Shown: piece after piece, positions 1 to 64,000 of the stretch | Numbering within the stretch: the stretch's first letter is position 1 | How the letters are laid out: each line of letters starts with the position of its first letter | Position numbers and translations under genes: made by a program | Notes under the pieces: generated by a model | The model's database searches: none | Told to the model about the DNA's origin: nothing | The model's input: only the letters and a program-made list of their open reading frames with translations | DNA from: Minisyncoccota bacterium | Lineage (GTDB): Bacteria; Patescibacteriota; Minisyncoccia; UBA6257; GWB1-50-10 | NCBI GenBank assembly: GCA_041917695.1 | Contig: JAYRXE010000037.1 | Coordinates: 609,013 to 673,012, forward strand | Length of the DNA stretch: 64,000 nt | Direction of reading: 5' to 3'

Positions 1-290
1 AAGGCATAGTTTTCCGAATGAATGCCGAAGCCGTCGAGCCCGATGGGCTCAAACACCTCAAAGCCCTGCATTCGCTTGAAACGGCCGTAAATGTCGCTTC
101 CAGTGAAGGCATACATGTTTCCCACGTGCAAACCTTCAGCCGAGGGGTAGGGAAACATCATGAGGTTATAGAAGGGCTTTTTGCCGCGCGTCAGCCCAAA
201 ATCCGGCTCGTATGTCTTTTCCTCCCTCCAGAGACGGGAATATTTCTTCTCGATCTTCGAGAAGTCGTATTTTTTCATTATTCCTATCCT
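1..290 (-). CDS. leuS: Leucyl-tRNA synthetase, N-terminal part (gene continues beyond the window start)
   Basis: Reverse-strand translation from the ATG at 290 reads MKKYDFSKIEKKYSRLWREEKTYEP...FYNLMMFPYPSAEGLHVGNMYAFTGSDIYGRFKRMQGFEVFEPIGLDGFGIHSENYA. This is the class-I synthetase N-terminus with a HIGH-like motif (P-S-A-E-G-L-H-V-G-N), typical of LeuRS. The gene is truncated by the window edge and is absent from the ORF track for that reason. Confidence 0.75.
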
Positions 291-393
291 AACGAAAAAG
301 GCCGCTTTTGGAAAAGGAAAAGCATTAATTGACTGATATTTAAAAAAATGTTTTACTCTAAAAACATTACAAATTTAATACCGGAGGATTGAA

Positions 394-912
394 TTGAAGA
401 TCGCTGATTTCATGAAGATTCGCTATTTCCGCGGCAGATCGCAGACAGCCGTTCTCCTGATAGACATGCAAATATCCTTTTTGGAAGCTCTTTCAATTGA
501 GGCGGCGCGCAAATTGGTAACCGCGCAGAAAAATATTCTGGCATATTGCGAAGAAAAGAGGATACCCGTCATCGTCATTGAATATGACGGCAAAACATTA
601 ACTTTGCCTGAATTAATTCATGGCGCCTCAAACGCATTCCACCTCAAAAAATGCCATGATGATGCATTCAAAAAAACGAACCTTGAATGGTTGCTTAAAA
701 AGCTCGGGGTTCGCTCGCTCTTTCTTATGGGAATATACGCAGCCAGTTGCGTCCTTCAAACTGCCCAAACCTCGATCCAAAAAGGGTTTGAGGTGCGTAC
801 AAGTATGGACGTATGCGACCATCCGCAAGGCTACCGCACCTGGTACCACAAAAACGGGCGCGTTGCAGGCACCGCCGAAGAGGCTATCAAACAGTTTTTA
901 ACACCGCCATAA
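394..912 (+). CDS. Isochorismatase-family cysteine hydrolase
   Basis: TTG start with a GGAGG ribosome-binding site at 384-388. The translation contains LLIDMQ and the hydrolase-core signature of the isochorismatase/nicotinamidase family. Confidence 0.65.
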   Translation: MKIADFMKIRYFRGRSQTAVLLIDMQISFLEALSIEAARKLVTAQKNILAYCEEKRIPVIVIEYDGKTLTLPELIHGASNAFHLKKCHDDAFKKTNLEWLLKKLGVRSLFLMGIYAASCVLQTAQTSIQKGFEVRTSMDVCDHPQGYRTWYHKNGRVAGTAEEAIKQFLTPP

Positions 913-922
913 CCGGCGGTTT

Positions 923-1762
923 TTATTTGCCGATATTGAAAACCTTTTCGGTGTTTTCCCGCGTGATTTCCGCCATACGATCATAGGAAACGCCTCGCAA
1001 TTCGGCCAAGCGCTTCACTACATGCACGACATATGCCGGCTCGTTGCGCTTTCCGCGATACAAAAGGGGCGCCACGTAGGGCGCGTCCGTTTCCACCAAA
1101 ATCCGGTCTTCCGGCATGAGCGCGATGATCTCCTCATAATCGGTCCCGCCTGCCCGCTTCGGGAGCGTGATAGCTCCCCCGAAGGTGAAAGAAAAGCCCA
1201 TTTCCAAGAGCGCGCGCGCTTCTTCGGCATTTCCCGCAAAGAAATGCGAGACGCCGGGGGCGGCATTCAAAAAGCCTTTTTCCTCGTCCAAGATGCGCAA
1301 AAGGTCCGGATAGGCAGACCGGCAATGGATCATAAGGGGCTTGCCCGCCTCATGAGCCAGCCGCATCTGCGCTTTAAAGGCTTCGCGTTGGCGCGTTTTA
1401 TACGCTTCCTCGTCCCCCGTTATCCGAAAATAGTCGAGGCCGCACTCGCCGATGGCAACCACTTTGGGATGGAGCGCGAGAGTCTTATAAAAATCGTAAT
1501 CAAAAATTTCTTCCGCTGTTTCTTCGCCTTCGTCCTTGTCGTGAAACGACGGAGAAGTGTGTATGGGGTGAAGACCAACCGTCGCCCACAATCCCTCGCC
1601 GCTTTCCGCGAGCATAATTGCCGAAGCGCTCGCCTCCTTGGAGGTGCCGACATTGATCATCCCGATACCCGCTTCCCGCGCGCGAAGAAGCATCTCCGCG
1701 CGGTCCGCATCGAATGCGGGAAAATGAGCGTGCGTATGCGCGTCGTAGAGAGTGATTTTCAT
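923..1762 (-). CDS. tatD: TatD-family metal-dependent DNase/hydrolase
   Basis: DAHTH, GECGLDY, IHCR and ETDAPY motifs. It sits directly downstream of metG, a conserved synteny. Confidence 0.85.
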   Translation of the reverse strand: MKITLYDAHTHAHFPAFDADRAEMLLRAREAGIGMINVGTSKEASASAIMLAESGEGLWATVGLHPIHTSPSFHDKDEGEETAEEIFDYDFYKTLALHPKVVAIGECGLDYFRITGDEEAYKTRQREAFKAQMRLAHEAGKPLMIHCRSAYPDLLRILDEEKGFLNAAPGVSHFFAGNAEEARALLEMGFSFTFGGAITLPKRAGGTDYEEIIALMPEDRILVETDAPYVAPLLYRGKRNEPAYVVHVVKRLAELRGVSYDRMAEITRENTEKVFNIGK

Positions 1763-1765
1763 AAA

Positions 1766-3229
1766 TTACTGGAGGCGCGGGAAAAGCGCCTCGATCTTTT
1801 GCACCGTGACCACGCTATCTTTCCGTATAACGCCGGATTGGATTTTCTGCGCCGTCTCAGGAAGGAAGGGAAGCAGTTCGCGGGCGACGGATTCGAGAAT
1901 ATAGACCAAATTCCGCATCACGTTCTTTTTTCCATCCGTGTCTTTTATTTTCCACGGCGCCGTCCGGTTCGCGTATTCATCGCCGAACGAAATGAGTTCC
2001 CAGAGCACCGCAAGCGATTCATTGAAACGAAACGTTTCGCTCTCCTTCCGCACCTTCACCAGCAACTCTTGCGTCCTTTCCGCCACTCCGGAGTCCAACG
2101 CTTCACCTTCCCCGAACGCCATGCCATTGGCGAGCGTCGAAACGCGCGCGGCGAAATTACCGATGCCGTTCGCGAGGTCGGCGTTGTACCTGACCTTGAA
2201 TTTTTCCATGCTGAAATCGCCGTCCTCGTAGGCGGGAATCTCGCGCAGGAGATAGTACCGCACCGCATCGGCGCCGAATTCATTTATAAGCATCATGGGG
2301 TCTACGACGTTTCCAACCGTCTTCGACATTTTCTGCCCTTCGACCGTCACGTAGCCGTGTACGAATTCGCAAGTTGGAAGGGGCAATCCTGCGGACAGGA
2401 GCATCGCCGGCCAATAGGCCGCGTGGAAGCGGATAATTCCCTTCCCGATCACGTGGAGCTTCTCCGCGTCCCCTTCCCAAAATGCCGCATAGGGACCCTC
2501 CTTTTCCGGATAACCCAGTCCCGAGATGTAATTGGCGAGCGCGTCGTACCATACGTACATGGTTTGCGTCTCGTCCTCCGGCACCGGCACGCCCCATCCG
2601 CGGGCGCGGGAAGCCGGACGGGAAACGGAAAAATCCTGGAGGCCGCGGGAAGCGAGCGAAAGGATTTCGTTTTTCCGCGTCTCGGGAACGATGCGGAGCG
2701 TGCCGGTTTCAATCAATTCCTTTATTTTCCCCGAATAGTTCGAGAGCTTGAAAAAATAATTCTCTTCCTCGACTACTTCGAGTTTTTTTCCGGGATGCTC
2801 CGGGCATTCGCCGTTTATGAGTTCATCCGGCGAATAGAAAGCTTCACACCCGGTGCAATAGAGGCCTGAATATGATTTTTTATATATATCTTCCTTTTTC
2901 GTCGCGTTCCATAACGCTTGCGCGGCTTTAACGTGGCGCGGATCGCTCGTGCGGACGAATCCGTCTACCGACACGTTAAGTGCGGCTAAAAGCTCCTCGA
3001 ATTTCTTCGCATTGCGGTCGACGAGCTCCATCACGGTAACGCCCTCCGCTTCTGCGGCGGCGACGTTTTTCATCGCGTTCTCGTCCGCGCCGGAAAGAAA
3101 AAAAACCTCCCGGCCCGCCGCGCGATTCATGCGGGCGAGCGCGTCCGCCTGAACGAACTCAAGCGCATGTCCGATATGCGGCGCCGCGTTCACATACGGA
3201 ATGGCAGTCGTAATAAACAGTTTTTTCAT
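1766..3229 (-). CDS. metG: Methionyl-tRNA synthetase (short form lacking the C-terminal extension)
   Basis: HIGH (PHIGHA) and KMSKS (KMSKT) motifs. CxxC zinc knuckles (CTGC...CPEH) are present. Confidence 0.9.
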   Translation of the reverse strand: MKKLFITTAIPYVNAAPHIGHALEFVQADALARMNRAAGREVFFLSGADENAMKNVAAAEAEGVTVMELVDRNAKKFEELLAALNVSVDGFVRTSDPRHVKAAQALWNATKKEDIYKKSYSGLYCTGCEAFYSPDELINGECPEHPGKKLEVVEEENYFFKLSNYSGKIKELIETGTLRIVPETRKNEILSLASRGLQDFSVSRPASRARGWGVPVPEDETQTMYVWYDALANYISGLGYPEKEGPYAAFWEGDAEKLHVIGKGIIRFHAAYWPAMLLSAGLPLPTCEFVHGYVTVEGQKMSKTVGNVVDPMMLINEFGADAVRYYLLREIPAYEDGDFSMEKFKVRYNADLANGIGNFAARVSTLANGMAFGEGEALDSGVAERTQELLVKVRKESETFRFNESLAVLWELISFGDEYANRTAPWKIKDTDGKKNVMRNLVYILESVARELLPFLPETAQKIQSGVIRKDSVVTVQKIEALFPRLQ

Positions 3230-3230
3230 A

Positions 3231-4253
3231 TCAGGCTGCCGCGGCGCGGCGCTTTTCCTTTTTTTCCGCCAAATAATCGAAGGTCTCCTGCGCCATCACG
3301 GCAATGGGAACGGCAAGCAGAATACCGATAAAACCGGCGATTTTCCCGCCGGCGAGGAGCGAGGTGACCACCACGACGGGGTGGACGTTCATCGTTTTTC
3401 CGATAATCATCGGAATCAGGATGTGATTCTCGAATTGCTGGACCGCCACGAAAAAGACGAGCGCGTAGAGCCCCAAGACGAATGAATCCGAGACGGCGAC
3501 GAGAAACGCGATAACCCCGACGATAACCGGCCCGATCACCGGCACCAATTCGAGTATCATGGCAAGAATACCGAGCAAAATAGCGTACCGCACCCCGAGG
3601 AACCACAGTCCCGCGGCAACGAGAACGCCCACGACGACGGACAAGAGCAATTGGGCGCCGAACCATTTGCGTATCTTCACCTTAAAGCGGTTGAACACCT
3701 TTAAAACGTCCTTCTCATACGCATCCGGCAGGATAACGCCGAGCAAGCGTTCCGTGCCGTCCTTTTGGATGCACAAATAAAATGCGATAAGAAACGTGGC
3801 GACCACCGACACGACGGTCGTAAAGATGGAAGCGATGGTTCCCGCAAACGATACGTCGAATTCGGACAGGACGCCGAAAAATCGGTCGCGGCCGAAGGTG
3901 AGTGCATCCACCAAGTTGTCCGGCAAACCGACGCCGAAGATGGTATAGGTAATCTCGTGGATATGCTTTAAAAAGTTCGAGGCTTCGAGCATCAGCACCG
4001 GAATGAAGAAATACAAAGCGAGCGCGACGATAAGAGCGCCCGTCACGAAGACGAGGATCGTCCCCGGCAGGCGGCGGATCTTTTTCGTCTCGAGGTACGT
4101 GATGAGCGGATCAAGCGCGAGCGACAGCACGATGGCGACGAAAAGGATGCCGATTACGTCGCGTGCCAGGTATGCCGCGGTGATGAGAAGGCCAAAAACG
4201 AGGAGCTTCCACAGCGTGTGCCAGCTCACTTCGATTTGGGTAAATTCCTTCAT
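3231..4253 (-). CDS. AI-2E family transporter (PerM/YhhT-like, UPF0118)
   Basis: Polytopic membrane protein, 340 aa, with a charged C-terminal tail, as typical for the family. Its stop is 2 nt from the metG start. Confidence 0.7.
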   Translation of the reverse strand: MKEFTQIEVSWHTLWKLLVFGLLITAAYLARDVIGILFVAIVLSLALDPLITYLETKKIRRLPGTILVFVTGALIVALALYFFIPVLMLEASNFLKHIHEITYTIFGVGLPDNLVDALTFGRDRFFGVLSEFDVSFAGTIASIFTTVVSVVATFLIAFYLCIQKDGTERLLGVILPDAYEKDVLKVFNRFKVKIRKWFGAQLLLSVVVGVLVAAGLWFLGVRYAILLGILAMILELVPVIGPVIVGVIAFLVAVSDSFVLGLYALVFFVAVQQFENHILIPMIIGKTMNVHPVVVVTSLLAGGKIAGFIGILLAVPIAVMAQETFDYLAEKKEKRRAAAA

Positions 4254-4255
4254 GG

Positions 4256-5524
4256 TTACAGTTTCACTATATCACCGAACTTCCCGCCCTTGAACGGCCC
4301 GATGAGCGACAAGCTTTGCCGGTCGTCGGTGAAGAGCTCGCGGGCGAGGCGATGCACTTCCTTCGCCGTAACCGCCCGTATTTTCCGTTCGATGTCCTTC
4401 GGGGACTCGGATTTCCCGTAGACGGCCTCCTGTGCCCCGTAAAAATTGGCGATGCTGTTCGAGGTTTCGAGTGAAATGGAAAGGCGCCCGCACAGGTGTT
4501 TTTTTGACCGCTCAAGCTCTTCCCGCGTAATCCCGTTTTCCGCGATATCCTTGCATTCGGCGCGAATGGCCTTCAAAACAGCCTCCACTTTCCCGTGGTT
4601 CGCCCCGACGCCGATATAGAAAGCGCCCCGGTCGGAATTGAATTCGCTGTCGGCATATACGTAATATGCCGCGCCCAGTTCCTCGCGGACGGCGTGCCAC
4701 AACCGCGAACTCATGCTCCCTCCGAGCACGTCCTCGAGGACGGCAAGCGCGTGGCGGCGTTTGTCCCATCCCGAGAAAGACTCAAAACGCACCAAGAGAT
4801 GGGTCTGATCAACTTTCTTTTGAACGACTTTCTCCTTATATCCCCTGGGCGCCGGACGCATGCGAGCCTTTTTCGGCGATACGGGACCGCGCAAAGCCCC
4901 AAAACGCTTCCGGACGAGCGCAACGCCTTTGGCGACCGGAAAATTTCCCGCGACGACGACCACGGTGTTCTTCGGCACGTAGTGCCGGCGGTGATATGCG
5001 ACAAAATCCTTCCGCTTAAAGCGCTTGATATTATTTTCCGTACCGAGAGTATCTCTGCCGACCGGCTGATCTCCGTACACGAGATTGTTCGCGAGCAGAT
5101 AGACCTTCGTTTCCGGCTTATCTTCGTACATGTGCATCTCTTCGATGATGACGCCCCGCTCCTTCTCGATTTCTTTTTCGTCGAACGTCGAATTCAAATA
5201 AATATCGGAAACGATATCGAACGACTGTTCAAAAAAAGCGCTCCCCACTTTCACGTAATACGCGGTTACTTCCCGGTCGGTAAACGCGTTATACTGCGCA
5301 CCCATTTCATCCAGCTCCCGGGTGATCGCCCGGGACGAGGGCCGCTTTTCCGTTCCCTTGAAGCAGAGGTGCTCGAGGAAATGCGAAATGCCGTTCTCCG
5401 CCTTCGATTCATAATCGGCGCCGGTGTTGACGAGGACGATTGAAGTGACCGCCACGCTTTGAGGGTTTGGAATAAAGACCGCCCGGAGGCCGTTTGGGAG
5501 CGTTATTTTTTTATAGGCATGCAT
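4256..5524 (-). CDS. M16-family (pitrilysin/insulinase-like) zinc peptidase
   Basis: Inverted zinc-binding motif HFLEH near the N-terminus. Length is 422 aa. Confidence 0.8.
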   Translation of the reverse strand: MHAYKKITLPNGLRAVFIPNPQSVAVTSIVLVNTGADYESKAENGISHFLEHLCFKGTEKRPSSRAITRELDEMGAQYNAFTDREVTAYYVKVGSAFFEQSFDIVSDIYLNSTFDEKEIEKERGVIIEEMHMYEDKPETKVYLLANNLVYGDQPVGRDTLGTENNIKRFKRKDFVAYHRRHYVPKNTVVVVAGNFPVAKGVALVRKRFGALRGPVSPKKARMRPAPRGYKEKVVQKKVDQTHLLVRFESFSGWDKRRHALAVLEDVLGGSMSSRLWHAVREELGAAYYVYADSEFNSDRGAFYIGVGANHGKVEAVLKAIRAECKDIAENGITREELERSKKHLCGRLSISLETSNSIANFYGAQEAVYGKSESPKDIERKIRAVTAKEVHRLARELFTDDRQSLSLIGPFKGGKFGDIVKL

Positions 5525-5576
5525 AGACGTACTCCCATAGTATCGCGGAGGAGGCGCTCATGCAAAAAAACCAGGC

Positions 5577-6242
5577 CTATTCCTTCTTCAGATAATACGC
5601 GAAGTATATGAAGGGCGTGGAAACAAGCCCTACGAGGAGTTTCGCAAAAAATCCCGCCGCGGCGATACCCACCACCATCTCCGCGGACATCGCCCCGTAG
5701 AACGCCAGGGGGAAAAAGATAAGGCTGTCGATCATTTGAACAACCACGGCGGCCGAACCGTTCCTAATCCACAGATTTTTCGTCTTCTTCTTCAGCCGCT
5801 CATAAAAACCAATAGCTACCGATTGGCTGACGATGAAGGCAATAAGACTCGCGATTCCTATCCGCGGGACCATTTGGAAGACCCCGCGGATAGCTTCATC
5901 AAATACCCGGCTCGCCGGCGCGCCCCCGGCGCTCACCGTAAGCTCCGCGAGGATGAGGGAAAAGATGAGAAGCGCCGACGATTGCCACACCGCGCGCAAT
6001 GCCACCGCTTTCCCATGGAATTCAAGAATCAAGATGATGGCATAGAAAATCGAGGCATAAAAAACGTTTCCGGCATTCATGGTAAAACCGAACACGGAGA
6101 CTATTTTTGAGCCCAAGGTCGTAATAAGAAGAAGGTTCACCACGATGGTCCCGTAGAGCCACTCCTTCCCGAAACGCGAAAGCAGCGTGATGAAAAACAA
6201 CTCGATCAGTATCCGCCCGATATAGAGAATCCCCCCTTCCAT
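5577..6242 (-). CDS. YhhQ/DUF165 family membrane protein (putative queuosine-precursor transporter)
   Basis: A 221-aa polytopic membrane protein with a conserved QMIDS segment, as in the vitamin-uptake-like transporter family. Confidence 0.55.
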   Translation of the reverse strand: MEGGILYIGRILIELFFITLLSRFGKEWLYGTIVVNLLLITTLGSKIVSVFGFTMNAGNVFYASIFYAIILILEFHGKAVALRAVWQSSALLIFSLILAELTVSAGGAPASRVFDEAIRGVFQMVPRIGIASLIAFIVSQSVAIGFYERLKKKTKNLWIRNGSAAVVVQMIDSLIFFPLAFYGAMSAEMVVGIAAAGFFAKLLVGLVSTPFIYFAYYLKKE

Positions 6243-6295
6243 ATATTGATGATACCATCCTCCCTGCGAAGAGACCCGAAAAACATCCCTCGCGT

Positions 6296-8326
6296 GTGAT
6301 AGGATTAACCTATACGGCCCCTATGAAGAAGGACTCCCCGCGCATTTCCGAAAACTATTATCGGAATATCTTTTTTGCTTTTCTTATCACGCTCGCCGCG
6401 GGAGCCGCCCTCGTCTCTGCGATCGGACCCATAACCCGCACGCTTGATGCCGGAACGGCCAAGCGCTCAACTTCCTTTGCCGAGGACGGCATCAACGCGG
6501 AATTCCGGAAGCTTTCCCAAGAGGTACGGGAACTCGCGGCATCAAAAGTCATCTCCTTTTATTTGGAAAAAGGCGATAGGGAGAAGCTTCTCGCCTATTC
6601 CGTAGAAGAGGCCCGCCGGCGCGGATTGGACGGACTTCTCATCACCGACAAGGACGGCATGGTGCTTTCCCGCGCCTCGCTTGCGATGCGGCAAGGAGAC
6701 TACGTTTCCCAAACGACCGGCTGGGGACGCGCACTCACCATGGGCGAGAAGGTCGCCTCCATAGAAGCGACGACAAACGGCGGAACCTCCCTTATCGCGG
6801 GAGAGCCGCTTTTTAACAACGGGGAACAAATCGGCGGCGTTGCGGTAGGCTATGCTTTGAATGACGCCCGCGCGAAAAATTTTCGCGACACCTATTTTGG
6901 CGCCGGGAATGAAATTGTATTTGCGAACCGCGAAGGAAGCGCGCTTGGCAGCAGTTTTGAAAACGGCACCATCCCCGTATCCCTGCAGTCGTATTTCAAA
7001 ACCGAAGGGCCGCGCGAAAATACCGCCCCCATGCAGATTCGCATCAAGGACAAATATTACGTCGTAAGTGCCCTTACCCTCCACGGTCTTGCAGACGAAT
7101 CGGGCAAGCTTTTCATATTGACCCCCAATCCCGTGCCGGCCAACGCCTTGCTTTTCGCCGTTCTTCTCGCGCTGATCTTTTTGGTTTCCGAGGTATTCAT
7201 TCACCGCGCAAGCAAAGGCGCCAGGCGCGAACGCTCGCACATCATTCTTATTGTTGCCCTCACGCTTTCCATCTACTTTGCCTCCACGGCGCTCCTCGTC
7301 GCCGTTATGGACCGGCAGGCATCGGTCGCGCTCACGCCCGAATACTCCATGTATAACTCGACGATATCATTCCAGCCCGATGCGAATCTCGTGCGCGAAA
7401 ACACCGAACAAGTGATCAGTATTGAGACAAAAAGCGGCGGCGAGGCGGTGAATGTCGTGAGCGCCGAAGTTCTCTTCGACCCCCGGAAAGCGGAGATCCT
7501 TGAAATCAGCACGGCGCGGTCGTTTTGCGAGAAAGAATTTTTCCTTGAACGGGATATCGACAATGATGCGGGACGCGCGCAGATTACCTGCGTTCTGCCT
7601 TCGCCGGGCTTTGCCGGAGACGGCGTTCTCGCCGATCTTATTATCCGCCCCTTATCCATAGGAACCTTCTCGCTTACCTTTGGAACCAGTACGCAAGTGC
7701 TCGCAAACGACGGATTGGGCACCAGCGTCCTCCGCGATCAGACGAACGGTTCGTACCGCGTCGCCCCGCTTGATTTTTCTTCCAGCTCGGAATTCGTCCT
7801 GTATTCGCCGAGCCACCCCAACAGCGAGCGATGGTACGACAACAACATCCTTTCGTTCGTATGGCCCTCGGCATCGCGGGATACGACCTTCTTCTACGCC
7901 CTGAGCGACGCTCCTCTCTCGCCGGCTGAACTAAAAGCACGCGGCGTGCGGACTTCCTTGAGCGAAGCAACGACGACCGCGCCGCAGGACGGCATCTTCT
8001 TTTTCAACCTCCTTAAAGAAGGTGCGAAAACGCCCGCGACATACCTCGTACGCATCGACACAACGCCTCCAGAGGCGCCCCGCATAAAGGCCAGCACCTC
8101 GGTTCCGCGCCCGAATGAAGTCGTACGCTTCGAATTCGGAACCCGCGACGACGGAAGCGGCCTTCAACGCGGTTACTATGTAAAAATAGACGGGGGACTT
8201 TACCTTCCCGTGGGCGAACGGCTTTTCACCTCTTTTGCGAGACCGGGAACGCATACGGTTGTCATCCGCGCATTCGATAAAGCCAATAACTGGAGCGAGT
8301 CCGAAATGACGATTGAAGTCAAATAA
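6296..8326 (+). CDS. Membrane-anchored surface protein (hypothetical). It has an N-terminal TM segment, a sensor-like extracellular domain, a second TM segment, and C-terminal beta-rich cohesin-like and Ig-like domains
   Basis: Long ORF with clear TM segments at about aa 25-45 and 280-330. The C-terminal 350 aa are beta-rich. A bidirectional terminator follows at 8325-8351. The true start may be the ATG at 6323 (MKKDSP). Confidence 0.5.
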   Translation: MIGLTYTAPMKKDSPRISENYYRNIFFAFLITLAAGAALVSAIGPITRTLDAGTAKRSTSFAEDGINAEFRKLSQEVRELAASKVISFYLEKGDREKLLAYSVEEARRRGLDGLLITDKDGMVLSRASLAMRQGDYVSQTTGWGRALTMGEKVASIEATTNGGTSLIAGEPLFNNGEQIGGVAVGYALNDARAKNFRDTYFGAGNEIVFANREGSALGSSFENGTIPVSLQSYFKTEGPRENTAPMQIRIKDKYYVVSALTLHGLADESGKLFILTPNPVPANALLFAVLLALIFLVSEVFIHRASKGARRERSHIILIVALTLSIYFASTALLVAVMDRQASVALTPEYSMYNSTISFQPDANLVRENTEQVISIETKSGGEAVNVVSAEVLFDPRKAEILEISTARSFCEKEFFLERDIDNDAGRAQITCVLPSPGFAGDGVLADLIIRPLSIGTFSLTFGTSTQVLANDGLGTSVLRDQTNGSYRVAPLDFSSSSEFVLYSPSHPNSERWYDNNILSFVWPSASRDTTFFYALSDAPLSPAELKARGVRTSLSEATTTAPQDGIFFFNLLKEGAKTPATYLVRIDTTPPEAPRIKASTSVPRPNEVVRFEFGTRDDGSGLQRGYYVKIDGGLYLPVGERLFTSFARPGTHTVVIRAFDKANNWSESEMTIEVK

Positions 8327-8351
8327 AAAATCCGCCTTTCGGCGGATTTTC
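8325..8351. terminator. Bidirectional terminator (AAAAATCCGCC-tttc-GGCGGATTTT)
   Basis: Between the convergent 6296 gene and glyQS. Confidence 0.7.
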
Positions 8352-8352
8352 C

Positions 8353-9657
8353 TTACGAAAGTTTCGAAGCGAGAAATTCTCCGAGGTCATCCGCATGGAT
8401 GCGCTCCTGCGCCATCGTGTCTCGGTTCCGCACCGTTACCGTTCCATCCTCAAGCGTCTCAAAATCAACGGTAATGCAGAACGGCGTACCCGCCTCGTCC
8501 TGCGCGCGGTACCGCTTGCCGATATTCCCCCGGTCATCCCACGCAATCATGTGTTCCTTCTTCAAATCCGCGCAAATTCCTTCCGCGCGTTTCACCAACT
8601 CCGGCTTATTCGCCAAAAGCGGAAAGACGGCGGCCTTATAGGGAGCCAGCCGCGGATGAAGCTTCAAGACCGAGCGCGACTCGCCGTTCTCAAGCTTTTC
8701 TTCCGCATACGCATCCATGAGGAAAAAGAGCGCGGCGCGGTCGACCCCGCCCGACGTTTCGATGATGAACGGCAGATAACGCTCTTTCGTTTCCTCGTCG
8801 AAATACCCCATATCCTTCCCCGAAAATTTCTCGTGGCGGGAAAGGTCGAAATCGCCCCGGTGATGAATGCCTTCCATTTCCTTCCATTCATCCCCCGCAC
8901 GATACTCGATGTCGCATGCCGCCCGGGCGTAATGCGCGAGCTCGTCCGGCGCATGGTCCTTGAAATGCAGATTTTCCTCGCGCATCCCAAGGGATACGTA
9001 GAATTTCATGCGCTCCTCCTTCCAATATTCGAACCAATTCCGCGATTCCTCGTCCGAGGGCTTTACGTAGAATTGCACTTCCATCTGCTCGAATTCGCGC
9101 GACCGGAACGTGAAACCGCCCGGCGTGATTTCGTTCCGGAACGCCTTGCCGACCTGCGCGATGCCGAAGGGCAGCTTCACGCGCGATGAGTCAAGCACGT
9201 TTTTAAAATTCACATGCACGCCCTGCGTGATTTCTCCGCGGAGGTACGTTTTTGTCTTTTCGCCTTCAATGACGCCGAGATACGTCTCGACCATCAGATT
9301 GAACGCCTTCGGCTCGGTCAGCTCCCCGCCGCAATCGGGACAGACGTTTTTGTCCAATTGGTCCGCCCGAAAACGATGGTGGCATTTCTTGCACTCTACG
9401 AGAGGATCGCTGAAGGACTCCAAGTGGCCGGAAGCCTCCCATACCTTCGGGCTCATAAGGATTGCCGCATCGAGACCGACGATATCCGTGCGCGATTGCA
9501 CCACCCGGCGCCAAAACTCGTTTTTTATGTTGCGCTTCAATTCGACGCCCAACGGGCCGTAATCCCACGTCCCGGCAAGGCCGCCGTAGATTTCCGAACC
9601 TTGATAGATGAAGCCGCGGCGCTTCGCGAGCGATGCTATGTTTTCGAAATTATTCAT
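8353..9657 (-). CDS. glyQS: Glycyl-tRNA synthetase, dimeric (alpha2) type
   Basis: Class-II synthetase with the zinc-knuckle insertion CKKCHHRFRADQL...CPDCGG and the GGxDR-like motif (SGGVDRAALF). Confidence 0.9.
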   Translation of the reverse strand: MNNFENIASLAKRRGFIYQGSEIYGGLAGTWDYGPLGVELKRNIKNEFWRRVVQSRTDIVGLDAAILMSPKVWEASGHLESFSDPLVECKKCHHRFRADQLDKNVCPDCGGELTEPKAFNLMVETYLGVIEGEKTKTYLRGEITQGVHVNFKNVLDSSRVKLPFGIAQVGKAFRNEITPGGFTFRSREFEQMEVQFYVKPSDEESRNWFEYWKEERMKFYVSLGMREENLHFKDHAPDELAHYARAACDIEYRAGDEWKEMEGIHHRGDFDLSRHEKFSGKDMGYFDEETKERYLPFIIETSGGVDRAALFFLMDAYAEEKLENGESRSVLKLHPRLAPYKAAVFPLLANKPELVKRAEGICADLKKEHMIAWDDRGNIGKRYRAQDEAGTPFCITVDFETLEDGTVTVRNRDTMAQERIHADDLGEFLASKLS

Positions 9658-11537
9658 TATGGATTTACTTTTTCATCCCCCTTCTTATAGGTGGGGTCAT
9701 TCGGTATCTCTGCGGTAATCTTTTCATAAGATTTCTGAATTGCAACCCCGGTGAAGCTGTCGGTGGCGGTAAGCGTCGTTTTTTGGGTAAGCGGCAATAT
9801 CTTCCCGAGCTGGGTTTCGTTCGGAAGCGCTTCAACCTGGAAGACGGCTTCGAAGGCGTTCGAGGAGACGCCCACACCCGGCTCAACCGAAGGAATCTTC
9901 CACTCGACGGCGTTCGTGCGGTCGTTTACCGCCGGCACCGGGGCGCCGCCCGAGGATTTTACAACGCCGGTGAATTTGACCCCCGGTTCCAGCGCGCTTT
10001 TCACCACCACGTCTTTAAGCGTGGTCGCGTAATTTATGATCTTCCAATGGACGGTATATTGTGTCGGCTTGCCGACCTTGAGCGGCATGGAACCCGTGTT
10101 CACGATTCCCCCGGGGTCCTTCCGCCATGCGCTTGCCTCGATTTTCGCATCGCCGGCGATTTTTGTTTCGAACGACGTCCGGATGTAGGTGTTTTCCGCA
10201 CCGCTCCCCTGCGGTTTCGTGGGAGAGGTCGCTTCCACGGTGCCCGTTACGGTAAAATTGCGGTTCACCGCGCTTGGTGCGGGAAACGAGGGAAGTGTCG
10301 TCAAACGGAAAGGGATTTCGACGACCGCTTTCGGCGCCATGATTTTCAATCCCTTCACCTGGGCGGCCGCCCATGAAATCGTGCGCGCCGTCGAATCGAA
10401 ACTTCCCCCGCGCGGTTCCACTTTTGAAAAATCAACGACGCTGCTGTCGAGCTTTACCGCGACGACGACATCCTGCAAATCGATTCCCGAATTATTCTTC
10501 ACCGTAAGCACGTACGGAAGCAGGCTTCCCAATCTGCCGACATATCCGGGCGCGCCGGCGCCCCCGAAATCAACGAGGATCGGCTGGGGCTCCGCGGAAA
10601 GCAAAACAGATTCCTCAAGCACCTCGAAACGGGAGCCGTTCAAGTCCACTGAAAAAACCGCCGGAATCCGCACCGAGAGAGCCGTACTCGACGAGGCGGC
10701 GCCCCGGAAGGAAATCGTACCCTTTTCCCCCGGCGCGAGATCTTCCACATCCCACCGGGTTCCCGAGCCTCCGGCGGAACTCGATACAACCACAAATCCC
10801 GCCGGCGGACGGATTTCGAATGCGGCGGCGGGGAACGTATTCCCCGAAACGTTTTCATACGCGAGGTGTATGTCGAAAAGCGCGTTTTCGGACGGAAGCT
10901 GTTCCTTCTCGACGGATATCTTGAGCCCCGCGGCTTTTATCCCCACCTCTTTTGACGCTTCTATCTTCGCGCCGCCATAGGAGAACACGGCGTCAAAACG
11001 CTCGGTCGAACCCACGTCGCCGACGGCAAAAAGCGTGAATTTCTTCGTATACGTCGCGCCGGGCTCGATAGAGGGAACCGTTTCGGTGAACGCCTCTTCG
11101 CCGTCCGGAGCGAGAAGGCCTGAAGAAAGCGCAACCGCGAGCTCCCCCGAAATGGGACGCGTTTCGTCATTCACGATATCGATGCGCGCCTCAAAAGGGG
11201 TTCCGCGAAAACTTTGGAGTGGAGCATACAGATCGACACTCGCGGCGGTCCCCGTCGCGTTGCCCGCCAAAAAGCGGTTGTACCCCCACCAGGCGGCGCC
11301 GACCGCCACCCCCGCCACGATGGCGATAACGAGAAACGTGAGGATCTTCGACGTCCCTCTCGCAACTTTCCCCGACGACGCCCATGGCGAGGGCTCGCTC
11401 GGGAGGTTTTCGTACGACGGCGTCGGCTCAAGCGGCCGCTCGGAAGCCTCCAAAGGAGGCGCGGAAGGATTTTCTTTCTTCGGCGCCTGCGGCAAGGCTT
11501 CGCTATAGAACTTCCGTTCGATATCTTCGAGGGACAT
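9657..11537 (-). CDS. Large cell-surface protein with a proline-rich N-terminus, a single TM anchor and repeated beta-sandwich (DUF11/CARDB-like) domains
   Basis: The N-terminus reads PQAPKKENPSAPPLEASERPLEPTPSYENLPSEPSP, followed by a TM helix (ILTFLVIAIVAGVAVGAAWW). About 500 aa of repeated beta-rich modules follow. The gene overlaps the glyQS start by 1 nt. Confidence 0.55.
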   Translation of the reverse strand: MSLEDIERKFYSEALPQAPKKENPSAPPLEASERPLEPTPSYENLPSEPSPWASSGKVARGTSKILTFLVIAIVAGVAVGAAWWGYNRFLAGNATGTAASVDLYAPLQSFRGTPFEARIDIVNDETRPISGELAVALSSGLLAPDGEEAFTETVPSIEPGATYTKKFTLFAVGDVGSTERFDAVFSYGGAKIEASKEVGIKAAGLKISVEKEQLPSENALFDIHLAYENVSGNTFPAAAFEIRPPAGFVVVSSSAGGSGTRWDVEDLAPGEKGTISFRGAASSSTALSVRIPAVFSVDLNGSRFEVLEESVLLSAEPQPILVDFGGAGAPGYVGRLGSLLPYVLTVKNNSGIDLQDVVVAVKLDSSVVDFSKVEPRGGSFDSTARTISWAAAQVKGLKIMAPKAVVEIPFRLTTLPSFPAPSAVNRNFTVTGTVEATSPTKPQGSGAENTYIRTSFETKIAGDAKIEASAWRKDPGGIVNTGSMPLKVGKPTQYTVHWKIINYATTLKDVVVKSALEPGVKFTGVVKSSGGAPVPAVNDRTNAVEWKIPSVEPGVGVSSNAFEAVFQVEALPNETQLGKILPLTQKTTLTATDSFTGVAIQKSYEKITAEIPNDPTYKKGDEKVNP

Positions 11538-11541
11538 GGCG

Positions 11542-12078
11542 CTAGTCTATATATAATAGACGGGTTTCGGGTATTTTTGAACTGCACGAAACGCACCGGA
11601 ACGAATGGTCGTCCATGAGAAACGCCGTCACGGGTGTTTTTTTACACGACGCACAGACGGCGTGCCGGGCATCGTACCCCGTGAGTGCGAGAAACTCGCG
11701 CGCATCCCCGCGCCCCGCGCCGAATGACTCGCGGAGAAATTCCCACACGCCTCCGTCCGGCGCCTCTTCGGGAAAAAACTCGCGCATGAACGACGCGATT
11801 TTCATCGCGGATACGAGCGCTTTCCGCGACGCCCGCAGAGCGGGATAGCGCGAACGGGAAACCGCATCGGCGATGATAAGGCCGTGCTCGCCGACGAGCC
11901 GTACGCTCACTTCGGAGAAAGGGTCCAAATGCGCGGAGAATTTTGAATATCCCTTGCGGGAGGAAACGGCCTTTGCCTGCACCAGCCCCATATCGCGGGT
12001 ATAGAGCGTGAAAAGCTCGTCGTGTTCCCGCTGGGGGACGCGGTCGAGGACGATGGCATCCGTCACGAACTCCCGCAT
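11542..12078 (-). CDS. recO: DNA repair protein RecO
   Basis: N-terminal OB-fold region (AIVLDRVPQREHDELFTLYTRDMG) and a C-terminal C4 zinc finger (CASC...CVSC). Confidence 0.7.
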   Translation of the reverse strand: MREFVTDAIVLDRVPQREHDELFTLYTRDMGLVQAKAVSSRKGYSKFSAHLDPFSEVSVRLVGEHGLIIADAVSRSRYPALRASRKALVSAMKIASFMREFFPEEAPDGGVWEFLRESFGAGRGDAREFLALTGYDARHAVCASCKKTPVTAFLMDDHSFRCVSCSSKIPETRLLYID

Positions 12079-12081
12079 GCG

Positions 12082-13566
12082 TCAGCTTCGCGCCCCTTTG
12101 GGCGTCTTCCAGAAACCAAGGCGGTATTTCCCGCCGAACATGAGTCTGAGCTGGGCCTCAAACGCCGGCACCGAACCGAAGACCACGAAGGTGACGGGCA
12201 TGAAAAACCACTGCAGGAAATAGAAAACGTACTCCTTCAGGCGCGGGCGCGCCTCGGCTTCCTTCGGGGGCAAGAAATGCATGCTCAAAAACGCCGAGGT
12301 GATGATGCCAATGGAGCTCAGGTTGATGAGCCAGCCGGTCACGAGCGGCAAGTTGTACGAATAGACCGTCTGCTTGAACGCCTCGTCGCCGAGCCAATTC
12401 GGCATGACGCCGAACAAGAAGATGATGAAAGAGCTGGTCGACCATGAAAAGAAACCGTCAAAGATCTTTAAGGTCCAAAAACGCTTCACGCGGAACGGAA
12501 TGTCCTTCCGGCGGATGAATTCTGAGACGACGTACGGGAAATTCTCCACGCCCCACGCCCACCGGCGCTGCTGTTTATACAAGTTCTTCATCGCGCCGAA
12601 AAAGCTGTCGCCTTCGACCGCGTCCATGTAAACGGGGTAGAGGAGCGGAACGGTCTGCCACTCGCCCTTGTAATGGATGAGCGCCTGGAAAAAGATGCGC
12701 GAATCCTCGGAAACGATGTCGGTGTGCCAATAGCCGAGATCGACGAGCGCGCGGAAGGATATCGAATGCGAAGAAAAAGTGACGAGCTGCTCGCGGCGGG
12801 ATTGCTGCATGAGCTGCCAGAAGGTCGCCGAAAAACCGATGAGGCGCGGGAAAATGGAGGCGTGGTAAAAATTATTCGTGAAAAGCGGGACCGGCTGATA
12901 GCTTGCGCGCAGGCGGTCCGGCGTGGAAAGGAATTTGTACGCGAGAATCGCGAAATAATCCCTGCCGGGACGCGTGTCGATGTCGAATACGGAAACAATG
13001 ATGCGGTCGTACGGAATGAGTTCCGCGTCGATCACCTCCTGTTTGGCGGCTTTGACCGCCCACGTCTCATTCGCGCCTTTTCCGGCAAGCTCGCCCGGAA
13101 TGCCGTCCGGATGGGTTGAAACGAAAAAGCGGTGGAAACGCGGGCCGAATTCCGCGGTAATGCGCCCGGCTATCTCGCGGTCGCCTTCCCCGCCGCGCTC
13201 TTCAAGCGCGAGGACGACAATCATCCGCTTCAAGTCGTAATTCGCCGCCGCGAGGCTTTCGAAACTCTTGTGAACGACCTCGAAGGACTCCTTATACATG
13301 GGGAGGACGACCAAATGGTACAGGTTCCCCCACTCGCGGTGGTCGGCGGTGAGCTCCTGAAACCAGTCCTTCGCGAGATTTTTCTTGAGAATGGAAAACG
13401 ACGTGCGCAGGTGAAAAAAGAGGTAGAGCACCTTCAAGAACCAATAGAGGTCGTAGAGGACAATGAAGATGACCACCCACACCGGCGCCTTCCAGGAGAA
13501 AAAAACGAGCGCCCCCAGCGCTAAAAAGGACGCCGTCCCGGGAACTATTTCCAAAAACCGTTTCAT
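12082..13566 (-). CDS. Family-2 processive beta-glycosyltransferase (cellulose/chitin/hyaluronan-synthase-like), integral membrane
   Basis: D, D, D, Q(Q/R)xRW signature: DIDT and KQQRRWAWG. N- and C-terminal TM bundles flank the cytoplasmic GT-A domain. Confidence 0.75.
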   Translation of the reverse strand: MKRFLEIVPGTASFLALGALVFFSWKAPVWVVIFIVLYDLYWFLKVLYLFFHLRTSFSILKKNLAKDWFQELTADHREWGNLYHLVVLPMYKESFEVVHKSFESLAAANYDLKRMIVVLALEERGGEGDREIAGRITAEFGPRFHRFFVSTHPDGIPGELAGKGANETWAVKAAKQEVIDAELIPYDRIIVSVFDIDTRPGRDYFAILAYKFLSTPDRLRASYQPVPLFTNNFYHASIFPRLIGFSATFWQLMQQSRREQLVTFSSHSISFRALVDLGYWHTDIVSEDSRIFFQALIHYKGEWQTVPLLYPVYMDAVEGDSFFGAMKNLYKQQRRWAWGVENFPYVVSEFIRRKDIPFRVKRFWTLKIFDGFFSWSTSSFIIFLFGVMPNWLGDEAFKQTVYSYNLPLVTGWLINLSSIGIITSAFLSMHFLPPKEAEARPRLKEYVFYFLQWFFMPVTFVVFGSVPAFEAQLRLMFGGKYRLGFWKTPKGARS

Positions 13567-13570
13567 CTTT

Positions 13571-13948
13571 CTAATAAAGAATAATCCCCCAGAAGTCGTC
13601 GAGCGTCCACATGCCGCCCCCCGTCGAGATAATCACCAGCATGAGCGCGATAAACACCCAGAACAACCGGCGGTCGTCACCCAAAAAGAAGCGGTCCTTC
13701 CTGACGCGCATGACGACCAAATGGACGAGGAAAAGTATCGCGGCGAGCTGGGTGAAAAGTCCGAGTACGAGAAAAAGGCCACTTGTCGTTTTCACGACTG
13801 CGGCGACGCGGGCATACGCGCCCGTCGGTGCCCCGGGCGTGCGGAGGTTTTTCGCCAGGCGGACGCCGTTTTCAAAAACCAGTAATCCGACAACCCCGCG
13901 CAAGAGGAAAAGGGCGAAGGGGGCGAGCACGAAGAACGGTTGGACCAT
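13571..13948 (-). CDS. Small polytopic membrane protein (DoxX-like)
   Basis: 125 aa with 3-4 TM helices. It sits 5 nt upstream of the GT2 gene. Confidence 0.4.
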   Translation of the reverse strand: MVQPFFVLAPFALFLLRGVVGLLVFENGVRLAKNLRTPGAPTGAYARVAAVVKTTSGLFLVLGLFTQLAAILFLVHLVVMRVRKDRFFLGDDRRLFWVFIALMLVIISTGGGMWTLDDFWGIILY

Positions 13949-13969
13949 ATTATTGGATTATACGCCGGG

Positions 13970-13997
13970 TTGAGGAAAAGAAAAACGAACCTATAAT
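13970..13997 (+). promoter_or_regulatory. Putative sigma70 promoter for tsaD: -35 TTGAGG, 16-nt spacer, -10 TATAAT at 13992-13997, only 9 nt before the ATG
   Basis: A consensus -10 hexamer lies immediately upstream of the start codon at 14007. This implies a very short or absent leader. Confidence 0.5.
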
Positions 13998-14006
13998 CAG
14001 GATGTT

Positions 14007-15014
14007 ATGAAAATACTCGCCATCGAAACCTCCTGCGACGAAACCGCGCTTGCCCTTCTTCAGGCGTCAGGCGGTCTTACAAACCCTACATTCGCGCCGA
14101 TTAAAAATATCGTCGCTTCGCAAACCGAGATTCATAAGGCATTCGGGGGCGTCGTTCCCAATCTCGCGAAGCGCGAACATATCCGGACCCTCCCCCTCTT
14201 GTACAAAGAGATCGAGAAAGAACTCCCCGACATGGTCGCCGTCACCGTCGGCCCCGGCCTTGAACCCGCTCTCTGGGCCGGCATCACGTTTGCGGAAACC
14301 GTGCATGCCGAGCTCGTCAAAAAGAAGCGAAGCGTGAAGCTCGTGGGCGCAAACCACTTGGAAGGGCATCTCTGGAGCTTTCTTCTCGACAAGAAAATAA
14401 GCCTCGCAAAAACATTTCCCGCCGTCGCGCTTATCGTTTCCGGCGGACACACCATCCTCCTTTCGATGACATCGCTGACGTCGTGGAAACTGCTCGGAGA
14501 AACGAAAGACGACGCGGTGGGAGAAGCGTTCGACAAAGTGGCGCGCATGTTGAAATTCCCCTACCCGGGCGGGCCCGAAATCCAGAAAGCGGCTGCCGGC
14601 GGAAATCCCTCAATACCTTTCCCCCGCCCGATGCTCGGCACGCGCGATTATTATTTCAGCTTCTCAGGGCTGAAGACATCCGTCTTGTATTATTTGCGGG
14701 ACCATCCGCGCGCCAAAAAAGCCGATGTTGCGGCGTCGTTCCAAACCGCCGCTCTCGACGTACTCGTGAAAAAGACTCTGCGCGCGGCGGAGGAAACGAA
14801 AGCCAAAACAGTCATTCTTTCCGGCGGAGTCGCCGCAAACAAGGCGCTTCGCGAACGGTTAAAGACTGAAACGGACGCGCGGGGCATGCGCTTTCTCGCT
14901 CCGCCGATGGACTTCAACACCGACAACGCCATGATGATAGCGGCCGCCGCGTATCTTCGGCATCTCCGGAAAAAGCCGCTTCCGCTCATGGCAGACGGCA
15001 ATCTGAGCATCTAA
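14007..15014 (+). CDS. tsaD: tRNA N6-adenosine threonylcarbamoyltransferase
   Basis: ILAIETSCDET N-terminus and HxxGH metal site (HLEGH). Kae1/TsaD family. Confidence 0.9.
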   Translation: MKILAIETSCDETALALLQASGGLTNPTFAPIKNIVASQTEIHKAFGGVVPNLAKREHIRTLPLLYKEIEKELPDMVAVTVGPGLEPALWAGITFAETVHAELVKKKRSVKLVGANHLEGHLWSFLLDKKISLAKTFPAVALIVSGGHTILLSMTSLTSWKLLGETKDDAVGEAFDKVARMLKFPYPGGPEIQKAAAGGNPSIPFPRPMLGTRDYYFSFSGLKTSVLYYLRDHPRAKKADVAASFQTAALDVLVKKTLRAAEETKAKTVILSGGVAANKALRERLKTETDARGMRFLAPPMDFNTDNAMMIAAAAYLRHLRKKPLPLMADGNLSI

Positions 15015-15035
15015 AAGGCTGCGTTTTGAGGGTTA

Positions 15036-15064
15036 TTGACTTTTTTAAATAGTGGTGGTATAAT
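15036..15064 (+). promoter_or_regulatory. Consensus sigma70 promoter: -35 TTGACT, 17-nt spacer, -10 TATAAT
   Basis: Exact spacing and hexamers. It lies about 185 nt upstream of the small ORF at 15248. Confidence 0.65.
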
Positions 15065-15247
15065 AAAAACAGAAGATTAATAAACCCGCCCCATACCTCT
15101 TCCAACACCAACAGATTTTTTGGAGGAGCGTATCTCAATTTCCCCACCGCCCCTCATCACTGAGGGGCTCCTGCCTCTTAAGGGGCTCGGCGCGCGCAGG
15201 GAAAAGGGGTATAACAAACAAAGCAACTTATTAAAAGAAAGGGATAT

Positions 15248-15481
15248 ATGCCAACATCAATGCTTTTCAGGAAGATAGCCTTACGATGCCTCACGGTCGT
15301 CGCGTGGGTCTTTCTTTTTCTGAGGGAGAGTTCCTCATCAAAGGAACATTTTACCCAAAACATTGCACCGTTTCTGCGGGACCAGCTGTACCTTGGCAGT
15401 ATTCTTTTTTGGGCAATTGCGATGCTTATCCTCTGCGTGAGCATCTACACCCTCCGCGAAAAACACCCTTATCATCCGTGA
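15248..15481 (+). CDS. Small membrane protein (77 aa, two TM helices), hypothetical
   Basis: A GGGA ribosome-binding site lies 6 nt upstream. A strong rho-independent terminator (15487-15512) is directly downstream, and a consensus promoter is upstream. Confidence 0.35.
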   Translation: MPTSMLFRKIALRCLTVVAWVFLFLRESSSSKEHFTQNIAPFLRDQLYLGSILFWAIAMLILCVSIYTLREKHPYHP

Positions 15482-15486
15482 TTTTT

Positions 15487-15512
15487 ATCCGCCGTCCCCG
15501 GCGGATTTTTTA
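15487..15512 (+). terminator. Rho-independent terminator (ATCCGCCG-tccc-CGGCGGAT followed by a T6 tract)
   Basis: 8-bp GC-rich stem, 4-nt loop, U-tract. Confidence 0.7.
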
Positions 15513-15566
15513 TGCGCCAAAAACTTTATTAGTGGCGCGGTTTATGGAAGAATTTGAGTATCACCC

Positions 15567-17690
15567 ATGAAGCTTCCCGACGGCCCGTACAATCCGAAAG
15601 AGACCGAATCCCGCATTTATTCCGCCTGGGAACAGTCGGGCTATTTCAATCCGGACAATCTCCCCGGCGAGCGCCCCGAGACCTACGTGGTTTACATGCC
15701 GCTTCCGAACGTTACCGGCTCCCTCCACATGGGACATGCCTTGAATAATACGCTCCAGGACATCGTCATCCGTTTCCACCGCATGCGCGGAAAGCGGACG
15801 CTCTGGCTCCCCGGCACGGACCACGCGGGCATTTCCACCCAATACGTCGTCGACAAGGCGCTCCGCAAGGAAGGCGTGTCGCGCTTCGAACTGGGCCGGG
15901 AGAAGTTCATCGAGCGCGTTTGGAAATGGAAGGAGGAATACGGGGAGATCATCTACGGACAGCTGCGTAACCTCGGCGTTTCGGCGGACTGGTCGCGCAA
16001 GCGCTTCACGATGGATCCCGCGTATGCCGAGGACGTAATGAAAGCATTCGCCCATTACCACGAAAAAGGCCTCCTCTACCGCGGACTCCGCACGGTAAAC
16101 TGGTGCCCGCGGTGCGGCACCACGCTGTCTGACCTTGAGCTGGAATACGCGGACGAGAAGACGCGTCTGTGGCATTTCATCTACCCGCTCGCGGACGGAA
16201 GCGGAGAGGTTCGCGTCGCGACGACCCGGCCCGAGACGATGCTCGGCGATACGGCGATCGCGGTAAACCCGACCGACCCCCGCTGGAAAGCGCTTATCGG
16301 AAAAACCGTACGACTTCCCATCCAGGAACGCGAGATTCCCATTGTCGGCGACCCGTCAATCGAGACCGAATTCGGCACGGGCGCAGTGAAGGTGACGCCC
16401 GCGCACGACCTTACGGACTTCGAGCTGTCGAAACGCCACAACCTTCCGCTTCTCCAGGTCATCGACGAGCGCGGAAAAATGACGGCGGCTGCCGGCGCCG
16501 AATTCGAAGGATTGAAAACCTCGGAGGCGCGGGAGAAAGTCGTTCAAAAAATGAAAGACTTGGGTTTGTTTGAAAAAGAAGAATCCTACGAACACCGCGT
16601 CACTACCTGCGGGCGTTGCGGGCACGCCATCGAACCCATCCCCTCGATGCAGTGGTTTTTGAAAATGAAAGACTTGGCGGAGAAAGCCCTTGCCGCGGTT
16701 ACGGAGAAAAAAGTTTCCATCCGTCCCGAAAATTTCGAGCGCACCTATATGACCTGGCTCGAAAACGTCCGCGATTGGACCATTTCGCGGCAAATCTGGT
16801 GGGGCCATCGCCTTCCCGTGTGGTTTTGCGAACGGGAGCCCGAAAAATATGCGGTGGCTTCCGAGAAGCCGGCTTCGTGCCCCGTCTGCGGAACCTGCGG
16901 GATGAAGCAATCGGAAGACGTCCTCGACACGTGGTTTTCTTCCGCCCTCTGGCCCTTTGCCGGCTTACGCAAGGAAGACCGCACGCGGTATTATCCGGGA
17001 GACACGCTTATCACGGCGCGCGACATCGTGAATCTCTGGGTCGCCCGCATGGTCTTTTCGGGACTCGAATTCATGGGCGCCGCGCCGTTTTCAAACGTGC
17101 TCATCAACGGCACGATTCTGAACAAAGAAGGCCGGCGCATGTCGAAGTCCCTGGGCACCGGCGTCGACCCGCTGAAATACATCGCGGATTTCGGCGCGGA
17201 CGCGACGCGCTTCGCCGTCGTCTGGCAAGCCACCGGTCAGGACATCAAATGGGATGAAAGCGCCGTCGCCGCCGGAAAGAAATTCATGAACAAATTGTGG
17301 AATGCCGCGAAGTTCGTCCTCGCAAACAGCGAGGGGGTTCCCGCCGGAGAACCCCGCGCGGAAACCGATGCAGACGCCGCAATCCTTTCCGCGCTGGAAA
17401 CCGCGAGAAAGAAAGTGGAATCAGCCATTCTCGATTTCGATATGAGCGAGGGACTGAAGACGCTCTATGATTTCTTTTGGCACGACTTCTGCGACGTCTA
17501 CATCGAAAAATCAAAACCGCAACTTGCCGCGGACGGCACGCGCGAAACTACCGCACGGATACTCCTTCACGTGCTCGCCGAATCCCTCGCGCTTCTTCAC
17601 CCTTATCTTCCCTTCATCACTGAGGAAATCTATGGAGCGCTGCCGGAACGGAACGCCGAGCTCCTGATGGTCGCGGACATACGCGCATGA
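15567..17690 (+). CDS. valS: Valyl-tRNA synthetase (short form lacking the C-terminal coiled-coil)
   Basis: PNVTGSLHMGHA (HIGH region) and RMSKSLGTG (KMSKS). An extended -10-like TGgAAGAAT lies at 15545-15553. Confidence 0.9.
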   Translation: MKLPDGPYNPKETESRIYSAWEQSGYFNPDNLPGERPETYVVYMPLPNVTGSLHMGHALNNTLQDIVIRFHRMRGKRTLWLPGTDHAGISTQYVVDKALRKEGVSRFELGREKFIERVWKWKEEYGEIIYGQLRNLGVSADWSRKRFTMDPAYAEDVMKAFAHYHEKGLLYRGLRTVNWCPRCGTTLSDLELEYADEKTRLWHFIYPLADGSGEVRVATTRPETMLGDTAIAVNPTDPRWKALIGKTVRLPIQEREIPIVGDPSIETEFGTGAVKVTPAHDLTDFELSKRHNLPLLQVIDERGKMTAAAGAEFEGLKTSEAREKVVQKMKDLGLFEKEESYEHRVTTCGRCGHAIEPIPSMQWFLKMKDLAEKALAAVTEKKVSIRPENFERTYMTWLENVRDWTISRQIWWGHRLPVWFCEREPEKYAVASEKPASCPVCGTCGMKQSEDVLDTWFSSALWPFAGLRKEDRTRYYPGDTLITARDIVNLWVARMVFSGLEFMGAAPFSNVLINGTILNKEGRRMSKSLGTGVDPLKYIADFGADATRFAVVWQATGQDIKWDESAVAAGKKFMNKLWNAAKFVLANSEGVPAGEPRAETDADAAILSALETARKKVESAILDFDMSEGLKTLYDFFWHDFCDVYIEKSKPQLAADGTRETTARILLHVLAESLALLHPYLPFITEEIYGALPERNAELLMVADIRA

Positions 17691-18403
17691 TGGAAACGAT
17701 TCTCGTTCTCGCCATTATTCTCATCGCCGCGTGCCTGCCGTCGCTCGTATGGCTTCTCTTTTTCCTCCGCGAGGAATACCGCCCCGTGCCGGCCCGCTTT
17801 CTCATCTACACGTTTTCCGCCGGGGCGCTCTCAAGCCTTTTCGTGCTTGTATCGCAGTATTCGTGGAATACGCTTGTCATTCCCGAAAATGCGCACGTCA
17901 TCCTTTCATTTCTCGGCCTCGCGCTCATCGAAGAAACATTCAAATTCCTCGCCGCGTACCTTTCAGTCAGAAAAACGGTTGTTATACGGAACCACGAGGA
18001 CGTGATGATCCTTGCCGTCACCGCCGCCCTGGGCTTCGCGGCGGTTGAAAATATCTTTGCGCTTGCGGGCGCGACGGAGACATTCGATCTTCACTCCCTC
18101 TACGCGGTCGGATACGTGGTCGTCGTGCGCTTCATCGGGGCCGTCCTCCTCCACGCGCTTGCCGCCGGCATTATCGGCTACCACTGGTGCCGAGGGCATT
18201 TCCACGGAAAACTCGCCTCCCAGGCCGCGCGCGGCATTTTCTACGCCACCGCCGTCCATACCGCCTTCAACTACCTCATCGTGCGATTTCAGGATGAAAA
18301 CCTCCTCATTTATCCGGCGCTCTTCCTCTCGGTAATTCTCTTTTTCGTCCTTACCGATTTCGACGCGTTGAAAAAGGAAGAAGCGCTCGAAAAGCGCCTA
18401 TAA
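17687..18403 (+). CDS. PrsW-family intramembrane metalloprotease
   Basis: EExxK (LIEETFKF), FxxxE (FAAVENI) and H (HALAAG) motifs in successive TM helices. The gene overlaps the valS stop (ATGA). Confidence 0.7.
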   Translation: MMETILVLAIILIAACLPSLVWLLFFLREEYRPVPARFLIYTFSAGALSSLFVLVSQYSWNTLVIPENAHVILSFLGLALIEETFKFLAAYLSVRKTVVIRNHEDVMILAVTAALGFAAVENIFALAGATETFDLHSLYAVGYVVVVRFIGAVLLHALAAGIIGYHWCRGHFHGKLASQAARGIFYATAVHTAFNYLIVRFQDENLLIYPALFLSVILFFVLTDFDALKKEEALEKRL

Positions 18404-18428
18404 AAAACCCGCGCACGCGCGGGTTTTG
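18402..18428. terminator. Bidirectional rho-independent terminator (AAAAAACCCGCGC-acgc-GCGCGGGTTTT)
   Basis: GC-rich hairpin flanked by an A-tract and a T-tract. It lies between convergent genes. Confidence 0.7.
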
Positions 18429-18448
18429 GAATAAGCCTTCAGGGCTTT

Positions 18449-19105
18449 TTATATTTCCGTACTTCGTCTCCGCCAGATGAACCGTCCGGGGAAATACATG
18501 ACGAGCGGCTCCCGCACGGAACCCACAAAGTACGGCGTGAGAAATATTTCTCCCCGCTTTCCCGTTTTGTTCGTATGCGTGTAGACGCCGATATATTTCA
18601 CCGCGCCTCCCCTGCCCCGCACGGGAAAGACATTCAGCGCCTGCGGCATCAAAACGTTCCGATGCATGAAGTGCGTGAACATCACGCGAAACGGCACGTC
18701 GTATGAGAACATCCCATACCCGTCCTCGCGACTGCTTCCGCTTACCAGACGGTCCGCCCATCCCGCGTCAAAGAAAAGGCGCATTTCCCTTTCGGGAACG
18801 ATTGGCGAACATTCGCACAGCAGCGGATCCGGCGGGAGGATCGGGTCCAAATGCTTCTCAAACTGTTTCGGTTCCACGGAGATATGCAGCAGTTTTGAAA
18901 ACGAAAAGAGTGCATGAAGTTTCACGGGTTTGGACCGCGGGGGAAGCACGCACCCGGAAACAAGCGTAAAGCCTGAAGGAAACGAATGAAGGCTCTGCGC
19001 CATCTCTACCTCCGGTGAGTTGTTTAATTTTGCTCCCTTAGTTCTAGGCGACGCGGAGGGGCCTGTCAACGAGTGTGCTATAATGTGCCTATAAACGTAT
19101 TCCAC
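18449..19105 (-). CDS. Hypothetical protein; start uncertain (GTG at 19105 would overlap the hsp20 promoter, and an internal Met about 34 codons in is the more likely start)
   Basis: ORF of 218 aa with no recognisable motifs (one HxS, not a convincing 2H phosphoesterase). Confidence 0.35.
   Translation of the reverse strand: MEYVYRHIIAHSLTGPSASPRTKGAKLNNSPEVEMAQSLHSFPSGFTLVSGCVLPPRSKPVKLHALFSFSKLLHISVEPKQFEKHLDPILPPDPLLCECSPIVPEREMRLFFDAGWADRLVSGSSREDGYGMFSYDVPFRVMFTHFMHRNVLMPQALNVFPVRGRGGAVKYIGVYTHTNKTGKRGEIFLTPYFVGSVREPLVMYFPGRFIWRRRSTEI
19054..19084 (+). promoter_or_regulatory. Putative promoter of the hsp20 gene with an extended -10 (TGcTATAAT at 19076-19084)
   Basis: TG-n-TATAAT lies 23 nt upstream of the ATG at 19108. 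-35-like TGTCAA. Confidence 0.5.
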
Positions 19106-19107
19106 CT

Positions 19108-19551
19108 ATGGACGACAAGATAAACAAAGAAAATATTTTTGCGGAGCTCGCGAAGTCGCGCGCCGAACCGAAGGCTATCGGGAAGCACGCGGACGAGGAT
19201 TTCGACATTGAGGAGGAAGCGGAGGGCCAGCTCACCGTCGACGTGTACCAGGATACGGACAATATCATCGTCCAGTCCACGGTCGCGGGCGTCGGTGCCG
19301 ACGATCTCGAAGTGAACATCACGAACGAATCGGTGACCATCCGCGGCAAGCGCGAGCGAACGGAAAAGATCGCCGAGAAGGACTATTTCTACCAGGAGTG
19401 CTTTTGGGGCAAGTTCTCCCGCTCCATCATCCTTCCCGTCGAAATCGATCCGGAGGAATCGGTGGCAATCGTGAAAAACGGCGTGCTCACCATCACGATG
19501 CCGAAAGCGAACAAGCGGAAGGCAAAGAAGCTGAAGGTAAAACTCGGATAA
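19108..19551 (+). CDS. Hsp20/alpha-crystallin family small heat-shock protein
   Basis: Alpha-crystallin domain (LTVDVYQDTDNIIVQSTVAGVGADDLEVNI...GVLTITMPK). A terminator follows at 19562-19594. Confidence 0.85.
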   Translation: MDDKINKENIFAELAKSRAEPKAIGKHADEDFDIEEEAEGQLTVDVYQDTDNIIVQSTVAGVGADDLEVNITNESVTIRGKRERTEKIAEKDYFYQECFWGKFSRSIILPVEIDPEESVAIVKNGVLTITMPKANKRKAKKLKVKLG

Positions 19552-19561
19552 GAGAAACAAT

Positions 19562-19594
19562 AAAAACTCCCGACATCATCGGGAGTTTTTATTT
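19562..19594 (+). terminator. Rho-independent terminator (ACTCCCGA-catca-TCGGGAGT followed by TTTTTATTT)
   Basis: 8-bp stem plus U-tract. Confidence 0.7.
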
Positions 19595-19657
19595 GACACG
19601 CAATCCTGAAAGACTTAGAAACAAGGCAGTTCGAAAACAATTTAGAAAGGATTCGTC

Positions 19658-19927
19658 ATGAACTCTTCTTCACCCGCTCTCGCGAGAGCGAACGATAATT
19701 CATTTGTTTTCCTTATCATCATAGTCTCAAGCGCCATTCTGGCTTTCGTTTTCGCCCAATTGGGCGACTGGAGCGGAGTCGGCATCATGCTCGTCATCGC
19801 CGGCGCATCCCTTATCCTGTATGCGATTTTTAGCAAAAGAATACCGAGGGGAAAGGGGCATGTATACCTCTATGAGATAGGATGCCTTATCGTCCTTGTA
19901 GGATTCGGACTCGTTTATGCGCTGTAA
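19658..19927 (+). CDS. Small membrane protein (89 aa, 3 TM), hypothetical
   Basis: Preceded by AAGGA and followed by a strong bidirectional terminator at 19929-19963. Confidence 0.35.
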   Translation: MNSSSPALARANDNSFVFLIIIVSSAILAFVFAQLGDWSGVGIMLVIAGASLILYAIFSKRIPRGKGHVYLYEIGCLIVLVGFGLVYAL

Positions 19928-19928
19928 C

Positions 19929-19963
19929 CAAAAACCCCCGCTTCTGCGGGGGCTTTTATTTCT
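19929..19963. terminator. Bidirectional terminator (CCCCCGC-ttct-GCGGGGG flanked by an A-tract and a T-tract)
   Basis: 7-bp GC stem. It is shared by the convergent small ORF and hppA. Confidence 0.7.
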
Positions 19964-19975
19964 CAAAAATAAATT

Positions 19976-21946
19976 TTAGAGAAACGGGACGATGAGCAGG
20001 GCAACAATGTTGATGACTTTGATAAGCGGATTTATGGCGGGGCCGGCGGTGTCCTTGTAGGGGTCGCCGACGGTGTCTCCGGTCACGGCCGCCTTGTGGG
20101 CTTCCGAACCCTTCCCGCCGAAATTGCCGTCTTCAATGTATTTCTTCGCGTTGTCCCACGCGGCGCCGCCCGAGGTCATCGAAAGCGCGACGAAGAGTCC
20201 CGAGATGATCGTGCCGATCAAGAGTCCTCCCAAGGCCTGCGGGCCGAGGATGAAACCGACGATAAGCACGATGGCGAGCGGAAGGATGGAGGGTACCACC
20301 ATTTCGCGGAGTGCCGCCTTCGTGACGATATCCACCGCCTTGCCGTATTCCGGCTTCGCGGAACCGTCCATGATGCCTTTGATCTCGCGGAACTGACGGC
20401 GAATCTCGTTAACGATGGCACCTGCCGCCTTCCCAACCGACTTCATTGCAATCGAACCGAAGAGGTACGGGATTGCGCCTCCCAAGAGAAGGCCGATGAC
20501 CACTTCTGGGCTCTGGAGGTCGAAGGTGACCGTCCCGAAGACCTTTTTCAATTCTTCGGTGTAGCCCGCGAAGAGCACGAGCGCGGCGAGGCCCGCCGAA
20601 GCGATGGCGTAGCCTTTCGTGACGGCTTTCGTGGTGTTTCCGACCGCGTCCAACGCGTCGGTCACTTCGCGGACGTCCTGCGGAGCCTCCGACATTTCGG
20701 CGATGCCGCCGGCGTTATCCGTCACGGGGCCGAAGGAATCGATGGCAACGACGATGCCTGCAACCGAAAGCATGGCCGTCGCGGCGAGCGCGATGCCGTA
20801 AATGCCGAGTACGGAATACGCGCCCAAGGTGGCGAGCGCAATCACGATAATCGGCAGGAAGGTCGATTCCATGCCGACCGAGAGGCCCATGATGATATTC
20901 GTACCGTGGCCCGACGCGGACGATTCAGCGATGGATTTCACGGGACGGTATTTCTTCGCGGTGTAGTAATCGGTGATGACGACCATAAGCGCCGTCGTCG
21001 CAAGGCCGATAAGCGTGCACATGAAGACCTTGCCCGCGATATCCGGGAAATAGGTCGAGCTCGCAAAGTAGAAGAACACTGCGGAAGCGATGAGCGAGGC
21101 GATGAGCCCCTTATAGAGGGCCGTCATGATGCCTCCCTTCGACTTCGCACGGACGAAGAACATGCCGATGATGGACGCGATGATTGCAAGACCGCCCAGC
21201 ACGAACGGGAAGAGAAGCTCGTTTCCCGCGAGGCCAAGCGACGAACCCAAAAGGATTGCCGCCGTAAGCGTCACCGCATAGGTCTCAAAAAGATCCGCAG
21301 CCATGCCGGCGCAGTCGCCGACGTTGTCGCCGACGTTGTCCGCGATGACACCGGGGTTCCGGGGATCGTCTTCGGGGATGCCCGCTTCAACCTTGCCGAC
21401 CAGGTCGGTGCCGACGTCCGCGGCTTTCGTGAAGATGCCTCCTCCGAGACGGGCGAAGACGGAAATCAAGCTCGCGCCGAAACCGAGACCGATGAGCGGT
21501 TCGACCGCCCCCCCGGAGAGATAGTAAAATCCGGCGACGGAAAGCAACCCCATCGCGACGACGAGGATGCCCGTGACGGAGCCCGCCTTAAAGGCGAGCG
21601 ACAATGCCCGGCCGAGGCCGTGGCGCGCCGCTTCGGTCGTCTTCGAGTTCGAAGAGACCGCGACGTTCATGCCGATATATCCGGCGATGGCGGACATGAC
21701 GGCGCCAACCAAAAAGCCGAATGCGGCGAGCCAGCTTAACGCGAGACCGATCACTATAAACAGCGCGACCGCGACGTAGGCGACCGTCCTATACTGGCGG
21801 TTCAAATACGCCTTCGAGCCCGCCTTGATGGCGTCGGCGATGGCGACCATGCGCTCGTTCCCCCGCGGCTGGCGCGTGAGCCATCCCATCGTGAAAACGG
21901 TGTAGACGGCTGCGAGAACAATAGGGAGGAAAATGACTGTTTGCAT
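19976..21946 (-). CDS. hppA: Membrane-bound proton-translocating pyrophosphatase (K+-independent type)
   Basis: [18 protein letters not shown] and [21 protein letters not shown] motifs. GNTTKA (Lys rather than Ala) indicates the K+-independent class. Confidence 0.9.
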
Positions 21947-21947
21947 A

Positions 21948-23144
21948 TTAGTTTTTTTCTTCGTTGGTTTCTTCTGTGGGTGCGCCTTCGGCGACTTCCG
22001 CGGGCGCCTGTGCGATGCCGCCTTCCTGCACTTCGTCAGGATTCGACTGCGAACGCACGTCTATCTTCCAGCCGGTAAGGCGTGCGGCGAGCCGCACGTT
22101 CTGCCCCCCGCGGCCGATGGCGAGTGAGAGTTGGTCGTCCGGGACGAACACCTTCGCCTCGCGGCGCGGAAGGATCTCGACCGCTTTCACCTTCGCGGGC
22201 GAGAGGGCATTACCGACGTATTTCTCCGGATCTTCTGACCACGGAATGATATCGATCTTTTCCGAACCGAGTTCGCCGGTGATGGCCATGATGCGCATAC
22301 CGCGTTGGCCGACCGCCGACCCGACCGGGTCAACGCCGTCCTGTCCCGACCATACCGCGATCTTCGTGCGGCTGCCGGGTTCGCGGGCGATGCCCTTCAC
22401 TTCGACGATGCCGTCGGCGACTTCGGGGATTTCAAGCTCGAAGAGCTTCTCCACGAACTTGGGGTGCGCGCGCGAAAGGATGATGCCCGGTCGGCGCGTG
22501 TCCTGCTGGACGGCAACCACGTAAAAACGCATGCGGTCCCCCGCTTTGTAGTGTTCGCTCGGAATCGATTCCGAAGGGAACATGATGCCGACCGCCCTGC
22601 CGAGGTTCACGTACACGTTCCCCCGATCGAAACGTTCGACGGTGCCCGAAAGGATCTTTCCTTCCCGGTCTTTGAACTCGTCATAGATAGACGAACGCTC
22701 CGCGTCGCGGATCGACTGCAAGACGACCTGCTTCGCCGTCTGTGCGGCGATGCGTCCGAAATCGTCGTGGGCCTCAAGCGGGAACTCGAGTTCCTCGCCT
22801 TCGACCGCGTCCGCCTTTATCTTCTTCGCCTCGTCGAGGAAGAGATGGCGGTCCGGATTGTAGCGGGGAAATTCCGCTTCCTCCTCAACCGCGGGATTTT
22901 CCTCCTCCCCTTCTTCAACGATCCGCACGTGTTCGGGAATGACGACCGTCTTCACCTGCCAAAACGTCGACTTCCCCGAATCGAGATCGAGGGTCGCGCG
23001 GACCACTTCCGTCTTCTTGCGGTACTCCTTCTTATAGGCGGCCGCGATCGCGTTCTCGATTGCCGCGAGCACCTTGCCTGCCTCGATACCCTTCTCCGCG
23101 GCGATCTGGTTTATCGCCGTCGAGAGGCCTTTCAAATCCATCAT
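21948..23144 (-). CDS. nusA: Transcription termination/antitermination factor NusA
   Basis: N-terminal domain, S1 domain, and KH domains ([23 protein letters not shown]). Its stop is 1 nt from the hppA start. Confidence 0.85.
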
Positions 23145-23319
23145 TGTCTTTTATAGATATATAATTTTTCGACCTTATATATTTACCTTTCGGCATTACC
23201 CGTTCCGTGAAAAACATGCGAAAAGGGTAAACAAAAAACCGACTCTAAAGAGCGGCTTTCTATGGTTCTTACAATACTCCCCTCTCCCGTTTCGTCAAAC
23301 TCTCCAGGTTCGGGATATA

Positions 23320-23348
23320 TTGACAGACTGGCCTATTTATGCTATACT
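23320..23348 (+). promoter_or_regulatory. Consensus sigma70 promoter: -35 TTGACA (23320-23325), 17-nt spacer, -10 TATACT (23343-23348)
   Basis: Perfect -35, near-perfect -10, optimal spacing. An AGGAGG ribosome-binding site at 23383-23388 and an ATG at 23395 follow. Confidence 0.7.
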
Positions 23349-23394
23349 TATTTTAGTAATTAATTAATAACTTTTTAACTTTAGGAGGTTAAAA

Positions 23395-23934
23395 ATGAAA
23401 TATTGGATCCAATTAGTTTTATCCCTCACAGCCTTTGTGGGAATTTCGTATCTTGTAATCACAGATGTGAACGAAACACTACTTTTAACCGTTTACAAAT
23501 CTCCCACCACTGAGGTTTTAACGAAAGCGCCCGGGGAATTTATGCCTATGCGCAACTATTTCAGAACAAACGATGGTGAAATGCTGATCATTGATAGATT
23601 AGACAGCATAAAAGAATTGAATCGCTACAGCAAAGGAAGCGATGCATTGGTTATCGAAATGGAAGGTGACCAGGTACGTATCGCCGGTATCAGACCAGAA
23701 CTCGTAAGATGCGTATGGATAAGTGCCCCCAGCATTGTCCAAAAAATCAAATCGATAGAAGTTAAGTCTGACTTGGATAATGTATATATCACGTGCTTCG
23801 TGGAAAGAGATTGGGCACAGTCAATAATAGCGCTTACATTAGTATCCATCTTCTCTCTTCCATTCTTCTTTTACGCTGTGCACCGTCTCCAAAGGCTGAA
23901 AGAAGCGAGGCTGATTGAAAAGGCGACAATTTAA
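23395..23934 (+). CDS. Membrane protein of unknown function (N- and C-terminal TM helices) in a low-GC cassette
   Basis: Strong ribosome-binding site and promoter, terminator at 23947-23977. GC content about 38% against about 60% for its neighbours. Foreign codon usage (AGA/AGG Arg, ATA Ile, TTA Leu). Confidence 0.55.
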   Translation: MKYWIQLVLSLTAFVGISYLVITDVNETLLLTVYKSPTTEVLTKAPGEFMPMRNYFRTNDGEMLIIDRLDSIKELNRYSKGSDALVIEMEGDQVRIAGIRPELVRCVWISAPSIVQKIKSIEVKSDLDNVYITCFVERDWAQSIIALTLVSIFSLPFFFYAVHRLQRLKEARLIEKATI

Positions 23935-23946
23935 GATTCTAATTCA

Positions 23947-23977
23947 AAACCCGCTTGTTCAGCGGGTTTCTTTTTTA
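23947..23977. terminator. Bidirectional terminator (AAACCCGCT-tgttc-AGCGGGTTT followed by a T-tract)
   Basis: Hairpin between the convergent island ORF and the yraN-like gene. Confidence 0.7.
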
Positions 23978-24364
23978 CACATTCTCGTAGTGATGCTCGA
24001 GCCAGTCGTTTCCAATACGCGTAAGGCAGATGCAATCGCACCGCCAGCCCCTACACTCATCAACCAACTCGGGATGCAGGCGGGCATACGCTTCCGATGC
24101 TCGATGGAACTTTATGAGTTTTGACGGACTCATCTGGTCTTCCGGCCGAATCCCCTCGCTGAAATTCCTCATCGTCTTCACTTCGACAAAAACGAGGGTT
24201 TTATCCCCCGCTTTTGCGACGATGTCTATTTCTCCGAAAGGCTTCCGCCAGTTCAACTCTACTATCCGGCACCCCTTCTCTTCCAGAATCTCGGAAGCCT
24301 TTCTCTCTCCTTCCTTCCCCAGTTCCCTGCTTTCCATACCGGTTTTAATTATAGCACTTTCCAT
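23975..24364 (-). CDS. YraN/UPF0102 family endonuclease-like protein (restriction-endonuclease fold)
   Basis: GEIDIVA...LVFVEVKTM core matching the UPF0102 signature (GEIDLIA...LVFVEVKTR). The real start may be the Met at 24337. Confidence 0.6.
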   Translation of the reverse strand: MESAIIKTGMESRELGKEGERKASEILEEKGCRIVELNWRKPFGEIDIVAKAGDKTLVFVEVKTMRNFSEGIRPEDQMSPSKLIKFHRASEAYARLHPELVDECRGWRCDCICLTRIGNDWLEHHYENV

Positions 24365-24368
24365 TCTT

Positions 24369-24388
24369 AAAATGTTTACCGGTAAACA
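24369..24388. promoter_or_regulatory. Palindromic operator-like site 1: AAAATGTTTA-CCGG-TAAACA (perfect 16-bp palindrome TGTTTACCGGTAAACA at 24373-24388)
   Basis: Read directly from the sequence. It lies immediately upstream of the yraN-like gene. Confidence 0.5.
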
Positions 24389-24429
24389 ACTTACAAAAAA
24401 GCGTAGGATTCATGCGGTTACTGAGTATT

Positions 24430-24461
24430 CAAGCTAGGCCTTAAAATGTAGGCCTAGCTTG
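24430..24461. repeat. Perfect 12-bp inverted repeat CAAGCTAGGCCT-taaaatgt-AGGCCTAGCTTG (stable hairpin or cruciform)
   Basis: Read directly from the sequence. It lies between the two palindromic sites. Confidence 0.6.
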
Positions 24462-24538
24462 ACTATCAGGTTCAGTAAAAACACAACCCGGTTTTTCAAT
24501 TTATTCAGTTTTTCCTGGGTTTTTTGATTTTTTGTTTC

Positions 24539-24562
24539 AAAATGTTTATCGGTAAACATTTT
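24539..24562. promoter_or_regulatory. Palindromic operator-like site 2: AAAATGTTTA-TCGG-TAAACATTTT (10-bp perfect arms)
   Basis: Same half-sites as site 1, 170 bp away. Confidence 0.5.
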
Positions 24563-24646
24563 TAACATGAATTTTGGGCAAAAGTGCAAAAAAGCTAATA
24601 ACCATCTTCCTACCCGGTTCTCAAACCCACACTTCTCCCGATGAAC

Positions 24647-24675
24647 AAAAAAACCGCCCGAGGCGGTTTATTTTC
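24647..24675 (-). terminator. Rho-independent terminator for the phosphoesterase gene (AAACCGCC-cga-GGCGGTTT; T-tract on the minus strand)
   Basis: GC hairpin immediately after the stop at 24675. Confidence 0.65.
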
Positions 24676-25382
24676 TAGACTTTGACTGCTTGAGGCTTTC
24701 CAACGAGTACGGACTCCATCCGCACTTCTCCATCCTTCAAGAGAATATAGGAGCATTTATCGTCCACCCAGCACCCGGAGTTCAGATAGGTCGTTTTCCC
24801 CGACTTCATCGTCAGGCAATCGTGGGTGTGTCCGCAGAACACATAGTCCATGCCTTTTCCGGAAGCATATTCAAGGGCTCCCTTCGCCACCCGCTTGGAG
24901 ACCCTAAGCCAGACCTTATACCGCTTTTTGACGAATCCGCTCATGCGCTTCTTTTGACCGTCAAAACGCTGGATGAGCCGATAGGAGCGGTTCAACGTCG
25001 TCGCGAGCGGCTCGCTCTGGATGAGGAATTTATCGTACTGGTGCCCGTGGAGGACGACGCACCGCTTGCCGCTCCACGTGAAGGAAAAGTGGGTATGCGT
25101 CTCAATACCGAGGGATTTGAAGAACTGCTTCGCGAAGAAGTCATGGTTTCCGGCGACCCAGATGACCCGTTTTCCGGAAAGGGCGATTTCCCTGAGTCGT
25201 GTGAGCAGCTGCCAATGGTCGGGGGAAAGAAATCGGAGGTTCGGATTATCGAGAATGTCGCCGTTTAAAATAAGCGTGCCGAAGTCCGTGCGCGCCAAAA
25301 AGGCGGCGAGATCCTTCGCCCGGGCCATTCGCGAGCCCAAATGCAGGTCGGAGACGATAAGAATAGAGGAATCGATGTCCAT
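24675..25382 (-). CDS. Calcineurin-like metallophosphoesterase (LpxH-like family)
   Basis: SDLHLG, GDILD, GNHD and GHTH motifs in the canonical order. Confidence 0.75.
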   Translation of the reverse strand: MDIDSSILIVSDLHLGSRMARAKDLAAFLARTDFGTLILNGDILDNPNLRFLSPDHWQLLTRLREIALSGKRVIWVAGNHDFFAKQFFKSLGIETHTHFSFTWSGKRCVVLHGHQYDKFLIQSEPLATTLNRSYRLIQRFDGQKKRMSGFVKKRYKVWLRVSKRVAKGALEYASGKGMDYVFCGHTHDCLTMKSGKTTYLNSGCWVDDKCSYILLKDGEVRMESVLVGKPQAVKV

Positions 25383-25449
25383 TCAGCGGTTTGAATTTTA
25401 TACCAAATTCAATTTAAATAAAGGGGCATTCCATTTCTCCAAAAAATTA

Positions 25450-27567
25450 ATGACTAAGAAGCGGAAGAAGACCAAGCGCCAGAAAGAGACGCCTGTGCCG
25501 AAAAAAAATCGCGAGAAAGAGCATAAAGAAAAAGGGGAGAGTCCGTACGGATTCTCGTCACTGCATCCCGACATCAGAAAGAGCGTCATCGTCGTCTTGC
25601 TTTTCGGCATCGCCATCGTTTTCCTGCTCGCGGGCCTCGGCCAAGCGGGACCGTGGGGGAGCGCCATCTACAACGGACTGAAGAATCTTTTCGGGTGGGG
25701 GTATTATTTCATTCCCGCCATGTTCTTCCTCCTCGCGTTTTCCTTCATGTCTGAAGAGCGGAAGAATTTTCTCGGCCTTTCGACCATCGCCGCCGTCGTC
25801 TTCGTTTTTTCGGGCCTCGGTTTCATAGACCTCATCGCGCCGGAAAGCGGGGGACTTATCGGCAAAGGCGTCGGCTCGCTTGAGAGCGCATTCGGGAAGC
25901 CAACGTCGTTCGTCATCACGCTCATGCTGCTTATTGCGTCATTCATCATCGCCGTGAACCGACCGCTTAAGTTCGTGCGCGAAAAACTTGATGAGGATGA
26001 CGAAGATGAGGAGGAGGAAGAGATGCCTGTACACGAAGCCGTGATGGCGCTCCCCGAAGAAGATGACGAAGAGGAAGAGGCGGAAGCTGAAAAAGACACC
26101 CCTATAAAGGTGGCCGACACTCACGCGCCGGCATCTGAGAAACCGCTTAAGATGCGCACCGCGCAGATAAAGAACTACGTCGCGCCCCCGCTCTCGCTCC
26201 TTTCTTCCGCCGTCGATAAGCCCACTTCCGGCGATTTGCAGGCGAACGCGAACATCATCAAGCGCACGTTTGAAAGTTTCGGCATCGCCGTCGAAATGGG
26301 GGAGATAAACGTCGGGCCTACCGTCACGCGCTATACCTTGAAGCCCGCCGAAGGAACGCGCCTTTCACGCATCACCGCGCTCCACCAGGACCTCGCGCTC
26401 GCGCTTGCCGCGCACCCCATCCGCATCGAAGCGCCCATCCCGGGCAAATCGCTCGTCGGCATCGAGGTGCCGAACAAAGCGGCCGCCGTCGTCCGCCTCG
26501 GAAGCCTTCTCTTATATCCCGACTTCCAAAAATCCGGCGCCCTTTCATTCGCGCTCGGCCGGAACGTTTCGGGCGAACCGCTTTTCCCCGAAGTTTCAAA
26601 GATGCCCCACTTGCTCGTCGCGGGCGCCACAGGCTCGGGCAAGTCCATCACGGTGCATTCGCTCATCCTCTCCCTCCTTTTCAAAAATTCGCCTGAGATG
26701 CTCGGCCTCATCCTCGTAGACCCGAAGCGCGTCGAGCTTTCCATTTATGACGGCATCCCGCACTTGCTCGCTCCCGTCATCACCGAAACGAAGAAGACGA
26801 TGAGCGTCTTGAAGTGGGCCATCGACGAGATGGACCGCCGGTACCAGATTCTCCTCGAGTCCGGCTGCCGGGACATCAAGAGCTACCACAAGAGCCACCA
26901 CGACCTTCCGTACATCGTGATCGTCATCGACGAGCTCGCCGACGTCATGGCGCAGTTCGGCAGGGAAGTGGAAGGCTCCATCATCCGCCTTGCGCAGATG
27001 GCGCGCGCGACCGGCATCCACCTCGTGCTTGCCACCCAGCGCCCGTCCGTCGAAGTCATCACCGGCCTCATCAAAGCGAACATCACGACCCGTATCGCGC
27101 TTCAGGTGGCTTCCCAAATCGACTCGCGCACCATCCTCGACACCGCGGGCGCGGAAAAGCTTCTCGGTAAAGGCGACCTTCTCTTCACTTCCGCGGAACT
27201 TTCCAAGCCGACCCGCCTGCAGGGCGCGTTCGTCACGGAAGACGAGATCAAGAAGGTGGTGAGCTTCATCCGCGAGAACAACAAACCGACCGGCGATGAA
27301 TCAATCCTCGGCGGAGATGACGACGAATCTGTCGTCGAAGGCCGTTCGATGATTCCGCTCGACGAGTACGATAAGAACGGGGATGACGACGAATTGTACG
27401 AAGAGGCGATAGAGGTGGTGCGGAGCGCGCGGAAGGCGAGCGCGTCGCTCCTCCAACGCCGGCTTAAAGTCGGGTATGCGCGGGCGGCTCGGCTCCTGGA
27501 CCTCATGGAGGAACGGGGCGCGATCGGTCCCGGCGAAGGCGCAAAACCGCGGGAGGTATTCCTTTAG
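25450..27567 (+). CDS. ftsK: DNA translocase FtsK/SpoIIIE
   Basis: N-terminal 4-TM domain, acidic linker, motor domain with Walker A (GATGSGKS), and C-terminal gamma winged-helix (LLQRRLKVGYARAARLLDLMEERG). The track ORF start at 25021 overlaps the divergent gene. An alternative start at 25375 has an AGAGGA ribosome-binding site. Confidence 0.85.
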   Translation: MTKKRKKTKRQKETPVPKKNREKEHKEKGESPYGFSSLHPDIRKSVIVVLLFGIAIVFLLAGLGQAGPWGSAIYNGLKNLFGWGYYFIPAMFFLLAFSFMSEERKNFLGLSTIAAVVFVFSGLGFIDLIAPESGGLIGKGVGSLESAFGKPTSFVITLMLLIASFIIAVNRPLKFVREKLDEDDEDEEEEEMPVHEAVMALPEEDDEEEEAEAEKDTPIKVADTHAPASEKPLKMRTAQIKNYVAPPLSLLSSAVDKPTSGDLQANANIIKRTFESFGIAVEMGEINVGPTVTRYTLKPAEGTRLSRITALHQDLALALAAHPIRIEAPIPGKSLVGIEVPNKAAAVVRLGSLLLYPDFQKSGALSFALGRNVSGEPLFPEVSKMPHLLVAGATGSGKSITVHSLILSLLFKNSPEMLGLILVDPKRVELSIYDGIPHLLAPVITETKKTMSVLKWAIDEMDRRYQILLESGCRDIKSYHKSHHDLPYIVIVIDELADVMAQFGREVEGSIIRLAQMARATGIHLVLATQRPSVEVITGLIKANITTRIALQVASQIDSRTILDTAGAEKLLGKGDLLFTSAELSKPTRLQGAFVTEDEIKKVVSFIRENNKPTGDESILGGDDDESVVEGRSMIPLDEYDKNGDDDELYEEAIEVVRSARKASASLLQRRLKVGYARAARLLDLMEERGAIGPGEGAKPREVFL

Positions 27568-27593
27568 ATAGATAAAAACTTGAAGATAAAAAT

Positions 27594-27616
27594 AAAGCCG
27601 CATTAAAGCGGCTTTT
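27594..27616. terminator. Bidirectional terminator (GCCGC-attaaa-GCGGC with flanking A and T tracts)
   Basis: Short GC stem. It follows the ftsK stop. Confidence 0.45.
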
Positions 27617-27875
27617 GTGAAACTATGAAATACAGAGTAGGTAAGGCTAGAAAAACTATCGCCATCCCTATTCTGGAGAAAAGATGCATATCTTTTCCCA
27701 AAAAAATTACATACGTGAACCCTGCAAATGGGGCGACTATGAACGCTATCGCTATAAGAACCTTAATGGTAACGACATTAAGTTCGTTGAGGTCCCCGGC
27801 GAAGGGGATAGTCATGAGCGAAAAAAATATCGTTAGCGCCAACATAAGCGCCGGAATGGCTTTTCTTGATTCCAT
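27603..27875 (-). CDS. Small membrane protein (90 aa, 3 TM), hypothetical
   Basis: Hydrophobic ORF in an AT-rich intergenic region. No ribosome-binding site checked. Confidence 0.3.
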   Translation of the reverse strand: MESRKAIPALMLALTIFFSLMTIPFAGDLNELNVVTIKVLIAIAFIVAPFAGFTYVIFLGKDMHLFSRIGMAIVFLALPTLYFIVSQKPL

Positions 27876-27905
27876 TTTTTTACCTATTTGATTAGTAATT
27901 ATTAC

Positions 27906-27921
27906 TGTTATAAATATAACA
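27906..27921. promoter_or_regulatory. 16-bp palindrome TGTTATA-AA-TATAACA (context ACTGTTATAAATATAACATG), candidate SOS-box-like operator upstream of the rodZ-like/recA operon
   Basis: Perfect 7-bp arms. It resembles the CTGT-N8-ACAG LexA-box architecture. Confidence 0.4.
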
Positions 27922-28004
27922 TGTTATTAGCATTTTGTCAATATATCGAATATCGTTGAACTGAGGCCCCTTTTATGCGATAGTGGAAAAACTCAAAGCC
28001 CCCT

Positions 28005-28739
28005 ATGGAACCCGACGTACGCAAACTCTCCTCGATCCTTATCGAGGCCATGCAGGTGAAGAACATGAGCCTCGAAAAGCTCGCCTCGGTTTCGGGCGTT
28101 TCCGAACGCTTCATCGAGCCGCTTTTGCGCGATGATTACGGCCGCATGCCCGCCTCTCCCTATCTCCACGGCTACATTTTGAAGATCTCCCAGGCGCTCG
28201 CGATAGATGGCGAATACATCTGGGAAAATTACTTCAAGGCGAGCGATGCCATCCGGAAAGCCGGGAAAAGCGACTCCTTGCCGCGCAACCGCTTCGAGAA
28301 GGTGCGCATCGACCGCAAATACATCGTCGGCGCCGTGCTCGCCCTCCTCGCGCTCGTCTATATCGTCTCGCGCGTCCAGGCGTATTTCAGCCCCCCGCCT
28401 TTGTCTCTGGAGGATTTCTCGGAAAACATGGTGGTCGACGATTCGACCTACACCGTGCGGGGCTCGACGGACCCCAAAAACCAGCTGTTCCTGAACGGCG
28501 AGCAGATTTACCCGGCCGAATCGGGAGCTTTCGAGCGGGAGATTGAGCTCCAGCCCGGCTTCAACGCCCTCTCGTTCAAAATCAAAAAATTCCTCGGGCG
28601 GGAATACGTGATTGAGCACCAGATCTATTGGAAGACGGCGACCTCGACGCGGGGAACCATCCCGGCACTTGAATCGTCTGCAGAAAGGGAGGAAAATAGT
28701 GAGGAAACGGCGACCAACACGGAAAATTCCGTCGAATAA
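28005..28739 (+). CDS. RodZ-like protein (N-terminal helix-turn-helix, single TM helix, C-terminal extracytoplasmic domain)
   Basis: HTH ([45 protein letters not shown]) resembling the RodZ HTH_25 domain. TM at about aa 110-130. Confidence 0.55.
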
Positions 28740-28749
28740 CCCACCAACA

Positions 28750-29787
28750 ATGCCTCCCGCAAAAAGATCGAAAGAAAAGGAATCCGATAAAGAAGGGAAA
28801 GCAGGCGACCTCGAGTCATTGATCGAGAACCTGAAGTCGCGTTTCGGCGAAGGCGCGATCATGAAGCTTGGCGATCAGCTTCATACGCGAGTCGAAACGA
28901 TTCCCTCGGGTTCCTTTTCTTTGGATTTGGCGCTCGGCGGGGGATTGCCGAAGGGGCGTATCATCGAAATCTACGGGCCGGAAAGCTCCGGCAAGACCAC
29001 GCTCGCGCTCCACGCCGTCGCCGAAGTCCAGCGGCGGGGCGGGAAAGCCGCATTCATAGACGCCGAGCACGCGCTTGATCCCGAGTACGCGACACGCATC
29101 GGCGTAAAGATCAAAGACCTTATCATCTCCCAGCCCGACAACGGCGAAGAAGCCCTTAATATCCTCGAATCGCTCGTCCGGAGCGGCATCATCAACATCA
29201 TCGTCGTCGACTCGGTCGCCGCGCTTACGCCGCGCGCCGAAATCGAAGGCGAAATGGGGCAATCGCATGTCGGCCTGCAGGCGCGCCTTCTTTCGCAAGC
29301 GCTTCGCAAGCTCACCGGCATCGCCGCAAAAACCGGAACTATTATCATCTTCATCAACCAGCTCCGCATGAAGATCGGCATCATGTTCGGCAACCCTGAA
29401 ACGACTCCCGGCGGCATGGCGCTCAAGTTTTATGCCTCAGTCCGCATCGACATCCGCCGCACCGCGCAGATGAAGAAAGGCGAGGACGTTATCGGAAGCC
29501 AAATCAAGACGAAGGTCGTCAAAAACAAAGTGGCGCCTCCGTTCAAGGTCGCCGAGTTCAGCATTCTTTACGGCGAAGGAATCTCCTACGAATTCGACGT
29601 TTTGAACACCGCGCTCAAGTACGGCGTCGTGCAAAAGGCCGGCGCGAGCTACAGCTTTGACGGCCAAAAGATAGCGGTCGGGATCGACGCGTCGCGCGAG
29701 AAGCTAAAGGAGGATAAAAAGATGCTTGAGGCCATACGAAAAAAAACCGTCGAAGCCTCCCGCAACCAGGAAAAGGAGAAAGAGTAA
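28750..29787 (+). CDS. recA: Recombinase RecA
   Basis: Walker A (GPESSGKTT) and the canonical RecA core ([12 protein letters not shown]...). The start is assigned to the ATG at 28750, 10 nt after the upstream stop. Confidence 0.9.
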
Positions 29788-29813
29788 AAAATCCGCTTCA
29801 TGCGGATTTTTTG
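29786..29813. terminator. Bidirectional terminator (AAAAAATCCGC-ttcat-GCGGATTTTTT)
   Basis: Hairpin with an A-tract and a T-tract, between the convergent recA and folD. Confidence 0.7.
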
Positions 29814-29820
29814 CCATGTA

Positions 29821-30669
29821 TTACGCTGTCTTCCGATAGAAACGGGGCTTTAGGCGCGGCTCGCCCTGCGCCCCCGCGAGCATAAAGAAATTCTCAAAAA
29901 GCTTTGCGACGAGAATAGGCCCCGTCCCGCCCGGCGTCGGCGTATAGGAAACCTGGCGGTAATCCGCAGAAGGAGTGAAATCGCCCATGATTCCGCCGTT
30001 TTTCGACCCGTATCCGAAATCTATGACGAGGGCGCGCTCGCGAAGCATCGAACCGGTTACGAGGCCGGGCGCGCCGGCCCCCAAGACGACGACGTCGGCT
30101 TTTTTGATAAGCTCCATATCGCTTCCCTTGTCGAGCAAAAAGACTTCTTTCGCTTTCCCCATTGCATAATGCGCGACGGGACGCCCCACGAGCCTCCCGA
30201 GCCCCACGATTGCAACCACGGCATTTTCAATTTCCACGCCAGCGTCCTGAAACACTTCGATGAACGTCCCGACGGCGGGGGGAAGCACGGTGCCCCGTCC
30301 GGCATAAAATGCGCCGAGCGCGCGTTCGCCGAGCACGTCCGCATCCTTTTCCTTGGGAATCGCGTTCAAGGCATATTGGGCGTCTGCGGGAGAGGGAAGG
30401 GGGAGCTGGAGTATTGCCGCCCCGCAGGCGTTTCCTTCGGCAATGTTTTTTATTTTTTTCCGCAAATCGTCGCGGGAAATCGTTTCGGGAAAACGGTAGA
30501 TGCGGTAATCCACGCCGAGCGCGTCAGCCGTCTTCTTTTTCTGCTCCTGGAATTTTTTTGCTGCGGGATTATCGCCCACGATAAACGCCGCCAGGAATTT
30601 CCGCGTCTCTTTCCCTTCGAGGCGCGCAAGAACTTTCTCCGCAATTGCTTTTCCGTCTATTTTTTTCAT
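29821..30669 (-). CDS. folD: Bifunctional methylenetetrahydrofolate dehydrogenase/cyclohydrolase
   Basis: YTPTPGGTGPILVA and the Rossmann motif (GLGRLVGRP). Confidence 0.9.
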   Translation of the reverse strand: MKKIDGKAIAEKVLARLEGKETRKFLAAFIVGDNPAAKKFQEQKKKTADALGVDYRIYRFPETISRDDLRKKIKNIAEGNACGAAILQLPLPSPADAQYALNAIPKEKDADVLGERALGAFYAGRGTVLPPAVGTFIEVFQDAGVEIENAVVAIVGLGRLVGRPVAHYAMGKAKEVFLLDKGSDMELIKKADVVVLGAGAPGLVTGSMLRERALVIDFGYGSKNGGIMGDFTPSADYRQVSYTPTPGGTGPILVAKLFENFFMLAGAQGEPRLKPRFYRKTA

Positions 30670-31415
30670 GCGCTGAAACGAGTGATGAAGTTAGTTATCA
30701 TTTTTTTACCCATGGCGTCAGCCGGCTTAAGGGATGAGATGAATTTCTTGAAATCCTTTTCGCCTAAAAACCCTTCCTCAATTAACTTTGATTTTCTCAT
30801 TCGCGCAAGTCGGGCGATATGGGCCTTCGTAAGTTCCGGATGAAACTGGGTCAATCGAATAGCATCCCCAATCGCAATGGCTTCAATTTTCGTTTTGCGG
30901 GAGGTGGCGAGAAGAATGGAACCGATAGGCAATCTCTTCACCATGCATTTGTGGCTTTCCTGCGCTAAAAAGTTTACGGGGATGCCCTTAAAGAAAAAAT
31001 CCTTTCGGCCTGCTGGCAAAAGCCGCATGGACTTGGTTCCCATATCCCTGCCGGCGGGATTATAGACGACCGATCCTCCAAGCGCGCGAACGGTAAACTG
31101 CAGACCGCCACAGAATCCGACGATGGGGACGTGATTGCGGACAGCCCTTCGAATGAAGGAAAATGTCCTTTCTACCCACGGCCGTTCGCGCTTTTTGGTG
31201 ACATCGGCCAGTGAGCCACCCATGACGATAAAACGCACATCCTTGAGGGAAGGAAAGGGCCCTGTAAAGCAATTGATTTCCAAAAACTCGCGATGAGGGA
31301 TTTTAAACCGGTTCCGAAAATATTCTCCGTACGTTTTTCCCGCGTAGATTCTTTTTTCGATTTCTTTCTCATGCGTGCCGAGGATATTGAGAAAAAGCAC
31401 TTTCTTTTTTGGCAT
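30666..31415 (-). CDS. Class-I glutamine amidotransferase-like protein (GATase1 domain), function unknown
   Basis: GFCGGLQ nucleophile elbow and an FHPE His-Glu pair. It overlaps the folD start by 4 nt. Confidence 0.6.
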   Translation of the reverse strand: MPKKKVLFLNILGTHEKEIEKRIYAGKTYGEYFRNRFKIPHREFLEINCFTGPFPSLKDVRFIVMGGSLADVTKKRERPWVERTFSFIRRAVRNHVPIVGFCGGLQFTVRALGGSVVYNPAGRDMGTKSMRLLPAGRKDFFFKGIPVNFLAQESHKCMVKRLPIGSILLATSRKTKIEAIAIGDAIRLTQFHPELTKAHIARLARMRKSKLIEEGFLGEKDFKKFISSLKPADAMGKKMITNFITRFSA

Positions 31416-31416
31416 A

Positions 31417-32562
31417 CTACGAAAGGACGGCGTTTATCTTTTCAGCAAGCTCCTTCATGTCTTTTTCCTTCATCCCCCGCGTCGTTACGGCCGGCGTGCC
31501 GATGCGGATGCCGGAAGGGTCGTGCGGTTTCCGGGAATCGAAGGGCAGTAAATTCTTATTGACGATGATTCCCGCGCGTTCGAGGCGCTCCGTCGCTTCT
31601 TTTCCCGTTATTCCGCGTGAAACCGTATCAAGGAGAAACAGGTGCGTATCCGTGCCTCCGGAAACCACCCGCCACCCGAGGCGGATAAGCTCTCCCGAAA
31701 GCATGCGAGCGTTTTTGACCACCTGCTCTGCGTATTTTTTGAACGCAGGCTTGCGCGCCTCGCGAAGCGCCACGCCGACCGCCATGATGGCGTTCGCGTG
31801 GGGACCGCCCTGGATGCCGGGAAAGACCGCTTTTTCAATTTTCGGAAAGATCTCTTTCCTCGCGAAGATAAGCGCAGCGCGGGGACCGCGGAGCGTCTTA
31901 TGCGTCGTCGAGGTGACGACATCCGCATACGGAAAAGGCGAGGGATGGGCTCCGCCGGCGATAAGCCCGGCAATATGCGCCATATCGACCATGAGAAAGG
32001 CGCCGACGGAATCCGCAATAGCACGGAATTTTTTGAAATCGATGGTACGCGAATACGCGCTCCCCCCTGCGATAATGAGCGCGGGCTTTTCCCGCCGGGC
32101 GATCTTTGCAAGCATACCGTAATCGAGCCGTTCCGTTTTTCTATCAACCCCATACGGAATTTGGCGCCACCATGCGCCGGTAATACTTACCCGGCTCCCA
32201 TGCGTGAGGTGCCCGCCCATCGAAAGGTCCATTGCCATGATTTTTTTGCCCGGAGGCACGAGCGCGTACAAGACGGCAAGATTCGCGATCGAGCCCGAAT
32301 ACGCCTGTACGTCCACTCCCCATGATGCGCCCGAAAGCCCGAAAAGTTTTAGCGCGCTTTCCTTCACCGCATCCTCGAGCGCATCCACGTGCTCGTTTCC
32401 CGCGTAATACCGCATTCGGCTTTTTCCCTCGGCATACTTATTCGTAAAAACGGAACCGAGGGCGCGTAACACGTCTTTGGAAACGAAATTTTCCGACGCG
32501 ATGAGGTTTATCGCATTCTTCTGCCGGCGAGCTTCTTTCTTTTCAAGAAGAAAAAAATCCAT
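31417..32562 (-). CDS. glyA: Serine hydroxymethyltransferase (short form)
   Basis: PLP-lysine motif (VVTSTTHKTLRGPRAALI) and N-terminal LIASENF. Confidence 0.9.
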   Translation of the reverse strand: MDFFLLEKKEARRQKNAINLIASENFVSKDVLRALGSVFTNKYAEGKSRMRYYAGNEHVDALEDAVKESALKLFGLSGASWGVDVQAYSGSIANLAVLYALVPPGKKIMAMDLSMGGHLTHGSRVSITGAWWRQIPYGVDRKTERLDYGMLAKIARREKPALIIAGGSAYSRTIDFKKFRAIADSVGAFLMVDMAHIAGLIAGGAHPSPFPYADVVTSTTHKTLRGPRAALIFARKEIFPKIEKAVFPGIQGGPHANAIMAVGVALREARKPAFKKYAEQVVKNARMLSGELIRLGWRVVSGGTDTHLFLLDTVSRGITGKEATERLERAGIIVNKNLLPFDSRKPHDPSGIRIGTPAVTTRGMKEKDMKELAEKINAVLS

Positions 32563-32743
32563 TGCCTCGATTCTAACAAAAAAGCCGCCATTATACAGGC
32601 GGCGGGGAATCGGACCGGGGACTTCTAATTACCGAAAAGAAACGAAGCCTCCCACAGAATCATCGAAAGGATGATGAATGAGACGACGACAACGGCGACA
32701 ATCCGTTTGCGGCGTTCGCGCTTTGAAGAGGTATGCATGCGGT

Positions 32744-33313
32744 TTAGAAAAGTCCCATTTGCGGCGCCGGGGGCGCTTCCTCGTATTTCAGCTCGACCTT
32801 GGCCATCTGCGGATTGTTCCGCTGGGGGACCCACAAGTACCCCTGCCTCACGATGAGATCGAATATCTCCTTCGTGATCTTCACGTCCTGTTTGCAATAG
32901 TCCTTGAGCTTCTGCATCTCGCCGCGCGCGTACCAATCGATAGCATCGAGCCCGTGTCCCGTCTTTTTTATCCCTAAGTTCGCCTCGCCCAGAAGGTCGA
33001 GCGAAATGCGCCGGCCGAAACTTTTTTCTATCTCGTCCAGGATATCGAAATGGGGGATCGCCTCGAGATTGAAGTTGAAATATTTGTTCAAGACCGGTAC
33101 GTCAAACTTCTTGCTGTAAAATCCGATGATGAGTCCCGCCTTTTTCATCATCTCCTCCAACACGGGAAGCTCCTGCTCTTCAAAACAGAAATATTCGTCG
33201 CGGTCATAGGAATATGCGCCCACGACGGAGATATCCAGCTTCAACAAGTCGTTTTGCACGTTCGGATCGGAAAGAATATTTTTCGTTTCTATATCAAATA
33301 CGATTTTATCCAT
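32744..33313 (-). CDS. DEDD-family 3'-5' exonuclease (RNase H-like fold)
   Basis: The Exo I motif FDIET is at the N-terminus, and a downstream Y/H-containing motif is present. A minus-strand terminator lies at about 32580-32612. Confidence 0.55.
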   Translation of the reverse strand: MDKIVFDIETKNILSDPNVQNDLLKLDISVVGAYSYDRDEYFCFEEQELPVLEEMMKKAGLIIGFYSKKFDVPVLNKYFNFNLEAIPHFDILDEIEKSFGRRISLDLLGEANLGIKKTGHGLDAIDWYARGEMQKLKDYCKQDVKITKEIFDLIVRQGYLWVPQRNNPQMAKVELKYEEAPPAPQMGLF

Positions 33314-33384
33314 TGGGATTCACCTTATCGCCTGTCACCCGACGCGTCAAATAAAATGCCGCATTTCTGCGGCATTGTGTTCAA

Positions 33385-35229
33385 TTAATCGTTCAATTCC
33401 TTGGCAAGCATTTCTGCCTCTTCCACTAAGGCGCCCAGGCCTATCGCTATCCCGCTTTCCCAGAATTCCCGTTTTTCCGGATGCAATCCGAAAGGAGCAA
33501 GGAGCTCGTTCAGGTTTTTCGTACCGCCTGCGGAAAGCAATTCAAGATACGGCGTTTCAAACGCATCGCCCATCTCCCGCCATTTTGCATACAACCCCTG
33601 CGCCACCATGTGGCCGAAGGGGTAACTGTACACGTAAAACGGCCTGTACGCATGAAGATGCGGAATAAGCGCCCACATATGACTCGTATCCTCATAGGTG
33701 AACACATCGCCATCGGGACCGTAAAAGCGTTCCAACACCGAATGCCAGAGCGCGTCATAGTCGGCCGATGAGCGTTTCCTCACATCTCCCCATTCTGCAT
33801 ATCGCGCATCCATGCCGTGCATGCACCGTTCGAAGTCCGATATGCATACCTGGCGTATCACCGTCGAAATCATGTCATCAATCTTTCTCATGATGAGCGT
33901 TAAGAGTTCGCGTTTCTCGCCGGCGCTTTTCAAGCGTTCTTTCAGGAGGTCAAAGGTTGCCATTTCGCCGAATATGGACGCCGTCTCGCAATAGGCGATC
34001 GGTGAGCGCCACATGAGCTGGCCCTGCGCTTTCATGGAGAGCTCGGCATGGATGCCGTGCCCCGTTTCATGCGCATACACCATCACATCGCGCGGACTGC
34101 CGAGATAATTCAAGAAGGTAAAGGCCGCCGGACCATCCCGGAGCATGAGAAACCCCAGATTGAAAGCGCCTCTCCTTCTTTTTTCATCCACGTGCGCGTC
34201 CACCCGTCCTTTACGAAGTGCGCGTTCTGCAATGCGTTGCATCGTTTTACTGACGCGTCCGTACGCTTCAAAAACAATGTTCGCCGCCTCGGAAAAGGGA
34301 ATGATATGCGAACTTTTGCCCACCGGAGCATACACATCGCTCCACGCAAGCTTTGGAAGCCCCAATACAGCCGCCTTGAGGCGTCCGTACCGTAGAACAA
34401 GGGGCAGGCATTTTTCCCGCACCACCTCATGCAACATATCCACCGTTTCGTTGGTCAGCTTATTCTCTTCGTTGCGCGGTTCCATCGGCGTCCGGTACGC
34501 GCGGTCTTTCCATTCCACACTCCAGCCGCCTGCAATCCCGTACAAGGTTTGCGCCATGTATTCCGCATATATCCCACCTAACGCATCGTTGGTCGCTTTC
34601 AGGGCTTCTGCGCGCTCTTCCACAGACGCGGAAGTCTTTAAGAGACTTTGAAGCTTGGTAATTGTCGCCTTCTCCCCGTTAAAGGTAAGCGGCAGCAACT
34701 TTTCAAGCTCGCCCGAGAAATTGCTCAGCAGCATCGGCCCATAGGAAAGCCTTCGTGCCAGCGCCGCTTCCACCGCTTCGGGAAGCAGATGATTTTTCCG
34801 TAAACGAACCGCACCAATATACGGCTTATGCTTCAACACGTAGTCGTCTTTGAGATACCAGCCCTGAAGCACGTCTTCATCCAATGCGGCAAGTTCAATT
34901 TCAAAGAAGGCGGTGTTGCTCAAAAAGTCATCGATGGCACGCTCGACGCGCGCCTTCATTTTCTTAATGGGCTCGCTCGTAACGTCCAGGTCGTGCTGTA
35001 AGCTCACAAACCCTTCAATCTTCTCGACAAATCTCCCGCATGCGTCGTATTCAACAAGGGCTTCATAGAGATTGCTCTCCAATTTTCCTTTGTGCTTTTC
35101 GGCAAAAATCATCGATTCAAAGCTGATACGGTCTATATCGCTATCAAGCTCCAGATCGCCGATGCCTTTATAGAGAAAGCCTAAATCGAATCGCACGTTT
35201 TCCGTGCCCAGGTTTTTTATTTCGTTCAT
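33385..35229 (-). CDS. pepF: Oligoendopeptidase F (M3B family)
   Basis: HETGHGIH zinc-binding HExxH. Length 614 aa. Confidence 0.85.
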   Translation of the reverse strand: MNEIKNLGTENVRFDLGFLYKGIGDLELDSDIDRISFESMIFAEKHKGKLESNLYEALVEYDACGRFVEKIEGFVSLQHDLDVTSEPIKKMKARVERAIDDFLSNTAFFEIELAALDEDVLQGWYLKDDYVLKHKPYIGAVRLRKNHLLPEAVEAALARRLSYGPMLLSNFSGELEKLLPLTFNGEKATITKLQSLLKTSASVEERAEALKATNDALGGIYAEYMAQTLYGIAGGWSVEWKDRAYRTPMEPRNEENKLTNETVDMLHEVVREKCLPLVLRYGRLKAAVLGLPKLAWSDVYAPVGKSSHIIPFSEAANIVFEAYGRVSKTMQRIAERALRKGRVDAHVDEKRRRGAFNLGFLMLRDGPAAFTFLNYLGSPRDVMVYAHETGHGIHAELSMKAQGQLMWRSPIAYCETASIFGEMATFDLLKERLKSAGEKRELLTLIMRKIDDMISTVIRQVCISDFERCMHGMDARYAEWGDVRKRSSADYDALWHSVLERFYGPDGDVFTYEDTSHMWALIPHLHAYRPFYVYSYPFGHMVAQGLYAKWREMGDAFETPYLELLSAGGTKNLNELLAPFGLHPEKREFWESGIAIGLGALVEEAEMLAKELND

Positions 35230-35376
35230 TTTTCCTTCCGAATAAAGTTTTTAAATTAGAATCAGCTGTATATTAAATACAATTTTTTCTTAAAAAAGTC
35301 AATTACTCCGCCGTTGACGCGCAGGGAAAACACGGGCAGATTGAAGCCAGTAATTAACCAACTAAAAAGGACCAGC

Positions 35377-35952
35377 ATGGAACGTACCAAAGCTAAAAGC
35401 GAAAAAGCATTCGAAGAAAGACTCACATATCTTACCGCGACCTCAAAGCGGAAGCAGGCGCTCTACCGGAAAGGAATCGGTTTTTTCACGAGGCAAAAGA
35501 AACATCCCTTTCTTTTTCCGTGGCTTCTCCGGAAAGCCCGCGAAGAACTCGAGTTCTTCCCCGTCCCCGTACCCCGGAGTGCAGAAGCGAACGAAAGCCG
35601 AAAGCGCCTCACGGTGATTTTCGAGATTTTCACCTTTATCGCTCCCACGGCTCGCCCCGGCGAGATAATCCGCCTCCTGTATCTTCCTGAAATGCTTTTA
35701 CCCGTAAACCACGAATGGGGGATGGTTATTCTGAACATCCTCAAAAAATCCGGAGCCTACCAAGACCTGCGGAAAATTCATGTGTTCATGGAACTTGCCC
35801 GCAAGGTCAAAAATGAAAAATCACGCCGCGCACTGCGCGATGCCTCGCGGGAAGCCGCCCATTCGATCTACCTGCGCGAGCGGGAACGCCCGCTTTCGAC
35901 TGCCCTTCGGAAAGGAATGGAAAACACCTATCGCGCCATACAAAGCTATTAA
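35377..35952 (+). CDS. Hypothetical basic protein
   Basis: ATG at 35377 with AAGG 6 nt upstream. The track ORF starting with TTG at 35314 is probably over-extended. Tandem hairpins lie downstream (35952-35985, 36033-36062). Confidence 0.4.
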   Translation: MERTKAKSEKAFEERLTYLTATSKRKQALYRKGIGFFTRQKKHPFLFPWLLRKAREELEFFPVPVPRSAEANESRKRLTVIFEIFTFIAPTARPGEIIRLLYLPEMLLPVNHEWGMVILNILKKSGAYQDLRKIHVFMELARKVKNEKSRRALRDASREAAHSIYLRERERPLSTALRKGMENTYRAIQSY

Positions 35953-36032
35953 AACCTGCACACGCGGGTTTTTATTTTCATTGAAATCATCTCCGCCGCT
36001 CCCGACCCGATACGGGTTCGAATCCTTGCAAA

Positions 36033-36062
36033 AAAATGCCGGAATAAATCCGGCATTTTGCT
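36033..36062. terminator. Bidirectional terminator (ATGCCGGA-ataa-ATCCGGCAT flanked by A7 and T tracts). It terminates the minus-strand tRNA operon
   Basis: 8-bp stem. The U-tract is on the minus strand directly after the tRNA-Val 3' end. Confidence 0.7.
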
Positions 36063-36065
36063 TTG

Positions 36066-36139
36066 TGGGCGGTCGAGGATTCGAACCCCGGGCCTACTCG
36101 GTGTAAACGAGTCGCTCTAACCAACTGAGCTAACCGCCC
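36066..36139 (-). tRNA. tRNA-Val (anticodon UAC)
   Basis: Manual fold: acceptor GGGCGGT/ACCGCCC, D-arm GCTC-AGTTGGTTA-GAGC, anticodon loop TTTACAC, T-arm CGGGG-TTCGAAT-CCTCG, discriminator A. 74 nt. CCA is not encoded. Confidence 0.85.
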
Positions 36140-36154
36140 GTAACGCCCTTCCGG

Positions 36155-36227
36155 TGGGTCAGGAAGGATTTGAACCTTCGGTCGCCGAGGTATAAGCTCG
36201 GTGCTTTAACCACTAAGCTACTGACCC
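36155..36227 (-). tRNA. tRNA-Ile with anticodon UAU (reads AUA without a lysidine-modified CAU)
   Basis: Manual fold: acceptor GGGTCAG/CTGACCC, D-arm GCTT-AGTGGTTA-AAGC, anticodon stem CCGAG/CTCGG with loop CTTATAC (anticodon positions 34-36 = TAT), T-arm GAAGG-TTCAAAT-CCTTC. 73 nt. Confidence 0.65.
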
Positions 36228-36352
36228 GCGTTATGGCATAAGGAGAATAGCATTCGCCAACCGTCTCGTACAAGTACTCCGCCGTTGACTTCCCGCACAG
36301 GAGCGCGGTACATTTCTTTTGCTCACTTAACAACACTAATAGGAGAAAGAAG

Positions 36353-37096
36353 GTGTCTATGAAGTATCTCGGCATTACCGGCTTTACCCGCAAAGAGGAA
36401 GTTGAGGAGATCTTATCAGCTCTCCCCGCAACAACCCCTCCCACATCTATCATGATTGGCGTGCTTGCAAGCCAAAACACATTATATGGCGGAAAAGACA
36501 AGTATCCGAACCGCTACCCGTGCGTTACCGATATCGCATCGATTTTTTGCCGCGACAAACGGGCATTGAATCTCATCCATTACCACACCCCAGCCAAAGA
36601 CAATGATTTGCTCGCCGAACTTGAAACCCTCAAGGACCTTAGCGGACCCCTCATGCATGGTTTTCAGTTGAATATCGCATGGCCGAACCCTCTTACCGTT
36701 GAAAAATACGTTCAAAAATATCCCTTCCAAAAAATCGTTTTGCAGGTAGGCGCAAACGCCATGCAACTCGTCGAACACGACCCAGACGAACTCGCCCGCC
36801 GGCTCAAGGCATATGACGGGCTGATTTCTTCGGTACTGCTCGATATGAGCGGCGGCAGGGGAGAGATTCTCGATCCCGCCCAGTTGGGTGATTTTCTTGA
36901 CCGCTTGAACGGGTTCAGCATCGCGGTCGCCGGAGGCCTTTGCACGGAACATCTTCCCGTTATACGCCCGCTTCTTGAACAACACCCCCATCTCTCAATA
37001 GATGCTGAGGGAAAGTTGAGAGATGAGCACGACGTGCTCGATCTCACCGAGACAAAAGCGTACGCTCTCGACGGACTGAAGCTTTTATACCCATAA
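36353..37096 (+). CDS. TIM-barrel-like protein, weakly phosphoribosylanthranilate-isomerase-like; hypothetical
   Basis: AGGAGAAAGAAGG ribosome-binding site. C-terminal LLDMSGGRGE...AVAGGL resembles TrpF phosphate-binding segments. The start is GTG at 36353 or ATG at 36359. Confidence 0.45.
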   Translation: MSMKYLGITGFTRKEEVEEILSALPATTPPTSIMIGVLASQNTLYGGKDKYPNRYPCVTDIASIFCRDKRALNLIHYHTPAKDNDLLAELETLKDLSGPLMHGFQLNIAWPNPLTVEKYVQKYPFQKIVLQVGANAMQLVEHDPDELARRLKAYDGLISSVLLDMSGGRGEILDPAQLGDFLDRLNGFSIAVAGGLCTEHLPVIRPLLEQHPHLSIDAEGKLRDEHDVLDLTETKAYALDGLKLLYP

Positions 37097-37104
37097 AAAT
37101 AAAA

Positions 37105-37131
37105 GGAAAACCCCGCTCTGCGGGGTTTTAC
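37105..37131. terminator. Bidirectional terminator (AAAACCCCG-ctctg-CGGGGTTTT)
   Basis: Between the convergent 36353 gene and ftsH. Confidence 0.7.
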
Positions 37132-37132
37132 G

Positions 37133-38974
37133 TTACGCAAGGGATATCTTTTTGATGCCGAACCCTTCCAGCAACTTGTAAAATTCTTCCTGCTCCAAAG
37201 TTTCCTTTTCCATCAGGGCGTGCGCGATCGCATCGAGCGCCTTACGGTGCGAGGTGAGTATCTTCCGCGCAGTTTCCAATCCTTTTTTGATAAGCCCGCC
37301 CACCTCCTCATCTATCGTAACCGCCACTTTTTCAGAATAATCCTTTTCAGACGCCATCTCGCGGCCCAAGAAAACCATTCCCTGCGACTTCCCGAAAGTG
37401 CGGGGACCGAGCTTTTCGCTCATGCCGTATTGCGTCACCACTTTGTGCGCCATGTCGGTCGCCTGGCGCAGGTCGTTCGAAGAGCCCGTCGATACGTCCT
37501 TGAAGATCAAGGTCTCGGCCGCGAATCCGCCGAATGAAACGGCGAGATCGGATAGAAACTGGCTTTTCGTCCGCAAACGGCGCTCTTCAACCGGCAATTT
37601 CAACGTGTACCCGCCGGCGAAACCGCGGCTCACGATGGTCACCTTATGCACGGGGTCGCTTTCTTCGAGGGTGGCGGCAACGAGCGCATGGCCCGCTTCG
37701 TGATAGGCTGTGACGAGCTTTTCATGCTCCGTGATGGTGCGCGATTTTCGGGCGGGACCCAAGAGGACTTTCTCGATGGAATCCAAGATGTCTTCCTGCG
37801 TCACTTTCTTGCGGTTATGGCGCGCGGCATAGAGCGCCGCCTCATTCATGAGGTTTGCAAGCTCGGCGCCCGCAAAACCCGGCGTACGCACCGCGACCGT
37901 CCGAAGATCCACATCGTCAGACAAGGGCTTTCCCTTCGCGTGTATTTTCAAAATCGCTTCGCGATCGTTTATGTCCGGCATATCGAGCATGACCCGGCGA
38001 TCGAATCTTCCGGGCCGCAGAAGCGCGGCGTCTAGCACGTCAGGCCGGTTTGTCGCCGCCATCACGATGACATTCGTATCGCGGTCGAAACCGTCCATCT
38101 CGACGAGGATTTGGTTCAATGTCTGCTCCCGCTCGTCGTGGCCCCCGCCTAAACCCGTTCCACGTTCGCGCCCGACGGCGTCTATTTCATCGATGAAGAC
38201 GATCGAAGGCGCCGATTTTTTCGCGACCTGGAAGAGGTCGCGGACGCGGGAGGCTCCCACGCCGACAAACATTTCCACGAATTCGGACGCGGACAAGTGG
38301 AAGAAGGGGACGCCCGATTCTCCGGCGACCGCGCGGGCGAGAAGCGTTTTCCCCGTACCCGGCGAACCCATGAGAAGAACGCCGCGGGGGATTTTGGCGC
38401 CCATGTCCAAAAATTTTTTGGGGTTGCGGAGGAAGTCGACGATTTCCTCAAGCTCCTCCTTCGCTTCGCGAAGTCCGGCGACCTCCTTGAAGGTGACGCG
38501 GTCCTTATCCGGAGCGGAGATGCGGAGATTCGCTTTGCCGAAGGTGAACGCCTGGTTCACCCCGCCCTTTGCCTGCCGGAAGAGAAAGAAGAATATCGCC
38601 ATCATCACAATAAGGGGCAGGAGCGAGGGGATTAACAGGCTCGCCCAGTATTTCGTACCGCCCGGCTCCTCGATGCGGAGTTCCACCGATTTCAATTTTT
38701 CCGCATCCACTGCGTAATTCACGAGCGTCTCGGTGAGCCCCACATTCGGCTCTTTCTGCGCCGTCGTCTTCGTATCGTCGGCGAACGTCACGTCGAGCTC
38801 ATCTCCCTTCACGAGGATGCGCTTCACGCTTCCTTCGTTTATCTTCTGCGCAAGCGCATTCAAAGAAATCGATTCAGACGCGGGAGATGCGCCGTCGAGG
38901 AAAAAAGAAAAAAGGGTCGTTGCAAAAAAAAGGATGAGAATCGCAAAAAGGAGGTTTTTACTTAAATTTTTCAT
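37133..38974 (-). CDS. ftsH: ATP-dependent zinc metalloprotease FtsH
   Basis: Walker A (GSPGTGKT), SRH, and HEAGHAL zinc site. The start is assigned to the Met that gives the typical [13 protein letters not shown]... N-terminus. The track start at 39016 is 14 codons further upstream. Confidence 0.9.
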
Positions 38975-39041
38975 GTAATCGGTTGTTTCGGTAGCCCTAT
39001 CATAACGCATGAGCACCTAAAAACAAACCGGGTGCGTAAAA

Positions 39042-39068
39042 GAAAATCCGCTTCTCTAAAGCGGATTT
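39042..39068 (-). terminator. Rho-independent terminator downstream of rpsA (ATCCGC-9 nt loop-GCGGAT; U-tract on the minus strand)
   Basis: Hairpin plus TTCTTTT on the minus strand. Confidence 0.6.
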
Positions 39069-39089
39069 CCGGGTGAATTCGCGGGGCTG

Positions 39090-40193
39090 TTATTCGGCGA
39101 GCTTGAGGAGGATTTTGCGCTCTTCAGGCTTCGAAGAAACGACGACAAAGGAGTATTCCTTCCCCTGGGCGAGTTTCTTTTTCATTTCTTCAGCGGAACC
39201 GAAATCGGAAACGTGCACCTGGCCCTGGATCTCGCCGGCAAGGTTCACGATGGCGCCGTAGGGGTGCATGCCGTAGACGACCCCCGTCACCGTCTCGCCC
39301 TCGGCGTATTTTCCTTTCACATCAAGCCACGGATCGGTCTTTAACGCCTTCAACGAGAGCGAAATCTTTCCGTCCTTTATTTCGACGATCTTCGCCTTCA
39401 CTTCCTCGTCCACTTTCACCACTTCCTTCGGATTTTCGACGATGCGGTACGAAAGCTCGGACACGTGGATGAGCCCCTCGATAGCCGGATTGTCCGCAAA
39501 CCGGACAAATACGCCGAAGTCGGCGATGCCGGAAACGATGCCGGTGATGGTCTGCCCTTCGGCATAGTTCGCCAAGAGCTCTTTCGTGCTCAGTTCCTTC
39601 GTCGCGCGCTCGGAAATAATGAGTTTCTTCGTGCGGGGGTTCACGTCAATAAGCTTCACTTCAAGTTCTTTGCCCACGAGCGTGGAAAGCGCAGTCTGCA
39701 AATCATCCTTGTTTTCAAAAACGCTCTTCCCTTCGAAACCCGTCTCAAGCTGGGACACGGGCAGGAACGCCTGCAATCCCTTCAAGTCGGCGGTAAGCCC
39801 GCCCTTGTTGAAGCCGGCTATCTTCACCTTGAAGCTTTCTTCCTTCTCCTTCAGTTCGGAAACCAACTCCCATGACTTCTGCTTGTCGGCTTCGGTGAGG
39901 GAAAGTTCAATGTACCCGTCCTCGTTGTCGATGCGCACCACTTTCGCGGACACTTCGGAACCTTCAGAGAGATTCCTCACGATTTCCCGGGCGTTCTGCA
40001 TCTCCCCGCGGTAAACCGCGCCGACGCCGTAGGCGCCCAAATCGAGCGTCATGAGGCGCACGCCTTTTTCGATGACCTTCCCCTTCACCAGGTCCCCCTG
40101 GCGGAGCATGCGGAACGAATTCAATTCCTCCTTCGCCGCTTCGGGCAGGTTTTTGCCGTTGTCTTTTATCTCGGTTGCTGAAACGATAGCCAT
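39090..40193 (-). CDS. rpsA: 30S ribosomal protein S1 (four S1 domains, short form)
   Basis: Repeated S1/OB-fold modules (GxV...G.V.....GAIV/FGVFV motifs). Confidence 0.85.
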   Translation of the reverse strand: MAIVSATEIKDNGKNLPEAAKEELNSFRMLRQGDLVKGKVIEKGVRLMTLDLGAYGVGAVYRGEMQNAREIVRNLSEGSEVSAKVVRIDNEDGYIELSLTEADKQKSWELVSELKEKEESFKVKIAGFNKGGLTADLKGLQAFLPVSQLETGFEGKSVFENKDDLQTALSTLVGKELEVKLIDVNPRTKKLIISERATKELSTKELLANYAEGQTITGIVSGIADFGVFVRFADNPAIEGLIHVSELSYRIVENPKEVVKVDEEVKAKIVEIKDGKISLSLKALKTDPWLDVKGKYAEGETVTGVVYGMHPYGAIVNLAGEIQGQVHVSDFGSAEEMKKKLAQGKEYSFVVVSSKPEERKILLKLAE

Positions 40194-40367
40194 AAAATGA
40201 AAGTAGTTACTTTTTGTCGTATTCGCTCGGAAACACCTCTTCCAGGTGCTTCTCTCGCTTCATTCGACAATAGCCTTCCTATCATACGGAGAAGGGGGGT
40301 ACGCGTCAAGAATAACCGCTCAAAAACGATTGAAAAGAAGGCTGAATTACTCTAGAATCTACCTCGT

Positions 40368-40946
40368 ATGGTCATCACGTATCACGGCGGAAACTATTTC
40401 AAGATATCCTCGGGTCAGACGACGATCCTTCTGAACCCCGAAAACCAGCGTTCATACAAGGGAGCCTCGCTCATCCTTTTCACGGAAAAGGAGCTTGGCG
40501 CCGAAGACCGCGACGGGGGAGAGACCTTTCTTATCGACCATCCGGGCGAATTTGAAGTACAGGACATCCGCATCCGCGGATTCTCCGCGGGCGGTGACGC
40601 AAAGAAGATCCAAACCGTCTACCACCTCCTTTTTGACGACATTTCGCTCGCCCTCGTCGGCGCCATTACAAAAGAACTCCCCGCCGATTTCAGCGAACAC
40701 CTGGAGAACATCGACATCGCCCTCGTTCCGGCCCACGCCCCGCTCGGCGCGGCGGGACTCGCGAAATTCCTCCGCCAAATCGAACCGGGCATCATCGTCC
40801 CCGCCGGCGGGGAAAAAGAAAAAACCATGAAGGAATTCTTCAAGGAATTCGGCGCCGATGAAGCAACCTGCGAGGAAAAACTCGTCATCAAGAAAAAGGA
40901 CATCGGCGAAAAGGAAATGAAGGTGATTTGCCTGAAAAGCGAATAA
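40368..40946 (+). CDS. MBL-fold metal-dependent hydrolase (UPF0173-like)
   Basis: 192 aa with an MVITYHGGNYFKI N-terminus and HPGEF/His-rich segments typical of small metallo-beta-lactamase-fold hydrolases. Confidence 0.5.
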   Translation: MVITYHGGNYFKISSGQTTILLNPENQRSYKGASLILFTEKELGAEDRDGGETFLIDHPGEFEVQDIRIRGFSAGGDAKKIQTVYHLLFDDISLALVGAITKELPADFSEHLENIDIALVPAHAPLGAAGLAKFLRQIEPGIIVPAGGEKEKTMKEFFKEFGADEATCEEKLVIKKKDIGEKEMKVICLKSE

Positions 40947-40949
40947 GCC

Positions 40950-41345
40950 ATGCGGAAGGCACGGGAATTCATCCATGAACTCCGGCGCTCGGACGATGCC
41001 CGCAAGCGCCGGTTTTATTACGGCGGCGTCGTCGTCTCGATGGCGCTCGTCATTGCGCTGTGGTTTCTCTACATCAGCGTGTGGTCGCCACTCCCATCCA
41101 CCCGCCCGCGCGCCGCGGAAGGACGCGCGGAATCGGGGATAAGCCGGACCTTCCGGAAAGGATTCGAAGCGATCGGGCTCGATATCTCGCGCGCGTGGGG
41201 AAAGATTACCGGCCGTTTCGGGAGTGAAGTTTTCAAAACCCGTGATATAGTGATAGAAAAGCCGGAAGAGGGCTTTTCGTTTCCGACCTCCACCGCGAGT
41301 TCCAGCGAAACGAACGCCACGACGAGCACCTCGACCGCTCCCTAG
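40950..41345 (+). CDS. Hypothetical membrane-anchored protein with a Ser/Thr-rich tail
   Basis: One TM helix (VVVSMALVIALWFLYISVW) and a low-complexity C-terminus. Confidence 0.4.
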   Translation: MRKAREFIHELRRSDDARKRRFYYGGVVVSMALVIALWFLYISVWSPLPSTRPRAAEGRAESGISRTFRKGFEAIGLDISRAWGKITGRFGSEVFKTRDIVIEKPEEGFSFPTSTASSSETNATTSTSTAP

Positions 41346-41350
41346 CCCCT

Positions 41351-43828
41351 ATGCCTAAGAAAAAAGAAGAACCCATCATCCCCGCGGAAGCCTCGAGGGG
41401 AATCATCGAAGAACGCGAAATCACCACCGAACTCCGCGAATCGTACCTCGATTACGCGATGTCCGTCATCGTTTCCCGCGCCCTTCCGGACGTGCGGGAC
41501 GGCTTGAAGCCCGTCCAACGGCGCCTTTTGTGGACCATGTGGGAAAACGGCATGACACACCAGTCGAAGCACCGCAAATCAGCGGTCGCCGTCGCCGATA
41601 CCATGGGACGCTACCACCCCCACGGCGATTCTTCGATTTACGACACGATGGTGCGCCTCGCGCAGGATTTTTCGCTTCGCTATCCGCTCGTTGACGGCCA
41701 GGGAAACTTCGGTTCCATTGACGGCGACGGCGCCGCCGCCTTCCGCTATACCGAAGCGCGGCTCGCGAAGATCGCCGGCGAACTTTTGGGCGACATCGAC
41801 AAGGAAACCGTCGAATGGCAGGGAAACTACGACAACTCCCGCAAAGAGCCGATGTATGTTCCCGCCAAGCTCCCGAACCTCCTTTTAAACGGAACGGTCG
41901 GCATCGCGGTCGGCATGGCGACTTCCATTCCGCCCCACAATTTGGGCGAATTGGCCGACGGCATCGTCCACCTCATCGAGAATCCGGACGCCACCGTCCG
42001 CGACCTCATGAAATTCATTCCCGGTCCGGATTTCCCGACGGGCGGGATCATTTTCGACAAAAAAGCCATCGAGGCGGCGTACGCAACCGGGCGCGGTCCC
42101 GTTACGATGCGGGGCGTCGCCACGGTTGAAGAAAAAAAGAACGGCCATCAGATCATCATCACGGAAATCCCGTATCAGGTGAACAAATCGGCGCTCATCA
42201 CGAAGATCGCCGAACTTGTTACGGAAAAGAAAATCGAAGGCGTTCGCGACTTGCGGGACGAATCCGACCGCGAGGGCATCCGCATCGCCATCGATTTGAA
42301 GACCGACGCGGCCCCGCAAAAAATCCTGAACCGCTTGTACCAATACACGGAGCTCCAAAAGAATTTTTCCTTTAACATGCTCGCGCTCCAAAACGGCATC
42401 CAACCGCAAGTGCTTTCCTTGAAGGACATCCTTGAAGCCTATGTCGACCACCGGAAAGTGATGGTGCGCAGGCGGACGGAGTTTGACCTGAAGAAGGCCG
42501 AGGAACGCGCGCATATCTTGGAGGGGCTCGTGATGGCTTTGGGCGACATCGACAAGGTCATCCAGACCATCAAGAAATCGAAGAATCGCGAAGATGCCTT
42601 GAAAAACCTCATGGCGAAATTCAAATTCTCGGTCGCCCAGGGAAACGCCATCCTCGACATGCGGCTCTCCGCGCTCGCCGCGCTTGAACGCGAAAAACTC
42701 GAGAATGAATTGAAGGAAAAGAAAGCGCTCATCAAGGAGCTCCAGCTTATCCTGAAGAGTCCGAAGAAAATCCTCGACATCATCGTTCGGGAATTGAACG
42801 AGATGAAAGAGCAGTTCGGCGACGACCGCCGCACGAAGATCGTCGCGGGAGGACTCACCGAATTCAAAGAAGAGGATTTGATACCGAATGAAGAAACAAT
42901 GGTGGTGCTGACGCGCGACGGCTACATCAAACAGATGCCGCCGGCGCAATTCAGGAGCCAAAAGCGGGGCGGGAAGGGACTTATCGGCTTTGAATTGAAA
43001 GAAGAGGACTCCATCGAACAATTCATGTCCGCCGAAACGCACGACAACATCCTCTTCTTCTCCGAAAAGGGCAAGGTCTTCCAAACGAAAGTGTACGAGA
43101 TTCCCGTCGCCAGCCGGACGTCGCGCGGGAAATCCATCCACAATTACCTCGAGGTTCCCGGCAACGAAAAGATCATGGCCATGGTCGCGTATTCGGGCGA
43201 TGAAAAACGGAAGGAAGAGAACCAGTATTTGGTGATGACAACGCGGCACGCCGTCATCAAAAAGACCGCCGTGAAAGACTTCAAAAACGTGCGCCGGAAC
43301 GGTATCGTGGCGCTTACTCTAAAATCCGGCGATTCGCTCGCCTGGGTGAAAACGTCTTCCGGCAACGACGAGTTCCTCCTGTCTTCCGAACAGGGCCAGG
43401 CGATTCGCTTCAAGGAAAAAGACGTGCGGGCGATGGGCCGCACCGCCGCGGGCGTGAAAGCGATGAACCTGAAAAAGGGGGACCAGCTCGCCGGCATCGA
43501 TATCATCAAGAAGAGCGACGCAAAATCCGTACGGCTTCTCACCATGATGGCGAACGGCTTCGGCAAACAAACGGCCCTTACCGAATACAAGGTGCAAAAA
43601 CGCGGCGGCGGGGGCGTGAAGACGAGCAAGGTGACGGAGAAAACCGGCAAGGTCATCGCGACGAAGATGGTGGACGACACCATGGAAGAAATCCTCGCCT
43701 TTTCGAAGAAAGGGCAGGCTATCAAAATGCCGCTTAAAGACATCCGAACCGCGAGCCGCGCGACGCAGGGCGTGCGCGTCATGAACCTTGAGAAAGGGGA
43801 TGAGCTTGTCGGTTTCGTTTGCCTCTAA
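41351..43828 (+). CDS. gyrA: DNA gyrase subunit A (no gyrB adjacent in this window)
   Basis: DYAMSVIVSRALPDVRDGLKPVQRR and the active-site Tyr region (AAAFRYTEARL). Beta-pinwheel C-terminal repeats. Confidence 0.9.
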   Translation: MPKKKEEPIIPAEASRGIIEEREITTELRESYLDYAMSVIVSRALPDVRDGLKPVQRRLLWTMWENGMTHQSKHRKSAVAVADTMGRYHPHGDSSIYDTMVRLAQDFSLRYPLVDGQGNFGSIDGDGAAAFRYTEARLAKIAGELLGDIDKETVEWQGNYDNSRKEPMYVPAKLPNLLLNGTVGIAVGMATSIPPHNLGELADGIVHLIENPDATVRDLMKFIPGPDFPTGGIIFDKKAIEAAYATGRGPVTMRGVATVEEKKNGHQIIITEIPYQVNKSALITKIAELVTEKKIEGVRDLRDESDREGIRIAIDLKTDAAPQKILNRLYQYTELQKNFSFNMLALQNGIQPQVLSLKDILEAYVDHRKVMVRRRTEFDLKKAEERAHILEGLVMALGDIDKVIQTIKKSKNREDALKNLMAKFKFSVAQGNAILDMRLSALAALEREKLENELKEKKALIKELQLILKSPKKILDIIVRELNEMKEQFGDDRRTKIVAGGLTEFKEEDLIPNEETMVVLTRDGYIKQMPPAQFRSQKRGGKGLIGFELKEEDSIEQFMSAETHDNILFFSEKGKVFQTKVYEIPVASRTSRGKSIHNYLEVPGNEKIMAMVAYSGDEKRKEENQYLVMTTRHAVIKKTAVKDFKNVRRNGIVALTLKSGDSLAWVKTSSGNDEFLLSSEQGQAIRFKEKDVRAMGRTAAGVKAMNLKKGDQLAGIDIIKKSDAKSVRLLTMMANGFGKQTALTEYKVQKRGGGGVKTSKVTEKTGKVIATKMVDDTMEEILAFSKKGQAIKMPLKDIRTASRATQGVRVMNLEKGDELVGFVCL

Positions 43829-43924
43829 CCCTTTACCGCTTCGAATGCTACGCCTTGCAGAGGCGGGAACGGAATGCGCTATAATTGAAACATCTTGCGG
43901 GAAGCAACATAGCGCATAACCACG

Positions 43925-45220
43925 ATGCAAAAATTCAATCTTAAATACCTCGTTTTCGGCATTGCCGGCCTCTTTGTGCTTTTCGTCGCATTGGTTTTCA
44001 CGGGTGTCATCCCCGGCCTCCGCGAAAAAGCCGACAAGCCCACTGTTACGGGATCAATCACCGTATGGACGGTAGGGGAGGAAACGCGCGACCGTGAAAA
44101 AGCCTGGAAAGACCTGGTGAAATCGTTTCAGGGGACCTACCCCGGCGTGAAAGTCGAGAGCAGGAATTTCCGCACCTACGAATCGTATGAAAACGCCCTC
44201 GCGGATTCCTTCGGCTCCGGAGAGACTCCCGACGTCTTTATGGTTTCGAACACGGCATTCCCCCGGTACGAGAACAAGCTTGCCCCGGCGCCCGCCTCGC
44301 TCTTTTCCCTTGAATCGCTCCGCGCTCTCTTTCCAAAAACCGTTGAGAACGACTTCGTTTCAGAGGGGAAAATCTATGCGCTTCCGCTCTCGATCGACAC
44401 GCTCGCCCTCATTTATAACCGGAATCTCATCGACCAGGCCGCCGTTGCCGTCCCGAAAACCTGGGCTGAATTTGAAAGCGCCGTTCCGCAACTCACCCGC
44501 GCGGACGTGTCGGGTATCCAGTCCGCAGGCGCGGCGATTGGCACCGCCGGAAACGTTCCGTATGCCGCAGACATCATTTCGCTCCTCATGCTCCAGCGAA
44601 ACATTCCCATGACCGCGGGAAGCCGTGCGGTTTTCAACACCGCCCCGGGAAAAGACGCGCTGGGGTTCTACACGCAATTCGCCGACCGTGCAGGCGCCGC
44701 ATATTCCTGGAATGAAACCATGCCCCAGGCGACGGATTTCTTCGCCCAGGAAAAAGTGGGCATGCTGATCGGCTATCGCTCGACGATCGATGCGCTGAAA
44801 TCGAAGAATTCATTCCTGGATATCGGCGTCGCTGAAATTCCTTCCGATAGCGCTTCGTCCAAAAAATCTTTCGCCCGCTACATGGCTCTCGCCGTCTCAA
44901 AGCAGTCAAAAAGCCAGCCGGCGGCATGGGCGTTCGTATCAGCCGTCTCCACGAACGAAACGTGGCTCAAACCGTACTTGGCCCTCACGAAAGAAGCTCC
45001 CGCCCTCCGTTCCCTCGCCCTTCTTTCGAAAGACGACCCGGCTATCGGCGTATTTTCACGGCAGGCGCTTACGGCTACGACCTGGAAACAGGCGGACGAC
45101 CGCGCTGTCGCGAGCGCCTTTCAGGCGATGATCGAAAGCGTGAATACGAACGAGAAAACGCCGGAGCGGGCCCTTGATGACGCAGCCGCGGAGATCTCCC
45201 GCTCGATGCAAAAAAAATAA
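43925..45220 (+). CDS. Extracellular solute-binding protein (carbohydrate-type ABC substrate-binding fold) with an N-terminal TM anchor; no adjacent permease genes
   Basis: SBP_bac_1-like length and composition. It sits alone, followed by the pilin-like array. Confidence 0.55.
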   Translation: MQKFNLKYLVFGIAGLFVLFVALVFTGVIPGLREKADKPTVTGSITVWTVGEETRDREKAWKDLVKSFQGTYPGVKVESRNFRTYESYENALADSFGSGETPDVFMVSNTAFPRYENKLAPAPASLFSLESLRALFPKTVENDFVSEGKIYALPLSIDTLALIYNRNLIDQAAVAVPKTWAEFESAVPQLTRADVSGIQSAGAAIGTAGNVPYAADIISLLMLQRNIPMTAGSRAVFNTAPGKDALGFYTQFADRAGAAYSWNETMPQATDFFAQEKVGMLIGYRSTIDALKSKNSFLDIGVAEIPSDSASSKKSFARYMALAVSKQSKSQPAAWAFVSAVSTNETWLKPYLALTKEAPALRSLALLSKDDPAIGVFSRQALTATTWKQADDRAVASAFQAMIESVNTNEKTPERALDDAAAEISRSMQKK

Positions 45221-45224
45221 TCCT

Positions 45225-45704
45225 ATGCGCACCCTCATTTCACTCTTCTTTTTTTCACTAATCGCCCTTACCGCCGCTGTTCCTGCCGCCGCTCTCGCCC
45301 AGACGGGAAACGAAAGCATCACCAACATTTGGCGAGGCACGGGAAACGGAACAATCACCTGCAATCAGCGGGGCATGCAGTGCACGCTTTGCGACGGCAT
45401 CCGCGTTGCGAAGAATGTCACTGAATTTCTTACGGTGATTGCCGTCGCCCTTGCCGTCCTCATTATCATGTACGGCGCGCTCCGCATGATGACGTCTGGC
45501 GGAAATGAGAACTGGCTCTCTGCGGGGAAGGAGGCGATTCTTAAGGCACTCCTCGGCCTCGCCATCGTCGCCGCCTCGTGGCTCATCGTCGACACGGTAT
45601 TCAAGGCGCTTACTGAGAACGAAACGTGGAATTCGTTCGACCCGATTGGGTGCAAGAATGGCGCATTTATCCAGAATCCTCCGAAGGGGAACCAAAATCC
45701 GTAA
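45225..45704 (+). CDS. Pilin-like small secreted protein, paralog 1 (VirB2/TrbC-like topology: signal peptide, two hydrophobic helices flanking a GG-charged loop)
   Basis: Signal peptide ...AAALA|QTG. Helix, then RMMTSGGNENWLSAGKEA, then helix. The start is assigned to the ATG at 45225. Confidence 0.5.
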   Translation: MRTLISLFFFSLIALTAAVPAAALAQTGNESITNIWRGTGNGTITCNQRGMQCTLCDGIRVAKNVTEFLTVIAVALAVLIIMYGALRMMTSGGNENWLSAGKEAILKALLGLAIVAASWLIVDTVFKALTENETWNSFDPIGCKNGAFIQNPPKGNQNP

Positions 45705-45727
45705 CGGCTCTTCGGTATACTGAATAT

Positions 45728-46078
45728 ATGGAAAAGAATACCCCGAGAACGATTCCCCACGGCGCACGGCGTTTCTTCGCAGGCATTCCCTTCGTGTACG
45801 CCCAGGCGCCGGAAAGTATTGAACTCAGAAATCCGCTTGCAGCGGGAAACGACCTTGAATCGGTTTTGAAATCGGTCGGCGATTGGCTCATCCTCATCGC
45901 GACGCCGATTGCCATTTTCATGATTCTCGTCGGCGCGTTTTGGATACTCGTATCGGGAGGGGAGCCGGACAAGATTAAAAAAGGCAAGCAGACAATATTG
46001 TGGACCCTTATTGGCTATGCTATACTCTTGCTTGGAACTGAAATAGCCAATCTTATTTCAGGATTTTTCAGTCAATAG
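45728..46078 (+). CDS. Pilin-like small secreted protein, paralog 2
   Basis: Signal peptide ...VYA|QAP. ...ILVGAFWILVSGGEPDKIKKGKQTILWTLIGYAILLL... Confidence 0.5.
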   Translation: MEKNTPRTIPHGARRFFAGIPFVYAQAPESIELRNPLAAGNDLESVLKSVGDWLILIATPIAIFMILVGAFWILVSGGEPDKIKKGKQTILWTLIGYAILLLGTEIANLISGFFSQ

Positions 46079-46106
46079 AAAGGTCGGAGCAATTCAAACC
46101 CATTTC

Positions 46107-46457
46107 ATGAAGAAAGTATTTGCATTCGTATCCGTTTTCGCGATAGTCATGAGCCTCGCCTCGGTCGCGAGCGCGCAGTTTGGAGGCACGGCGACGTTCG
46201 TCACCGGCATCACCGGCATCGGCGGCGTCCAGAGCGTGCTTGAGAAAATCTCGACGTGGTTTCTCACCATCGTCATCGCACTTTCCGTTCTTTTCTTCGT
46301 TTATGCAGGTTTCCTTTACGTAACCTCCGGCGGAGACGATGACAAGGTCAAAAACGCCAAGAACTTTCTCCTCTACGGCGTCATCGGCATTGCGGTCGCG
46401 CTTCTCGCCGCGGCAATCACGAACGTCGTTCAGGGTCTTGTCGGCGAAACCGCCTAA
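46107..46457 (+). CDS. Pilin-like small secreted protein, paralog 3
   Basis: Signal peptide ...VASA|QFG. ...LFFVYAGFLYVTSGGDDDKVKNAKNFLLYGVIGIAVALL... Confidence 0.5.
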   Translation: MKKVFAFVSVFAIVMSLASVASAQFGGTATFVTGITGIGGVQSVLEKISTWFLTIVIALSVLFFVYAGFLYVTSGGDDDKVKNAKNFLLYGVIGIAVALLAAAITNVVQGLVGETA

Positions 46458-46479
46458 GGCACCCTTCTGAAGTACCGCT

Positions 46480-46800
46480 ATGCGTCTTCTAAAAGCACTT
46501 TCCTGCATAACGATCCTCGCCCTCTGCCTTGCGCCGGTAGTAGCCGGTGCGCAAAGCGGGGATCCGTTGCCGAGCCGCGTCGTAACGCTTGTTGACCGGG
46601 CGCAATCATGGTTTCTCAACATCATCATCAGCATCTCGGTCATTATGATTCTCGTCGGCGCATTCTACTTCGTCACCGCAGGCGGGGACGAAGACAAGGT
46701 TGAAACGGCGAAGAAATATATTCTCTACGCCGCCGTCGGCCTTGCCATCGCGCTCCTGGCGAAGGCAATCGTCGAAATCGTGCAAAGCTTCGTCGCATAA
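46480..46800 (+). CDS. Pilin-like small secreted protein, paralog 4
   Basis: Signal peptide ...VAGA|QSG. ...ILVGAFYFVTAGGDEDKVETAKKYILYAAVGLAIALL... Confidence 0.5.
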   Translation: MRLLKALSCITILALCLAPVVAGAQSGDPLPSRVVTLVDRAQSWFLNIIISISVIMILVGAFYFVTAGGDEDKVETAKKYILYAAVGLAIALLAKAIVEIVQSFVA

Positions 46801-46889
46801 GACGAAACGCATAAACAAAAAATCCCCACACGGGGATTTTTTGTTTGTCGCTTACCAAGCGGGACAAAAAGAAATATCATTAACTCCAC

Positions 46890-46974
46890 GCTGGGGTGGC
46901 GGAATTGGCAGACGCGCAAGGCTTAGGACCTTGTGAGAGTTTCTCTCGTGGGAGTTCAAGTCTCCCCCCTAGCA
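46890..46974 (+). tRNA. tRNA-Leu (anticodon UAG), class II with a long variable arm
   Basis: Manual fold: acceptor GCTGGGG/CCCTAGC (one G-U), anticodon stem CAAGG/CCTTG with loop CTTAGGA, 15-nt variable arm, T-arm GGGAG-TTCAAGT-CTCCC, discriminator A. 85 nt. Confidence 0.85.
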
Positions 46975-46981
46975 CAAAACC

Positions 46982-48022
46982 ATGGAACACGAATCTGAAA
47001 AGAAAACGCTCGCACGGCTCATGCCGTATGTTTCACTGTGCTTTTTTTTCCTCGTCTCTGCAGGAGCGGCGGCATTCCAGAATCAACGGATAAACCCCGG
47101 CATCTTCCGGACGATGTTCGCGGGACCGCAACAGCAGATCTTTTTTTCCGGCCTTCGCACGCTTGTGATATTCATACTTTTTGGCCTGCTTTTTTCTGCG
47201 GTGGGATTTTCCATACGGGCGGTGCTCCACCGGCACGATGCCGCCCGCGTTCGCGAGTACCTTAAAAAATCCCCGAAAACCACCGCTCAGATTGCACGCC
47301 GCATCGTTTCATCCTTTTGGCTCGTCATTATGAACCTCATGCTCGTGCCAATCGTCATTTCATCCATCAACCGTTCCGCCGTCGGACGATTATGGGACGA
47401 ACGCATTCTCGCTCTCGACCGCACACTCACCGGTCTTTACCCCTTCATCGCGCTCGGCAATATTGCATATCCTTCGTGGCTCTTTGAATCCATCGCCTTC
47501 TCTTACTTCCAAATCGGCTCCGCACTCGTTGTTTTTGCCATCGTGCTCCTCATGAAGAGCAAACGGCTTTACCACGAGTTCGTCGCGGCGTATTTCATAT
47601 CCTTTATCGCTCTCATCCTCCTGTGGTTTTCCTTTCCCACCATTTCTCCGGTCGCGCGTTTCATTAAAAACGACTTCGCGCTCCGCACTTCTCCCGCGGT
47701 GAGCCGGGAACTTCACAATTACCACCCCAGCGAGCGCCTCAAGGGCATCCATCGGGATTGGAGCATCACGTCGGCGACCGCCTTCCCGAGCGCGCATATC
47801 GTCTGGCTCACGCTCATCGGAATCTATCTCTTCCGGTTCAACCGGAAGGGGTTTCTCATTACCTTGCCTTTCCTGCTTCTTTCAGCGTCGGGCACGGTGA
47901 TTCTCGCGGTGCATTATCTCGCCGACGTCTTCGCCGGGATTCTCGTCGCCGTTTTGGGAATGATTATCGCCGATTGGCTCGCGAAAAAACCGCTCCCTCA
48001 CCGATTACGACGCCTGCCGTGA
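46982..48022 (+). CDS. PAP2-superfamily membrane phosphatase (type-2 phosphatidic-acid-phosphatase fold) with an extended N-terminal membrane domain
   Basis: C-terminal PSGH-like (SFPSAHI) and SRxxxxxHxxxD-like (HYLADVFAGI) motifs. About 8 TM helices. Confidence 0.55.
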   Translation: MEHESEKKTLARLMPYVSLCFFFLVSAGAAAFQNQRINPGIFRTMFAGPQQQIFFSGLRTLVIFILFGLLFSAVGFSIRAVLHRHDAARVREYLKKSPKTTAQIARRIVSSFWLVIMNLMLVPIVISSINRSAVGRLWDERILALDRTLTGLYPFIALGNIAYPSWLFESIAFSYFQIGSALVVFAIVLLMKSKRLYHEFVAAYFISFIALILLWFSFPTISPVARFIKNDFALRTSPAVSRELHNYHPSERLKGIHRDWSITSATAFPSAHIVWLTLIGIYLFRFNRKGFLITLPFLLLSASGTVILAVHYLADVFAGILVAVLGMIIADWLAKKPLPHRLRRLP

Positions 48023-48882
48023 AAACTTTTATGTATCTCTTTCAGCTCTTTGTTGGTGAGATGCGTATAGATTTGTGTCGTTGAGACATTCGCGTGCCCC
48101 AAGAGCGCCTGCACCGAACGGAGGTCGGCGCCGTTTATTAAAAGGTCGGTTGCAAACGAATGCCGTATTTGGTGCGGATGGACGCGTTTTGCAATGCCCG
48201 CTTTCCGCGCATACCGGTCGACTAACCTCTCCACAGTGCGGGAGGTGATGCGCCCGATGACCTTTCCGGCGCGGGAAAAACTCGCGAAAAGATACTCTTC
48301 GGGATCCGTGCGCTTTTCGAGATAGCGCTTGATCGCCGTCTTCGCTCCGTCGGAAAGGAAGACGATGCGCAATTTGTCGCCCTTTCCGCGAACGGAGAGC
48401 TCTCCGCGGACGAGGTCCATGCGGCGGGGGAGCGCGCACAATTCCGAGACGCGCAAGCCGGTGGAAAAAAGCGTTTCGAGAAGCGCTCGGTCCCGGAGCG
48501 CGGCGATATCGTTTCCTTCGGGCGCCTTGAGGAGCCTTTCCAATTCGGCATACTCAAGCGTTTCGATATCCCGCCGCGCTATTTTCGGGAGCTCAATCAC
48601 GTCCGGAGAGACCGGCGCCCCGCCCCGCTTCGCCAAAAACTTCAGGAAATTCCGTATGGCGATGACGTAATAGCTTTGCGTCGCTTTCTTGAGATTTTTG
48701 CGCGCGAGCGAAGCGCGGAAGGTCCGAATACTTCCCTCTGAGATGTCCGCCGTACTTTTCAGATTCGTCTCGGCGAAAAAAGCGCGCAAATAACGGCTGT
48801 AATTCTCAACTGTTTTCTCCGACCGGTTCTTTTCGATGACCAAATAGTCGAGGTATTCCTGGAGTGCCGTATCTGCCTTCAT
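47998..48882 (-). CDS. xerC: Site-specific tyrosine recombinase, XerC/XerD type
   Basis: N-terminal SAM-like domain (LQEYLDYLVIEKNRSEKTVENY). Catalytic R...K...HxxR...Y (ARGGAP, HQIRHSFAT, LGHANVSTTQIYTHL). 294 aa from the ATG at 48882. The long track ORF is over-extended. It overlaps the PAP2 gene convergently by 25 nt. Confidence 0.85.
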   Translation of the reverse strand: MKADTALQEYLDYLVIEKNRSEKTVENYSRYLRAFFAETNLKSTADISEGSIRTFRASLARKNLKKATQSYYVIAIRNFLKFLAKRGGAPVSPDVIELPKIARRDIETLEYAELERLLKAPEGNDIAALRDRALLETLFSTGLRVSELCALPRRMDLVRGELSVRGKGDKLRIVFLSDGAKTAIKRYLEKRTDPEEYLFASFSRAGKVIGRITSRTVERLVDRYARKAGIAKRVHPHQIRHSFATDLLINGADLRSVQALLGHANVSTTQIYTHLTNKELKEIHKSFHGRRRNR

Positions 48883-48915
48883 TGAGAGTAGTGTACCACG
48901 ATTTCCCTGCCTATT

Positions 48916-48944
48916 TTGACATTTTCCGGGCTTTACGGTAGAAT
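48916..48944 (+). promoter_or_regulatory. Consensus sigma70 promoter of rpsO: -35 TTGACA, 17-nt spacer, -10 TAGAAT; 10 nt before the ATG
   Basis: Exact hexamers and spacing. The predicted transcription start is 3-4 nt from the start codon, so the mRNA is leaderless or near-leaderless. Confidence 0.65.
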
Positions 48945-48954
48945 CCTTCCATCT

Positions 48955-49221
48955 ATGCTTTCTAAGACGAAAAAGACCCGCGTCATCGCGGACTATAAAC
49001 TGCACGAAACGGACACGGGTTCCGCCGAGGTGCAAATCGCGCTTTTGACGCGCCAGATCAAGGAACTCGCCGACCACCTGAAAAAACACCCGAAAGACCA
49101 CCACTCCCGCCGCGGCCTTCTGATGATGGTCGGCAAACGCCGCCGGTTCATGCAGTTTCTCCAGAAAAGCGACGTTAAAAAGTACGAGAAGCTTTCGAAG
49201 AAACTCGCGCTCGACCTCTAA
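48955..49221 (+). CDS. rpsO: 30S ribosomal protein S15
   Basis: MLSKTKKTRVIADYKLHETDTGSAEVQIALLTRQIKELADHLKKHPKDHHSRRGLLMMVGKRRR. Start assigned to the ATG at 48955. The track start is over-extended. Confidence 0.9.
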   Translation: MLSKTKKTRVIADYKLHETDTGSAEVQIALLTRQIKELADHLKKHPKDHHSRRGLLMMVGKRRRFMQFLQKSDVKKYEKLSKKLALDL

Positions 49222-49236
49222 GCTCTTCGTCCGGCC

Positions 49237-49788
49237 ATGCACGCAAACGAACGGGTCGGAATCTTCGTCGATGCCCAGAACATCTACCATTCGGCGAAAA
49301 ATCTCCGCGCCTCGCGGGTAAACTTTTCCGAGCTGAAACGCGCCCTCCTTGCGGGGCGTTCTGCTATACGCGCCTTTTCATACGTGGTGCGGAGCGAAGA
49401 AGAACTCCAGGAAAAAACCGGCGAGGAGTCTTTTTTTGAAGCCCTCAAAAACGCGGGCTTTGAATTAAGGCTGAAAGACATCCAGGTATACCCCGGAGGA
49501 TTTAAGAAAGCCGATTGGGACGTGGGACTCGCCATCGATGCCGTCCGTATCGCCTCCTCGCTGGATACGGTCATTCTCGTAACAGGAGACGGAGACTTCA
49601 TTCCGCTCGTTGAATACCTCAAATGGGGATTGGGAAAGCGGGTGGAAGTTGCGGGATTTTCACGGACGACCTCCGGCAAGCTCCGTGAAGTCGCCGACCA
49701 ATTCACCGAACTCGACAAGCTCCCCAAAATGCTCATCCCCATCAACCAAAAACGGGGGCGGGGACGATTCCCAAAAAAGGCGAAATAA
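49237..49788 (+). CDS. NYN/LabA-like domain protein (predicted PIN-like ribonuclease), inserted between rpsO and pnp
   Basis: GIFVDAQNIY...VILVTGDGDFIPLV pattern of NYN-domain proteins. Confidence 0.6.
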   Translation: MHANERVGIFVDAQNIYHSAKNLRASRVNFSELKRALLAGRSAIRAFSYVVRSEEELQEKTGEESFFEALKNAGFELRLKDIQVYPGGFKKADWDVGLAIDAVRIASSLDTVILVTGDGDFIPLVEYLKWGLGKRVEVAGFSRTTSGKLREVADQFTELDKLPKMLIPINQKRGRGRFPKKAK

Positions 49789-49804
49789 AAAATAAAACAC
49801 ATTT

Positions 49805-51862
49805 ATGGATCTCAATAAAAAAACATACCGAACCGTCCTTCACGGCGAAGACCTCTCGATTGAAGTCTCGGCGCTCGCGGGGCAGGCGAACGCCGCCGTC
49901 TTCGGAAAATGGGGCGGGACCACGGTCCTTGCGACCGCAGTCATGTCGAAGCTCGACAAGGGAGGGGATTTCTTTCCGCTCACCGTCGATTACGAGGAGC
50001 GTTTTTACGCAGCCGGAAAAATTCTCGGCAGCAAGTTCGTGCGCCGGGAAAACCGGCCCACCGACGAAGCGATCCTTTCCGCCCGCCTTATCGATCGGAC
50101 AATCCGCCCGCTCTTTGACCATCGCTTGAGGCGCGAAGTGCAGATCGTCGTCACCGTTCTCACCTACGACGAGCGCCATGATCCCGATGTCATCGGCCTT
50201 ATCGCCGTCTCCACGGCTCTCGGCATCTCCGATATCCCCTGGAACGGTCCCGTCGGCGGGGCGAAATACGCCCAACCGGACGGGGAAAAAGGGAAAGGCT
50301 ATCGCGCTTTCTTTGCGGGACCGAAAGGCCATATCAACATGATCGAGTTTGAAGGCAAGGAAGTTCCAAAGGAAGTTGCCCTGCAGGCTTTTGCGGAAGG
50401 CGAGCGCGACATTGCCGCGCTTGTCGACTTCCAGGAAAAAATAATCGCCGATATCGGCAAACCGAAAGCGGACGTGCATTTGGGAGCTCCCGACGAGGCG
50501 CTTGTCACCAAAGTACGGGAGTTTACCGACGGAAAAATTGAAGAAGCAATCCGCACAAAGACCATCGAACACTTGAAGGAACTGCTTTTCGCGTCGCTTA
50601 CGGCCGACGGAGCGGATGAAGCAACACTTCGCGCCGCCGAACAGATTTTTGAAACCGAATTCGACACCCATGTCCACGTTGATGCCTTGAAGAACAACCG
50701 ACGCCCGGACGGACGCGCCTTTGACGAGATTCGCGACCTCCACGCGGAAATCGCGCCCTTGCCGCTTACCCACGGTTCGGGCCTTTTTATCCGGGGCACG
50801 ACCCAAGTGCTTGCCGTCGCCACGCTCGACTCCCTGAAAGCCGAACAGCTTGTGGAATCGATGGAAGGACTCACCGCGAAACGCTTCATGCTCCATTACA
50901 ACTTCCCCAAATTCGCCACGGGTGAAACCGGCAAAGGCGGCAGGGGGCCCGGCCGGCGGGAAATCGGCCACGGGGCGCTTGCCGCAAAAGCGGTTTCCGC
51001 GATGATACCGCCCAAAGAAGAATTCCCGTATGCAATCCGCATCGTTGCGGAAACGCTTTCTTCAAACGGCTCTTCCTCCCAAGCCTCGACCTGCGCGGCC
51101 TCGCTCGCCCTCATGGATGCGGGAGTTCCCATCAAGCGCCACGTGGCGGGCATCGCCATCGGCCTCATGCTTGAAGAGAACGGGGACGGCTATAAGATTC
51201 TCACCGACATTCAAGGCCCCGAAGACCACTACGGCGACATGGATTTCAAAGTCGCCGGAACCCGCGAAGGACTTACCGCTATCCAGATGGACGTCAAAGT
51301 CCGCGGCATCACGAAAAAGATTTTTGAAGAAGCGCTTGTCGCGGGAGAAAAAGCCCGGATGCAAATCTTGGACGTCATGGAACGCGCTATTCCCGCGCCC
51401 CGTCCGGAAGTTTCCGAATATGCCCCGAAAGTGTCCATCATTCATCTTCCCGAGTACAAGATCGGCGAGGTGATCGGTTCGGGGGGTAAGAACATCCAGG
51501 GACTCATCGCGGCCGTCGGCGGAGAAGTGACCATCGATATCGAAGACGACGGCACGACCTATATCACCGGCGTCAAAAAGGATTTGGTGGAACGAACCAT
51601 CAAGTCCATCGAAGCCATCATCAAGGAATATGAAGTGGGGGAGGTCGTAACGGGTCCCGTCGTGAAAATCCTTGAGTTCGGAGCCATTGTCGACCTGGGG
51701 GGAGGGAATGACGGCATGATCCACGTGTCCGAATTGAAGGAAGGATTCGTGGACCGCGTCGAAGACGTCCTGAAACTCGGCGAAGTGGTCACGGCAAAGG
51801 TGGTGAAAATCGACCGAGAGCGCGGAAAAATAGGCCTTTCGTTGAAGGCTATGAAATCCTAA
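49805..51862 (+). CDS. pnp: Polynucleotide phosphorylase
   Basis: Two RNase-PH domains, a KH domain (GSGGKNIQGLIAAVG) and an S1 domain at the C-terminus. Confidence 0.9.
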   Translation: MDLNKKTYRTVLHGEDLSIEVSALAGQANAAVFGKWGGTTVLATAVMSKLDKGGDFFPLTVDYEERFYAAGKILGSKFVRRENRPTDEAILSARLIDRTIRPLFDHRLRREVQIVVTVLTYDERHDPDVIGLIAVSTALGISDIPWNGPVGGAKYAQPDGEKGKGYRAFFAGPKGHINMIEFEGKEVPKEVALQAFAEGERDIAALVDFQEKIIADIGKPKADVHLGAPDEALVTKVREFTDGKIEEAIRTKTIEHLKELLFASLTADGADEATLRAAEQIFETEFDTHVHVDALKNNRRPDGRAFDEIRDLHAEIAPLPLTHGSGLFIRGTTQVLAVATLDSLKAEQLVESMEGLTAKRFMLHYNFPKFATGETGKGGRGPGRREIGHGALAAKAVSAMIPPKEEFPYAIRIVAETLSSNGSSSQASTCAASLALMDAGVPIKRHVAGIAIGLMLEENGDGYKILTDIQGPEDHYGDMDFKVAGTREGLTAIQMDVKVRGITKKIFEEALVAGEKARMQILDVMERAIPAPRPEVSEYAPKVSIIHLPEYKIGEVIGSGGKNIQGLIAAVGGEVTIDIEDDGTTYITGVKKDLVERTIKSIEAIIKEYEVGEVVTGPVVKILEFGAIVDLGGGNDGMIHVSELKEGFVDRVEDVLKLGEVVTAKVVKIDRERGKIGLSLKAMKS

Positions 51863-51880
51863 GTACCGCGTCTTGGCGCC

Positions 51881-51908
51881 AAAAACCCCTCACGGGGTTT
51901 TTGTTTTT
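51881..51908 (+). terminator. Terminator after pnp (CCCC-tcac-GGGG followed by TTTTTGTTTTT)
   Basis: Short GC stem with a long U-tract. Confidence 0.5.
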
Positions 51909-51924
51909 ACCTCAAAAGCCTTGA

Positions 51925-51952
51925 TTTACAGCGAAATCAGAAGTGGTAGAAT
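51925..51952 (+). promoter_or_regulatory. Promoter with an extended -10 (TGgTAGAAT at 51944-51952; -35 TTTACA) ending 6 nt before the ATG at 51959
   Basis: TG-n-TAGAAT. The predicted transcription start coincides with the start codon (leaderless). Confidence 0.5.
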
Positions 51953-51958
51953 TGAGCC

Positions 51959-53020
51959 ATGGAACCCGACCGTCAAAACGGGAAAAAAGAGTCGAAACTC
52001 ATCGGAACCGGTGAAGGGGAGTCGCCCTTGGCCAGCGTTCCGTTCCAAAAAATAGAAATGCGCACCATGCAATCAGATATGTCTTCAATCGCGCAGTCGG
52101 GCGGAGGAAACCCCGCACCGTACTCGCCGGGAGCGACGCCGTCCGCGTCCTCCGCGCCCCAGGGAATTGCGCCGGGGTCGTTCAACGTGGCCGATATGTC
52201 GACGGGAGGAACGCCGCCGACCATTCCGCAAACGCCGACTCCGCCGTCGTATCCTTCTCCTTCAGGAAACGGCAACAAACACCTCTTCATGTGGCTCATG
52301 ATCGGTCTTGCGATTCTCATTATCGCGGCGGCCGCCTATTTCTTCCTCATTCCGTTCCTCCAGAATCCCACCGGCGAATTGCCGGCGGTTACGGAAACGC
52401 AGGAAACCACGGAAGTAACCGAAGAGGAACCGGCGACCACCCAGGAAAATTTGCCGGAAACGCTCGAAATACACGCCTCCTTCTTCAAAACGCCTGCGGA
52501 CCTCACCTCCGAGGTGAAGCCCGAGTCGTTTACCGCAGCCGGCGTCAAGGCGGCGATTCAGCCCGCTTCGACTACCGTCGCGCTCTTCAAAGAGCTCGTG
52601 ATAAAGACCCCGGAGAACAAGCCGGTAACCTTCAGCACCTTCTCCAAGCTCTTCTTCCCGACGTTCTTCACGTCGGACCGGACGTTGAATTTCCAGGACG
52701 ATTTTACCTTTGTTTCTTACACGAACAAATCGGGCACGTGGCTCGGCTTCGTCGCGAAACTTAAGGATTCGAGCGATATGGCTTTCGTGCAAAGCGAAAT
52801 GAACGCATTTCAATCCGAACCCGCCATTAAGGACTTCTACCTTACCGACCCGGGAACCCAGCTTTCCTGGAAGGACGGTAAAATCGGCAGCCGCGCGGCG
52901 TCAGTCCTTGAATTCTCAACTCGGGGACAGGAATTCGCCTACGTGTGGTTTGACCGCTACCTTATCGTGAGCTCAAATCTCGAAGGAGCGGCACAAATCG
53001 CCAAACACCTCGGCTATTAA
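51959..53020 (+). CDS. Hypothetical membrane-anchored protein with a Pro/Thr/Ser-rich N-terminal region and one TM helix
   Basis: Low-complexity N-terminal 100 aa, TM (LFMWLMIGLAILIIAAAAYFFLIPF), C-terminal globular domain. Confidence 0.45.
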   Translation: MEPDRQNGKKESKLIGTGEGESPLASVPFQKIEMRTMQSDMSSIAQSGGGNPAPYSPGATPSASSAPQGIAPGSFNVADMSTGGTPPTIPQTPTPPSYPSPSGNGNKHLFMWLMIGLAILIIAAAAYFFLIPFLQNPTGELPAVTETQETTEVTEEEPATTQENLPETLEIHASFFKTPADLTSEVKPESFTAAGVKAAIQPASTTVALFKELVIKTPENKPVTFSTFSKLFFPTFFTSDRTLNFQDDFTFVSYTNKSGTWLGFVAKLKDSSDMAFVQSEMNAFQSEPAIKDFYLTDPGTQLSWKDGKIGSRAASVLEFSTRGQEFAYVWFDRYLIVSSNLEGAAQIAKHLGY

Positions 53021-53024
53021 GCTC

Positions 53025-53348
53025 ATGAATGAATACCGCGAAAAACTTCTCGCCGAAAAGCAGGAGCTGGAACACCGCATCCACGCGCTTGCCGAACCGG
53101 AGAATTTCGGCGACGACGTAGACGGCTTGGACTCGAAAACCGACGAATCGGAAGAGTTTGCGGCGAATCTCGGCATGCAGACATCTTTCGAAGCGCGCTT
53201 GGAGCGCATCGAGAAAGCCCTGCGCAAGATCGAGCATGGCGAATACGGCATTTGCGAATCGTGCGGGAAGCCTATCGAAAAAGAAGTGCTTGATATCGAT
53301 CCCGAATCGGAATTGTGCCGAACGTGCAAACAAGCGGGTAAGGAATAA
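53025..53348 (+). CDS. DksA/TraR-family C4-type zinc-finger protein
   Basis: Coiled-coil N-terminus and CESCGKPI...CRTC zinc finger. Confidence 0.65.
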   Translation: MNEYREKLLAEKQELEHRIHALAEPENFGDDVDGLDSKTDESEEFAANLGMQTSFEARLERIEKALRKIEHGEYGICESCGKPIEKEVLDIDPESELCRTCKQAGKE

Positions 53349-53354
53349 TAGTCT

Positions 53355-54881
53355 ATGAGTTCCGTCCCTCGCCTTCTATCCGCAGAGCTTGAAGGAATAA
53401 CGGGGGAACCGGTATATGTGGAGGCCGACGTGAACGTCGGCCTCCATTCTTTTACCATTGTCGGCTTGGCGGACAAGGCTGTTTCCGAAGCGAAGGAACG
53501 GGTGAATTCAGCCCTGAAAAATGCGGGCGTGAAACCGCCGACTAAGGAAAATCGGCGCATCACCATCAACCTCGCCCCCGCAGACCTCAAAAAAGCCGGT
53601 TCGCGGTTTGATCTTCCGATTGCGCTCGCGTATCTGATGGCGACCGGACAGATGAAGCCTTTCCCAGCCGCGGACAAGCTTTTCGTCGGCGAATTGTCGC
53701 TCGACGGGACGCTTCGTCCCGTCACGGGCGTCATTAACATTGCCCGCCTTGCGAAACGTCTCCGTGTCGCCGAGCTTTTCGTGCCGCGCGAAAACGCGGA
53801 CGAAGCCGCGCTTATGGCAGGCGTGAAGATTATCCCCGTCGGGCACATCCGCGATGCGATACATCATCTTGAGGGGATCGCCCCCATCCGGCCGGCGGCG
53901 GCCGGCGTACTTGCGGGCGTTCATGCGCATTCAAAAACTTCGATAGACGACGTGCGTGGCCAGGAAAATGCCAAACGCGCGCTTCTCATCGCTGCGGCGG
54001 GCGGGCACAATATCCTTTTTTCGGGACCGCCGGGGGCGGGGAAAACCATGCTCGCCGAAGCATTCGCATCGCTTCTGCCTCCGCCTTCGGAAAACGAGAT
54101 TCTCGAAATCATGGAAGTGTGGAGCGCCGCCGGAGAAAAATTTGAACGGTACGCGCGTCCGTTCCGCTCACCTCATCACACCGCAAGTCCCAGCGCCATT
54201 CTCGGAGGCGGAACAAATCCGCGCCCCGGAGAAATCAGTCTCGCGCACCGCGGCGTCCTCTTTCTCGACGAACTGCCGGAATTCAGGCGGGACGTCCTCG
54301 AAGGACTCCGGCAACCGCTTGAAAACGGCACGGTCTGCGTCGCTCGTTCGAAAAAAAGCCTTGAATTTCCGGCTCGATTCATTTTCGTCGCCGCGATGAA
54401 CCCATGCCCCTGCGGATTTTTCGGCGATAAGGAGAAAGAATGCCGTTGCACCGCCTATGAGGTCTTAAAATACCAAAAACGCGTTTCAGGCCCACTCCTC
54501 GACCGCATTGATCTTCAGCTTTTCGTTCCGCGCGTACCGTATGAAGCGCTTGCCGAGAGACGGGAAAATCGGGAGATGAAACTGCGCGACCAGATTTTCC
54601 GCGCGCGCGAATTCCAGCAGACACGGCTCCGTTCGCTCGGGATTTCCGGCGAATCAAACGCAGAAATCGGCGCAAAGGATATCGAAGCAATCGCGGAACT
54701 TGAACCGGCGGGCGAAGCTTTTCTCAAGTCAGCCATGGAGAAGTCTTTTGTTTCCCCCCGAAGCTACCACAAGATACTTAAAGTAGCCCGAACTATCGCC
54801 GACCTCGACGGTGCGGAAACAATCGGAACGCCTCATCTTGCGGAAGCCTTCCATTACCGCCTTCGGGCGGGAGAGGTATAA
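53355..54881 (+). CDS. comM: YifB/ComM-family Mg-chelatase-like AAA+ ATPase
   Basis: Lon-like N-terminal domain, Walker A (GPPGAGKT), C4 motif (CPCGFFGDKEKECRC), C-terminal helical domain. An AAGGAA ribosome-binding site is upstream. Confidence 0.85.
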   Translation: MSSVPRLLSAELEGITGEPVYVEADVNVGLHSFTIVGLADKAVSEAKERVNSALKNAGVKPPTKENRRITINLAPADLKKAGSRFDLPIALAYLMATGQMKPFPAADKLFVGELSLDGTLRPVTGVINIARLAKRLRVAELFVPRENADEAALMAGVKIIPVGHIRDAIHHLEGIAPIRPAAAGVLAGVHAHSKTSIDDVRGQENAKRALLIAAAGGHNILFSGPPGAGKTMLAEAFASLLPPPSENEILEIMEVWSAAGEKFERYARPFRSPHHTASPSAILGGGTNPRPGEISLAHRGVLFLDELPEFRRDVLEGLRQPLENGTVCVARSKKSLEFPARFIFVAAMNPCPCGFFGDKEKECRCTAYEVLKYQKRVSGPLLDRIDLQLFVPRVPYEALAERRENREMKLRDQIFRAREFQQTRLRSLGISGESNAEIGAKDIEAIAELEPAGEAFLKSAMEKSFVSPRSYHKILKVARTIADLDGAETIGTPHLAEAFHYRLRAGEV

Positions 54882-54911
54882 ATAAAAAAGCGCTTCCGCG
54901 CCAATCATTCC

Positions 54912-55241
54912 TTACTCTTCGGTGGTCGTACTGTAATCAGGGGGAAAGAGCGCCGGTTTCAGGACTCCCATGTCGGATTCGAACCCTGAAAAGGCTTTTT
55001 CTATCGTCCGCGATGCGCCCAAAAACTCGACGCCGTTCGAAAAAGCGGAGGCGGTGAAATTCTTACCCGCGAATACCCCCTGCCGGGCGCGGAGCGGGCT
55101 CTCAGGAAGCCGGTACGCGGAAAAATCGAGGAATCCGAGGGCGATGGCAACGACCCCCAACGAAGCCACGAAAAGAAGCCGGTCGAAACCTTCCCGCTTT
55201 GCCAATTCCTTAAGCGTTTTCCTCATGGATGCTAGAATCAA
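54912..55241 (-). CDS. Small hypothetical membrane protein (low confidence)
   Basis: Occupies a 364-nt gap between comM and rsmA on the opposite strand. One TM helix. No motif support. Confidence 0.25.
   Translation of the reverse strand: MILASMRKTLKELAKREGFDRLLFVASLGVVAIALGFLDFSAYRLPESPLRARQGVFAGKNFTASAFSNGVEFLGASRTIEKAFSGFESDMGVLKPALFPPDYSTTTEE
55230..55238 (+). promoter_or_regulatory. Extended -10 element TGcTAGAAT, 7 nt upstream of the rsmA start codon
   Basis: Same TGnTAGAAT pattern as at 51944-51952. The -35 is weak. Confidence 0.45.
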
Positions 55242-55245
55242 TCAG

Positions 55246-56136
55246 ATGGTAATGAGTATAGCACAAGAAGGCGGGGGAGACCAGCTTTTTAAGGGTGTTC
55301 GCCCCAAGAAGTCCCTGGGCCAGCACTTCCTAAAGGATAAGAAGGTTATACGTGATATTTTAGCCCTCCTGGAGCCTGAAAAGGGCTGTATTTATGCGGA
55401 AATTGGCCCCGGGAAGGGACAGCTTACCTTTCCTTTTTTGGAACGGGAAAGGGAAAGGGGGAGCCATAATCGGTACTTTGCCCTTGAAAAAGATGATTTC
55501 CTGGCTGAAAACCTCAAAAAAGCCCTTAAAACCTATGATTTTAGCGCATTTGCAGAAGTCATCCACGGGGATGCAATCGACGAAATCCCCAGGTTAACCA
55601 CAAGGGCCTCTACGGAAGACCTAGTGGTGTTCGGTAATATCCCGTACTACCTCACCGGAAAACTCATGCGGACCCTGTGGGGCCTCCCCAAACCCCCGAA
55701 AAAGGCGGTTTTCATGGTCCAATGGGAGGTTGCAGAGCGTATCGGGGAAGAAAAAGGCCCCATGTCGAAGCTTCGCGCGGCGGTTGAGTTTTGGGGGAAG
55801 CCTTCCATAGCCTTTAAGGTCCCGAAAAACCGTTTCTCGCCGCCCCCCAAAGTTGATTCGGGAGTCGTTGTGATAACCGGAAAGGAGGGGAGCGAGAAAT
55901 GGCCCGACCGCCTGAAGGGAACTTACGAGGAAATCTTCGGCGCCCTTTTCTCCCAGCCGCGGAAGACTGCTCTCAACAATCTTTCCGCGATTTTTGGCGA
56001 TAAGAAGACCACCGAAGAATTCATCCGCTCCCTGAAACTCGAACCCGCGCAAAGACCGCACGAAATCTCATCAAAAAGCATTCTCGCGATGGCGGAAGTG
56101 TTGTATAATGAGCGCAATGGAGCGCAGAAAAAATAA
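55246..56136 (+). CDS. rsmA: 16S rRNA (adenine1518/1519-N6)-dimethyltransferase
   Basis: LGQHFL and EIGPGKGQLT SAM-binding motifs. Start candidates at 55225, 55246 and 55252. 55246 is chosen because of the -10 element at 55233-55238. Confidence 0.8.
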   Translation: MVMSIAQEGGGDQLFKGVRPKKSLGQHFLKDKKVIRDILALLEPEKGCIYAEIGPGKGQLTFPFLERERERGSHNRYFALEKDDFLAENLKKALKTYDFSAFAEVIHGDAIDEIPRLTTRASTEDLVVFGNIPYYLTGKLMRTLWGLPKPPKKAVFMVQWEVAERIGEEKGPMSKLRAAVEFWGKPSIAFKVPKNRFSPPPKVDSGVVVITGKEGSEKWPDRLKGTYEEIFGALFSQPRKTALNNLSAIFGDKKTTEEFIRSLKLEPAQRPHEISSKSILAMAEVLYNERNGAQKK

Positions 56137-56518
56137 GCTTGGTCTGCCTTTATTTTGCATTTTCGTATTTTTCGCAGTCGCGAGCTTTTTTACGGCGCCG
56201 CGCGCGTCGGCAATCGATATTTTTCGTCCTTATGGAGGCCGTGTAATTCCGCGCATCGGGACAATTTGCACCGGAGGGGAGCCGGCATTCGACGTCAAAA
56301 CGACGTACGGCACCGTGGAAGGCCCTTTTGCCACCACGCCGCTCACGCGCCGGTACCAATACTTCAGTATTTGGGGTTCGCCGCTTAGAAACATCCTTCT
56401 TCTTGCCTTTCCCTACCAAGCGCCCACCTGTGTAAAACCCTGCGACGAAGATCCCACGACGCCATGCCCCTTTACGGCATATTCGGTTTATTCGTTCGGC
56501 ATTTCACTCATTCCCTAA
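56117..56518 (+). CDS. Small secreted Cys-rich protein, hypothetical
   Basis: Signal peptide (LGLPLFCIFVFFAVASFFTAPRASA). About 9 Cys. It overlaps the rsmA end. Confidence 0.4.
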   Translation: MERRKNKLGLPLFCIFVFFAVASFFTAPRASAIDIFRPYGGRVIPRIGTICTGGEPAFDVKTTYGTVEGPFATTPLTRRYQYFSIWGSPLRNILLLAFPYQAPTCVKPCDEDPTTPCPFTAYSVYSFGISLIP

Positions 56519-56522
56519 CGCT

Positions 56523-57290
56523 ATGAAATCGCGCATGAACCCGAAAAGGAAATTTTATACCGCGCTCTGGATACTTGGCGGCGCGCTTTTCGTCTCAACG
56601 TGGATCATACTCGGCACCACCCACCCGGCAATCGATCCCATTTCGATGTTGCGCGGAGAAAAAACTTCGGACAACCGCTTCCTTTTCGGCGGGGAGAATG
56701 GAAGCGACCCACTGAACACTTCGGACTTCACCTCGAACGTCATCGAAAAATACGGTTTCCATATCGCCATCCAAAATCCGGACGGGCCGGTCGATAAATA
56801 CCTCGCCCTCCCTTCGGCGGAGAAACTTGAACTCGCGCTTCAGGAAGAACTCAAAAAAAGCATCCCGTACGACGCGGCGTCGGAAAGTGATTTGCGCGTG
56901 ACGAACGATACGTCGGACGCCACCGTGCGGCGATATCTGGAGAATTTGAAAAACACCGCCGCAAAACAGCGCATTGATTTCAATACGGATCTCGGCGTCG
57001 CCTTGAACGACCTCACTTCAAAAAACGATTCGGGAAAGCTCGAGAAGCTCGCAACGAAGTTTGATTCGCTTGCCGGGGATCTGCTTTCCGTCACCGTTCC
57101 CGGCTCCTGGAAAGTCTTCCATCTCGAACTCGTGAATATCCACCGCCATAAAGCGGCGGCACTCCATGCGCTTGCCGACATAGATAACGATCCGGTGAAA
57201 GCTGCCGTGGCCGCCGCGGAACTTCGGAGCATCGGAGCGGCAGAGCTGTCGCTTTCCGCTATCCTCTCGGAAAAAAGCAAAGACCTGTAA
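56523..57290 (+). CDS. Membrane-anchored extracytoplasmic protein, hypothetical
   Basis: N-terminal TM anchor (FYTALWILGGALFVSTWIIL), then a 220-aa soluble domain. Confidence 0.45.
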   Translation: MKSRMNPKRKFYTALWILGGALFVSTWIILGTTHPAIDPISMLRGEKTSDNRFLFGGENGSDPLNTSDFTSNVIEKYGFHIAIQNPDGPVDKYLALPSAEKLELALQEELKKSIPYDAASESDLRVTNDTSDATVRRYLENLKNTAAKQRIDFNTDLGVALNDLTSKNDSGKLEKLATKFDSLAGDLLSVTVPGSWKVFHLELVNIHRHKAAALHALADIDNDPVKAAVAAAELRSIGAAELSLSAILSEKSKDL

Positions 57291-57292
57291 GC

Positions 57293-59011
57293 ATGCACCG
57301 TTCAATGTATTCAAAAATCATCACCGCGGCACTTATTCCCGTACTCATCACCGGCGGCTTTTTCTTCCCGCACAAAGCGCGAGCGCAATCGGTGGATAAA
57401 TGCCTTTCAGGAGCCCTTTCCGGCATCATGGGTGATATTTTGGGCGGGTTTCTCCCGTCGATTCCTGGCCTGGATCAGAAGGTCCCCACGTCCGACCAAG
57501 GCGCCCAAAAAGGAACGCGCGCGTTTCAGTTCGACGAATGCATCAAAAGCATCACTGATGCCGCGCTCAAGGTTGCGCTCCAGAACCTGAAGAAAAAACT
57601 TCTCGACAACATGGTTGACGATACCATTGCCTGGATTCGCGACGACCGCGAGCCGAAATACATAACGAACTTCAAAGACTTCACGGAAAGCGCCGTCGAG
57701 GAAGCGGCGAATAACACCCTCCGCGAAATCGACCTCGCGAACCTCTATCCGGACCCTGCGCTTCAGGAAGGCATCAAAGCGGCGATCATGGAACGCGTCC
57801 GCTCGGTCAGATTTTCCGACACCATTGCGTGCACCCTTACCGATGAAGTGAATGTCGATGAATTCAAAGGTGATTTTAGAAAAGGCGGCTTTGCCGGACT
57901 CCAAGTCGCTTCCATGCCGAATAATAACCCCGAAGACGTTGCAATGATGGCGCGTCTTTTCGCCCAGGCGAATGAAGAACAGCAACTTGCTGCAAAGAAC
58001 GCTCTTTCCTCGGGCCTCACACAATCCGATGTTGATTGCACCCAATGGGTGCTCGCGAAATCGAGCGGCGGCATCGGCGGAGCGGCGGGCGCATATTACA
58101 AAGACGCCAACGGTAACATGAAGATTGAAATCACGGAACCTCAACAGGAAGCGCCCGTTTCGAATATTCCCAACACGAAATACATTTGCCAGGATGACGC
58201 GACCGGAAGCGGCCAATATGTATCCACTCCGCCTACCGTTGTTGACGCTATCGCCGCCAAAGTGGCGACGCAGGATATTGATTACGTATTAGGCATGGAT
58301 GATATCCAGGGCTATATTTCCGGAATCGCCGACGCGGTCTTCAATCGAATTCTTAAGGGCGGATTCAATCTCTTTGAACGGGGAGGGGACCCAAGCTCAT
58401 ATCTTGAAGGCCTCGAGGGGGATATTGAAAACTATCAAAGCATCGAAACGGGAGAGAAGCTTCAAGGCCAGGCGAATGAACAGGTAAAACGCGCGCTTAT
58501 CTCCAAGACCAATCTTCTCATCGATACGGCTTCAACAAGCCTTTCGGCAACGAATGCGGCGCTTACGAAAGCAACTGCGCTCTTACCAATGATGAATGCG
58601 ACCTCAAGCCCCGAGGGGCTTGCCGTGTGCATGGATTACCATCCCGCCTTCTTCCCGGCATTTATAAATCCCGACCCGACTCCTTCGTGGTGGCCCACGG
58701 GAAACCGGACCGTCATCATGCAAAAACTCCGCGCCGTTTCGGGAACTCTCACGGGCCTCACTAATCCTTTCAAGACGTTTTGGGAGAATGGGAAAACAAG
58801 CGCCGCTGATTACCAGACCCAAGCCCAGGCGATCACCGGTTCGACTCCGCCGAATGTGATTTCGACGCTCCAGGCGAATGTGAACGCATTGGAAGCCTCG
58901 CTGAACGCAAAAACAGGGGAATCGAGCGCCCATAATTCCCTCGTGAACGATTTCTATGCGCAGGGAGCGCGGGAGCGCAACCGGTGCGTCGGTCCGGCAA
59001 ATTCGAGCTAA
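57293..59011 (+). CDS. Large secreted protein, hypothetical
   Basis: Signal peptide (...HKARA|QSV). 572 aa, no recognised motifs. Its stop overlaps the next start (TAATG). Confidence 0.45.
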   Translation: MHRSMYSKIITAALIPVLITGGFFFPHKARAQSVDKCLSGALSGIMGDILGGFLPSIPGLDQKVPTSDQGAQKGTRAFQFDECIKSITDAALKVALQNLKKKLLDNMVDDTIAWIRDDREPKYITNFKDFTESAVEEAANNTLREIDLANLYPDPALQEGIKAAIMERVRSVRFSDTIACTLTDEVNVDEFKGDFRKGGFAGLQVASMPNNNPEDVAMMARLFAQANEEQQLAAKNALSSGLTQSDVDCTQWVLAKSSGGIGGAAGAYYKDANGNMKIEITEPQQEAPVSNIPNTKYICQDDATGSGQYVSTPPTVVDAIAAKVATQDIDYVLGMDDIQGYISGIADAVFNRILKGGFNLFERGGDPSSYLEGLEGDIENYQSIETGEKLQGQANEQVKRALISKTNLLIDTASTSLSATNAALTKATALLPMMNATSSPEGLAVCMDYHPAFFPAFINPDPTPSWWPTGNRTVIMQKLRAVSGTLTGLTNPFKTFWENGKTSAADYQTQAQAITGSTPPNVISTLQANVNALEASLNAKTGESSAHNSLVNDFYAQGARERNRCVGPANSS

Positions 59012-61572
59012 TGTTCTCAAAAATCTTCACCCAAGGAACCAGGAAAACCGCCCGCATCGTCGCGGGTATTTCCCTTTTCTTTGCGCTCGCGATAAGTGCC
59101 ACCCCCGCCGTCGCCCACGCACAGGCGCTGAAATCGATTGTGAGCGCGGTCGGAGGACCCGTGGTAAGCGGGGTTCTTAACGCACCCGAAATCGTGAAGA
59201 CCGCGACGAGCAAGGTGACTGAAGCCACGCTTGAAGCAACCTTCGCGCCGGTCACCCTTCTCACGGGCCTGGTGCGCATCATGGGTGGTTTCGTGCTCGC
59301 GCTCGTTTCCTACATTCTCGGTTTCATCATCGACCTCAATTTCAACATCCTGAATCCCGACCTCGCAACGTATAAATTCATCGCGACGGGATGGAGCATC
59401 ACCCGCGACATCGCGAATCTCGGGTTTGTGCTTTTCATCATCCTTATCGCCCTCGCGACCATCGTCCGTTTCCAGGATTACGAAGCAAAACGGCTCTTGC
59501 CGAAACTCATCGCCGCGGCCATTCTCGTGAACTTCAGCCTCGCCATCCCGACGGTGCTCTTGAATTTTACGAACGTCATGACGAACTACTTCCTCGACCG
59601 CATCGGCGATCCCTCCGCTCAAGGACTTGAAGGGGTAAGCGGAAGCGTGCGTTTCGCGGTGGAACTCGCCACGCTTTTCAAGCCCCAAAGCTTCATCCTG
59701 ACCGATCCTTCCGCCCAGGACATCTCGTATCTCGCGGGAGGCCCCATCACCGGCGGCGCCGCAGAAGGCTATTTGAACTTCTCGTCTTCGATGACGGCGC
59801 GTCTCGTGAACATGATATTCCTGGCCATCTGCATATTCGTCATCGGCACCCTGGCTATCCTTTTCGTCATACGATTCGTATGGCTCAGCTTCCTTCTCGC
59901 CATCGCACCTATCACCTGGCTCACCTGGGTGATTCCCGGCCTCGAAGGCAATTTCAGCAGTTGGTGGAAGAAATTCATGCAACACGCGTTCTTCATGCCC
60001 CTTTCCATCTTCTGCATCTACCTCGTGATTCTCACGGGAGACGGATTCTACGCCATCGCGCAAAACCGGGATACCTCGCTCTTCAGCGCTTCCGGCGTCT
60101 CCGACCTCTTCAAACAGACGATGATGTACGGTTCCGTGCAAATACTCTTGGCGGCGTTCATGATCGGTTCGCTTATCGTGGGTCAAAAACTCTCCATCGA
60201 AGGCGCGGGGAAATCGCTTTCCATCGGCAAATCGTGGGCGAACGCGACGCGCGGATGGGCGAAGAAACGGACCCTCGAAGGCGGAAAACGCGCAGCTTCC
60301 TCCAGCATGGGTCGGGGTCTCGCCCAAAGGATGGCCCTTTCAAACAACGCCGTAATAAGCTCTCTCGGCAAACGCCTTCACGGAACAACGCTCGGGTGGG
60401 CTGCCGAACGCGAAAAACAAGCCGACAAGAATGTTCAAAAATACACCGGCGGGGATTTGGAGCTTGCGGCGGCATTCCATAAAAACGCGCTTTTCGCCGA
60501 AGAAAAGGCAGGATATGAACGGATGGTCAGCAAGGCCGGCGGGGATGTAAATAAAGACGTAAAAGACAAGGAAGAAAAGCTAGAAACCGCTGAGGAAAAG
60601 GAATTGCAGGAAGCGGCCCGCTCGCTTAAAGCGCAAAAATATGCATCGGAAATTGCGAACAAGATTCATGTTCTTGAAAATGATTTAACTAATAAGCCGG
60701 CTGAAATCACCGCAAACAACGCGGAAATCCAGCGTCTTGAGAATGAAATCCAAACCCTCGAATCAAAAATCAGATTTGAAACCGATCCCGCAAAGAAAAG
60801 CGCGCTCGAACGGCAAAAGACCGGTTTGGAAGGGCAGAAGTCAGCCTTACAAACAAAGGATGCTTCGCTCAACAAAGAGCTTAAGGAGCTGGGTGACAAA
60901 CTTGATGGCGCGCGGAAAGAATATGTCCGCGCAAACGCCCAGTTTGAAAAGGCGCTTGATTCGGCTGAAGACGCCGCTGAAAAGAAGGGTGACGCCGCGA
61001 AGAATCTTGCAAAAGCGCAAACTACGCAGGACGATTTCAACCTGCGCGTCATGCAGCGCCTTGATGCTAACACCCGCAACCAGCTGAAATCCTCGAATTT
61101 CGATCTCTCAAAGACAAATCTTGCCGGCTCCCGAAAAGCGAAAGACAAACAGATTCCCGAACTCCAAATGGACAAGCTCCAAAAGGAGATGAAGCGTCTC
61201 GCGGACGAAGTTAAGAAAGCTGATGATGCTTACACCAACGCCTCAAAACCGGGTTCCTTCGCAAAACCGGAAGAGATAGCGGCGGCGCTTGAATGGAAGA
61301 ATAAGAAGTCGGAAGAACATACCCAGCTTCAAATGCAGGTAACGAGATTCAAGACTGCGCAGACCGAACTTGAAAATTCCCGGCGCGACCTCTCAACCTT
61401 CACTACGAGGGGAGGGAGTAGGACGGACCCCCGGTACGCCGCACTTCTTGAGAAAATGGAAAAAGCCGAAAAGAATTACTGGCGCGTAGCGAAATTCAAC
61501 CCCTCCCGTCCCGCAGGATTCAACCAGAAGGGAAAGGGCGGGAAGAAAGAAGATAAAGACGACGACGAATAA
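59011..61572 (+). CDS. VirB6/TrbL-like polytopic membrane protein with a roughly 400-aa C-terminal coiled-coil extension (putative type IV secretion inner-membrane component)
   Basis: Signal peptide, then about 6 TM helices, then a very long heptad-rich charged tail (KELQEAARSLKAQKYASEIANKIHVLENDLTNK...). Translationally coupled to the upstream gene. Confidence 0.45.
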   Translation: MFSKIFTQGTRKTARIVAGISLFFALAISATPAVAHAQALKSIVSAVGGPVVSGVLNAPEIVKTATSKVTEATLEATFAPVTLLTGLVRIMGGFVLALVSYILGFIIDLNFNILNPDLATYKFIATGWSITRDIANLGFVLFIILIALATIVRFQDYEAKRLLPKLIAAAILVNFSLAIPTVLLNFTNVMTNYFLDRIGDPSAQGLEGVSGSVRFAVELATLFKPQSFILTDPSAQDISYLAGGPITGGAAEGYLNFSSSMTARLVNMIFLAICIFVIGTLAILFVIRFVWLSFLLAIAPITWLTWVIPGLEGNFSSWWKKFMQHAFFMPLSIFCIYLVILTGDGFYAIAQNRDTSLFSASGVSDLFKQTMMYGSVQILLAAFMIGSLIVGQKLSIEGAGKSLSIGKSWANATRGWAKKRTLEGGKRAASSSMGRGLAQRMALSNNAVISSLGKRLHGTTLGWAAEREKQADKNVQKYTGGDLELAAAFHKNALFAEEKAGYERMVSKAGGDVNKDVKDKEEKLETAEEKELQEAARSLKAQKYASEIANKIHVLENDLTNKPAEITANNAEIQRLENEIQTLESKIRFETDPAKKSALERQKTGLEGQKSALQTKDASLNKELKELGDKLDGARKEYVRANAQFEKALDSAEDAAEKKGDAAKNLAKAQTTQDDFNLRVMQRLDANTRNQLKSSNFDLSKTNLAGSRKAKDKQIPELQMDKLQKEMKRLADEVKKADDAYTNASKPGSFAKPEEIAAALEWKNKKSEEHTQLQMQVTRFKTAQTELENSRRDLSTFTTRGGSRTDPRYAALLEKMEKAEKNYWRVAKFNPSRPAGFNQKGKGGKKEDKDDDE

Positions 61573-61577
61573 CCACC

Positions 61578-62921
61578 ATGCCCGTTTCTCAAAAAAACCA
61601 AGCACCCCTCGCAGAAGAGTATCAGGAAATCCTGGTTCGGCTTCCGATATGGGATGACGGCGTGTGGGAGCCTCTGCAAAAGAAGGATTTTAAGGCCGCC
61701 ATGGACCGCTTCTTCACGCTGATGGGGTATTACACGCGAAAGACCGTCCAGGATATTTATTGGAAAAATATCATCCAGGGCGATGAAGCGGTGCGGGGCA
61801 GCGTCACTTCCGACGAATGGCGGATGCAAATCGTCCCGCGATTGGCGCAGATATTCCTTGAAATAGGGGAGGAGACGCTTTTTGAAAAAATCTATTCATC
61901 TCTTGATTGGGAATGGCTCGCGGCGTTTCATTTTTCGGTCGTCGGCGAGATTCCCGGAATCAGCGTTGATGAGAAGGCCTCGTATTTAACCAAGGAAAAG
62001 CCGTGGCTTCTCGATTTTTTCATTGGAAGCCCTATGAATGCGCTTGCAGAAGGTCTTTTGTTCGATGTCTCGGAAGGCTTGCCTCGTCCCACCCAATCGC
62101 TTGCTTCCTACCCCGCAGAACTTTCACCGGCGCTCAAAAAAGCCTTCTTCTCCGTGCCTTCCGCAAAAAAAATAACCACTCTTTCTTCAGAATTGAAGTG
62201 GGAGCGCCAACAAACGGTTGATTTTTCATACGTCGTAGGGCTCTTCCTTTTAGGCGTCGAGGAAAAAGAGCGCTGGGAAGAATTATTTGAAAAAATCTTC
62301 TCCGGTTATTCCCCCGAACAAAAAGAAAACGTTTCAAAGCTTGCCTACCGCTTGCTGGTAAAGCCGCTTGAGGGCGATACGCGCGACCTCAGAAAAGGGA
62401 CCGAATCAGTCATCCAGGAAAAGGAAGTCTCCGTTCCGGTCGCGGTCGTCGAGGAAAAATCCGAGAAGGCGGTCAAGATAAACAAGGTTGAATTCCCGAA
62501 GGCGGCGGAAAACCAGGCGGTGGATCCCAGCGCGCCTTTCATGCTCCGCACCGAAGAGGACAGCGCCCTGAAAAAGACTCCGGCAGGAAACCCGGAAAAA
62601 GGCTTTTCTTTCCCGTTCGGATTCTTCAAGCGGAGCGCTCAACCCACACAGGCCCCCCGCGTTTCGGTAAAAATCGAATCCGCCGCGGAGCCTGCGGGAC
62701 CGACGGGTACGCCCAAAGTGCAAAAACCGGCGCAGAGTGTTTTCGAAACCGTCCAAAAAGACATCGCCCCCGCTCCGGCCGAAGGAGATTCCGTTTTCGG
62801 GTCTCTCGGAAAGGACTTGAAGGAGGCGGGAGCAAAGAAAACCGTCCATTACAGCCAATTCCACACCCCCTTGCCGGAGCCGGCTCCGCATATAGAGGGA
62901 AACACGGTATCCTTCAAATAA
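61578..62921 (+). CDS. Hypothetical soluble protein with an acidic/Pro-rich C-terminal half
   Basis: 447 aa, no TM helices, no motifs recognised. It sits between the VirB6-like and VirB3-like genes. Confidence 0.4.
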   Translation: MPVSQKNQAPLAEEYQEILVRLPIWDDGVWEPLQKKDFKAAMDRFFTLMGYYTRKTVQDIYWKNIIQGDEAVRGSVTSDEWRMQIVPRLAQIFLEIGEETLFEKIYSSLDWEWLAAFHFSVVGEIPGISVDEKASYLTKEKPWLLDFFIGSPMNALAEGLLFDVSEGLPRPTQSLASYPAELSPALKKAFFSVPSAKKITTLSSELKWERQQTVDFSYVVGLFLLGVEEKERWEELFEKIFSGYSPEQKENVSKLAYRLLVKPLEGDTRDLRKGTESVIQEKEVSVPVAVVEEKSEKAVKINKVEFPKAAENQAVDPSAPFMLRTEEDSALKKTPAGNPEKGFSFPFGFFKRSAQPTQAPRVSVKIESAAEPAGPTGTPKVQKPAQSVFETVQKDIAPAPAEGDSVFGSLGKDLKEAGAKKTVHYSQFHTPLPEPAPHIEGNTVSFK

Positions 62922-62922
62922 C

Positions 62923-63432
62923 ATGTCCACGTTCCAGGTTCCCCAGTTCGTTGACCAAAAGCCGAAGATTATCGGCTCTTTGAATATGGTGCAGTTCGGT
63001 TATATCGCAGTGGCCGGACTCATCATTTTCGGGCTCTACTACGTATTCAATCTTTTCGTGTGGATAATCGTCGCCCTTCCCATTGCCGGCGTCGCCGGCT
63101 TTCTCGCCTTCGCAAAGATCAACGGCCAGGAATCGCATAAAATCCTCGGTTCGATGCTGAGCTTCGTCGGGGGCTCAAAGACCTACGTGTGGCAGCGGCC
63201 GTCGCCGAAGGTCGTCGACCCCGTCGCCCAAACGTCCATTGAGAAAGCGCGGCATTCGATGAGCATCCAGGAAAAGATAAAATCCATCGCCCTCCACGTG
63301 ACAACCGGCAACGCCTTTGCAAAAGGCAAGGCGGCCCCGGAAGAACCGGGTATCGTGCGCGAAAAACCGGGATTCGAAGTTGCTACCTTTGAAACCGGCG
63401 AGGAAAAACTGGTAAAGCGCGTGGATTACTAG
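62923..63432 (+). CDS. PrgI/VirB3-like small membrane protein (two adjacent TM helices)
   Basis: QFVDQKPKIIG followed by two TM helices (YIAVAGLIIFGLYYVF, VWIIVALPIAGVAGFLAFA), as in PrgI-family proteins that precede VirB4 genes. Confidence 0.4.
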   Translation: MSTFQVPQFVDQKPKIIGSLNMVQFGYIAVAGLIIFGLYYVFNLFVWIIVALPIAGVAGFLAFAKINGQESHKILGSMLSFVGGSKTYVWQRPSPKVVDPVAQTSIEKARHSMSIQEKIKSIALHVTTGNAFAKGKAAPEEPGIVREKPGFEVATFETGEEKLVKRVDY

Positions 63433-63477
63433 ACTCCGATTGGTAAAGAAAGGGCCAGTCGGCTAAAATAGGGGAGT

Positions 63478-64000
63478 ATGGCAGAGGTGCAGAAAGCATC
63501 CCAGGACTTCGTTCAAATCGATAAGATAGATCGCGGAGTCGCGTATCTGAAAAAAGGCGGGCTTTTCCGCATTGTTATGGTTTCCGGCATCAATTTCGAT
63601 TTGAAATCGGAGGATGAACAAAATCTCATCCTTGATTCCTTCCAAAATTTTATCAATACCCTTGATTTCAGCGTCCAATTTTTCATCCACTCGCGGAAAG
63701 TGAATGTGGCCCGCTACTTGGACCAGATGAAAGCGCGGCAGGAAGAAGAGACCAACCAGCTTTTAAAGATTCAAATTGAGGAATATATCGCATTCATCCG
63801 GCAATTTGTCGAGGAAAATCAAATCATTGCGAAGACCTTCTTCGTGGTCGTTCCCCATCACAAGCTCGTCAAGCTTCCGACGGCCACCGGCCTTTTGGGA
63901 GGCATATTCGGAAAACCCCAGACGCCTGCGGAACCGCAGATGAGCGACGAAGAAACGCTCCAACAGCTTTCCCAGCGCGTGGAACAAGTAATCGGCGGAC
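63478..64000 (+). CDS. VirB4/TraE/PrgJ-like type IV secretion ATPase, N-terminal part (continues beyond the window end)
   Basis: N-terminal motif IDKIDRGVAYLKKGGLFRIVMVSGINFDLKSEDEQNLIL is characteristic of VirB4-family N-termini in Gram-positive-type systems. The Walker A would lie beyond the window. Confidence 0.5.
   Translation, partial: MAEVQKASQDFVQIDKIDRGVAYLKKGGLFRIVMVSGINFDLKSEDEQNLILDSFQNFINTLDFSVQFFIHSRKVNVARYLDQMKARQEEETNQLLKIQIEEYIAFIRQFVEENQIIAKTFFVVVPHHKLVKLPTATGLLGGIFGKPQTPAEPQMSDEETLQQLSQRVEQVIGG

Follow-up and report, generated by a model that had tools for sequence, protein, structure and literature searches.

A unit of roughly 675 bp carrying the gene for an orphan membrane protein, ORF179, lies in the yraN-nusA spacer on the chromosome of a Minisyncoccota bacterium and is probably foreign and moron-like: an accessory envelope gene swapped by recombination within a hypervariable slot, with the rest of the surrounding low-GC interval being ancestral. 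The window, that is, the whole stretch of 64,000 nucleotides that was analysed, contains the following features in and around this slot (positions are those of the window).

23231-23298, minus strand: conserved nusA upstream region, a promoter-like TTGACG-16-TATTGT followed by a terminator-like hairpin
23299-23974, plus strand: strain-variable inserted cassette of promoter, 46-nt leader, ORF179 and terminator, delimited by comparison with the related L002 and L082
23320-23348, plus strand: sigma70-type promoter TTGACA-17-TATACT with a TG extended -10 and ATA ahead, a consensus match
23355-23372, plus strand: near-perfect palindrome AGTAATTAATTAATAACT within the 46-nt leader
23383-23388, plus strand: Shine-Dalgarno sequence AGGAGG, 6 nt ahead of the ATG
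23395-23934, plus strand: ORF179, orphan membrane protein of 179 aa (translation, hydropathy, AF2)
23947-23969, both strands: bidirectional intrinsic terminator predicted by folding, common to ORF179 and the convergent yraN
23975-24337, minus strand: yraN, a core gene of the UPF0102 family (PF02021) for a predicted PD-(D/E)xK-type nuclease
24348-24356, minus strand: extended -10 element TGcTATAAT, read from the sequence, 10 nt ahead of the yraN ATG
24373-24388, both strands: parS-like palindrome 1, TGTTTACCGGTAAACA, with a variant core
24426-24465: strong hairpin with 16-nt arms between the two parS-like sites, predicted by folding
24543-24558, both strands: parS-like palindrome 2, TGTTTATCGGTAAACA
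24651-24669 (arms 24647-24673), both strands: bidirectional terminator of the phosphoesterase gene, a hairpin with 12-nt arms
27588-27953, minus strand: sister cassette with the same promoter module, leader palindrome and terminator and a 90-aa ORF with three TM segments (orf90, 27603-27875)

Comparison with related genomes places the left junction of the cassette right after a conserved GTTTGAC (23298) and the right junction at the yraN stop codon. The cassette is missing from L002, the closest genome (NusA 81% identical), which has 238 bp from the yraN stop codon to the nusA ATG and keeps the order RecA-HTH25-FtsK-phosphoesterase-YraN-NusA-PPase without ORF179. In five more distant relatives (L005, L008, L016, L066, and L067), yraN and nusA are direct neighbours, 105-211 bp apart. 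The junctions showed neither a target-site duplication nor a recombination site, nor the flanking direct repeats that the preliminary description had proposed to look for, and no donor was identified.

The gene converging on ORF179 was confirmed as a UPF0102/YraN-like gene by its match to Pfam PF02021 (70.7 bits, cutoff 23.6). NCBIfam YraN models match it with E values down to 4.5e-21, yet under their equivalog cutoffs, and NERD and Hjc appear as side matches in Pfam. Above the gathering score and conserved in relatives, the protein itself is ordinary. Its true start is probably at 24337 (120 aa) rather than 24364, and an exact-sequence look-up of the 120-aa and 129-aa versions found no record. 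It is 60% identical to the YraN at the same position in L002, and yraN is syntenic upstream of nusA in at least 14 relatives that do not have ORF179. With a GC3 of 0.63 and a host-like codon score, yraN is, by synteny and composition, an ancestral core gene outside the cassette. The element TGcTATAAT may act as a leaderless-type yraN promoter; in L002 a TATAAT stands 7 nt ahead of the yraN ATG, and a like arrangement occurs at many host genes. On the other side of the cassette, the segment 23145-23298 matches L082 at 100% identity and can be recognised in L002, directly after yraN. By this comparison the nusA upstream region (23231-23298), whose terminator-like hairpin folds at -14.5 kcal/mol, is also ancestral and outside the cassette.

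Upstream of yraN, the AT-rich leader is a 310-bp stretch of conserved non-coding DNA, and the two palindromic sites and the hairpin previously pointed out there are present in the sequence. None of the 16-bp palindromes would be expected by chance (0 expected). The TGTTTACCGGTAAACA site is also found, identical, upstream of yraN in L002 and L118, and the left half-site TGTTTATC of palindrome 2 also occurs inside the L056 parS array. Perfect arrays of the canonical parS sequence TGTTTCACGTGAAACA (consensus TGTTNCACGTGAAACA; PMC7022226) occupy the syntenic place in relatives, with 8 sites in L067, 9 in L056 and 6 in L023/L024. Like chromosomal parS, the window sites are 16-bp perfect palindromes with outer arms TGTTT...AAACA, but their core ACCGGT departs at positions 6, 7, 10, and 11 and they number two copies only; they match the consensus at 12/16 positions, whereas the syntenic sites of relatives match at 14-16/16. 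The Noc-binding site (NBS), TATTTCCCGGGAAATA (bioRxiv 10.1101/2022.02.28.481274), has the central CCGG in common with the window sites and differs at positions 2, 6, 11, and 15. Because the two palindromes sit where relatives carry canonical parS arrays, they are most likely lineage-variant parS-type centromere sites, and from their position and similarity the AT-rich leader would be a candidate place for ParB loading. No ParA or ParB motif was found within the window, and the palindrome sequence was not found in the searchable literature. We know of no earlier description of the constant association that this clade shows between yraN and a parS array.

It is also conceivable, though unlikely, that the palindromes serve a dedicated transcription factor as operators, or YraN itself as an autoregulatory or cruciform target, and are not parS. 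Site 1 overlaps the expected -35 of the extended -10 promoter of yraN, the sites are always upstream of this gene, no parAB genes lie nearby, and the core differs from parS at 4/16 positions. However, the perfect 16-bp sites of relatives, up to 8-9 in number, far exceed the needs of an operator and are typical of centromere arrays, in L005, L010, and L012 a gene of divergent orientation stands between the cluster and yraN, and the distance of the sites from the yraN start ranges from 35 to >800 bp among relatives, all of which argues against an operator role. Two further candidates were rejected: a LexA/SOS box, since recA lies in the window without such a site, and a replication origin, proposed from the repeated motif and the diverging genes, since GC skew stays negative along the whole window and the motif corresponds to parS and not to a DnaA box. 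The hairpin between the two sites folds at -27.8 kcal/mol (z -7.1), is not followed by a T-run and is absent in L002, while the 12-bp inverted repeat noted earlier is probably the terminator of the phosphoesterase gene. Rfam returned nothing at gathering thresholds for the AT-rich regions, with chance-level matches only at E up to 1.

The drop in GC that first drew attention to this interval, from about 60% to about 40% between nusA and the phosphoesterase gene, is borne out in segments of 300 nt, in which nusA has a GC of 0.59-0.64, the stretch 23100-24000 one of 0.37-0.41 and the stretch 24300-24750 one of 0.35-0.39. This interval is the largest low-GC stretch in the window, the mean of which is 54.5% GC. 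Low GC alone is no proof of foreign origin, because intergenic DNA of this host is itself often AT-rich (0.26-0.44 GC in many spacers). The coding sequence of ORF179 has a GC of 0.41 and a GC3 of 0.44, against 0.68 in the host gene pool. The use of AGA, AGG, ATA and TTA codons in this ORF, described before as rare in its neighbours, holds up in codon counts: AGA and AGG make up 64% of its Arg codons (host 9%), TTA 30% of its Leu codons (host 3%), and ATA 26% of its Ile codons (host 14%). Its codon score (z -4.25) lies under all of 5000/5000 length-matched host samples.

The expression signals of the cassette are also unusual for the host. The promoter, which had been called perfect, is present and near-consensus at 11/12; only 7 sites in the 64 kb, this one included, reach 10/12 or more, and its extended pattern is unique within the window, with 0 expected by chance. 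The AGGAGG ribosome-binding site was likewise confirmed, and is the sole 6/6 Shine-Dalgarno match in a survey of 56 genes, which showed host genes to be mostly SD-less or leaderless. Between promoter and ribosome-binding site, the palindrome AGTAATTAATTAATAACT is operator-like and might be a regulatory site. The pattern AGTAAT..ATTACT occurs twice in 64 kb, against 0.125 expected by chance, in both cases just 3' of the -10 of the two window cassettes, and the segment 23355-23372 is 97% conserved in L082. Within the window, the promoter module ATATTGACA...TATAYT also precedes orf90, and in L082 and L118 it stands ahead of three cassettes; four promoter-leader modules align with one another. Since ATATTGACA promoters also stand at ordinary genes in the relatives L010 and L012, the promoter module is not cassette-specific. 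A search with the promoter pattern TTGACA-N8-TATTTATGCTATAYTTA returned 30 metagenome and 3 viral loci, all of them unrelated generic strong promoters with other leaders and no new cassettes, and the leader TTAGTAATTAATTAATAACTTTTT gave 0 matches in viral contigs. Folding energies of the terminator are -13.1 and -15.7 kcal/mol (z about -5.5). Its sequence is kept at 93-97% identity in L082 and differs in L118, so it travels with the cassette. Promoter, Shine-Dalgarno sequence and terminator are consensus matches and thus predicted signals. At the sequence level, transcription of the cassette would start at the near-consensus extended -10 sigma70 promoter, the 46-nt leader with its operator-like palindrome and AGGAGG would lead to translation of the 179-aa protein, and the bidirectional terminator would end the transcripts of both ORF179 and the convergent yraN.

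Hydropathy and AF2 models place TM helices of ORF179 at about residues 5-23 and 144-162, in agreement with the N-terminal TM helix, soluble middle and C-terminal TM helix described before. The predicted layout is TM1, a beta-sandwich of ~115 aa, TM2 and a basic C-terminal tail; two membrane passes are predicted for the protein, which would leave both termini cytoplasmic and the beta domain outside the cell. The models reached a pLDDT of 75 for the full length and a pLDDT of 80 with a pTM of 0.75 for the domain alone, from an input alignment of two sequences and with four of five models scoring poorly. The fold predicted for the domain is a beta-sandwich that may be HSP20/CS-like. Among 1.84 billion protein representatives, ORF179 has a single homologue, P0002, which has 181 aa, is 32% identical without gaps (E 1.5e-18) and keeps both TM segments; a profile search built on these two sequences added no members to the family. 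The gap-free homologue with both TM segments, together with the AF2 scores, indicates that ORF179 is a real gene. Substitutions between the two members are saturated. We infer that ORF179 belongs to the accessory proteins of the envelope or cell surface and that it may be under diversifying selection, with phage exclusion (a block of adsorption or entry) or contact with a host or partner cell as candidate roles.

The slot is variable in L082. Identity between the window and this contig is 100% in the flanks, 80-97% in the promoter-leader, 30-57% in the ORF body and 93-97% in the terminator, and the slot there holds the 32%-identical ORF179 allele together with a second cassette. Both alleles were found in one sample (3300045377), and contigs of five assemblies end at or inside the cassette. 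The 35%-GC relative L118 carries different cargo in the same slot; there the neighbour of the slot opposite yraN is not nusA, and the cassettes are still 3' of yraN. The number of cassettes downstream of yraN is 0-2, with lineage-dependent orphan cargo. These comparisons use short metagenome contigs (L082, L116-L118, and L120-L122), among which L117 looks chimeric: the 3' part of ORF179 is fused there to unrelated high-GC DNA, a probable assembly chimera that was rejected as evidence of rearrangement. The proteins ORF119 of L082 and ORF117 of L118 are 68% identical, and their DNA, promoter and terminator included, is 73% identical over 520 bp. The YraN proteins adjacent to them are only 57% identical, below the 68% of the cargo. 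The partner of this cassette type is ORF181 in L082 and the unrelated ORF153 in L118. Within the window, the sister cassette at 27588-27953 is absent from L002 and has a codon z-score of -4.0. Alleles would be exchanged by recombination, for which the homology probably comes from the identical flanking core genes and from the conserved promoter-leader and terminator, out of a cassette pool that would be low in GC, like relatives such as L118.

Could ORF179 instead be native, born in this lineage from AT-rich intergenic DNA as a young (de novo) or very rapidly evolving gene? Such an origin would account for its orphan status, unusual codons and low GC. Its family is restricted to two near-identical lineages among the 1.84 billion representatives, the intergenic DNA here has 26-44% GC, similar strong promoters stand at ordinary genes of the clade, and other small low-GC membrane ORFs lie in the spacers of the genome. 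Yet alleles of 32% identity cannot arise in situ between flanks of 100% identity, the ORF119/117 cassette is common to a 35%-GC lineage at an identity above that of the adjacent core gene, and the canonical Shine-Dalgarno sequence is alien to the leaderless style of the host. Furthermore, the predicted compact beta-sandwich and the gap-free alignment would imply a long-evolved fold. A native origin is accordingly rather improbable.

The same variability could be read as toxin-immunity diversification, with the cassette proteins as parts of inter-bacterial competition systems, either immunity to bacteriocins or polymorphic toxins or a TA pair such as ORF119 and ORF181. Small membrane or cytoplasmic orphans in a hypervariable slot, two adjacent cassettes in L082 and L118, and the extreme divergence of alleles would fit such a role. 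The window, however, has a single gene without a partner, the cassettes are not organised as operons but are each equipped with a promoter and a terminator, the partner of the ORF119-type cassette varies, and Pfam, PADLOC, and NCBIfam gave no match to a toxin, immunity or TA family, which leaves this reading distinctly improbable.

A more far-reaching reading, and a long shot, is that Parcubacteria have a dedicated site of gene capture and exchange 3' of yraN, within a few hundred bp of the parS array, where orphan cassettes with promoters, terminators and a common promoter-leader-operator module are shuffled among lineages of very different GC by a new mechanism, conceivably one that involves YraN, a nuclease resembling Holliday-junction resolvases, or recombination associated with ParB, and that the centromere of this lineage has been re-tuned to TGTTTACCGGTAAACA, a parS/NBS hybrid. 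If true, this would be a new cassette system, distinct from integrons, and the re-tuned centromere would imply a co-evolved ParB specificity.

Least probable is the unity of the block 23150-24670, in which the whole 1.5 kb would be one acquired phage or plasmid remnant, or a defence or addiction unit in which nuclease and membrane protein cooperate: the two genes do converge on a common terminator, YraN is nuclease-like with its NERD and Hjc side matches, the GC of the whole block is under that of the flanking genes, and cassettes are always 3' of yraN, even in L118, but synteny largely refutes it, since YraN is at the same place in L002 and at least 14 relatives lacking ORF179 and is host-like in GC3 and codon score, the nusA upstream region is conserved, and the conserved leader has palindromes that correspond to the parS arrays of relatives. 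Nor are nusA and the phosphoesterase gene ever adjacent in relatives, as a clean insertion of the block would have them. ORF179, P0002, ORF119, and orf90 have no match in PADLOC, Pfam, NCBIfam, or PHROGs, neither the DNA nor the protein of the cassette resembles anything in 50,697 phage and 72,556 plasmid records, and ORF179 has no viral structural match, which speaks against the phage, plasmid, defence and addiction versions of this proposal. What survives of the recent horizontal acquisition put forward in the preliminary description is the ORF179 unit, absent in L002, atypical in codons and Shine-Dalgarno sequence and replaced by a 32% allele within identical flanks; it does not extend to the rest of the block.

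The swapped-cassette interpretation favoured here invites comparison with several known systems. At replacement-type hypervariable loci, or flexible genomic islets, alleles of surface proteins (flagellin, O-antigen) are replaced between conserved flanks. Identical flanks, an extremely divergent gene body, alleles that co-occur in one sample and assembly breaks are common to these loci and the cassette; the present case differs in involving a single 0.5-kb orphan gene and not a multi-gene island, in having the expression signals themselves as conserved arms, and in the number of cassettes (0-2). Integron gene cassettes resemble the slot in that small genes, mostly orphans of atypical composition that vary between strains, are lined up in a short array at a fixed chromosomal position. 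In contrast, an integron cassette is a promoterless ORF bounded by attC, whereas the cassettes described here have their own promoters and terminators; the junctions have no attC-like imperfect inverted repeat, and the slot is flanked by yraN and nusA, with no integrase identified beside it. With phage morons (defined in PMC3594210), the cassette has in common, at the sequence level, that it is transcribed as a separate unit with promoter and terminator included, a GC content different from that of the neighbouring genes, and insertion between genes that are adjacent in relatives (yraN and nusA in L002, L005, L008, L016, L066, and L067). The superinfection-exclusion moron HK97 gp15 (gene 15) also encodes a small membrane protein, as does ORF179. 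Unlike a phage moron, the cassette lies among chromosomal genes (nusA, H+-PPase, yraN, ftsK, recA), with no phage genes nearby and no resemblance to phage sequences or folds, and its cargo is exchanged between strains at a fixed chromosomal slot.

The genomes of CPR/Patescibacteria are tiny, streamlined and rich in orphan membrane proteins, and the gain and variation of such genes are poorly understood. The locus offers a base-pair-resolved example of a complete expression unit with host-alien signals between core genes of a Parcubacteria (CPR) chromosome. Between strains with identical flanks the unit is exchanged for a 32%-identical allele, and a relative of very different GC uses the slot for other cargo. 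If the exposed beta-sandwich mediates interaction with phages or partner cells, slots of this kind could mark strain-level arms races in episymbionts. The analysis also places dense parS arrays beside yraN in this clade, with an apparent variant centromere sequence in the lineage of the window.

Beyond the low-GC interval, the window has ten further, smaller low-GC patches. The spacers of the host genome hold other small low-GC membrane ORFs, and a small ORF at 15248-15481 has a codon z-score of -2.6.

The stretch comes from an uncultured member of the Patescibacteria/Parcubacteria, near Jorgensen-, Harrison- and Paceibacteria-like MAGs (related loci retrieved by NusA); in its closest relative, L002 (CAYHLH010000008), NusA is 81% identical. 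The gene order around ORF179, a 179-aa orphan membrane protein, is as follows.

Local gene order (coordinates, strand, feature)
19976-21946, -, H+-PPase
21948-23144, -, nusA
~23299-23974, ORF179 insert: promoter, 46-nt leader, ORF179, bidirectional terminator
23395-23934, +, ORF179
23975-24337, -, yraN
between yraN and the metallophosphoesterase gene, AT-rich spacer of 310 bp
24675-25382, -, metallophosphoesterase gene
after the metallophosphoesterase gene and before orf90, +, ftsK
27603-27875, -, orf90
beyond orf90, HTH_25/RodZ-like gene, then recA

In 300-nt windows, GC content falls from ~0.6 to 0.37-0.41 over 23100-24000 and 0.35-0.39 over 24300-24750; the stretch as a whole has 54.5% GC, and its ten other low-GC tracts are all smaller. 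The ORF179 promoter at 23320-23348 reads TTGACA-17-TATACT, has a TG extended -10 and scores 11/12; just 7 sites in 64 kb reach at least 10/12. AGGAGG at 23383-23388 is the sole perfect Shine-Dalgarno match among 56 genes. GC3 is 0.44 in ORF179 vs 0.68 in the host, AGA and AGG supply 64% of its Arg codons (host 9%) and TTA 30% of its Leu codons (host 3%), and none of 5000 length-matched host samples has so low a codon score. The bidirectional terminator at 23947-23969 (-13 and -16 kcal/mol) probably now serves yraN as well as ORF179. The unit is foreign in codon usage and in the style of its translation signals, and it has a complete set of consensus expression signals. Host genes mostly lack a Shine-Dalgarno sequence and carry a -10-like box (TATAAT or TAGAAT) just 6-12 nt 5′ of the ATG (e.g. 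13949-14006, 40330-40367, 48916-48960, 51925-51958), so the leader-plus-Shine-Dalgarno layout is alien to this genome; the arrangement suggests that mRNAs of this CPR host are predominantly leaderless or have very short leaders. ARAGORN also places a tRNA-Ile with anticodon TAT, an uncommon bacterial route for decoding AUA, at 36153-36227 (-), adjoining tRNA-Val(TAC).

L002 keeps the complete order RecA-HTH25-FtsK-phosphoesterase-YraN-NusA-PPase without ORF179, with 238 bp between the yraN stop and the nusA ATG. yraN is likewise immediately upstream of nusA (gaps of 105-211 bp) in L005, L008, L016, L066 and L067, and truB and a NUDIX gene sit between them in L004, L010 and L012. Because yraN adjoins nusA without ORF179 in L002 and other relatives, the empty spacer is the ancestral state and ORF179 a gain. 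The limits of the insert, ~23299-23974, follow from the DNA between the nusA ATG and 23298, which is conserved in L002 and 100% identical in the sister strain L082, and from the host-like GC3 of yraN (0.63). The junctions show neither a target-site duplication nor a recombination site. The conserved segment 23231-23298 (-) holds a promoter-like TTGACG-16-TATTGT followed immediately by a terminator-like hairpin; it may be a nusA leader of the attenuator type, for NusA autoregulation, or else the terminator that yraN had ancestrally.

The preliminary description had treated membrane ORF, YraN-like nuclease gene and AT-rich leader as one recently acquired cassette. Everything it observed is present, namely the GC drop, promoter, AGGAGG, odd codons, two-TM ORF, YraN gene, palindromes and hairpins. 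Its interpretation survives for the ~23299-23974 unit, which is missing from L002 despite the retained gene order and has alien codons and Shine-Dalgarno sequence. It does not extend to yraN, ancestral and in the same position in L002 and other relatives, or to the leader, whose palindromes occupy the parS-array position of relatives.

The convergent gene 3′ of ORF179 is UPF0102/YraN (PF02021, 70.7 bits), and comparison with L002 indicates a probable true start at 24337. The palindromes and hairpins of the spacer beyond it are non-random. The palindrome AAAATGTTTACCGGTAAACATTTT (24373-24388, site 1, and 24543-24558) occurs unchanged upstream of yraN, once in L002 and twice in the 35%-GC relative L118, despite YraN identities of just 57-60%. 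More distant relatives carry in its place arrays of TGTTTCACGTGAAACA, the canonical chromosomal parS consensus (PMC7022226).

Arrays of TGTTTCACGTGAAACA in related loci
L067, 6934-7412, 8 perfect sites within 470 bp
L056, 964-1742, 9 sites
L023 and L024, 6607-6868, 6 sites
L009 (2160-2480), L015, L016 and L032, clusters
L005, L010 and L012, clusters ~800 bp upstream

Those of L067, L056, L023/L024 and L009 are exceptionally dense and lie in non-coding DNA adjoining yraN or ftsK. Mixed arrays hold half-sites such as TGTTTATC and TGTTTGCC, bridging to the palindrome found here, which deviates from chromosomal parS at positions 6, 7, 10 and 11 and from the Noc-binding site TATTTCCCGGGAAATA (bioRxiv 10.1101/2022.02.28.481274) at positions 2, 6, 11 and 15; the variant itself was not found in the searchable literature. 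The spacer is thus probably the centromere region of the clade, reduced here to two variant sites. The window contains no parAB gene, and GC skew rules out a replication origin inside it. Alternatively, the palindromes may act as an operator of yraN, since a TGcTATAAT promoter lies 10 nt 5′ of the yraN ATG and its -35 position is overlapped by site 1. Recognition of this putative parS region next to the insert is a useful by-product. A block CTGATAGT-N9-CCTACATTTT (also CTGATA(G/A)T-N9-(C)CTACATTT) is conserved beside the parS-like sites in several lineages (window 24443-24469 (-); L002 ~5702-5728; L005 ~1505-1600, two copies; L008 ~7445-7470). The hairpin at 24647-24673 (12-nt arms) is the phosphoesterase gene terminator; a second, very stable one between the two sites (24426-24465; arms of 16 nt; -27.8 kcal/mol, z -7) lacks a T-run and is missing from L002. 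No Rfam family matches the spacer.

ORF179 is an orphan yet real gene. Among 5.8 billion proteins, a word-seeded search matched only an identical fragment; exhaustive HMMER comparison with 1.84 billion representatives returned one homologue, P0002 (E 1.5e-18; 181 aa, 32% identical, gap-free over 167 residues), with both TM segments kept. Hydrophobic segments at about residues 5-23 and 144-162 enclose a soluble stretch of ~120 aa. AF2 models this stretch as an all-beta domain between TM1 and TM2, the latter a long helix (pLDDT 75). Modelled by itself, the domain reaches pLDDT 80 and pTM 0.75; the alignment had two sequences, and of five models just the best was confident. This two-TM and beta-domain architecture is conserved. 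Nothing matched in sequence searches of Pfam, PHROGs, PADLOC, NCBIfam and PDB, nor among 50,697 phage and 72,556 plasmid records searched by blastn and tblastn; the suggested phage or plasmid remnant or defence or addiction cassette thus finds no backing, and a recognisable defence or TA system is rejected.

The gene for P0002 lies on L082, a contig of 2.6 kb from JGI sample 3300045377. In its nusA and yraN flanks this contig matches the window at 97-98% overall and at 100% next to the slot between these genes.

Identity between the window and L082
up to 23298, 100%
promoter-leader and first ~6 codons, 80-97%
ORF body, 23418-23931, 30-57%
terminator, 93-97%
past the terminator, 100%

A 30-57% body between 100%-identical flanks calls for allelic replacement by recombination; the same flanks rule out divergence of the two proteins in situ. 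Both alleles occur in one sample; three other samples have contigs with the identical NusA that stop 99-184 bp 5′ of nusA. In five assemblies (L116, L117, L120, L121, L122) the contig ends at the cassette promoter or within ORF179, two breaking inside it; L117, a probable chimera, has the 3′ portion of ORF179 fused to high-GC DNA that is unrelated. Assemblers typically break contigs at polymorphic sites, and such breaks are consistent with alleles co-existing in populations.

L082 has an extra upstream unit of promoter, GGAGG, ORF119 and terminator. The one ORF119 homologue, P0004 (68% identical), is on L118, whose YraN is only 57% identical to that of the window and whose yraN is followed by two units, ORF117 and ORF153, each with a ATATTGACA-N17-TATAxT promoter, AGGAG site and terminator. 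Across 520 bp that take in promoter, terminator and the next promoter, the ORF117 and ORF119 units are 73% identical in DNA; ORF153 is unrelated to the L082 cargo, and the neighbour on the other side is not nusA. The comparison shows a slot reused with different cargo in different lineages. The ORF119/ORF117 cassette is more conserved than the adjacent yraN and has the GC of low-GC relatives, which argues for transfer within the clade. ATATTGACA promoters also occur at ordinary genes of relatives.

The orf90 cassette (27588-27953, -) encodes a low-GC, 90-aa orphan with 3 TM that is absent from L002. Its promoter, GATATATTGACA-N17-TATATT, is the same module as in the ORF179 cassette; it has a leader palindrome, AGTAATTATTACT, and an intrinsic terminator overlapping the stop codon. 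An AGTAAT..ATTACT palindrome directly follows the -10 in both cassettes, the only 2 in 64 kb against 0.125 expected. A third, looser example at 15036-15512 (+), an insertion relative to L002, comprises a TTGACT-17-TATAAT promoter, a leader, a 77-aa two-TM ORF (15248-15481) and a terminator; the leader, at ~180 nt unusually long, has G-rich and C-rich stretches and could hold a regulatory RNA.

We propose that transcription of ORF179 would start from 23320-23348 and stop at 23947-23969, perhaps under a common repressor acting on the leader palindrome. The protein would be N-in/C-in with its beta-sandwich outside the cell, in a surface role under diversifying selection, e.g. phage exclusion or partner-cell contact, and alleles could be exchanged by homologous recombination via the conserved promoter-leader, terminator and core flanks. 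Of the four features that define a phage moron (PMC3594210), the unit shows three; the missing one is location in a phage. Its slot resembles replacement-type hypervariable loci, and, unlike integron cassettes, the cassettes have promoters and no attC. ORF179 is a moron-like accessory gene of a CPR chromosome that is swapped by recombination.

ORFs at 18449-19105 (-; 218 aa) and 19658-19927 (+; 89 aa) have the lowest codon scores of the host, belong to no Pfam family and are missing from L002, which is otherwise syntenic; they may be further lineage-specific additions. In distant relatives, the gene downstream of yraN encodes a large secreted protein of 700-1700 aa in which a PPP(Q/R)C(I/L)G motif is conserved at the N-terminal end (L009 4137-6539; L015 5542-7638; L017 2733-7802; L032 4921-7272; L056 2356-4512), another surface-protein gene in this position.

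Follow-up and report, generated by a model that had tools for sequence, protein, structure and literature searches.

Introduction

Composite centromeres are known from plasmids and phages, for example parS of P1, which consists of two types of boxes and a bend. Noc is a paralogue found in Bacillota, and its binding sites (NBS) are dispersed over the chromosome and not clustered at one locus. The consensus sequence of parS is TGTTTCAC-GTGAAACA, and that of NBS is TATTTCCC-GGGAAATA (PMC7383237). Few protein-binding sites of bacteria are regarded as being as invariant as parS, and the ParB residues R173 and G201 have been described as absolutely conserved (PMC7383237). NBS demonstrates that recognition of position 6 of the half-site can evolve in a protein of the ParB family, and in experiments promiscuity at this position resulted from single ParB substitutions; lysine at residue 179 or 184 makes the protein promiscuous, and arginine at residue 201 leads to a preference for C at position 6 (PMC7383237). 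In addition, binding to half-sites has been documented (PMC5961200).

In S. pneumoniae, a parS site is located directly beside comCDE, and the spreading of ParB modulates competence (PMC4488948). By analogy with this precedent, the binding of a centromere protein could also affect the expression of yraN, the gene that is of interest here. Its product, YraN, is a nuclease and cooperates with ComM in the processing of D-loops during transformation (bioRxiv 10.1101/2024.02.06.579203).

Here, we describe an intergenic region in front of a yraN gene in a DNA stretch of 64 kb (in the following, "the window" denotes this whole stretch). The locus resembles that of S. pneumoniae in that a parS-type site is found directly beside a natural-transformation gene, but this gene encodes the nuclease YraN and not the regulators ComCDE, and the link is purely positional. 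With the composite centromeres it shares the combination of several short motifs and intrinsically bent or A-tract DNA in one compact cis element, but the sequences are unrelated, and the present element is located on a chromosome and is conserved by vertical descent. Judging from the sequence comparisons presented below, we regard it as rather probable that the palindromes of this region constitute a variant centromere array of the parS type that is embedded in a conserved composite cis element, which is located upstream of yraN in CPR/Patescibacteria.

Results and Discussion

Two palindromic sites upstream of yraN

The locus is a 310-bp gap between a metallophosphoesterase gene (24675-25382, minus strand) and yraN (23975-24337, minus strand), which encodes a UPF0102 PD-(D/E)xK nuclease of 120 amino acids (PF02021, E = 1.4e-19; gene-caller start and homologue alignment). 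The intrinsic terminator of the upstream metallophosphoesterase gene (24651-24669, minus strand) represents the 5' boundary of the conserved element, which is referred to as the module in the following. Site 1 (B1) occupies positions 24369-24388 (AAAATGTTTACCGGTAAACA) and includes the perfect 16-bp palindrome TGTTTACCGGTAAACA at 24373-24388, which has the half-site TGTTTACC and, accordingly, the site form TGTTTACC-GGTAAACA. Site 2 (B2), at positions 24539-24562, has the sequence AAAATGTTTATCGGTAAACATTTT, which is read as TGTTTACCGATAAACA on the minus strand; neither of the two sites is assigned to a strand. Sites 1 and 2 have a 20-nt direct repeat in common (AAAATGTTTAYCGGTAAACA), the two copies of which have a start-to-start spacing of 170 bp. 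The first-pass annotation of this DNA had reported the two palindromes as well as a 12-bp hairpin, and all three were found exactly where it had placed them.

For the pattern TGTTTA-N4-TAAACA with at most one mismatch, the 64-kb window contains two matches versus 0.03 expected, and none of 100 shuffled sequences reached two matches. The earlier proposal that the palindromes are non-random protein-binding sites of the dimer type is supported. A search with the 16-mer that allowed three mismatches did not retrieve any site in the 64-kb window beyond these two (0.13 expected). The sites are few and clustered, with two in 64 kb, both at the yraN locus, and neither recA nor comM of the window is preceded by a site. 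A regulon defined by TGTTTA-N4-TAAACA, as had also been envisaged, is not supported, given that every site of the 64-kb window is found at one locus. An additional half-site, GAAACA, can be read from the sequence at 24533-24538 on the minus strand, 4 nt 3' of site 2, in the context TTTTGAAACA. The same GAAACA flank follows the palindrome in two loci of related organisms (L010 and L016; loci are designated by L numbers throughout), and GAGACA is found in L084.

Comparison with parS and the Noc site

The palindrome of the window matches the consensus parS, TGTTTCACGTGAAACA, at 12 of the 16 positions, and the differences are confined to positions 5-6 and their mirror positions. This match had gone unmentioned in the first-pass annotation, and it represents the strongest lead. 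For canonical parS (TGTTNCACGTGAAACA), the usual tolerance is at most 2-3 mismatches; a search with 3 mismatches does not return the window sites, which have 4 mismatches each.

The locus resembles the parS/ParB (Spo0J) centromere in that the sites are 16-bp palindromes with outer TGTTT...AAACA and a central CG that are clustered at one locus, in that exact canonical parS is found at the orthologous place in relatives, and in the presence of extra half-sites, as in P. aeruginosa (PMC5961200). It differs from this centromere in that positions 5-6 are AC or AT in the window and R-Y across the clade, in contrast to the canonical CA, in that the A4/T4 flanks are conserved, in that up to 12 sites are packed in one intergenic region, and in that two further conserved motifs accompany the sites. 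With the NBS of Bacillota, the window site shares the C at position 6 and the CCGG core, but position 1 is G as in parS and not A, and position 5 is A, which is found in neither parS nor NBS. From these comparisons we infer that sites 1 and 2 are variant parS-type sites, at which a DNA-binding dimer of the ParB family would nucleate.

Site arrays in related organisms

The loci of relatives were obtained by YraN homology alone, among the matches listed, or by look-up of exact proteins. The names attached to the YraN homologues are Patescibacteria, Paceibacterota, Minisyncoccia, and Liptonbacteria, and the closest homologue other than the window's own protein has an identity of 61%. Therefore, the window stems from a CPR bacterium without close sequenced relatives. 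In the relatives that were examined, yraN is found downstream of the module, and the synteny recA-HTH_25-ftsK-...-module-yraN-nusA-H+PPase is kept.

Among the matches listed, the number of TGTTT-NN-CG-NN-AAACA sites in front of yraN ranges from 1 to 12 in the relatives. L007 has, within about 700 bp, nine sites that agree with all 12 fixed positions; three of these are exact TGTTTCACGTGAAACA, and two more sites have 2 mismatches. L013 has six sites that do not deviate at any of the 12 fixed positions (for example, TGTTTAACGTTAAACA), and L008 contains a 1-kb non-coding stretch that is packed with TGTTTCACG half-sites. The exact 16-mer of the window, TGTTTACCGGTAAACA, is present in three copies in the orthologous intergenic region of L085, and the 16-mer of site 2, TGTTTACCGATAAACA, is present in two copies inside a 78-bp tandem unit of L004. 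L084 has TGTTTGTCGGCAAACA, and L010 and L170 have TGTTTGTCGACAAACA. Canonical parS and graded variants of it are found in the same region upstream of yraN (L007, L013, L149, L085, and L004). The half-sites yield the logo aaaaTGTTT[A>G>C][C>T>A]C with A-rich flanks; positions 5-6 are occupied by AC, AT, GC, CA, GT, or AA, often within a single array, and isolated half-sites also occur.

To quantify the enrichment, sites matching TGTTTNNCGNNAAACA with at most one mismatch were counted. In the loci listed, the 43.5 kb upstream of yraN contain 77 sites and the 175 kb elsewhere contain 4, which corresponds to a 77-fold higher density upstream of yraN. The loci from the metagenome scan described below are not independent evidence for this enrichment, because they were chosen by the motif itself; for the loci that had not been selected by the motif, the respective numbers are 31 sites upstream of yraN versus 2 elsewhere. 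An array was not found in any of the non-CPR yraN loci among the matches listed. The sites of the window and of its relatives constitute one sequence family, the position of which is conserved and which is restricted to a single locus.

The spacings of the sites range from about 34 to 336 bp across the relatives (for example, 78, 85, 142, and 222 bp), and both the number and the spacing vary freely. It had been suggested that the two palindromes of the window, about 17 helical turns apart, are operators for repressor-mediated looping. This suggestion is not supported, as the arrangement is not retained in the relatives, which have 1-12 sites without conservation of spacing, number, or phasing, and in three of which (L004, L168, and L169) genes intervene between the module and yraN. 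The looping operators of lac, gal, and deo are similar in that they also comprise two near-identical palindromes within 200 bp of a promoter, but at the present locus the copy number (1-12) and the spacing are not conserved, and no cognate regulator is encoded nearby.

The probable yraN promoter and the possibility of a transcription factor

According to the gene callers and the lengths of the homologues, yraN starts at ATG 24337 and not at the first in-frame ATG, 24364. The earlier statement that site 1 abuts the yraN start is correct for ATG 24364, from which site 1 is only 9 nt away, but the distance to the better-fitting ATG 24337 is 35 nt. A putative extended -10 element, TGcTATAAT, can be discerned at 24348-24356 on the minus strand, 10 nt before ATG 24337. 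Its location implies that the yraN mRNA would be leaderless or near-leaderless, and that site 1 would occupy the -35 position. The promoter consensus scan was silent on this putative -10 element because there is no -35 match. A -10-like hexamer is also present 6-8 nt before the yraN ATG in L085, L015, and L084. Site 1 is thus probably situated at the yraN promoter, and, as it adjoins this probable leaderless promoter, a local regulatory side effect is plausible. In addition, in 13 of 22 loci no more than 85 bp separate the last site of the array from the start of yraN (35 bp in the window), and occupancy may therefore modulate yraN.

In an alternative explanation, which in essence is that of the first-pass annotation, a dedicated transcription factor other than ParB, encoded elsewhere, would use the palindromes as operators and repress yraN or a small set of competence genes, with or without looping. 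Site 1, at a distance of 35 nt from the yraN start, abuts or overlaps the -35 position of the promoter with the putative extended -10 element, and yraN is the only constant neighbour of the sites; this constant association and the short distance of the last site in 13 of the 22 loci would also fit a transcription factor. Furthermore, comM (L101) and comEC (L159) are among the neighbours, and YraN is a partner of ComM (bioRxiv 10.1101/2024.02.06.579203). However, arrays of up to 12 sites plus half-sites with free number and spacing are unlike operators. In 6 of the 22 site-bearing loci the sites are about 0.5-1.5 kb away from yraN. Genes intervene between module and yraN in L004, L168, and L169, and L009, L012, and L016 have a gap of about 0.5 kb or more. 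Moreover, recA and comM (53355-54881) are present in the window and lack upstream sites, and the orthologous position in L007 holds exact canonical parS. A dedicated transcription factor is, in our view, an unlikely explanation of the palindromes.

Metagenome scan and search for ParB

A scan of metagenome contigs with ATGTTTAYCGRTAAACAT yielded 82 loci, most of which have single, chance-level sites in unrelated organisms. Nine further CPR loci were found in which yraN and/or nusA adjoins the match, and eight of these nine have arrays of 2-12 sites. In three unrelated metagenome contigs (L143, L150, and L166) the variant adjoins genes of the ParB/RepB/Spo0J family. L143 and L150 contain plasmid-like parA-parB cassettes, and L166 encodes a ParB of the chromosomal type, with the site 335 bp from parB and canonical parS absent in 12 kb. 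These three cases indicate that such palindromes are used next to partition genes elsewhere.

No ParB was detected in the 64-kb window with a ParB-motif regular expression, with tblastn using a Spo0J sequence, or with Pfam scans of about 50 ORFs, and no ParB gene was found in the CPR loci examined. A weak tblastn match at position 36672 was considered as a ParB candidate and dismissed, as direct BLASTP comparison revealed no real similarity. The view that the cognate factor is not encoded nearby is borne out, since the 64 kb contain neither ParB nor a plausible regulator, and a RodZ-like HTH_25 protein is the only helix-turn-helix protein within 10 kb. L084 and L168 share a conserved TrmB-family regulator close to the locus; it was rejected as the binding factor because it is absent from the window. 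An ORF of 309 amino acids beside an extra site in L153 did not have a match in Pfam, NCBIfam, or PDB. In the literature searched, nothing relevant on parS or ParB in CPR/Patescibacteria was found.

Further conserved motifs of the module

Read 5' to 3' in the orientation of yraN, the module is composed of GAAAAMC repeats, motif A, and the palindrome. The GAAAAMC or A-tract repeats (24487-24532, minus strand) constitute its 5' part and are equivalent to the plus-strand T-tracts that had been described as phased. T-tracts are indeed present at 24492-24533, but their phasing is only loose, with spacings of the centres of 17, 11.5, and 8 bp. Homologous GAAAAMC repeats with a spacing of about 8-10 bp are found in L004, L009, L010, L012, L015, and L016, whereas L084 has only one such spacing.

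Motif A is a motif of 21-27 nt (GATAATGCGATRAAACCTACA), the conserved form of which is CYGATAATGCGATRAAACCTACAYTTT. The 21-mer core is present without any change in L004 (two copies), L009 (three copies), L012, L015 (two copies), and L084, and motif A is recognisable in L005, L010, L016, L108, and L169. The exact 21-mer is common to genomes with YraN proteins that are only about 45-55% identical. The window has two diverged copies on the minus strand. Copy 1 (24443-24470; CCTGATAGTCAAGCTAGGCCTACATTTT), which is diverged from CYGATAATGCGATRAAACCTACAYTTT, corresponds to the 5' arm and the loop of the hairpin, and the form closest to it is AGTAGTCATACTAGGCCTACAAT of L085, where it is present three times. 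Copy 2 (24395-24425; CTCAGTAACCGCATGAATCCTACGCTTTTTT) is located directly 5' of site 1 and aligns with motif A of other loci; it is most similar to the third copy in L016, which is on the plus strand (about 2358-2389; CTGAGTAATCGCATGGATACTACATTTTTT). The palindrome follows 13-50 bp beyond motif A and is often itself followed by TTTTGAAACA. A search by eye for the -35/-10 spacing of a sigma-70 promoter within motif A did not result in an acceptable fit, and this assignment was discarded.

The hairpin of the window (24430-24461, no strand assigned) is a perfect 12-bp inverted repeat, CAAGCTAGGCCT-N8-AGGCCTAGCTTG, that could adopt a hairpin or cruciform structure. Its folding energy is -23.8 kcal/mol (z = -6.8 on either strand). 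The arm at 24430-24441 is a lineage-specific inverted partial duplicate of motif A. The second hairpin arm is absent from L085, L084, and L004, and in L009, L012, and L016 other parts of motif A have independently undergone inverted duplication. An analysis of 15 motif-A units with RNAalifold resulted in 0 conserved pairs. The earlier interpretation of the hairpin as an RNA element or recombination site does not agree with these observations, as the second arm is missing in the closest relatives and RNAalifold reveals no shared structure. The conservation of motif A together with the lack of conserved RNA pairing is taken to suggest that motif A is recognised at the DNA level, probably by a further factor. 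The hairpin was also considered as an intrinsic terminator; the stem is present, but a T-run does not follow on either strand, and the terminator scan was silent.

The great stability of the hairpin (-23.8 kcal/mol), the location of the region between a terminator and a gene start, and the placement of a 44-amino-acid ORF at 24568-24434 on the minus strand by gene callers would be in line with the possibility that the region encodes a small RNA or a 44-amino-acid peptide or acts as a cis-acting RNA, with the hairpin and the palindromes as RNA structures. However, neither the window nor 16 related loci have a match to an Rfam family. For the window, Rfam 15 was searched at gathering and at permissive thresholds, and the best hits had at most 26 bits versus gathering thresholds of 43-150 bits; the 16 related loci were searched at the gathering threshold, and nothing was found. 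ARAGORN also detected nothing in the intergenic region. RNAalifold found no conserved pairs, the second hairpin arm is not conserved, and a U-tract does not follow the hairpin on either strand. The palindromes fold only weakly as RNA, one at -3.8 kcal/mol (z = -1.2) and the other at -6.3 kcal/mol with z = -3.3, an energy that is also attained by 2 of 200 shuffled sequences. An RNA or peptide function of the region is therefore highly improbable. The 44-amino-acid ORF itself was classified as spurious, because its similarity is limited to about 10 residues that are encoded by the palindrome, and is found on both strands.

The 20-nt direct repeat that flanks 150 bp, together with imperfect inverted arms of 39 nt, could also point to an element of about 200 bp that is mobile and miniature or was inserted by way of repeats, with the palindromes as terminal repeats. 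However, the 64 kb do not contain another copy of either motif; motif A in particular was found neither elsewhere in the window nor among 2.9 million viral contigs. In addition, the module is found at one fixed syntenic position across genomes with YraN proteins that are 45-60% identical, and a mobile origin is hardly conceivable.

Possible relation to a replication origin

AT-rich direct repeats, followed by a repeated 9-12-mer and then by parS, would also be an arrangement reminiscent of a replication origin. In that case, the module would be oriC or a relic of it, with the GAAAAMC repeats as unwinding or iteron region, motif A (AAACCTACA) as an unusual DnaA box, and parS alongside. The sequence AAACCTAC, which probably matches the first 8 nt of the DnaA box of Thermotoga maritima (AAACCTACCACC), points in this direction, and so do three DnaA boxes directly beside the array in L101 and two DnaA-box-like 9-mers inside the array of L008. 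However, the plus strand of the window has a GC skew of about -0.05 throughout the 64 kb, whichever side of the locus and whichever gene orientation is considered. This constant sign shows that the window contains neither an origin nor a terminus and is located within one replichore. Furthermore, TTATCCACA with at most one mismatch is not present in the intergenic region of the window, and dnaA and dnaN are found neither within 6-10 kb in annotated relatives nor near the locus in the window. An origin-type element is thus very unlikely, although the three DnaA boxes beside the array in L101 make proximity to the origin possible in some lineages.

A model for the composite element

In the preferred explanation, that is, a variant parS-type array, the element would be a single-copy, non-coding assembly of several motifs that Paceibacteria-type CPR bacteria have kept upstream of yraN, usually followed by nusA. 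A ParB dimer would recognise each TGTTT-NN-CG-NN-AAACA palindrome, in which the outer TGTTT, the central CG, and the A4/T4 flank would be fixed and positions 5-6 of the half-site would be relaxed, being mostly R-Y versus the canonical C-A. With ParB nucleating at them, several adjacent sites together with isolated half-sites may then give rise to one complex of the chromosome that functions in partition or in the loading of condensin. An altered or promiscuous specificity of ParB would account for the change from CA to R-Y at positions 5-6 across the clade. Occupancy of site 1, at the -35 position of the probable leaderless yraN promoter, may damp the expression of the transformation nuclease. 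Both the identity of the binder as ParB and any effect on yraN are deduced from the features described above and are to be read as predictions. The GAAAAMC repeats, with their spacing of about 9 bp, and motif A, with its window-specific inverted duplicate, would be co-conserved parts of the same element.

The density of the arrays counts against a chromosomal ParB system, since the packing of many sites into one intergenic region is more characteristic of the centromeres of plasmids than of those of chromosomes. The same holds for the negative search for a ParB gene in the window and in the CPR loci examined, and for the 4 mismatches of the window sites to canonical parS. The ParB model also leaves the co-conserved motif A and GAAAAMC repeats without explanation. 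A more far-reaching version would include them. It would posit a compact, composite, and vertically inherited "centromere" of Paceibacteria-type CPR bacteria, consisting of relaxed parS sites with free positions 5-6, the 21-27-nt motif, and the GAAAAMC repeats with their spacing of about 9 bp. This centromere would be read by a ParB of altered specificity and a further partner protein, and it would be physically coupled to the yraN promoter, thereby linking the segregation or the organisation of the chromosome to competence. We offer this version tentatively, as a somewhat doubtful possibility.

If the parS-type interpretation is true, a centromere site that, in a large radiation of uncultured bacteria, drifts at the very positions that distinguish parS from the Noc site, sometimes within one array, would be a natural experiment in the evolution of ParB specificity, and the array would be a practical marker for finding the partition locus in CPR genomes. 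Motif A is an unexplained cis element, and its position next to yraN may connect the organisation of the chromosome with natural transformation in bacteria that are considered to rely heavily on the uptake of DNA.

The identical region is carried by two Logan contigs. Towards the 5' boundary of the module, a further block at 24592-24617 (minus strand), read from the sequence, is shared between the window (CCGGGTAGGAAGATGGTTATTAGCTT) and L085 (CCCGATAGGTAGATGGTTACTAGCTT).

Palindrome variants beside ParB genes

Palindromes of the TGTTTA-N4-TAAACA type are found next to ParB-family genes on metagenome contigs unrelated to the window. In the plasmid-like parA-parB-rep cassette of contig L143, three copies (TGTTTA-ACGT-TAAACA, TGTTTA-TCGA-TAAACA, and TGTTTA-GCGC-TAAACA; 1034–1219) differ solely in the central 4 bp, and such triplets are likewise present in the cassettes of L131 and L132. 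Contig L166 encodes a chromosomal-type ParB (9190–10071), with the palindrome TGTTTATCGATAAACA (8855–8870) located 335 bp from the gene; canonical parS is absent from the 12 kb of this contig that were examined. This ParB appears to carry an alanine at the position of Gly177 of Spo0J. Gly177 tentatively corresponds, via our own numbering offset, to G201 of Caulobacter ParB, a residue said to be invariant (PMC7383237).

Repeats and possible origins near yraN

In the CPR relative L008, about 10 TGTTTCACGTTTTACA units at a spacing of about 39 bp (2256–2825) lie within 1 kb of non-coding DNA upstream of yraN, each pairing one half-site of canonical parS with a partner that is not palindromic to it. 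The non-coding module upstream of yraN in the window includes a 26-nt block, CCGGGTAGGAAGATGGTTATTAGCTT (24592–24617, minus strand), that also occurs in the relative L085 (5268–5293).

In the relative L101, three DnaA boxes within 70 bp, one TTTTCCACA and two copies of TTATCCACA (4524–4593), directly adjoin the palindrome array between comM and yraN, and could represent a real oriC beside the array in this lineage. In the window, the GC skew of the plus strand is about −0.05 for either gene orientation and, therefore, the whole 64 kb belong to one replichore; in L170, a locus from the same organism as L010, the skew, unlike that in the window, mostly tracks the coding strand.

Other genes of the window

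ComM, the helicase that works with YraN during transformation (bioRxiv 10.1101/2024.02.06.579203), is encoded at 53355–54881 (plus strand; Mg_chelatase/ChlI domains), 29 kb from yraN, and no palindrome site was found upstream of this gene. At 45174–45704 and 56523–63432, several large ORFs without a Pfam match (572, 862, and 447 aa) are flanked by genes for a T4SS-pilin-like and a PrgI-like protein; together, these genes may form a cluster akin to those for type IV secretion or DNA transfer. A tRNA-Ile with the anticodon TAT (36153–36227, minus strand) adjoins tRNA-Val(TAC); genomically encoded Ile UAU anticodons are uncommon among bacteria. Finally, at 46890–49290, a PAP2-family gene and a gene for a tyrosine recombinase (Phage_integrase) come after tRNA-Leu(TAG); the border of an integrated element may lie here, or the recombinase may be of the Xer type.

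What the first reader, a model, noticed from the sequence alone, without database searches (positions are those of the whole stretch)
36155..36227. tRNA-Ile with a genomically encoded UAU anticodon
Hand-folding gives a canonical cloverleaf (7-bp acceptor, GG-containing D-loop, TTCAAAT T-loop). The anticodon loop is CTTATAC, so positions 34-36 are T-A-T. Most bacteria decode AUA with a CAU-anticodon tRNA modified to lysidine by TilS. A UAU tRNA-Ile is known in only a few lineages and implies either loss of tilS or a second AUA-decoding route. It is co-transcribed with tRNA-Val(UAC) from a minus-strand operon.
Basis: partly seen in the sequence, partly recalled or inferred. Interest (0 to 1): 0.55.

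Follow-up and report, generated by a model that had tools for sequence, protein, structure and literature searches.

The report
AUA-reading isoleucine tRNA in a CPR bacterium
This is a genuine, functional-looking isoleucine tRNA with a gene-encoded UAU anticodon. Textbooks call this rare in bacteria, but here it belongs to an ultra-small "CPR/Patescibacteria" bacterium, a group in which the gene is widespread and sits at a fixed spot beside ftsH.

Summary
ARAGORN and Rfam (77 bits, full length) call a tRNA-Ile with anticodon TAT at 36155-36227 on the minus strand. A tRNA-Val(TAC) follows after a 13-nt spacer, and then a strong terminator hairpin.

The host is a Patescibacteria (CPR) bacterium of the Paceibacteria/Minisyncoccia type. 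ATA is an ordinary isoleucine codon here: 8.3 per 1000 codons, present in 34 of 36 genes, with Ile or Val at those positions in homologues.

About two thirds of the hits were CPR genomes. In 42 of the 43 scan loci that also hold ftsH, the tRNA lies 3' of ftsH, usually within 250 nt. Across 71 distinct CPR copies the cloverleaf is 99.3% paired, with massive compensatory change.

TilS normally sits just 5' of ftsH. That held in 42 of 80 control tilS loci and in the CPR bacterium Southlakia. TilS was absent from that position in all 29 CPR genomes that carry this tRNA. This suggests replacement of the lysidine system, but I could not read the rest of this genome, so tilS loss remains an inference.

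It is a new member of a known kind. The lineage-wide picture is the interesting part.

The parts
36155..36227 (-). tRNA-Ile gene with anticodon TAT (UAU). Discriminator A73. The two bases after A73 are CC followed by G, so at least A76 must be added after transcription.
   Evidence: ARAGORN. Rfam RF00005, 77.2 bits, full length. Cloverleaf is the minimum-free-energy fold. Family covariation.
36066..36139 (-). tRNA-Val gene with anticodon TAC (UAC), 13 nt downstream of tRNA-Ile. Probably the second gene of one transcript.
   Evidence: ARAGORN. Rfam, 70.2 bits. An Ile(tat)-Val pair recurs in 16 of 124 loci. It is 96% identical to the tRNA-Val of relative L126.
36028..36061 (-). Intrinsic-terminator-like hairpin (AUGCCGGA-UUUAU-UCCGGCAU) followed by U7, directly after tRNA-Val.
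   Evidence: strand folding: -18.1 kcal/mol, z = -4.37, 0 of 200 shuffles fold as well. The simple consensus scan did not list it.
36353..37096 (+). ORF of unknown function (247 aa as an open frame; a 214-aa gene is called on the JGI contig). It sits on the opposite strand between ftsH and the tRNA pair. It is missing in the nearest relative, where the tRNA starts about 50 nt after ftsH.
   Evidence: No Pfam or NCBIfam hit. Gene call in L124. Comparison with L126/L127.
37107..37129 (-). Terminator-like hairpin directly after the ftsH stop codon.
   Evidence: scan_promoters_terminators.
37133..39010 (-). ftsH (ATP-dependent zinc metalloprotease), the conserved upstream anchor of the tRNA-Ile(UAU) gene throughout CPR.
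   Evidence: TIGR01241, 794 bits. Pfam. 100% identical to P0121, 625 aa. Linkage analysis.
39090..40193 (-). S1-domain RNA-binding protein immediately upstream of ftsH. It occupies the position where tilS (and hpt) sit in many other bacteria.
   Evidence: Pfam S1 x3. The same gene lies upstream of ftsH in relatives. The ORFs upstream of ftsH in Saccharibacteria loci L107 and L108 look S1-like by eye; they were not scanned against Pfam.
14007..15014 (+). TsaD (t6A37 synthesis). Inferred partner only: tRNAs that read ANN codons normally carry t6A at A37.
   Evidence: Pfam PF00814, 239 bits. The link to this tRNA rests on established knowledge and was not tested.

Best explanation
The gene encodes a functional elongator tRNA-Ile whose unedited anticodon UAU pairs directly with the isoleucine codon AUA.

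Proposed steps:
- It is probably transcribed together with tRNA-Val(UAC) and ends at the hairpin-plus-U7 terminator.
- It is processed, and its 3' end is completed by the CCA- or A-adding enzyme.
- It probably receives t6A37 (TsaD is in the window).
- It is charged by an IleRS that tolerates U34.
- It supplies the decoder for the roughly 8 ATA codons per 1000 that this genome uses in nearly every gene.

It is not a one-off. The gene is a conserved trait of Patescibacteria/CPR and is anchored just 3' of ftsH across several CPR classes.

The most likely evolutionary reading is an inference. In these lineages the tRNA has replaced the usual bacterial system, which is tRNA-Ile2(CAU) plus the lysidine synthetase TilS. 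TilS normally sits just 5' of ftsH, and that position is empty here. I put roughly 0.6 on tilS being absent from this genome.

How AUG misreading by U34 is avoided is unknown. It could be a U34 modification, or a ribosome property as in Mycoplasma mobile.
For: **Shown**
- tRNA call, score and fold.
- Across 71 distinct CPR copies, 99.3% of stem cells pair. There are 460 compensatory cells, against 144 expected. The covariation score is 0.78 against 0.17. No shuffle out of 500 reached the observed values for pairing, compensatory cells or covariation score, and slid registers collapse to about 40% paired.
- U8, A9, G10, C11, U12, A14, A23, G24, C25 and A73 are invariant and were not fixed by the search pattern. 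U12-A23 and A73 are IleRS identity elements in E. coli (my own knowledge).
- ATA makes up 121 of 942 Ile codons, or 8.25 per 1000 codons, and occurs in 34 of 36 curated genes. At the 9 ATA positions of GyrA and FtsH, 118 homologues show I 69-80%, V 12-25% and M 3% or less.
- The host is CPR: GyrA and FtsH relatives are Patescibacteria, Jorgensenbacteria and Minisyncoccia.
- The pattern scan of 185,579 species genomes stopped at 119 loci. All 119 are called tRNA-Ile(tat) by ARAGORN (60; all 119 in the local run). Seventy-two carry CPR names, and at least 5 more unnamed loci share the CPR arrangement.
- ftsH is present in 43 of these loci, and in 42 of them the tRNA is 3' of ftsH. In 29 it is within 250 nt, mostly on the same strand. 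Relatives L126, L128 and L129 show the same.
- No TilS or PP-loop domain was found in the window or in about 1 Mb of these loci, using tblastn, a 3-sequence HMM and the SGGxDS motif. None lies upstream of ftsH in the 29 distinct CPR genomes with at least 0.9 kb of upstream sequence.
- Control: 42 of 80 tilS loci from metagenomes have ftsH just downstream.
- Southlakia epibionticum (Saccharibacteria) has tilS directly 5' of ftsH and mviN 5 nt after ftsH, with no tRNA there. It has three tRNA-Met genes and one tRNA-Ile.

**From the literature**
- M. mobile tRNA-Ile(UAU) is unmodified, needs an adapted IleRS (R865) and relies on its own ribosome to reject AUG.
- Bifidobacterium and Neorickettsia, which lack tilS, use a eukaryote-type IleRS.
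- In the stored part of its annotation table, the IleRS of a cultured class relative, Minisyncoccus, carries PF19302 among its Pfam hits.
Against: - Only about 10% of the genome is readable. tilS, a tRNA-Ile2(CAU) gene and ileS could lie elsewhere.
- At least one CPR bacterium (Southlakia) does have TilS, so CPR is not uniformly TilS-free.
- Some bacteria carry both systems: Lactobacillus casei, Cyanothece and Ferrimonas.
- The census is biased.
- The 29 genomes are phylogenetically related, so they are not independent trials.
- No sigma-70-like promoter was found upstream of the tRNA on the minus strand.
- Expression, charging and the modification state of U34 are untested.
Confidence: 0.85

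Rival explanations
1. Redundant decoder. The genome keeps tilS and tRNA-Ile2(CAU) elsewhere, and tRNA-Ile(UAU) is a second, parallel route for AUA, as proposed for Lactobacillus casei, Cyanothece and Ferrimonas.
For: Co-occurrence is documented in some bacteria. TilS exists in at least one CPR genome. tilS is reported in about 98% of annotated bacterial genomes. About 90% of this genome was not readable.
Against: tilS is absent from its usual place 5' of ftsH in this genome, in its relatives and in 29 CPR genomes that carry the tRNA. That linkage holds in at least 52% of control loci. The one CPR genome known to have tilS there shows no tRNA after ftsH and has the canonical three CAU tRNAs. 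CAU tRNAs found next to tRNA-Ile(UAU) in CPR loci fall into only two kinds, initiator-like and elongator-like, and none exceeds 67% identity to the window's UAU tRNA. In the tRNAscan-SE 2.0 survey, the UAU tRNA occurs instead of Ile2 in 17 bacterial genomes.
Confidence: 0.3
2. Imported or mobile tRNA. The gene came from a phage or another mobile element and is incidental to the host's decoding.
For: Several non-CPR bacterial hits sit in tRNA arrays (L026, L060). The window's tRNA-Ile is only 73% identical to that of its nearest relative at the same locus, while the adjacent tRNA-Val is 96% identical. An insertion of about 850 nt separates it from ftsH in this genome only.
Against: The position 3' of ftsH is conserved across CPR classes. 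No viral copy exceeds 79% identity to the window's tRNA, and none lies beside a real ftsH; the only hit in the viral loci is a weak AAA-domain match of 31% identity over 215 aa. No phage genes flank it; the neighbours are ftsH, an S1 protein, an M3 peptidase and gyrA. GC content is unremarkable. A local replacement by a copy from another CPR bacterium remains possible, but it would not change the function.
Confidence: 0.07
3. Pseudogene, or a tRNA of another identity. For example, it could be charged with Met so that AUA means Met, as in some mitochondria.
For: None specific. Position 38 is C and pairs 4-69 and 29-41 differ from the E. coli tRNA-Ile identity set (the identity set is from my own knowledge).
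Against: It has the highest tRNA score in the window. Pairing is perfect and covariation is strong. ATA positions align with Ile or Val, and with Met in 3% or less of homologues. A73 and U12-A23 are invariant in the family. MetRS identity depends on a CAU anticodon.
Confidence: 0.02

Closest known systems
Mycoplasma mobile tRNA-Ile2(UAU) (Taniguchi et al. 2013, PMC3575796)
   Same: A bacterial, genomically encoded UAU anticodon in a canonical tRNA-Ile, in a small-genome organism that uses AUA as Ile. It is the only such bacterial system studied biochemically.
   Different: M. mobile is a Mollicute that demonstrably lacks tilS. Its U34 is shown to be unmodified, its IleRS is a bacterial type adapted by R865, and its ribosome rejects AUG. 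None of these four points could be tested here. In addition, the CPR gene has a conserved genomic anchor (ftsH) and is spread over a whole superphylum rather than one species.
Bifidobacterium and Neorickettsia tRNA-Ile(UAU) with eukaryote-type IleRS
   Same: tilS-less bacteria that use tRNA-Ile(UAU). A cultured relative of this organism's class (Minisyncoccus) has an IleRS annotated with PF19302. From memory, this domain marks the archaeal/eukaryote-type C-terminus.
   Different: The IleRS of this genome was not seen, and the phyla are unrelated.
Nanoarchaeum equitans / Korarchaeum and DPANN-type archaeal tRNA-Ile(UAU)
   Same: Ultra-small, host-dependent organisms that use a UAU tRNA in place of the CAU tRNA and its C34-modifying enzyme. 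Twelve archaeal genomes turned up in the same scan.
   Different: In the archaeal loci the tRNA sits next to ileS (7 of 12 loci), not next to ftsH. The enzyme replaced would be TiaS (agmatidine), not TilS.
Canonical bacterial tRNA-Ile2(CAU) + TilS (lysidine) system
   Same: The same job: reading AUA as Ile without reading AUG. The genomic neighbourhood is also shared: tilS lies 5' of ftsH in 42 of 80 control loci and in Southlakia.
   Different: The anticodon is UAU, not CAU. No C34, no lysidine and no TilS are needed. The gene lies 3' rather than 5' of ftsH.
Bacillus subtilis delta-tilS suppressor tRNA (Fabret 2011; Kohrer 2014, PMC3919564) and eukaryotic tRNA-Ile(UAU, psi-A-psi)
   Same: These show that a UAU-anticodon tRNA-Ile can sustain AUA decoding.
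   Different: The B. subtilis case is a laboratory mutant of tRNA-Ile1. The eukaryotic tRNA carries pseudouridines at positions 34 and 36, which are unknown here.

Membership tests
tRNA (Rfam RF00005), elongator type | Cloverleaf with a 7-bp acceptor stem, D, anticodon and T arms, and conserved U8, A14, G18G19 and T-loop. | tested here: met
   77.2 bits against a gathering score of 29, model positions 1-71. ARAGORN. The minimum-free-energy fold is the cloverleaf.
Bacterial tRNA-Ile(UAU) ('tRNA-Ile3') | Genomically encoded T-A-T at positions 34-36. | tested here: met
   Anticodon loop CTTATAC. Identical in a second contig of the same organism, L124.
Bacterial tRNA-Ile(UAU) ('tRNA-Ile3') | Isoleucine identity: charged by IleRS, so that AUA is read as Ile. 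| tested here: inconclusive
   Indirect support only. A73 and U12-A23 are invariant in 78 CPR copies. ATA sites align with Ile or Val in homologues. Aminoacylation itself cannot be tested here.
Bacterial tRNA-Ile(UAU) ('tRNA-Ile3') | Replaces tRNA-Ile2(CAU), and tilS is absent from the genome (as in M. mobile, Bifidobacterium and Neorickettsia). | not testable with these tools
   Only 64 kb of about 680 kb is readable. There is no tilS and no CAU tRNA in the window. tilS is missing from the ftsH-upstream position. The last protein search returned only Omnitrophota TilS.
Bacterial tRNA-Ile(UAU) ('tRNA-Ile3') | An IleRS able to accept U34: Arg at the E. coli W905 position, or a eukaryote-type enzyme. 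| not testable with these tools
   ileS is not in the window. The only hint is PF19302 on the IleRS of Minisyncoccus.
Bacterial tRNA-Ile(UAU) ('tRNA-Ile3') | Under selection as a working gene, not a decaying copy. | tested here: met
   99.3% paired, with compensatory changes in 16 of 21 pairs. No shuffle out of 500 reached the observed pairing, compensatory-cell count or covariation score.
tRNA-Ile2(CAU) / TilS lysidine system | CAT anticodon whose C34 is converted to lysidine. | tested here: not met
   Position 34 is T.
Phage-borne accessory tRNA | Located in a prophage or tRNA array, with phage genes alongside. | tested here: not met
   The neighbours are ftsH, an S1 protein, an M3 peptidase and gyrA. 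Synteny is conserved across CPR. The best viral copy is 79% identical, and none lies beside a real ftsH.

The most novel reading that the evidence does not exclude
Most Patescibacteria/CPR lineages, a superphylum holding a large share of bacterial diversity, decode AUA with a genomically encoded tRNA-Ile(UAU). The gene is anchored directly 3' of ftsH. These lineages have lost the supposedly near-universal TilS/tRNA-Ile2(CAU) lysidine system, which ancestrally sat 5' of the same gene. A minority, such as Southlakia, retain the canonical system. That would make lysidine-free AUA decoding a major bacterial strategy rather than a handful of exceptions. It would also predict CPR-specific adaptations of IleRS and the ribosome (or a U34 modification) that prevent AUG misreading.
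Probability: 0.45. Interest if true: 0.7.

Novelty: new member of a known kind. Interest (0 to 1): 0.5.

Why it matters
AUA/AUG discrimination is a classic problem of the genetic code. The field still describes TilS as essential and nearly universal in bacteria, and UAU-anticodon tRNA-Ile as a rarity.

If the CPR-wide pattern seen here holds up in whole genomes, a large branch of bacteria solves the problem differently. That would have several consequences:
- TilS would be a poorer 'universal' antibacterial target and marker than assumed.
- Name-based counts of TilS would need checking. One Prokka 'TilS' in a CPR genome is really a sugar amidotransferase-like PP-loop protein.
- Cultivable CPR strains would become natural systems for asking how a ribosome or a U34 modification keeps a UAU anticodon off AUG.

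For this single window the result is more modest. It is a well-supported, ordinary member of that lineage's tRNA set.

Tried and rejected
1. **TilS in the window and fetched loci.** I used tblastn with E. coli TilS, an HMM built from the E. coli, Geobacillus and Aquifex N-domains, and the SGGxDS motif. Nothing turned up. With about 1 Mb sampled at random, this alone is weak: about one copy would be expected.

2. **Finding a CPR TilS seed through ftsH neighbourhoods of Paceibacteria relatives.** None has tilS nearby.

3. **Metagenome scan with a TilS alignment.** It gave 80 loci, which were useful as a synteny control. None is demonstrably CPR: the best FtsH identity to CPR copies is 58-63%.

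4. **Last protein-database search, with three short TilS seeds.** I hoped to see a hit on the 679,953-bp contig. It returned only Omnitrophota TilS and is uninformative.

5. **Cluster and contig look-ups to name the organism or reach the NCBI contig.** They gave no names and only short JGI or Logan contigs.

6. **Literature.** No paper in the library links Patescibacteria/CPR with tilS, lysidine or AUA decoding. The supplementary table of Taniguchi 2013 is not held, and Suzuki & Numata 2014 is not held.

7. **Minisyncoccus annotation table.** It is cut when stored and lacks several expected tRNAs, so it cannot show presence or absence of tRNA-Ile(tat) or tilS.

8. **tRNA-Ile(UAU) as a recent C34-to-U34 derivative of a neighbouring CAU tRNA.** Rejected: no CAU tRNA exceeds 72% identity to it.

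9. **tRNA-Ile(UAU) evolving generally faster than its neighbour tRNA-Val.** Only weakly supported overall: 72.7% versus 78.4% mean identity for Val(tac), and no difference for Val(gac).

10. **A conserved gene downstream of the tRNA, such as mviN.** Rejected: the downstream genes vary.

11. **My first codon count.** It used a shadow ORF over the MetRS gene. I redid it on 36 curated genes.

Full report
**1. Is it there?**

Yes. ARAGORN reports three tRNA genes in the window. One is tRNA-Ile with anticodon (tat) at 36153-36227 on the minus strand, and tRNA-Val (tac) follows at 36065-36139. Rfam's tRNA model matches 36155-36227 over its whole length at 77.2 bits (gathering score 29, E = 3e-15). 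This is the best tRNA score in the window.

- a 7-bp acceptor stem (G1-C72 to G7-C66);
- U8 and A9;
- a 4-bp D stem and a GG-containing D loop;
- a 5-bp anticodon stem and the loop CUUAUAC;
- a 5-nt variable loop;
- a 5-bp T stem and the loop UUCAAAU;
- discriminator A73.

The sequence folds into this cloverleaf unaided (-26.7 kcal/mol, z = -3.5). After A73 the DNA reads CC-G, so at least the terminal A is added post-transcriptionally.

A second, independent contig of the same organism from a JGI metagenome carries the identical tRNA pair (L124).

**2. Local anatomy**

The two tRNAs are 13 nt apart on the same strand. They are followed by a strong hairpin plus U7 (-18.1 kcal/mol, z = -4.4). 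One transcript is therefore the natural reading, but it is inferred. No sigma-70-like promoter was found on that strand.

Upstream on the same strand lies ftsH (37133-39010), which has its own terminator-like hairpin. Between ftsH and the tRNAs sits an opposite-strand ORF without any family match (36353-37096). Further upstream is an S1-domain protein, and gyrA lies beyond it.

The window also holds MetRS (1766-3229, minus strand), GlyRS, ValRS and TsaD. It holds no IleRS, no TilS and no CAU-anticodon tRNA.

**3. Whose genome?**

GyrA and FtsH are 100% identical to database proteins whose longest contig is 679,953 bp. The next relatives (81-83%, then 63-70%) are unnamed or named Patescibacteria, Minisyncoccia, Paceibacterota, Jorgensenbacteria and Brennerbacteria.

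The host is thus an ultra-small CPR bacterium of the Paceibacteria/Minisyncoccia type. Its GC content is about 55%.

**4. Is the tRNA needed?**

In 36 genes with family support, ATA occurs 121 times. That is 8.25 per 1000 codons and 12.8% of isoleucine codons, in 34 of 36 genes. ftsH alone contains 8.

At the nine ATA positions of GyrA and FtsH, 118 homologues each show Ile in 69-80% of cases, Val in 12-25% and Met in at most 3%. This is the same profile as at ATT and ATC positions, and unlike ATG positions. So ATA means isoleucine here and needs a decoder.

**5. How unusual is it?**

The literature calls it rare in bacteria:
- 19 species in tRNADB-CE;
- 17 genomes (Bifidobacterium, Mycoplasma, Neorickettsia) in the tRNAscan-SE 2.0 survey;
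- 'rare cases' in a 2026 preprint;
- tilS in about 98% of annotated genomes.

I scanned one genome per species (185,579 genomes) for AGC-N6-CTTATA-N14-GGTTCRAATCC. All 119 are called tRNA-Ile(tat) by ARAGORN (60; all in the local run).

By record title the hits break down as follows:

| Group | Loci |
|---|---|
| Patescibacteria (Saccharibacteria, Paceibacteria and relatives, Microgenomates groups, WWE3, Peribacteria, Dojkabacteria and others) | 72 |
| Unnamed, but sharing the CPR gene arrangement | at least 5 |
| Archaea, largely DPANN-type | 12 |
| Chloroflexota | 5 |
| Remainder, scattered | the rest |

Some of the scattered hits sit in tRNA arrays that look mobile. One locus labelled 'Gammaproteobacteria' carries tRNAs nearly identical to those of a Patescibacteria locus (L016 versus L003), so such labels are unreliable.

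The pattern fixes part of the D and T arms, and the scan was truncated. No prevalence can therefore be quoted. The enrichment for CPR is nonetheless large, and the T-arm motif used is the commonest one in bacteria.

**6. It is a conserved, selected gene**

I aligned 78 CPR copies (71 distinct). All 21 base pairs of the cloverleaf are kept in 99.3% of cells. Sixteen pairs show changes on both sides, and 460 cells are compensatory, against 144 expected from shuffles. The covariation score is 0.78 against 0.17. No shuffle out of 500 reached the observed pairing, compensatory-cell count or covariation score. Sliding the 3' partners by 1-3 columns drops pairing to 23-45%.

Invariant positions that the search pattern did not force include U8, A9, G10, C11, U12, A14, A23, G24, C25 and A73. 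U12-A23 and A73 belong to the E. coli tRNA-Ile identity set (my own knowledge). Position 38 is C in 57 of 81 copies and A in 22.

**7. A fixed address next to ftsH**

This was the unexpected result. ftsH is present in 43 of the 119 scan loci. In 42 of them the tRNA lies 3' of ftsH. In 29 it is within about 250 nt, mostly on the same strand.

The same holds in relatives fetched through FtsH itself. The distances are 53 nt in L126, 20 nt in L128 and 10 nt in L129, where the tRNA is on the opposite strand.

The arrangement spans Saccharibacteria, Paceibacteria-type groups, and loci named Nomura-, Taylor-, Niyogi-, Azam- and Yanofskybacteria. The loci are fixed 8-kb blocks, so many misses are simply cut off. 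tRNA-Val follows the tRNA in 16 of 124 loci.

In the window the distance to ftsH is 909 nt, because of the extra ORF that the 83% relative lacks.

**8. Where is TilS?**

In many bacteria tilS(-hpt)-ftsH is one gene cluster. As a control I fetched 80 tilS loci from metagenomes. At least 42 have ftsH just downstream on the same strand, and many have a CAU tRNA just upstream.

A published gene table gives one CPR example. In the Saccharibacterium Southlakia epibionticum, TilS (SEML1_0730) lies directly 5' of FtsH (0729), and mviN starts 5 nt after ftsH, so there is no tRNA there. The genome has three tRNA-Met genes and one tRNA-Ile, which is the canonical set.

The CPR genomes that carry tRNA-Ile(UAU) look different. 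In all 29 distinct genomes with at least 0.9 kb readable upstream of ftsH, no TilS-like gene is there. No PP-loop domain occurs anywhere in about 1 Mb of these loci. The upstream genes I inspected by eye look like S1-domain proteins, an ArgRS-like protein, a TrpRS-like protein and others.

Where CAU tRNAs lie next to tRNA-Ile(UAU) in CPR loci, they are of two kinds only, initiator-like and elongator-like.

Together this favours two alternative states at one locus: tilS 5' of ftsH, or tRNA-Ile(UAU) 3' of ftsH. That would mean replacement of the lysidine system. It does not prove that tilS is absent from the rest of this genome, and I could not read that. My last database search, seeded with short TilS sequences from the metagenome loci, returned only Omnitrophota enzymes.

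**9. Mechanism**

- Shown: a canonical, selected tRNA gene with anticodon UAU, and a genome that uses ATA for Ile.
- Inferred from established knowledge: U34-A pairing reads AUA directly, A37 is expected to carry t6A (TsaD is in the window), and the 3' end needs completion.
- Inferred from the M. mobile precedent: IleRS must accept U34, which E. coli IleRS does not do efficiently. Something must also keep U34 from reading AUG, either a modification or a ribosome property.
- A hint that CPR IleRS is of the archaeal/eukaryote-like type comes from the Minisyncoccus annotation (PF19302). Bifidobacterium and Neorickettsia, which lack tilS, have such enzymes. This was not tested for the present genome.

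**10. Rivals**

- Redundancy with a TilS system located elsewhere remains possible (about 0.3).
- Phage or mobile origin is unlikely as a general explanation, given the conserved address. Viral contigs do carry many tRNA-Ile(tat) genes, but none exceeds 79% identity to this one and none lies beside a real ftsH.
- There is a local oddity. The window's tRNA-Ile is only 73% identical to that of its 83%-FtsH relative, while the adjacent tRNA-Val is 96% identical. The closest copies (80-81%) come from two Saccharibacteria loci and one Ignavibacteria MAG. Together with the inserted ORF, this suggests a local replacement or unusually fast drift of this copy.
- A pseudogene or a non-Ile identity is contradicted.

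**11. Verdict**

The finding is real and correctly interpreted. It is a new member of a known kind, bacterial tRNA-Ile(UAU).

What raises it above routine is the context. The gene is widespread and syntenic in the CPR superphylum. I found no paper in the searchable library connecting CPR with tilS, lysidine or AUA decoding. The pattern also suggests that a large bacterial clade may decode AUA without lysidine.

That broader claim is testable with whole genomes and rests for now on synteny, so I score interest at 0.5.

Noticed in passing
L028, L040, L041, L088, L104 (tRNA within about 300 nt of ileS); L110, L116 (1-3 kb): In 7 of 12 archaeal (DPANN-type, e.g. Iainarchaeum) loci from the same scan, tRNA-Ile(UAU) lies just upstream of an IleRS gene on the same strand. 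This is a different conserved address from the CPR one.
   Followed up: partly
window 36153-36227 versus L126:11892-11966; window 36065-36139 versus L126:11981-12055: At the same locus, the window's tRNA-Ile(UAU) is only 73% identical to that of the nearest relative (FtsH 83% identical), while the adjacent tRNA-Val(UAC) is 96% identical. The window copy has the rare U13-A22 D-stem pair. Its best matches are two Saccharibacteria copies and one from an Ignavibacteria MAG (80-81%). This could be a local gene replacement or fast drift.
   Followed up: partly
window 36353-37096 (+) and 35314-35952 (+): Two ORFs without any Pfam or NCBIfam match flank the tRNA pair. The first is an insertion between ftsH and the tRNAs that is absent in the 83% relative.
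   Followed up: no
window 1766-3229 (-): The real gene here is a 487-aa MetRS (PF09334, E = 4e-102). The longer + strand ORF 1022-2869 is a shadow ORF with no family hit.
   Followed up: yes
window 15567-17690 (+): The ValRS is only 707 aa. It matches the valS models up to about position 700 of 860 and so lacks the usual C-terminal extension.
   Followed up: no
L130-L209 (metagenome tilS loci): A CAU-anticodon tRNA gene lies within about 500 nt upstream of tilS in many non-CPR loci (e.g. L134, L148, L174, L179, L194, L204, L206, L208). I did not determine whether it is the TilS substrate tRNA-Ile2 or tRNA-Met.
   Followed up: partly
Literature: Minisyncoccus archaeiphilus gene PMX_810_sub_00091 (PMC10936435, Table S2): A gene named 'tRNA(Ile)-lysidine synthase' by Prokka has no K04075 assignment. 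Its best match is an N-acetyl sugar amidotransferase (a PP-loop protein). Name-based TilS counts in CPR may therefore be inflated.
   Followed up: no
window 45174-46643 and 62923-63432; also L123, L126, L128, L129: A cluster of small T4SS-pilin genes (PF18895, TrbC-like) lies next to gyrA and a solute-binding protein, conserved in relatives. A PrgI-family gene sits at the window's end. This fits the CPR type IV secretion and conjugation-like machinery.
   Followed up: no
window 36065-36227 and 46890-46975: All three tRNAs in the window have U at position 34 (Ile-UAU, Val-UAC, Leu-UAG).
   Followed up: no
L211-L330 (IMG/VR viral contigs): At least 120 viral contigs match the same tRNA-Ile(UAU) pattern, and 118 are confirmed by ARAGORN. 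Phage-borne UAU tRNA-Ile genes are therefore common, which may explain the scattered non-CPR bacterial hits in tRNA arrays.
   Followed up: partly
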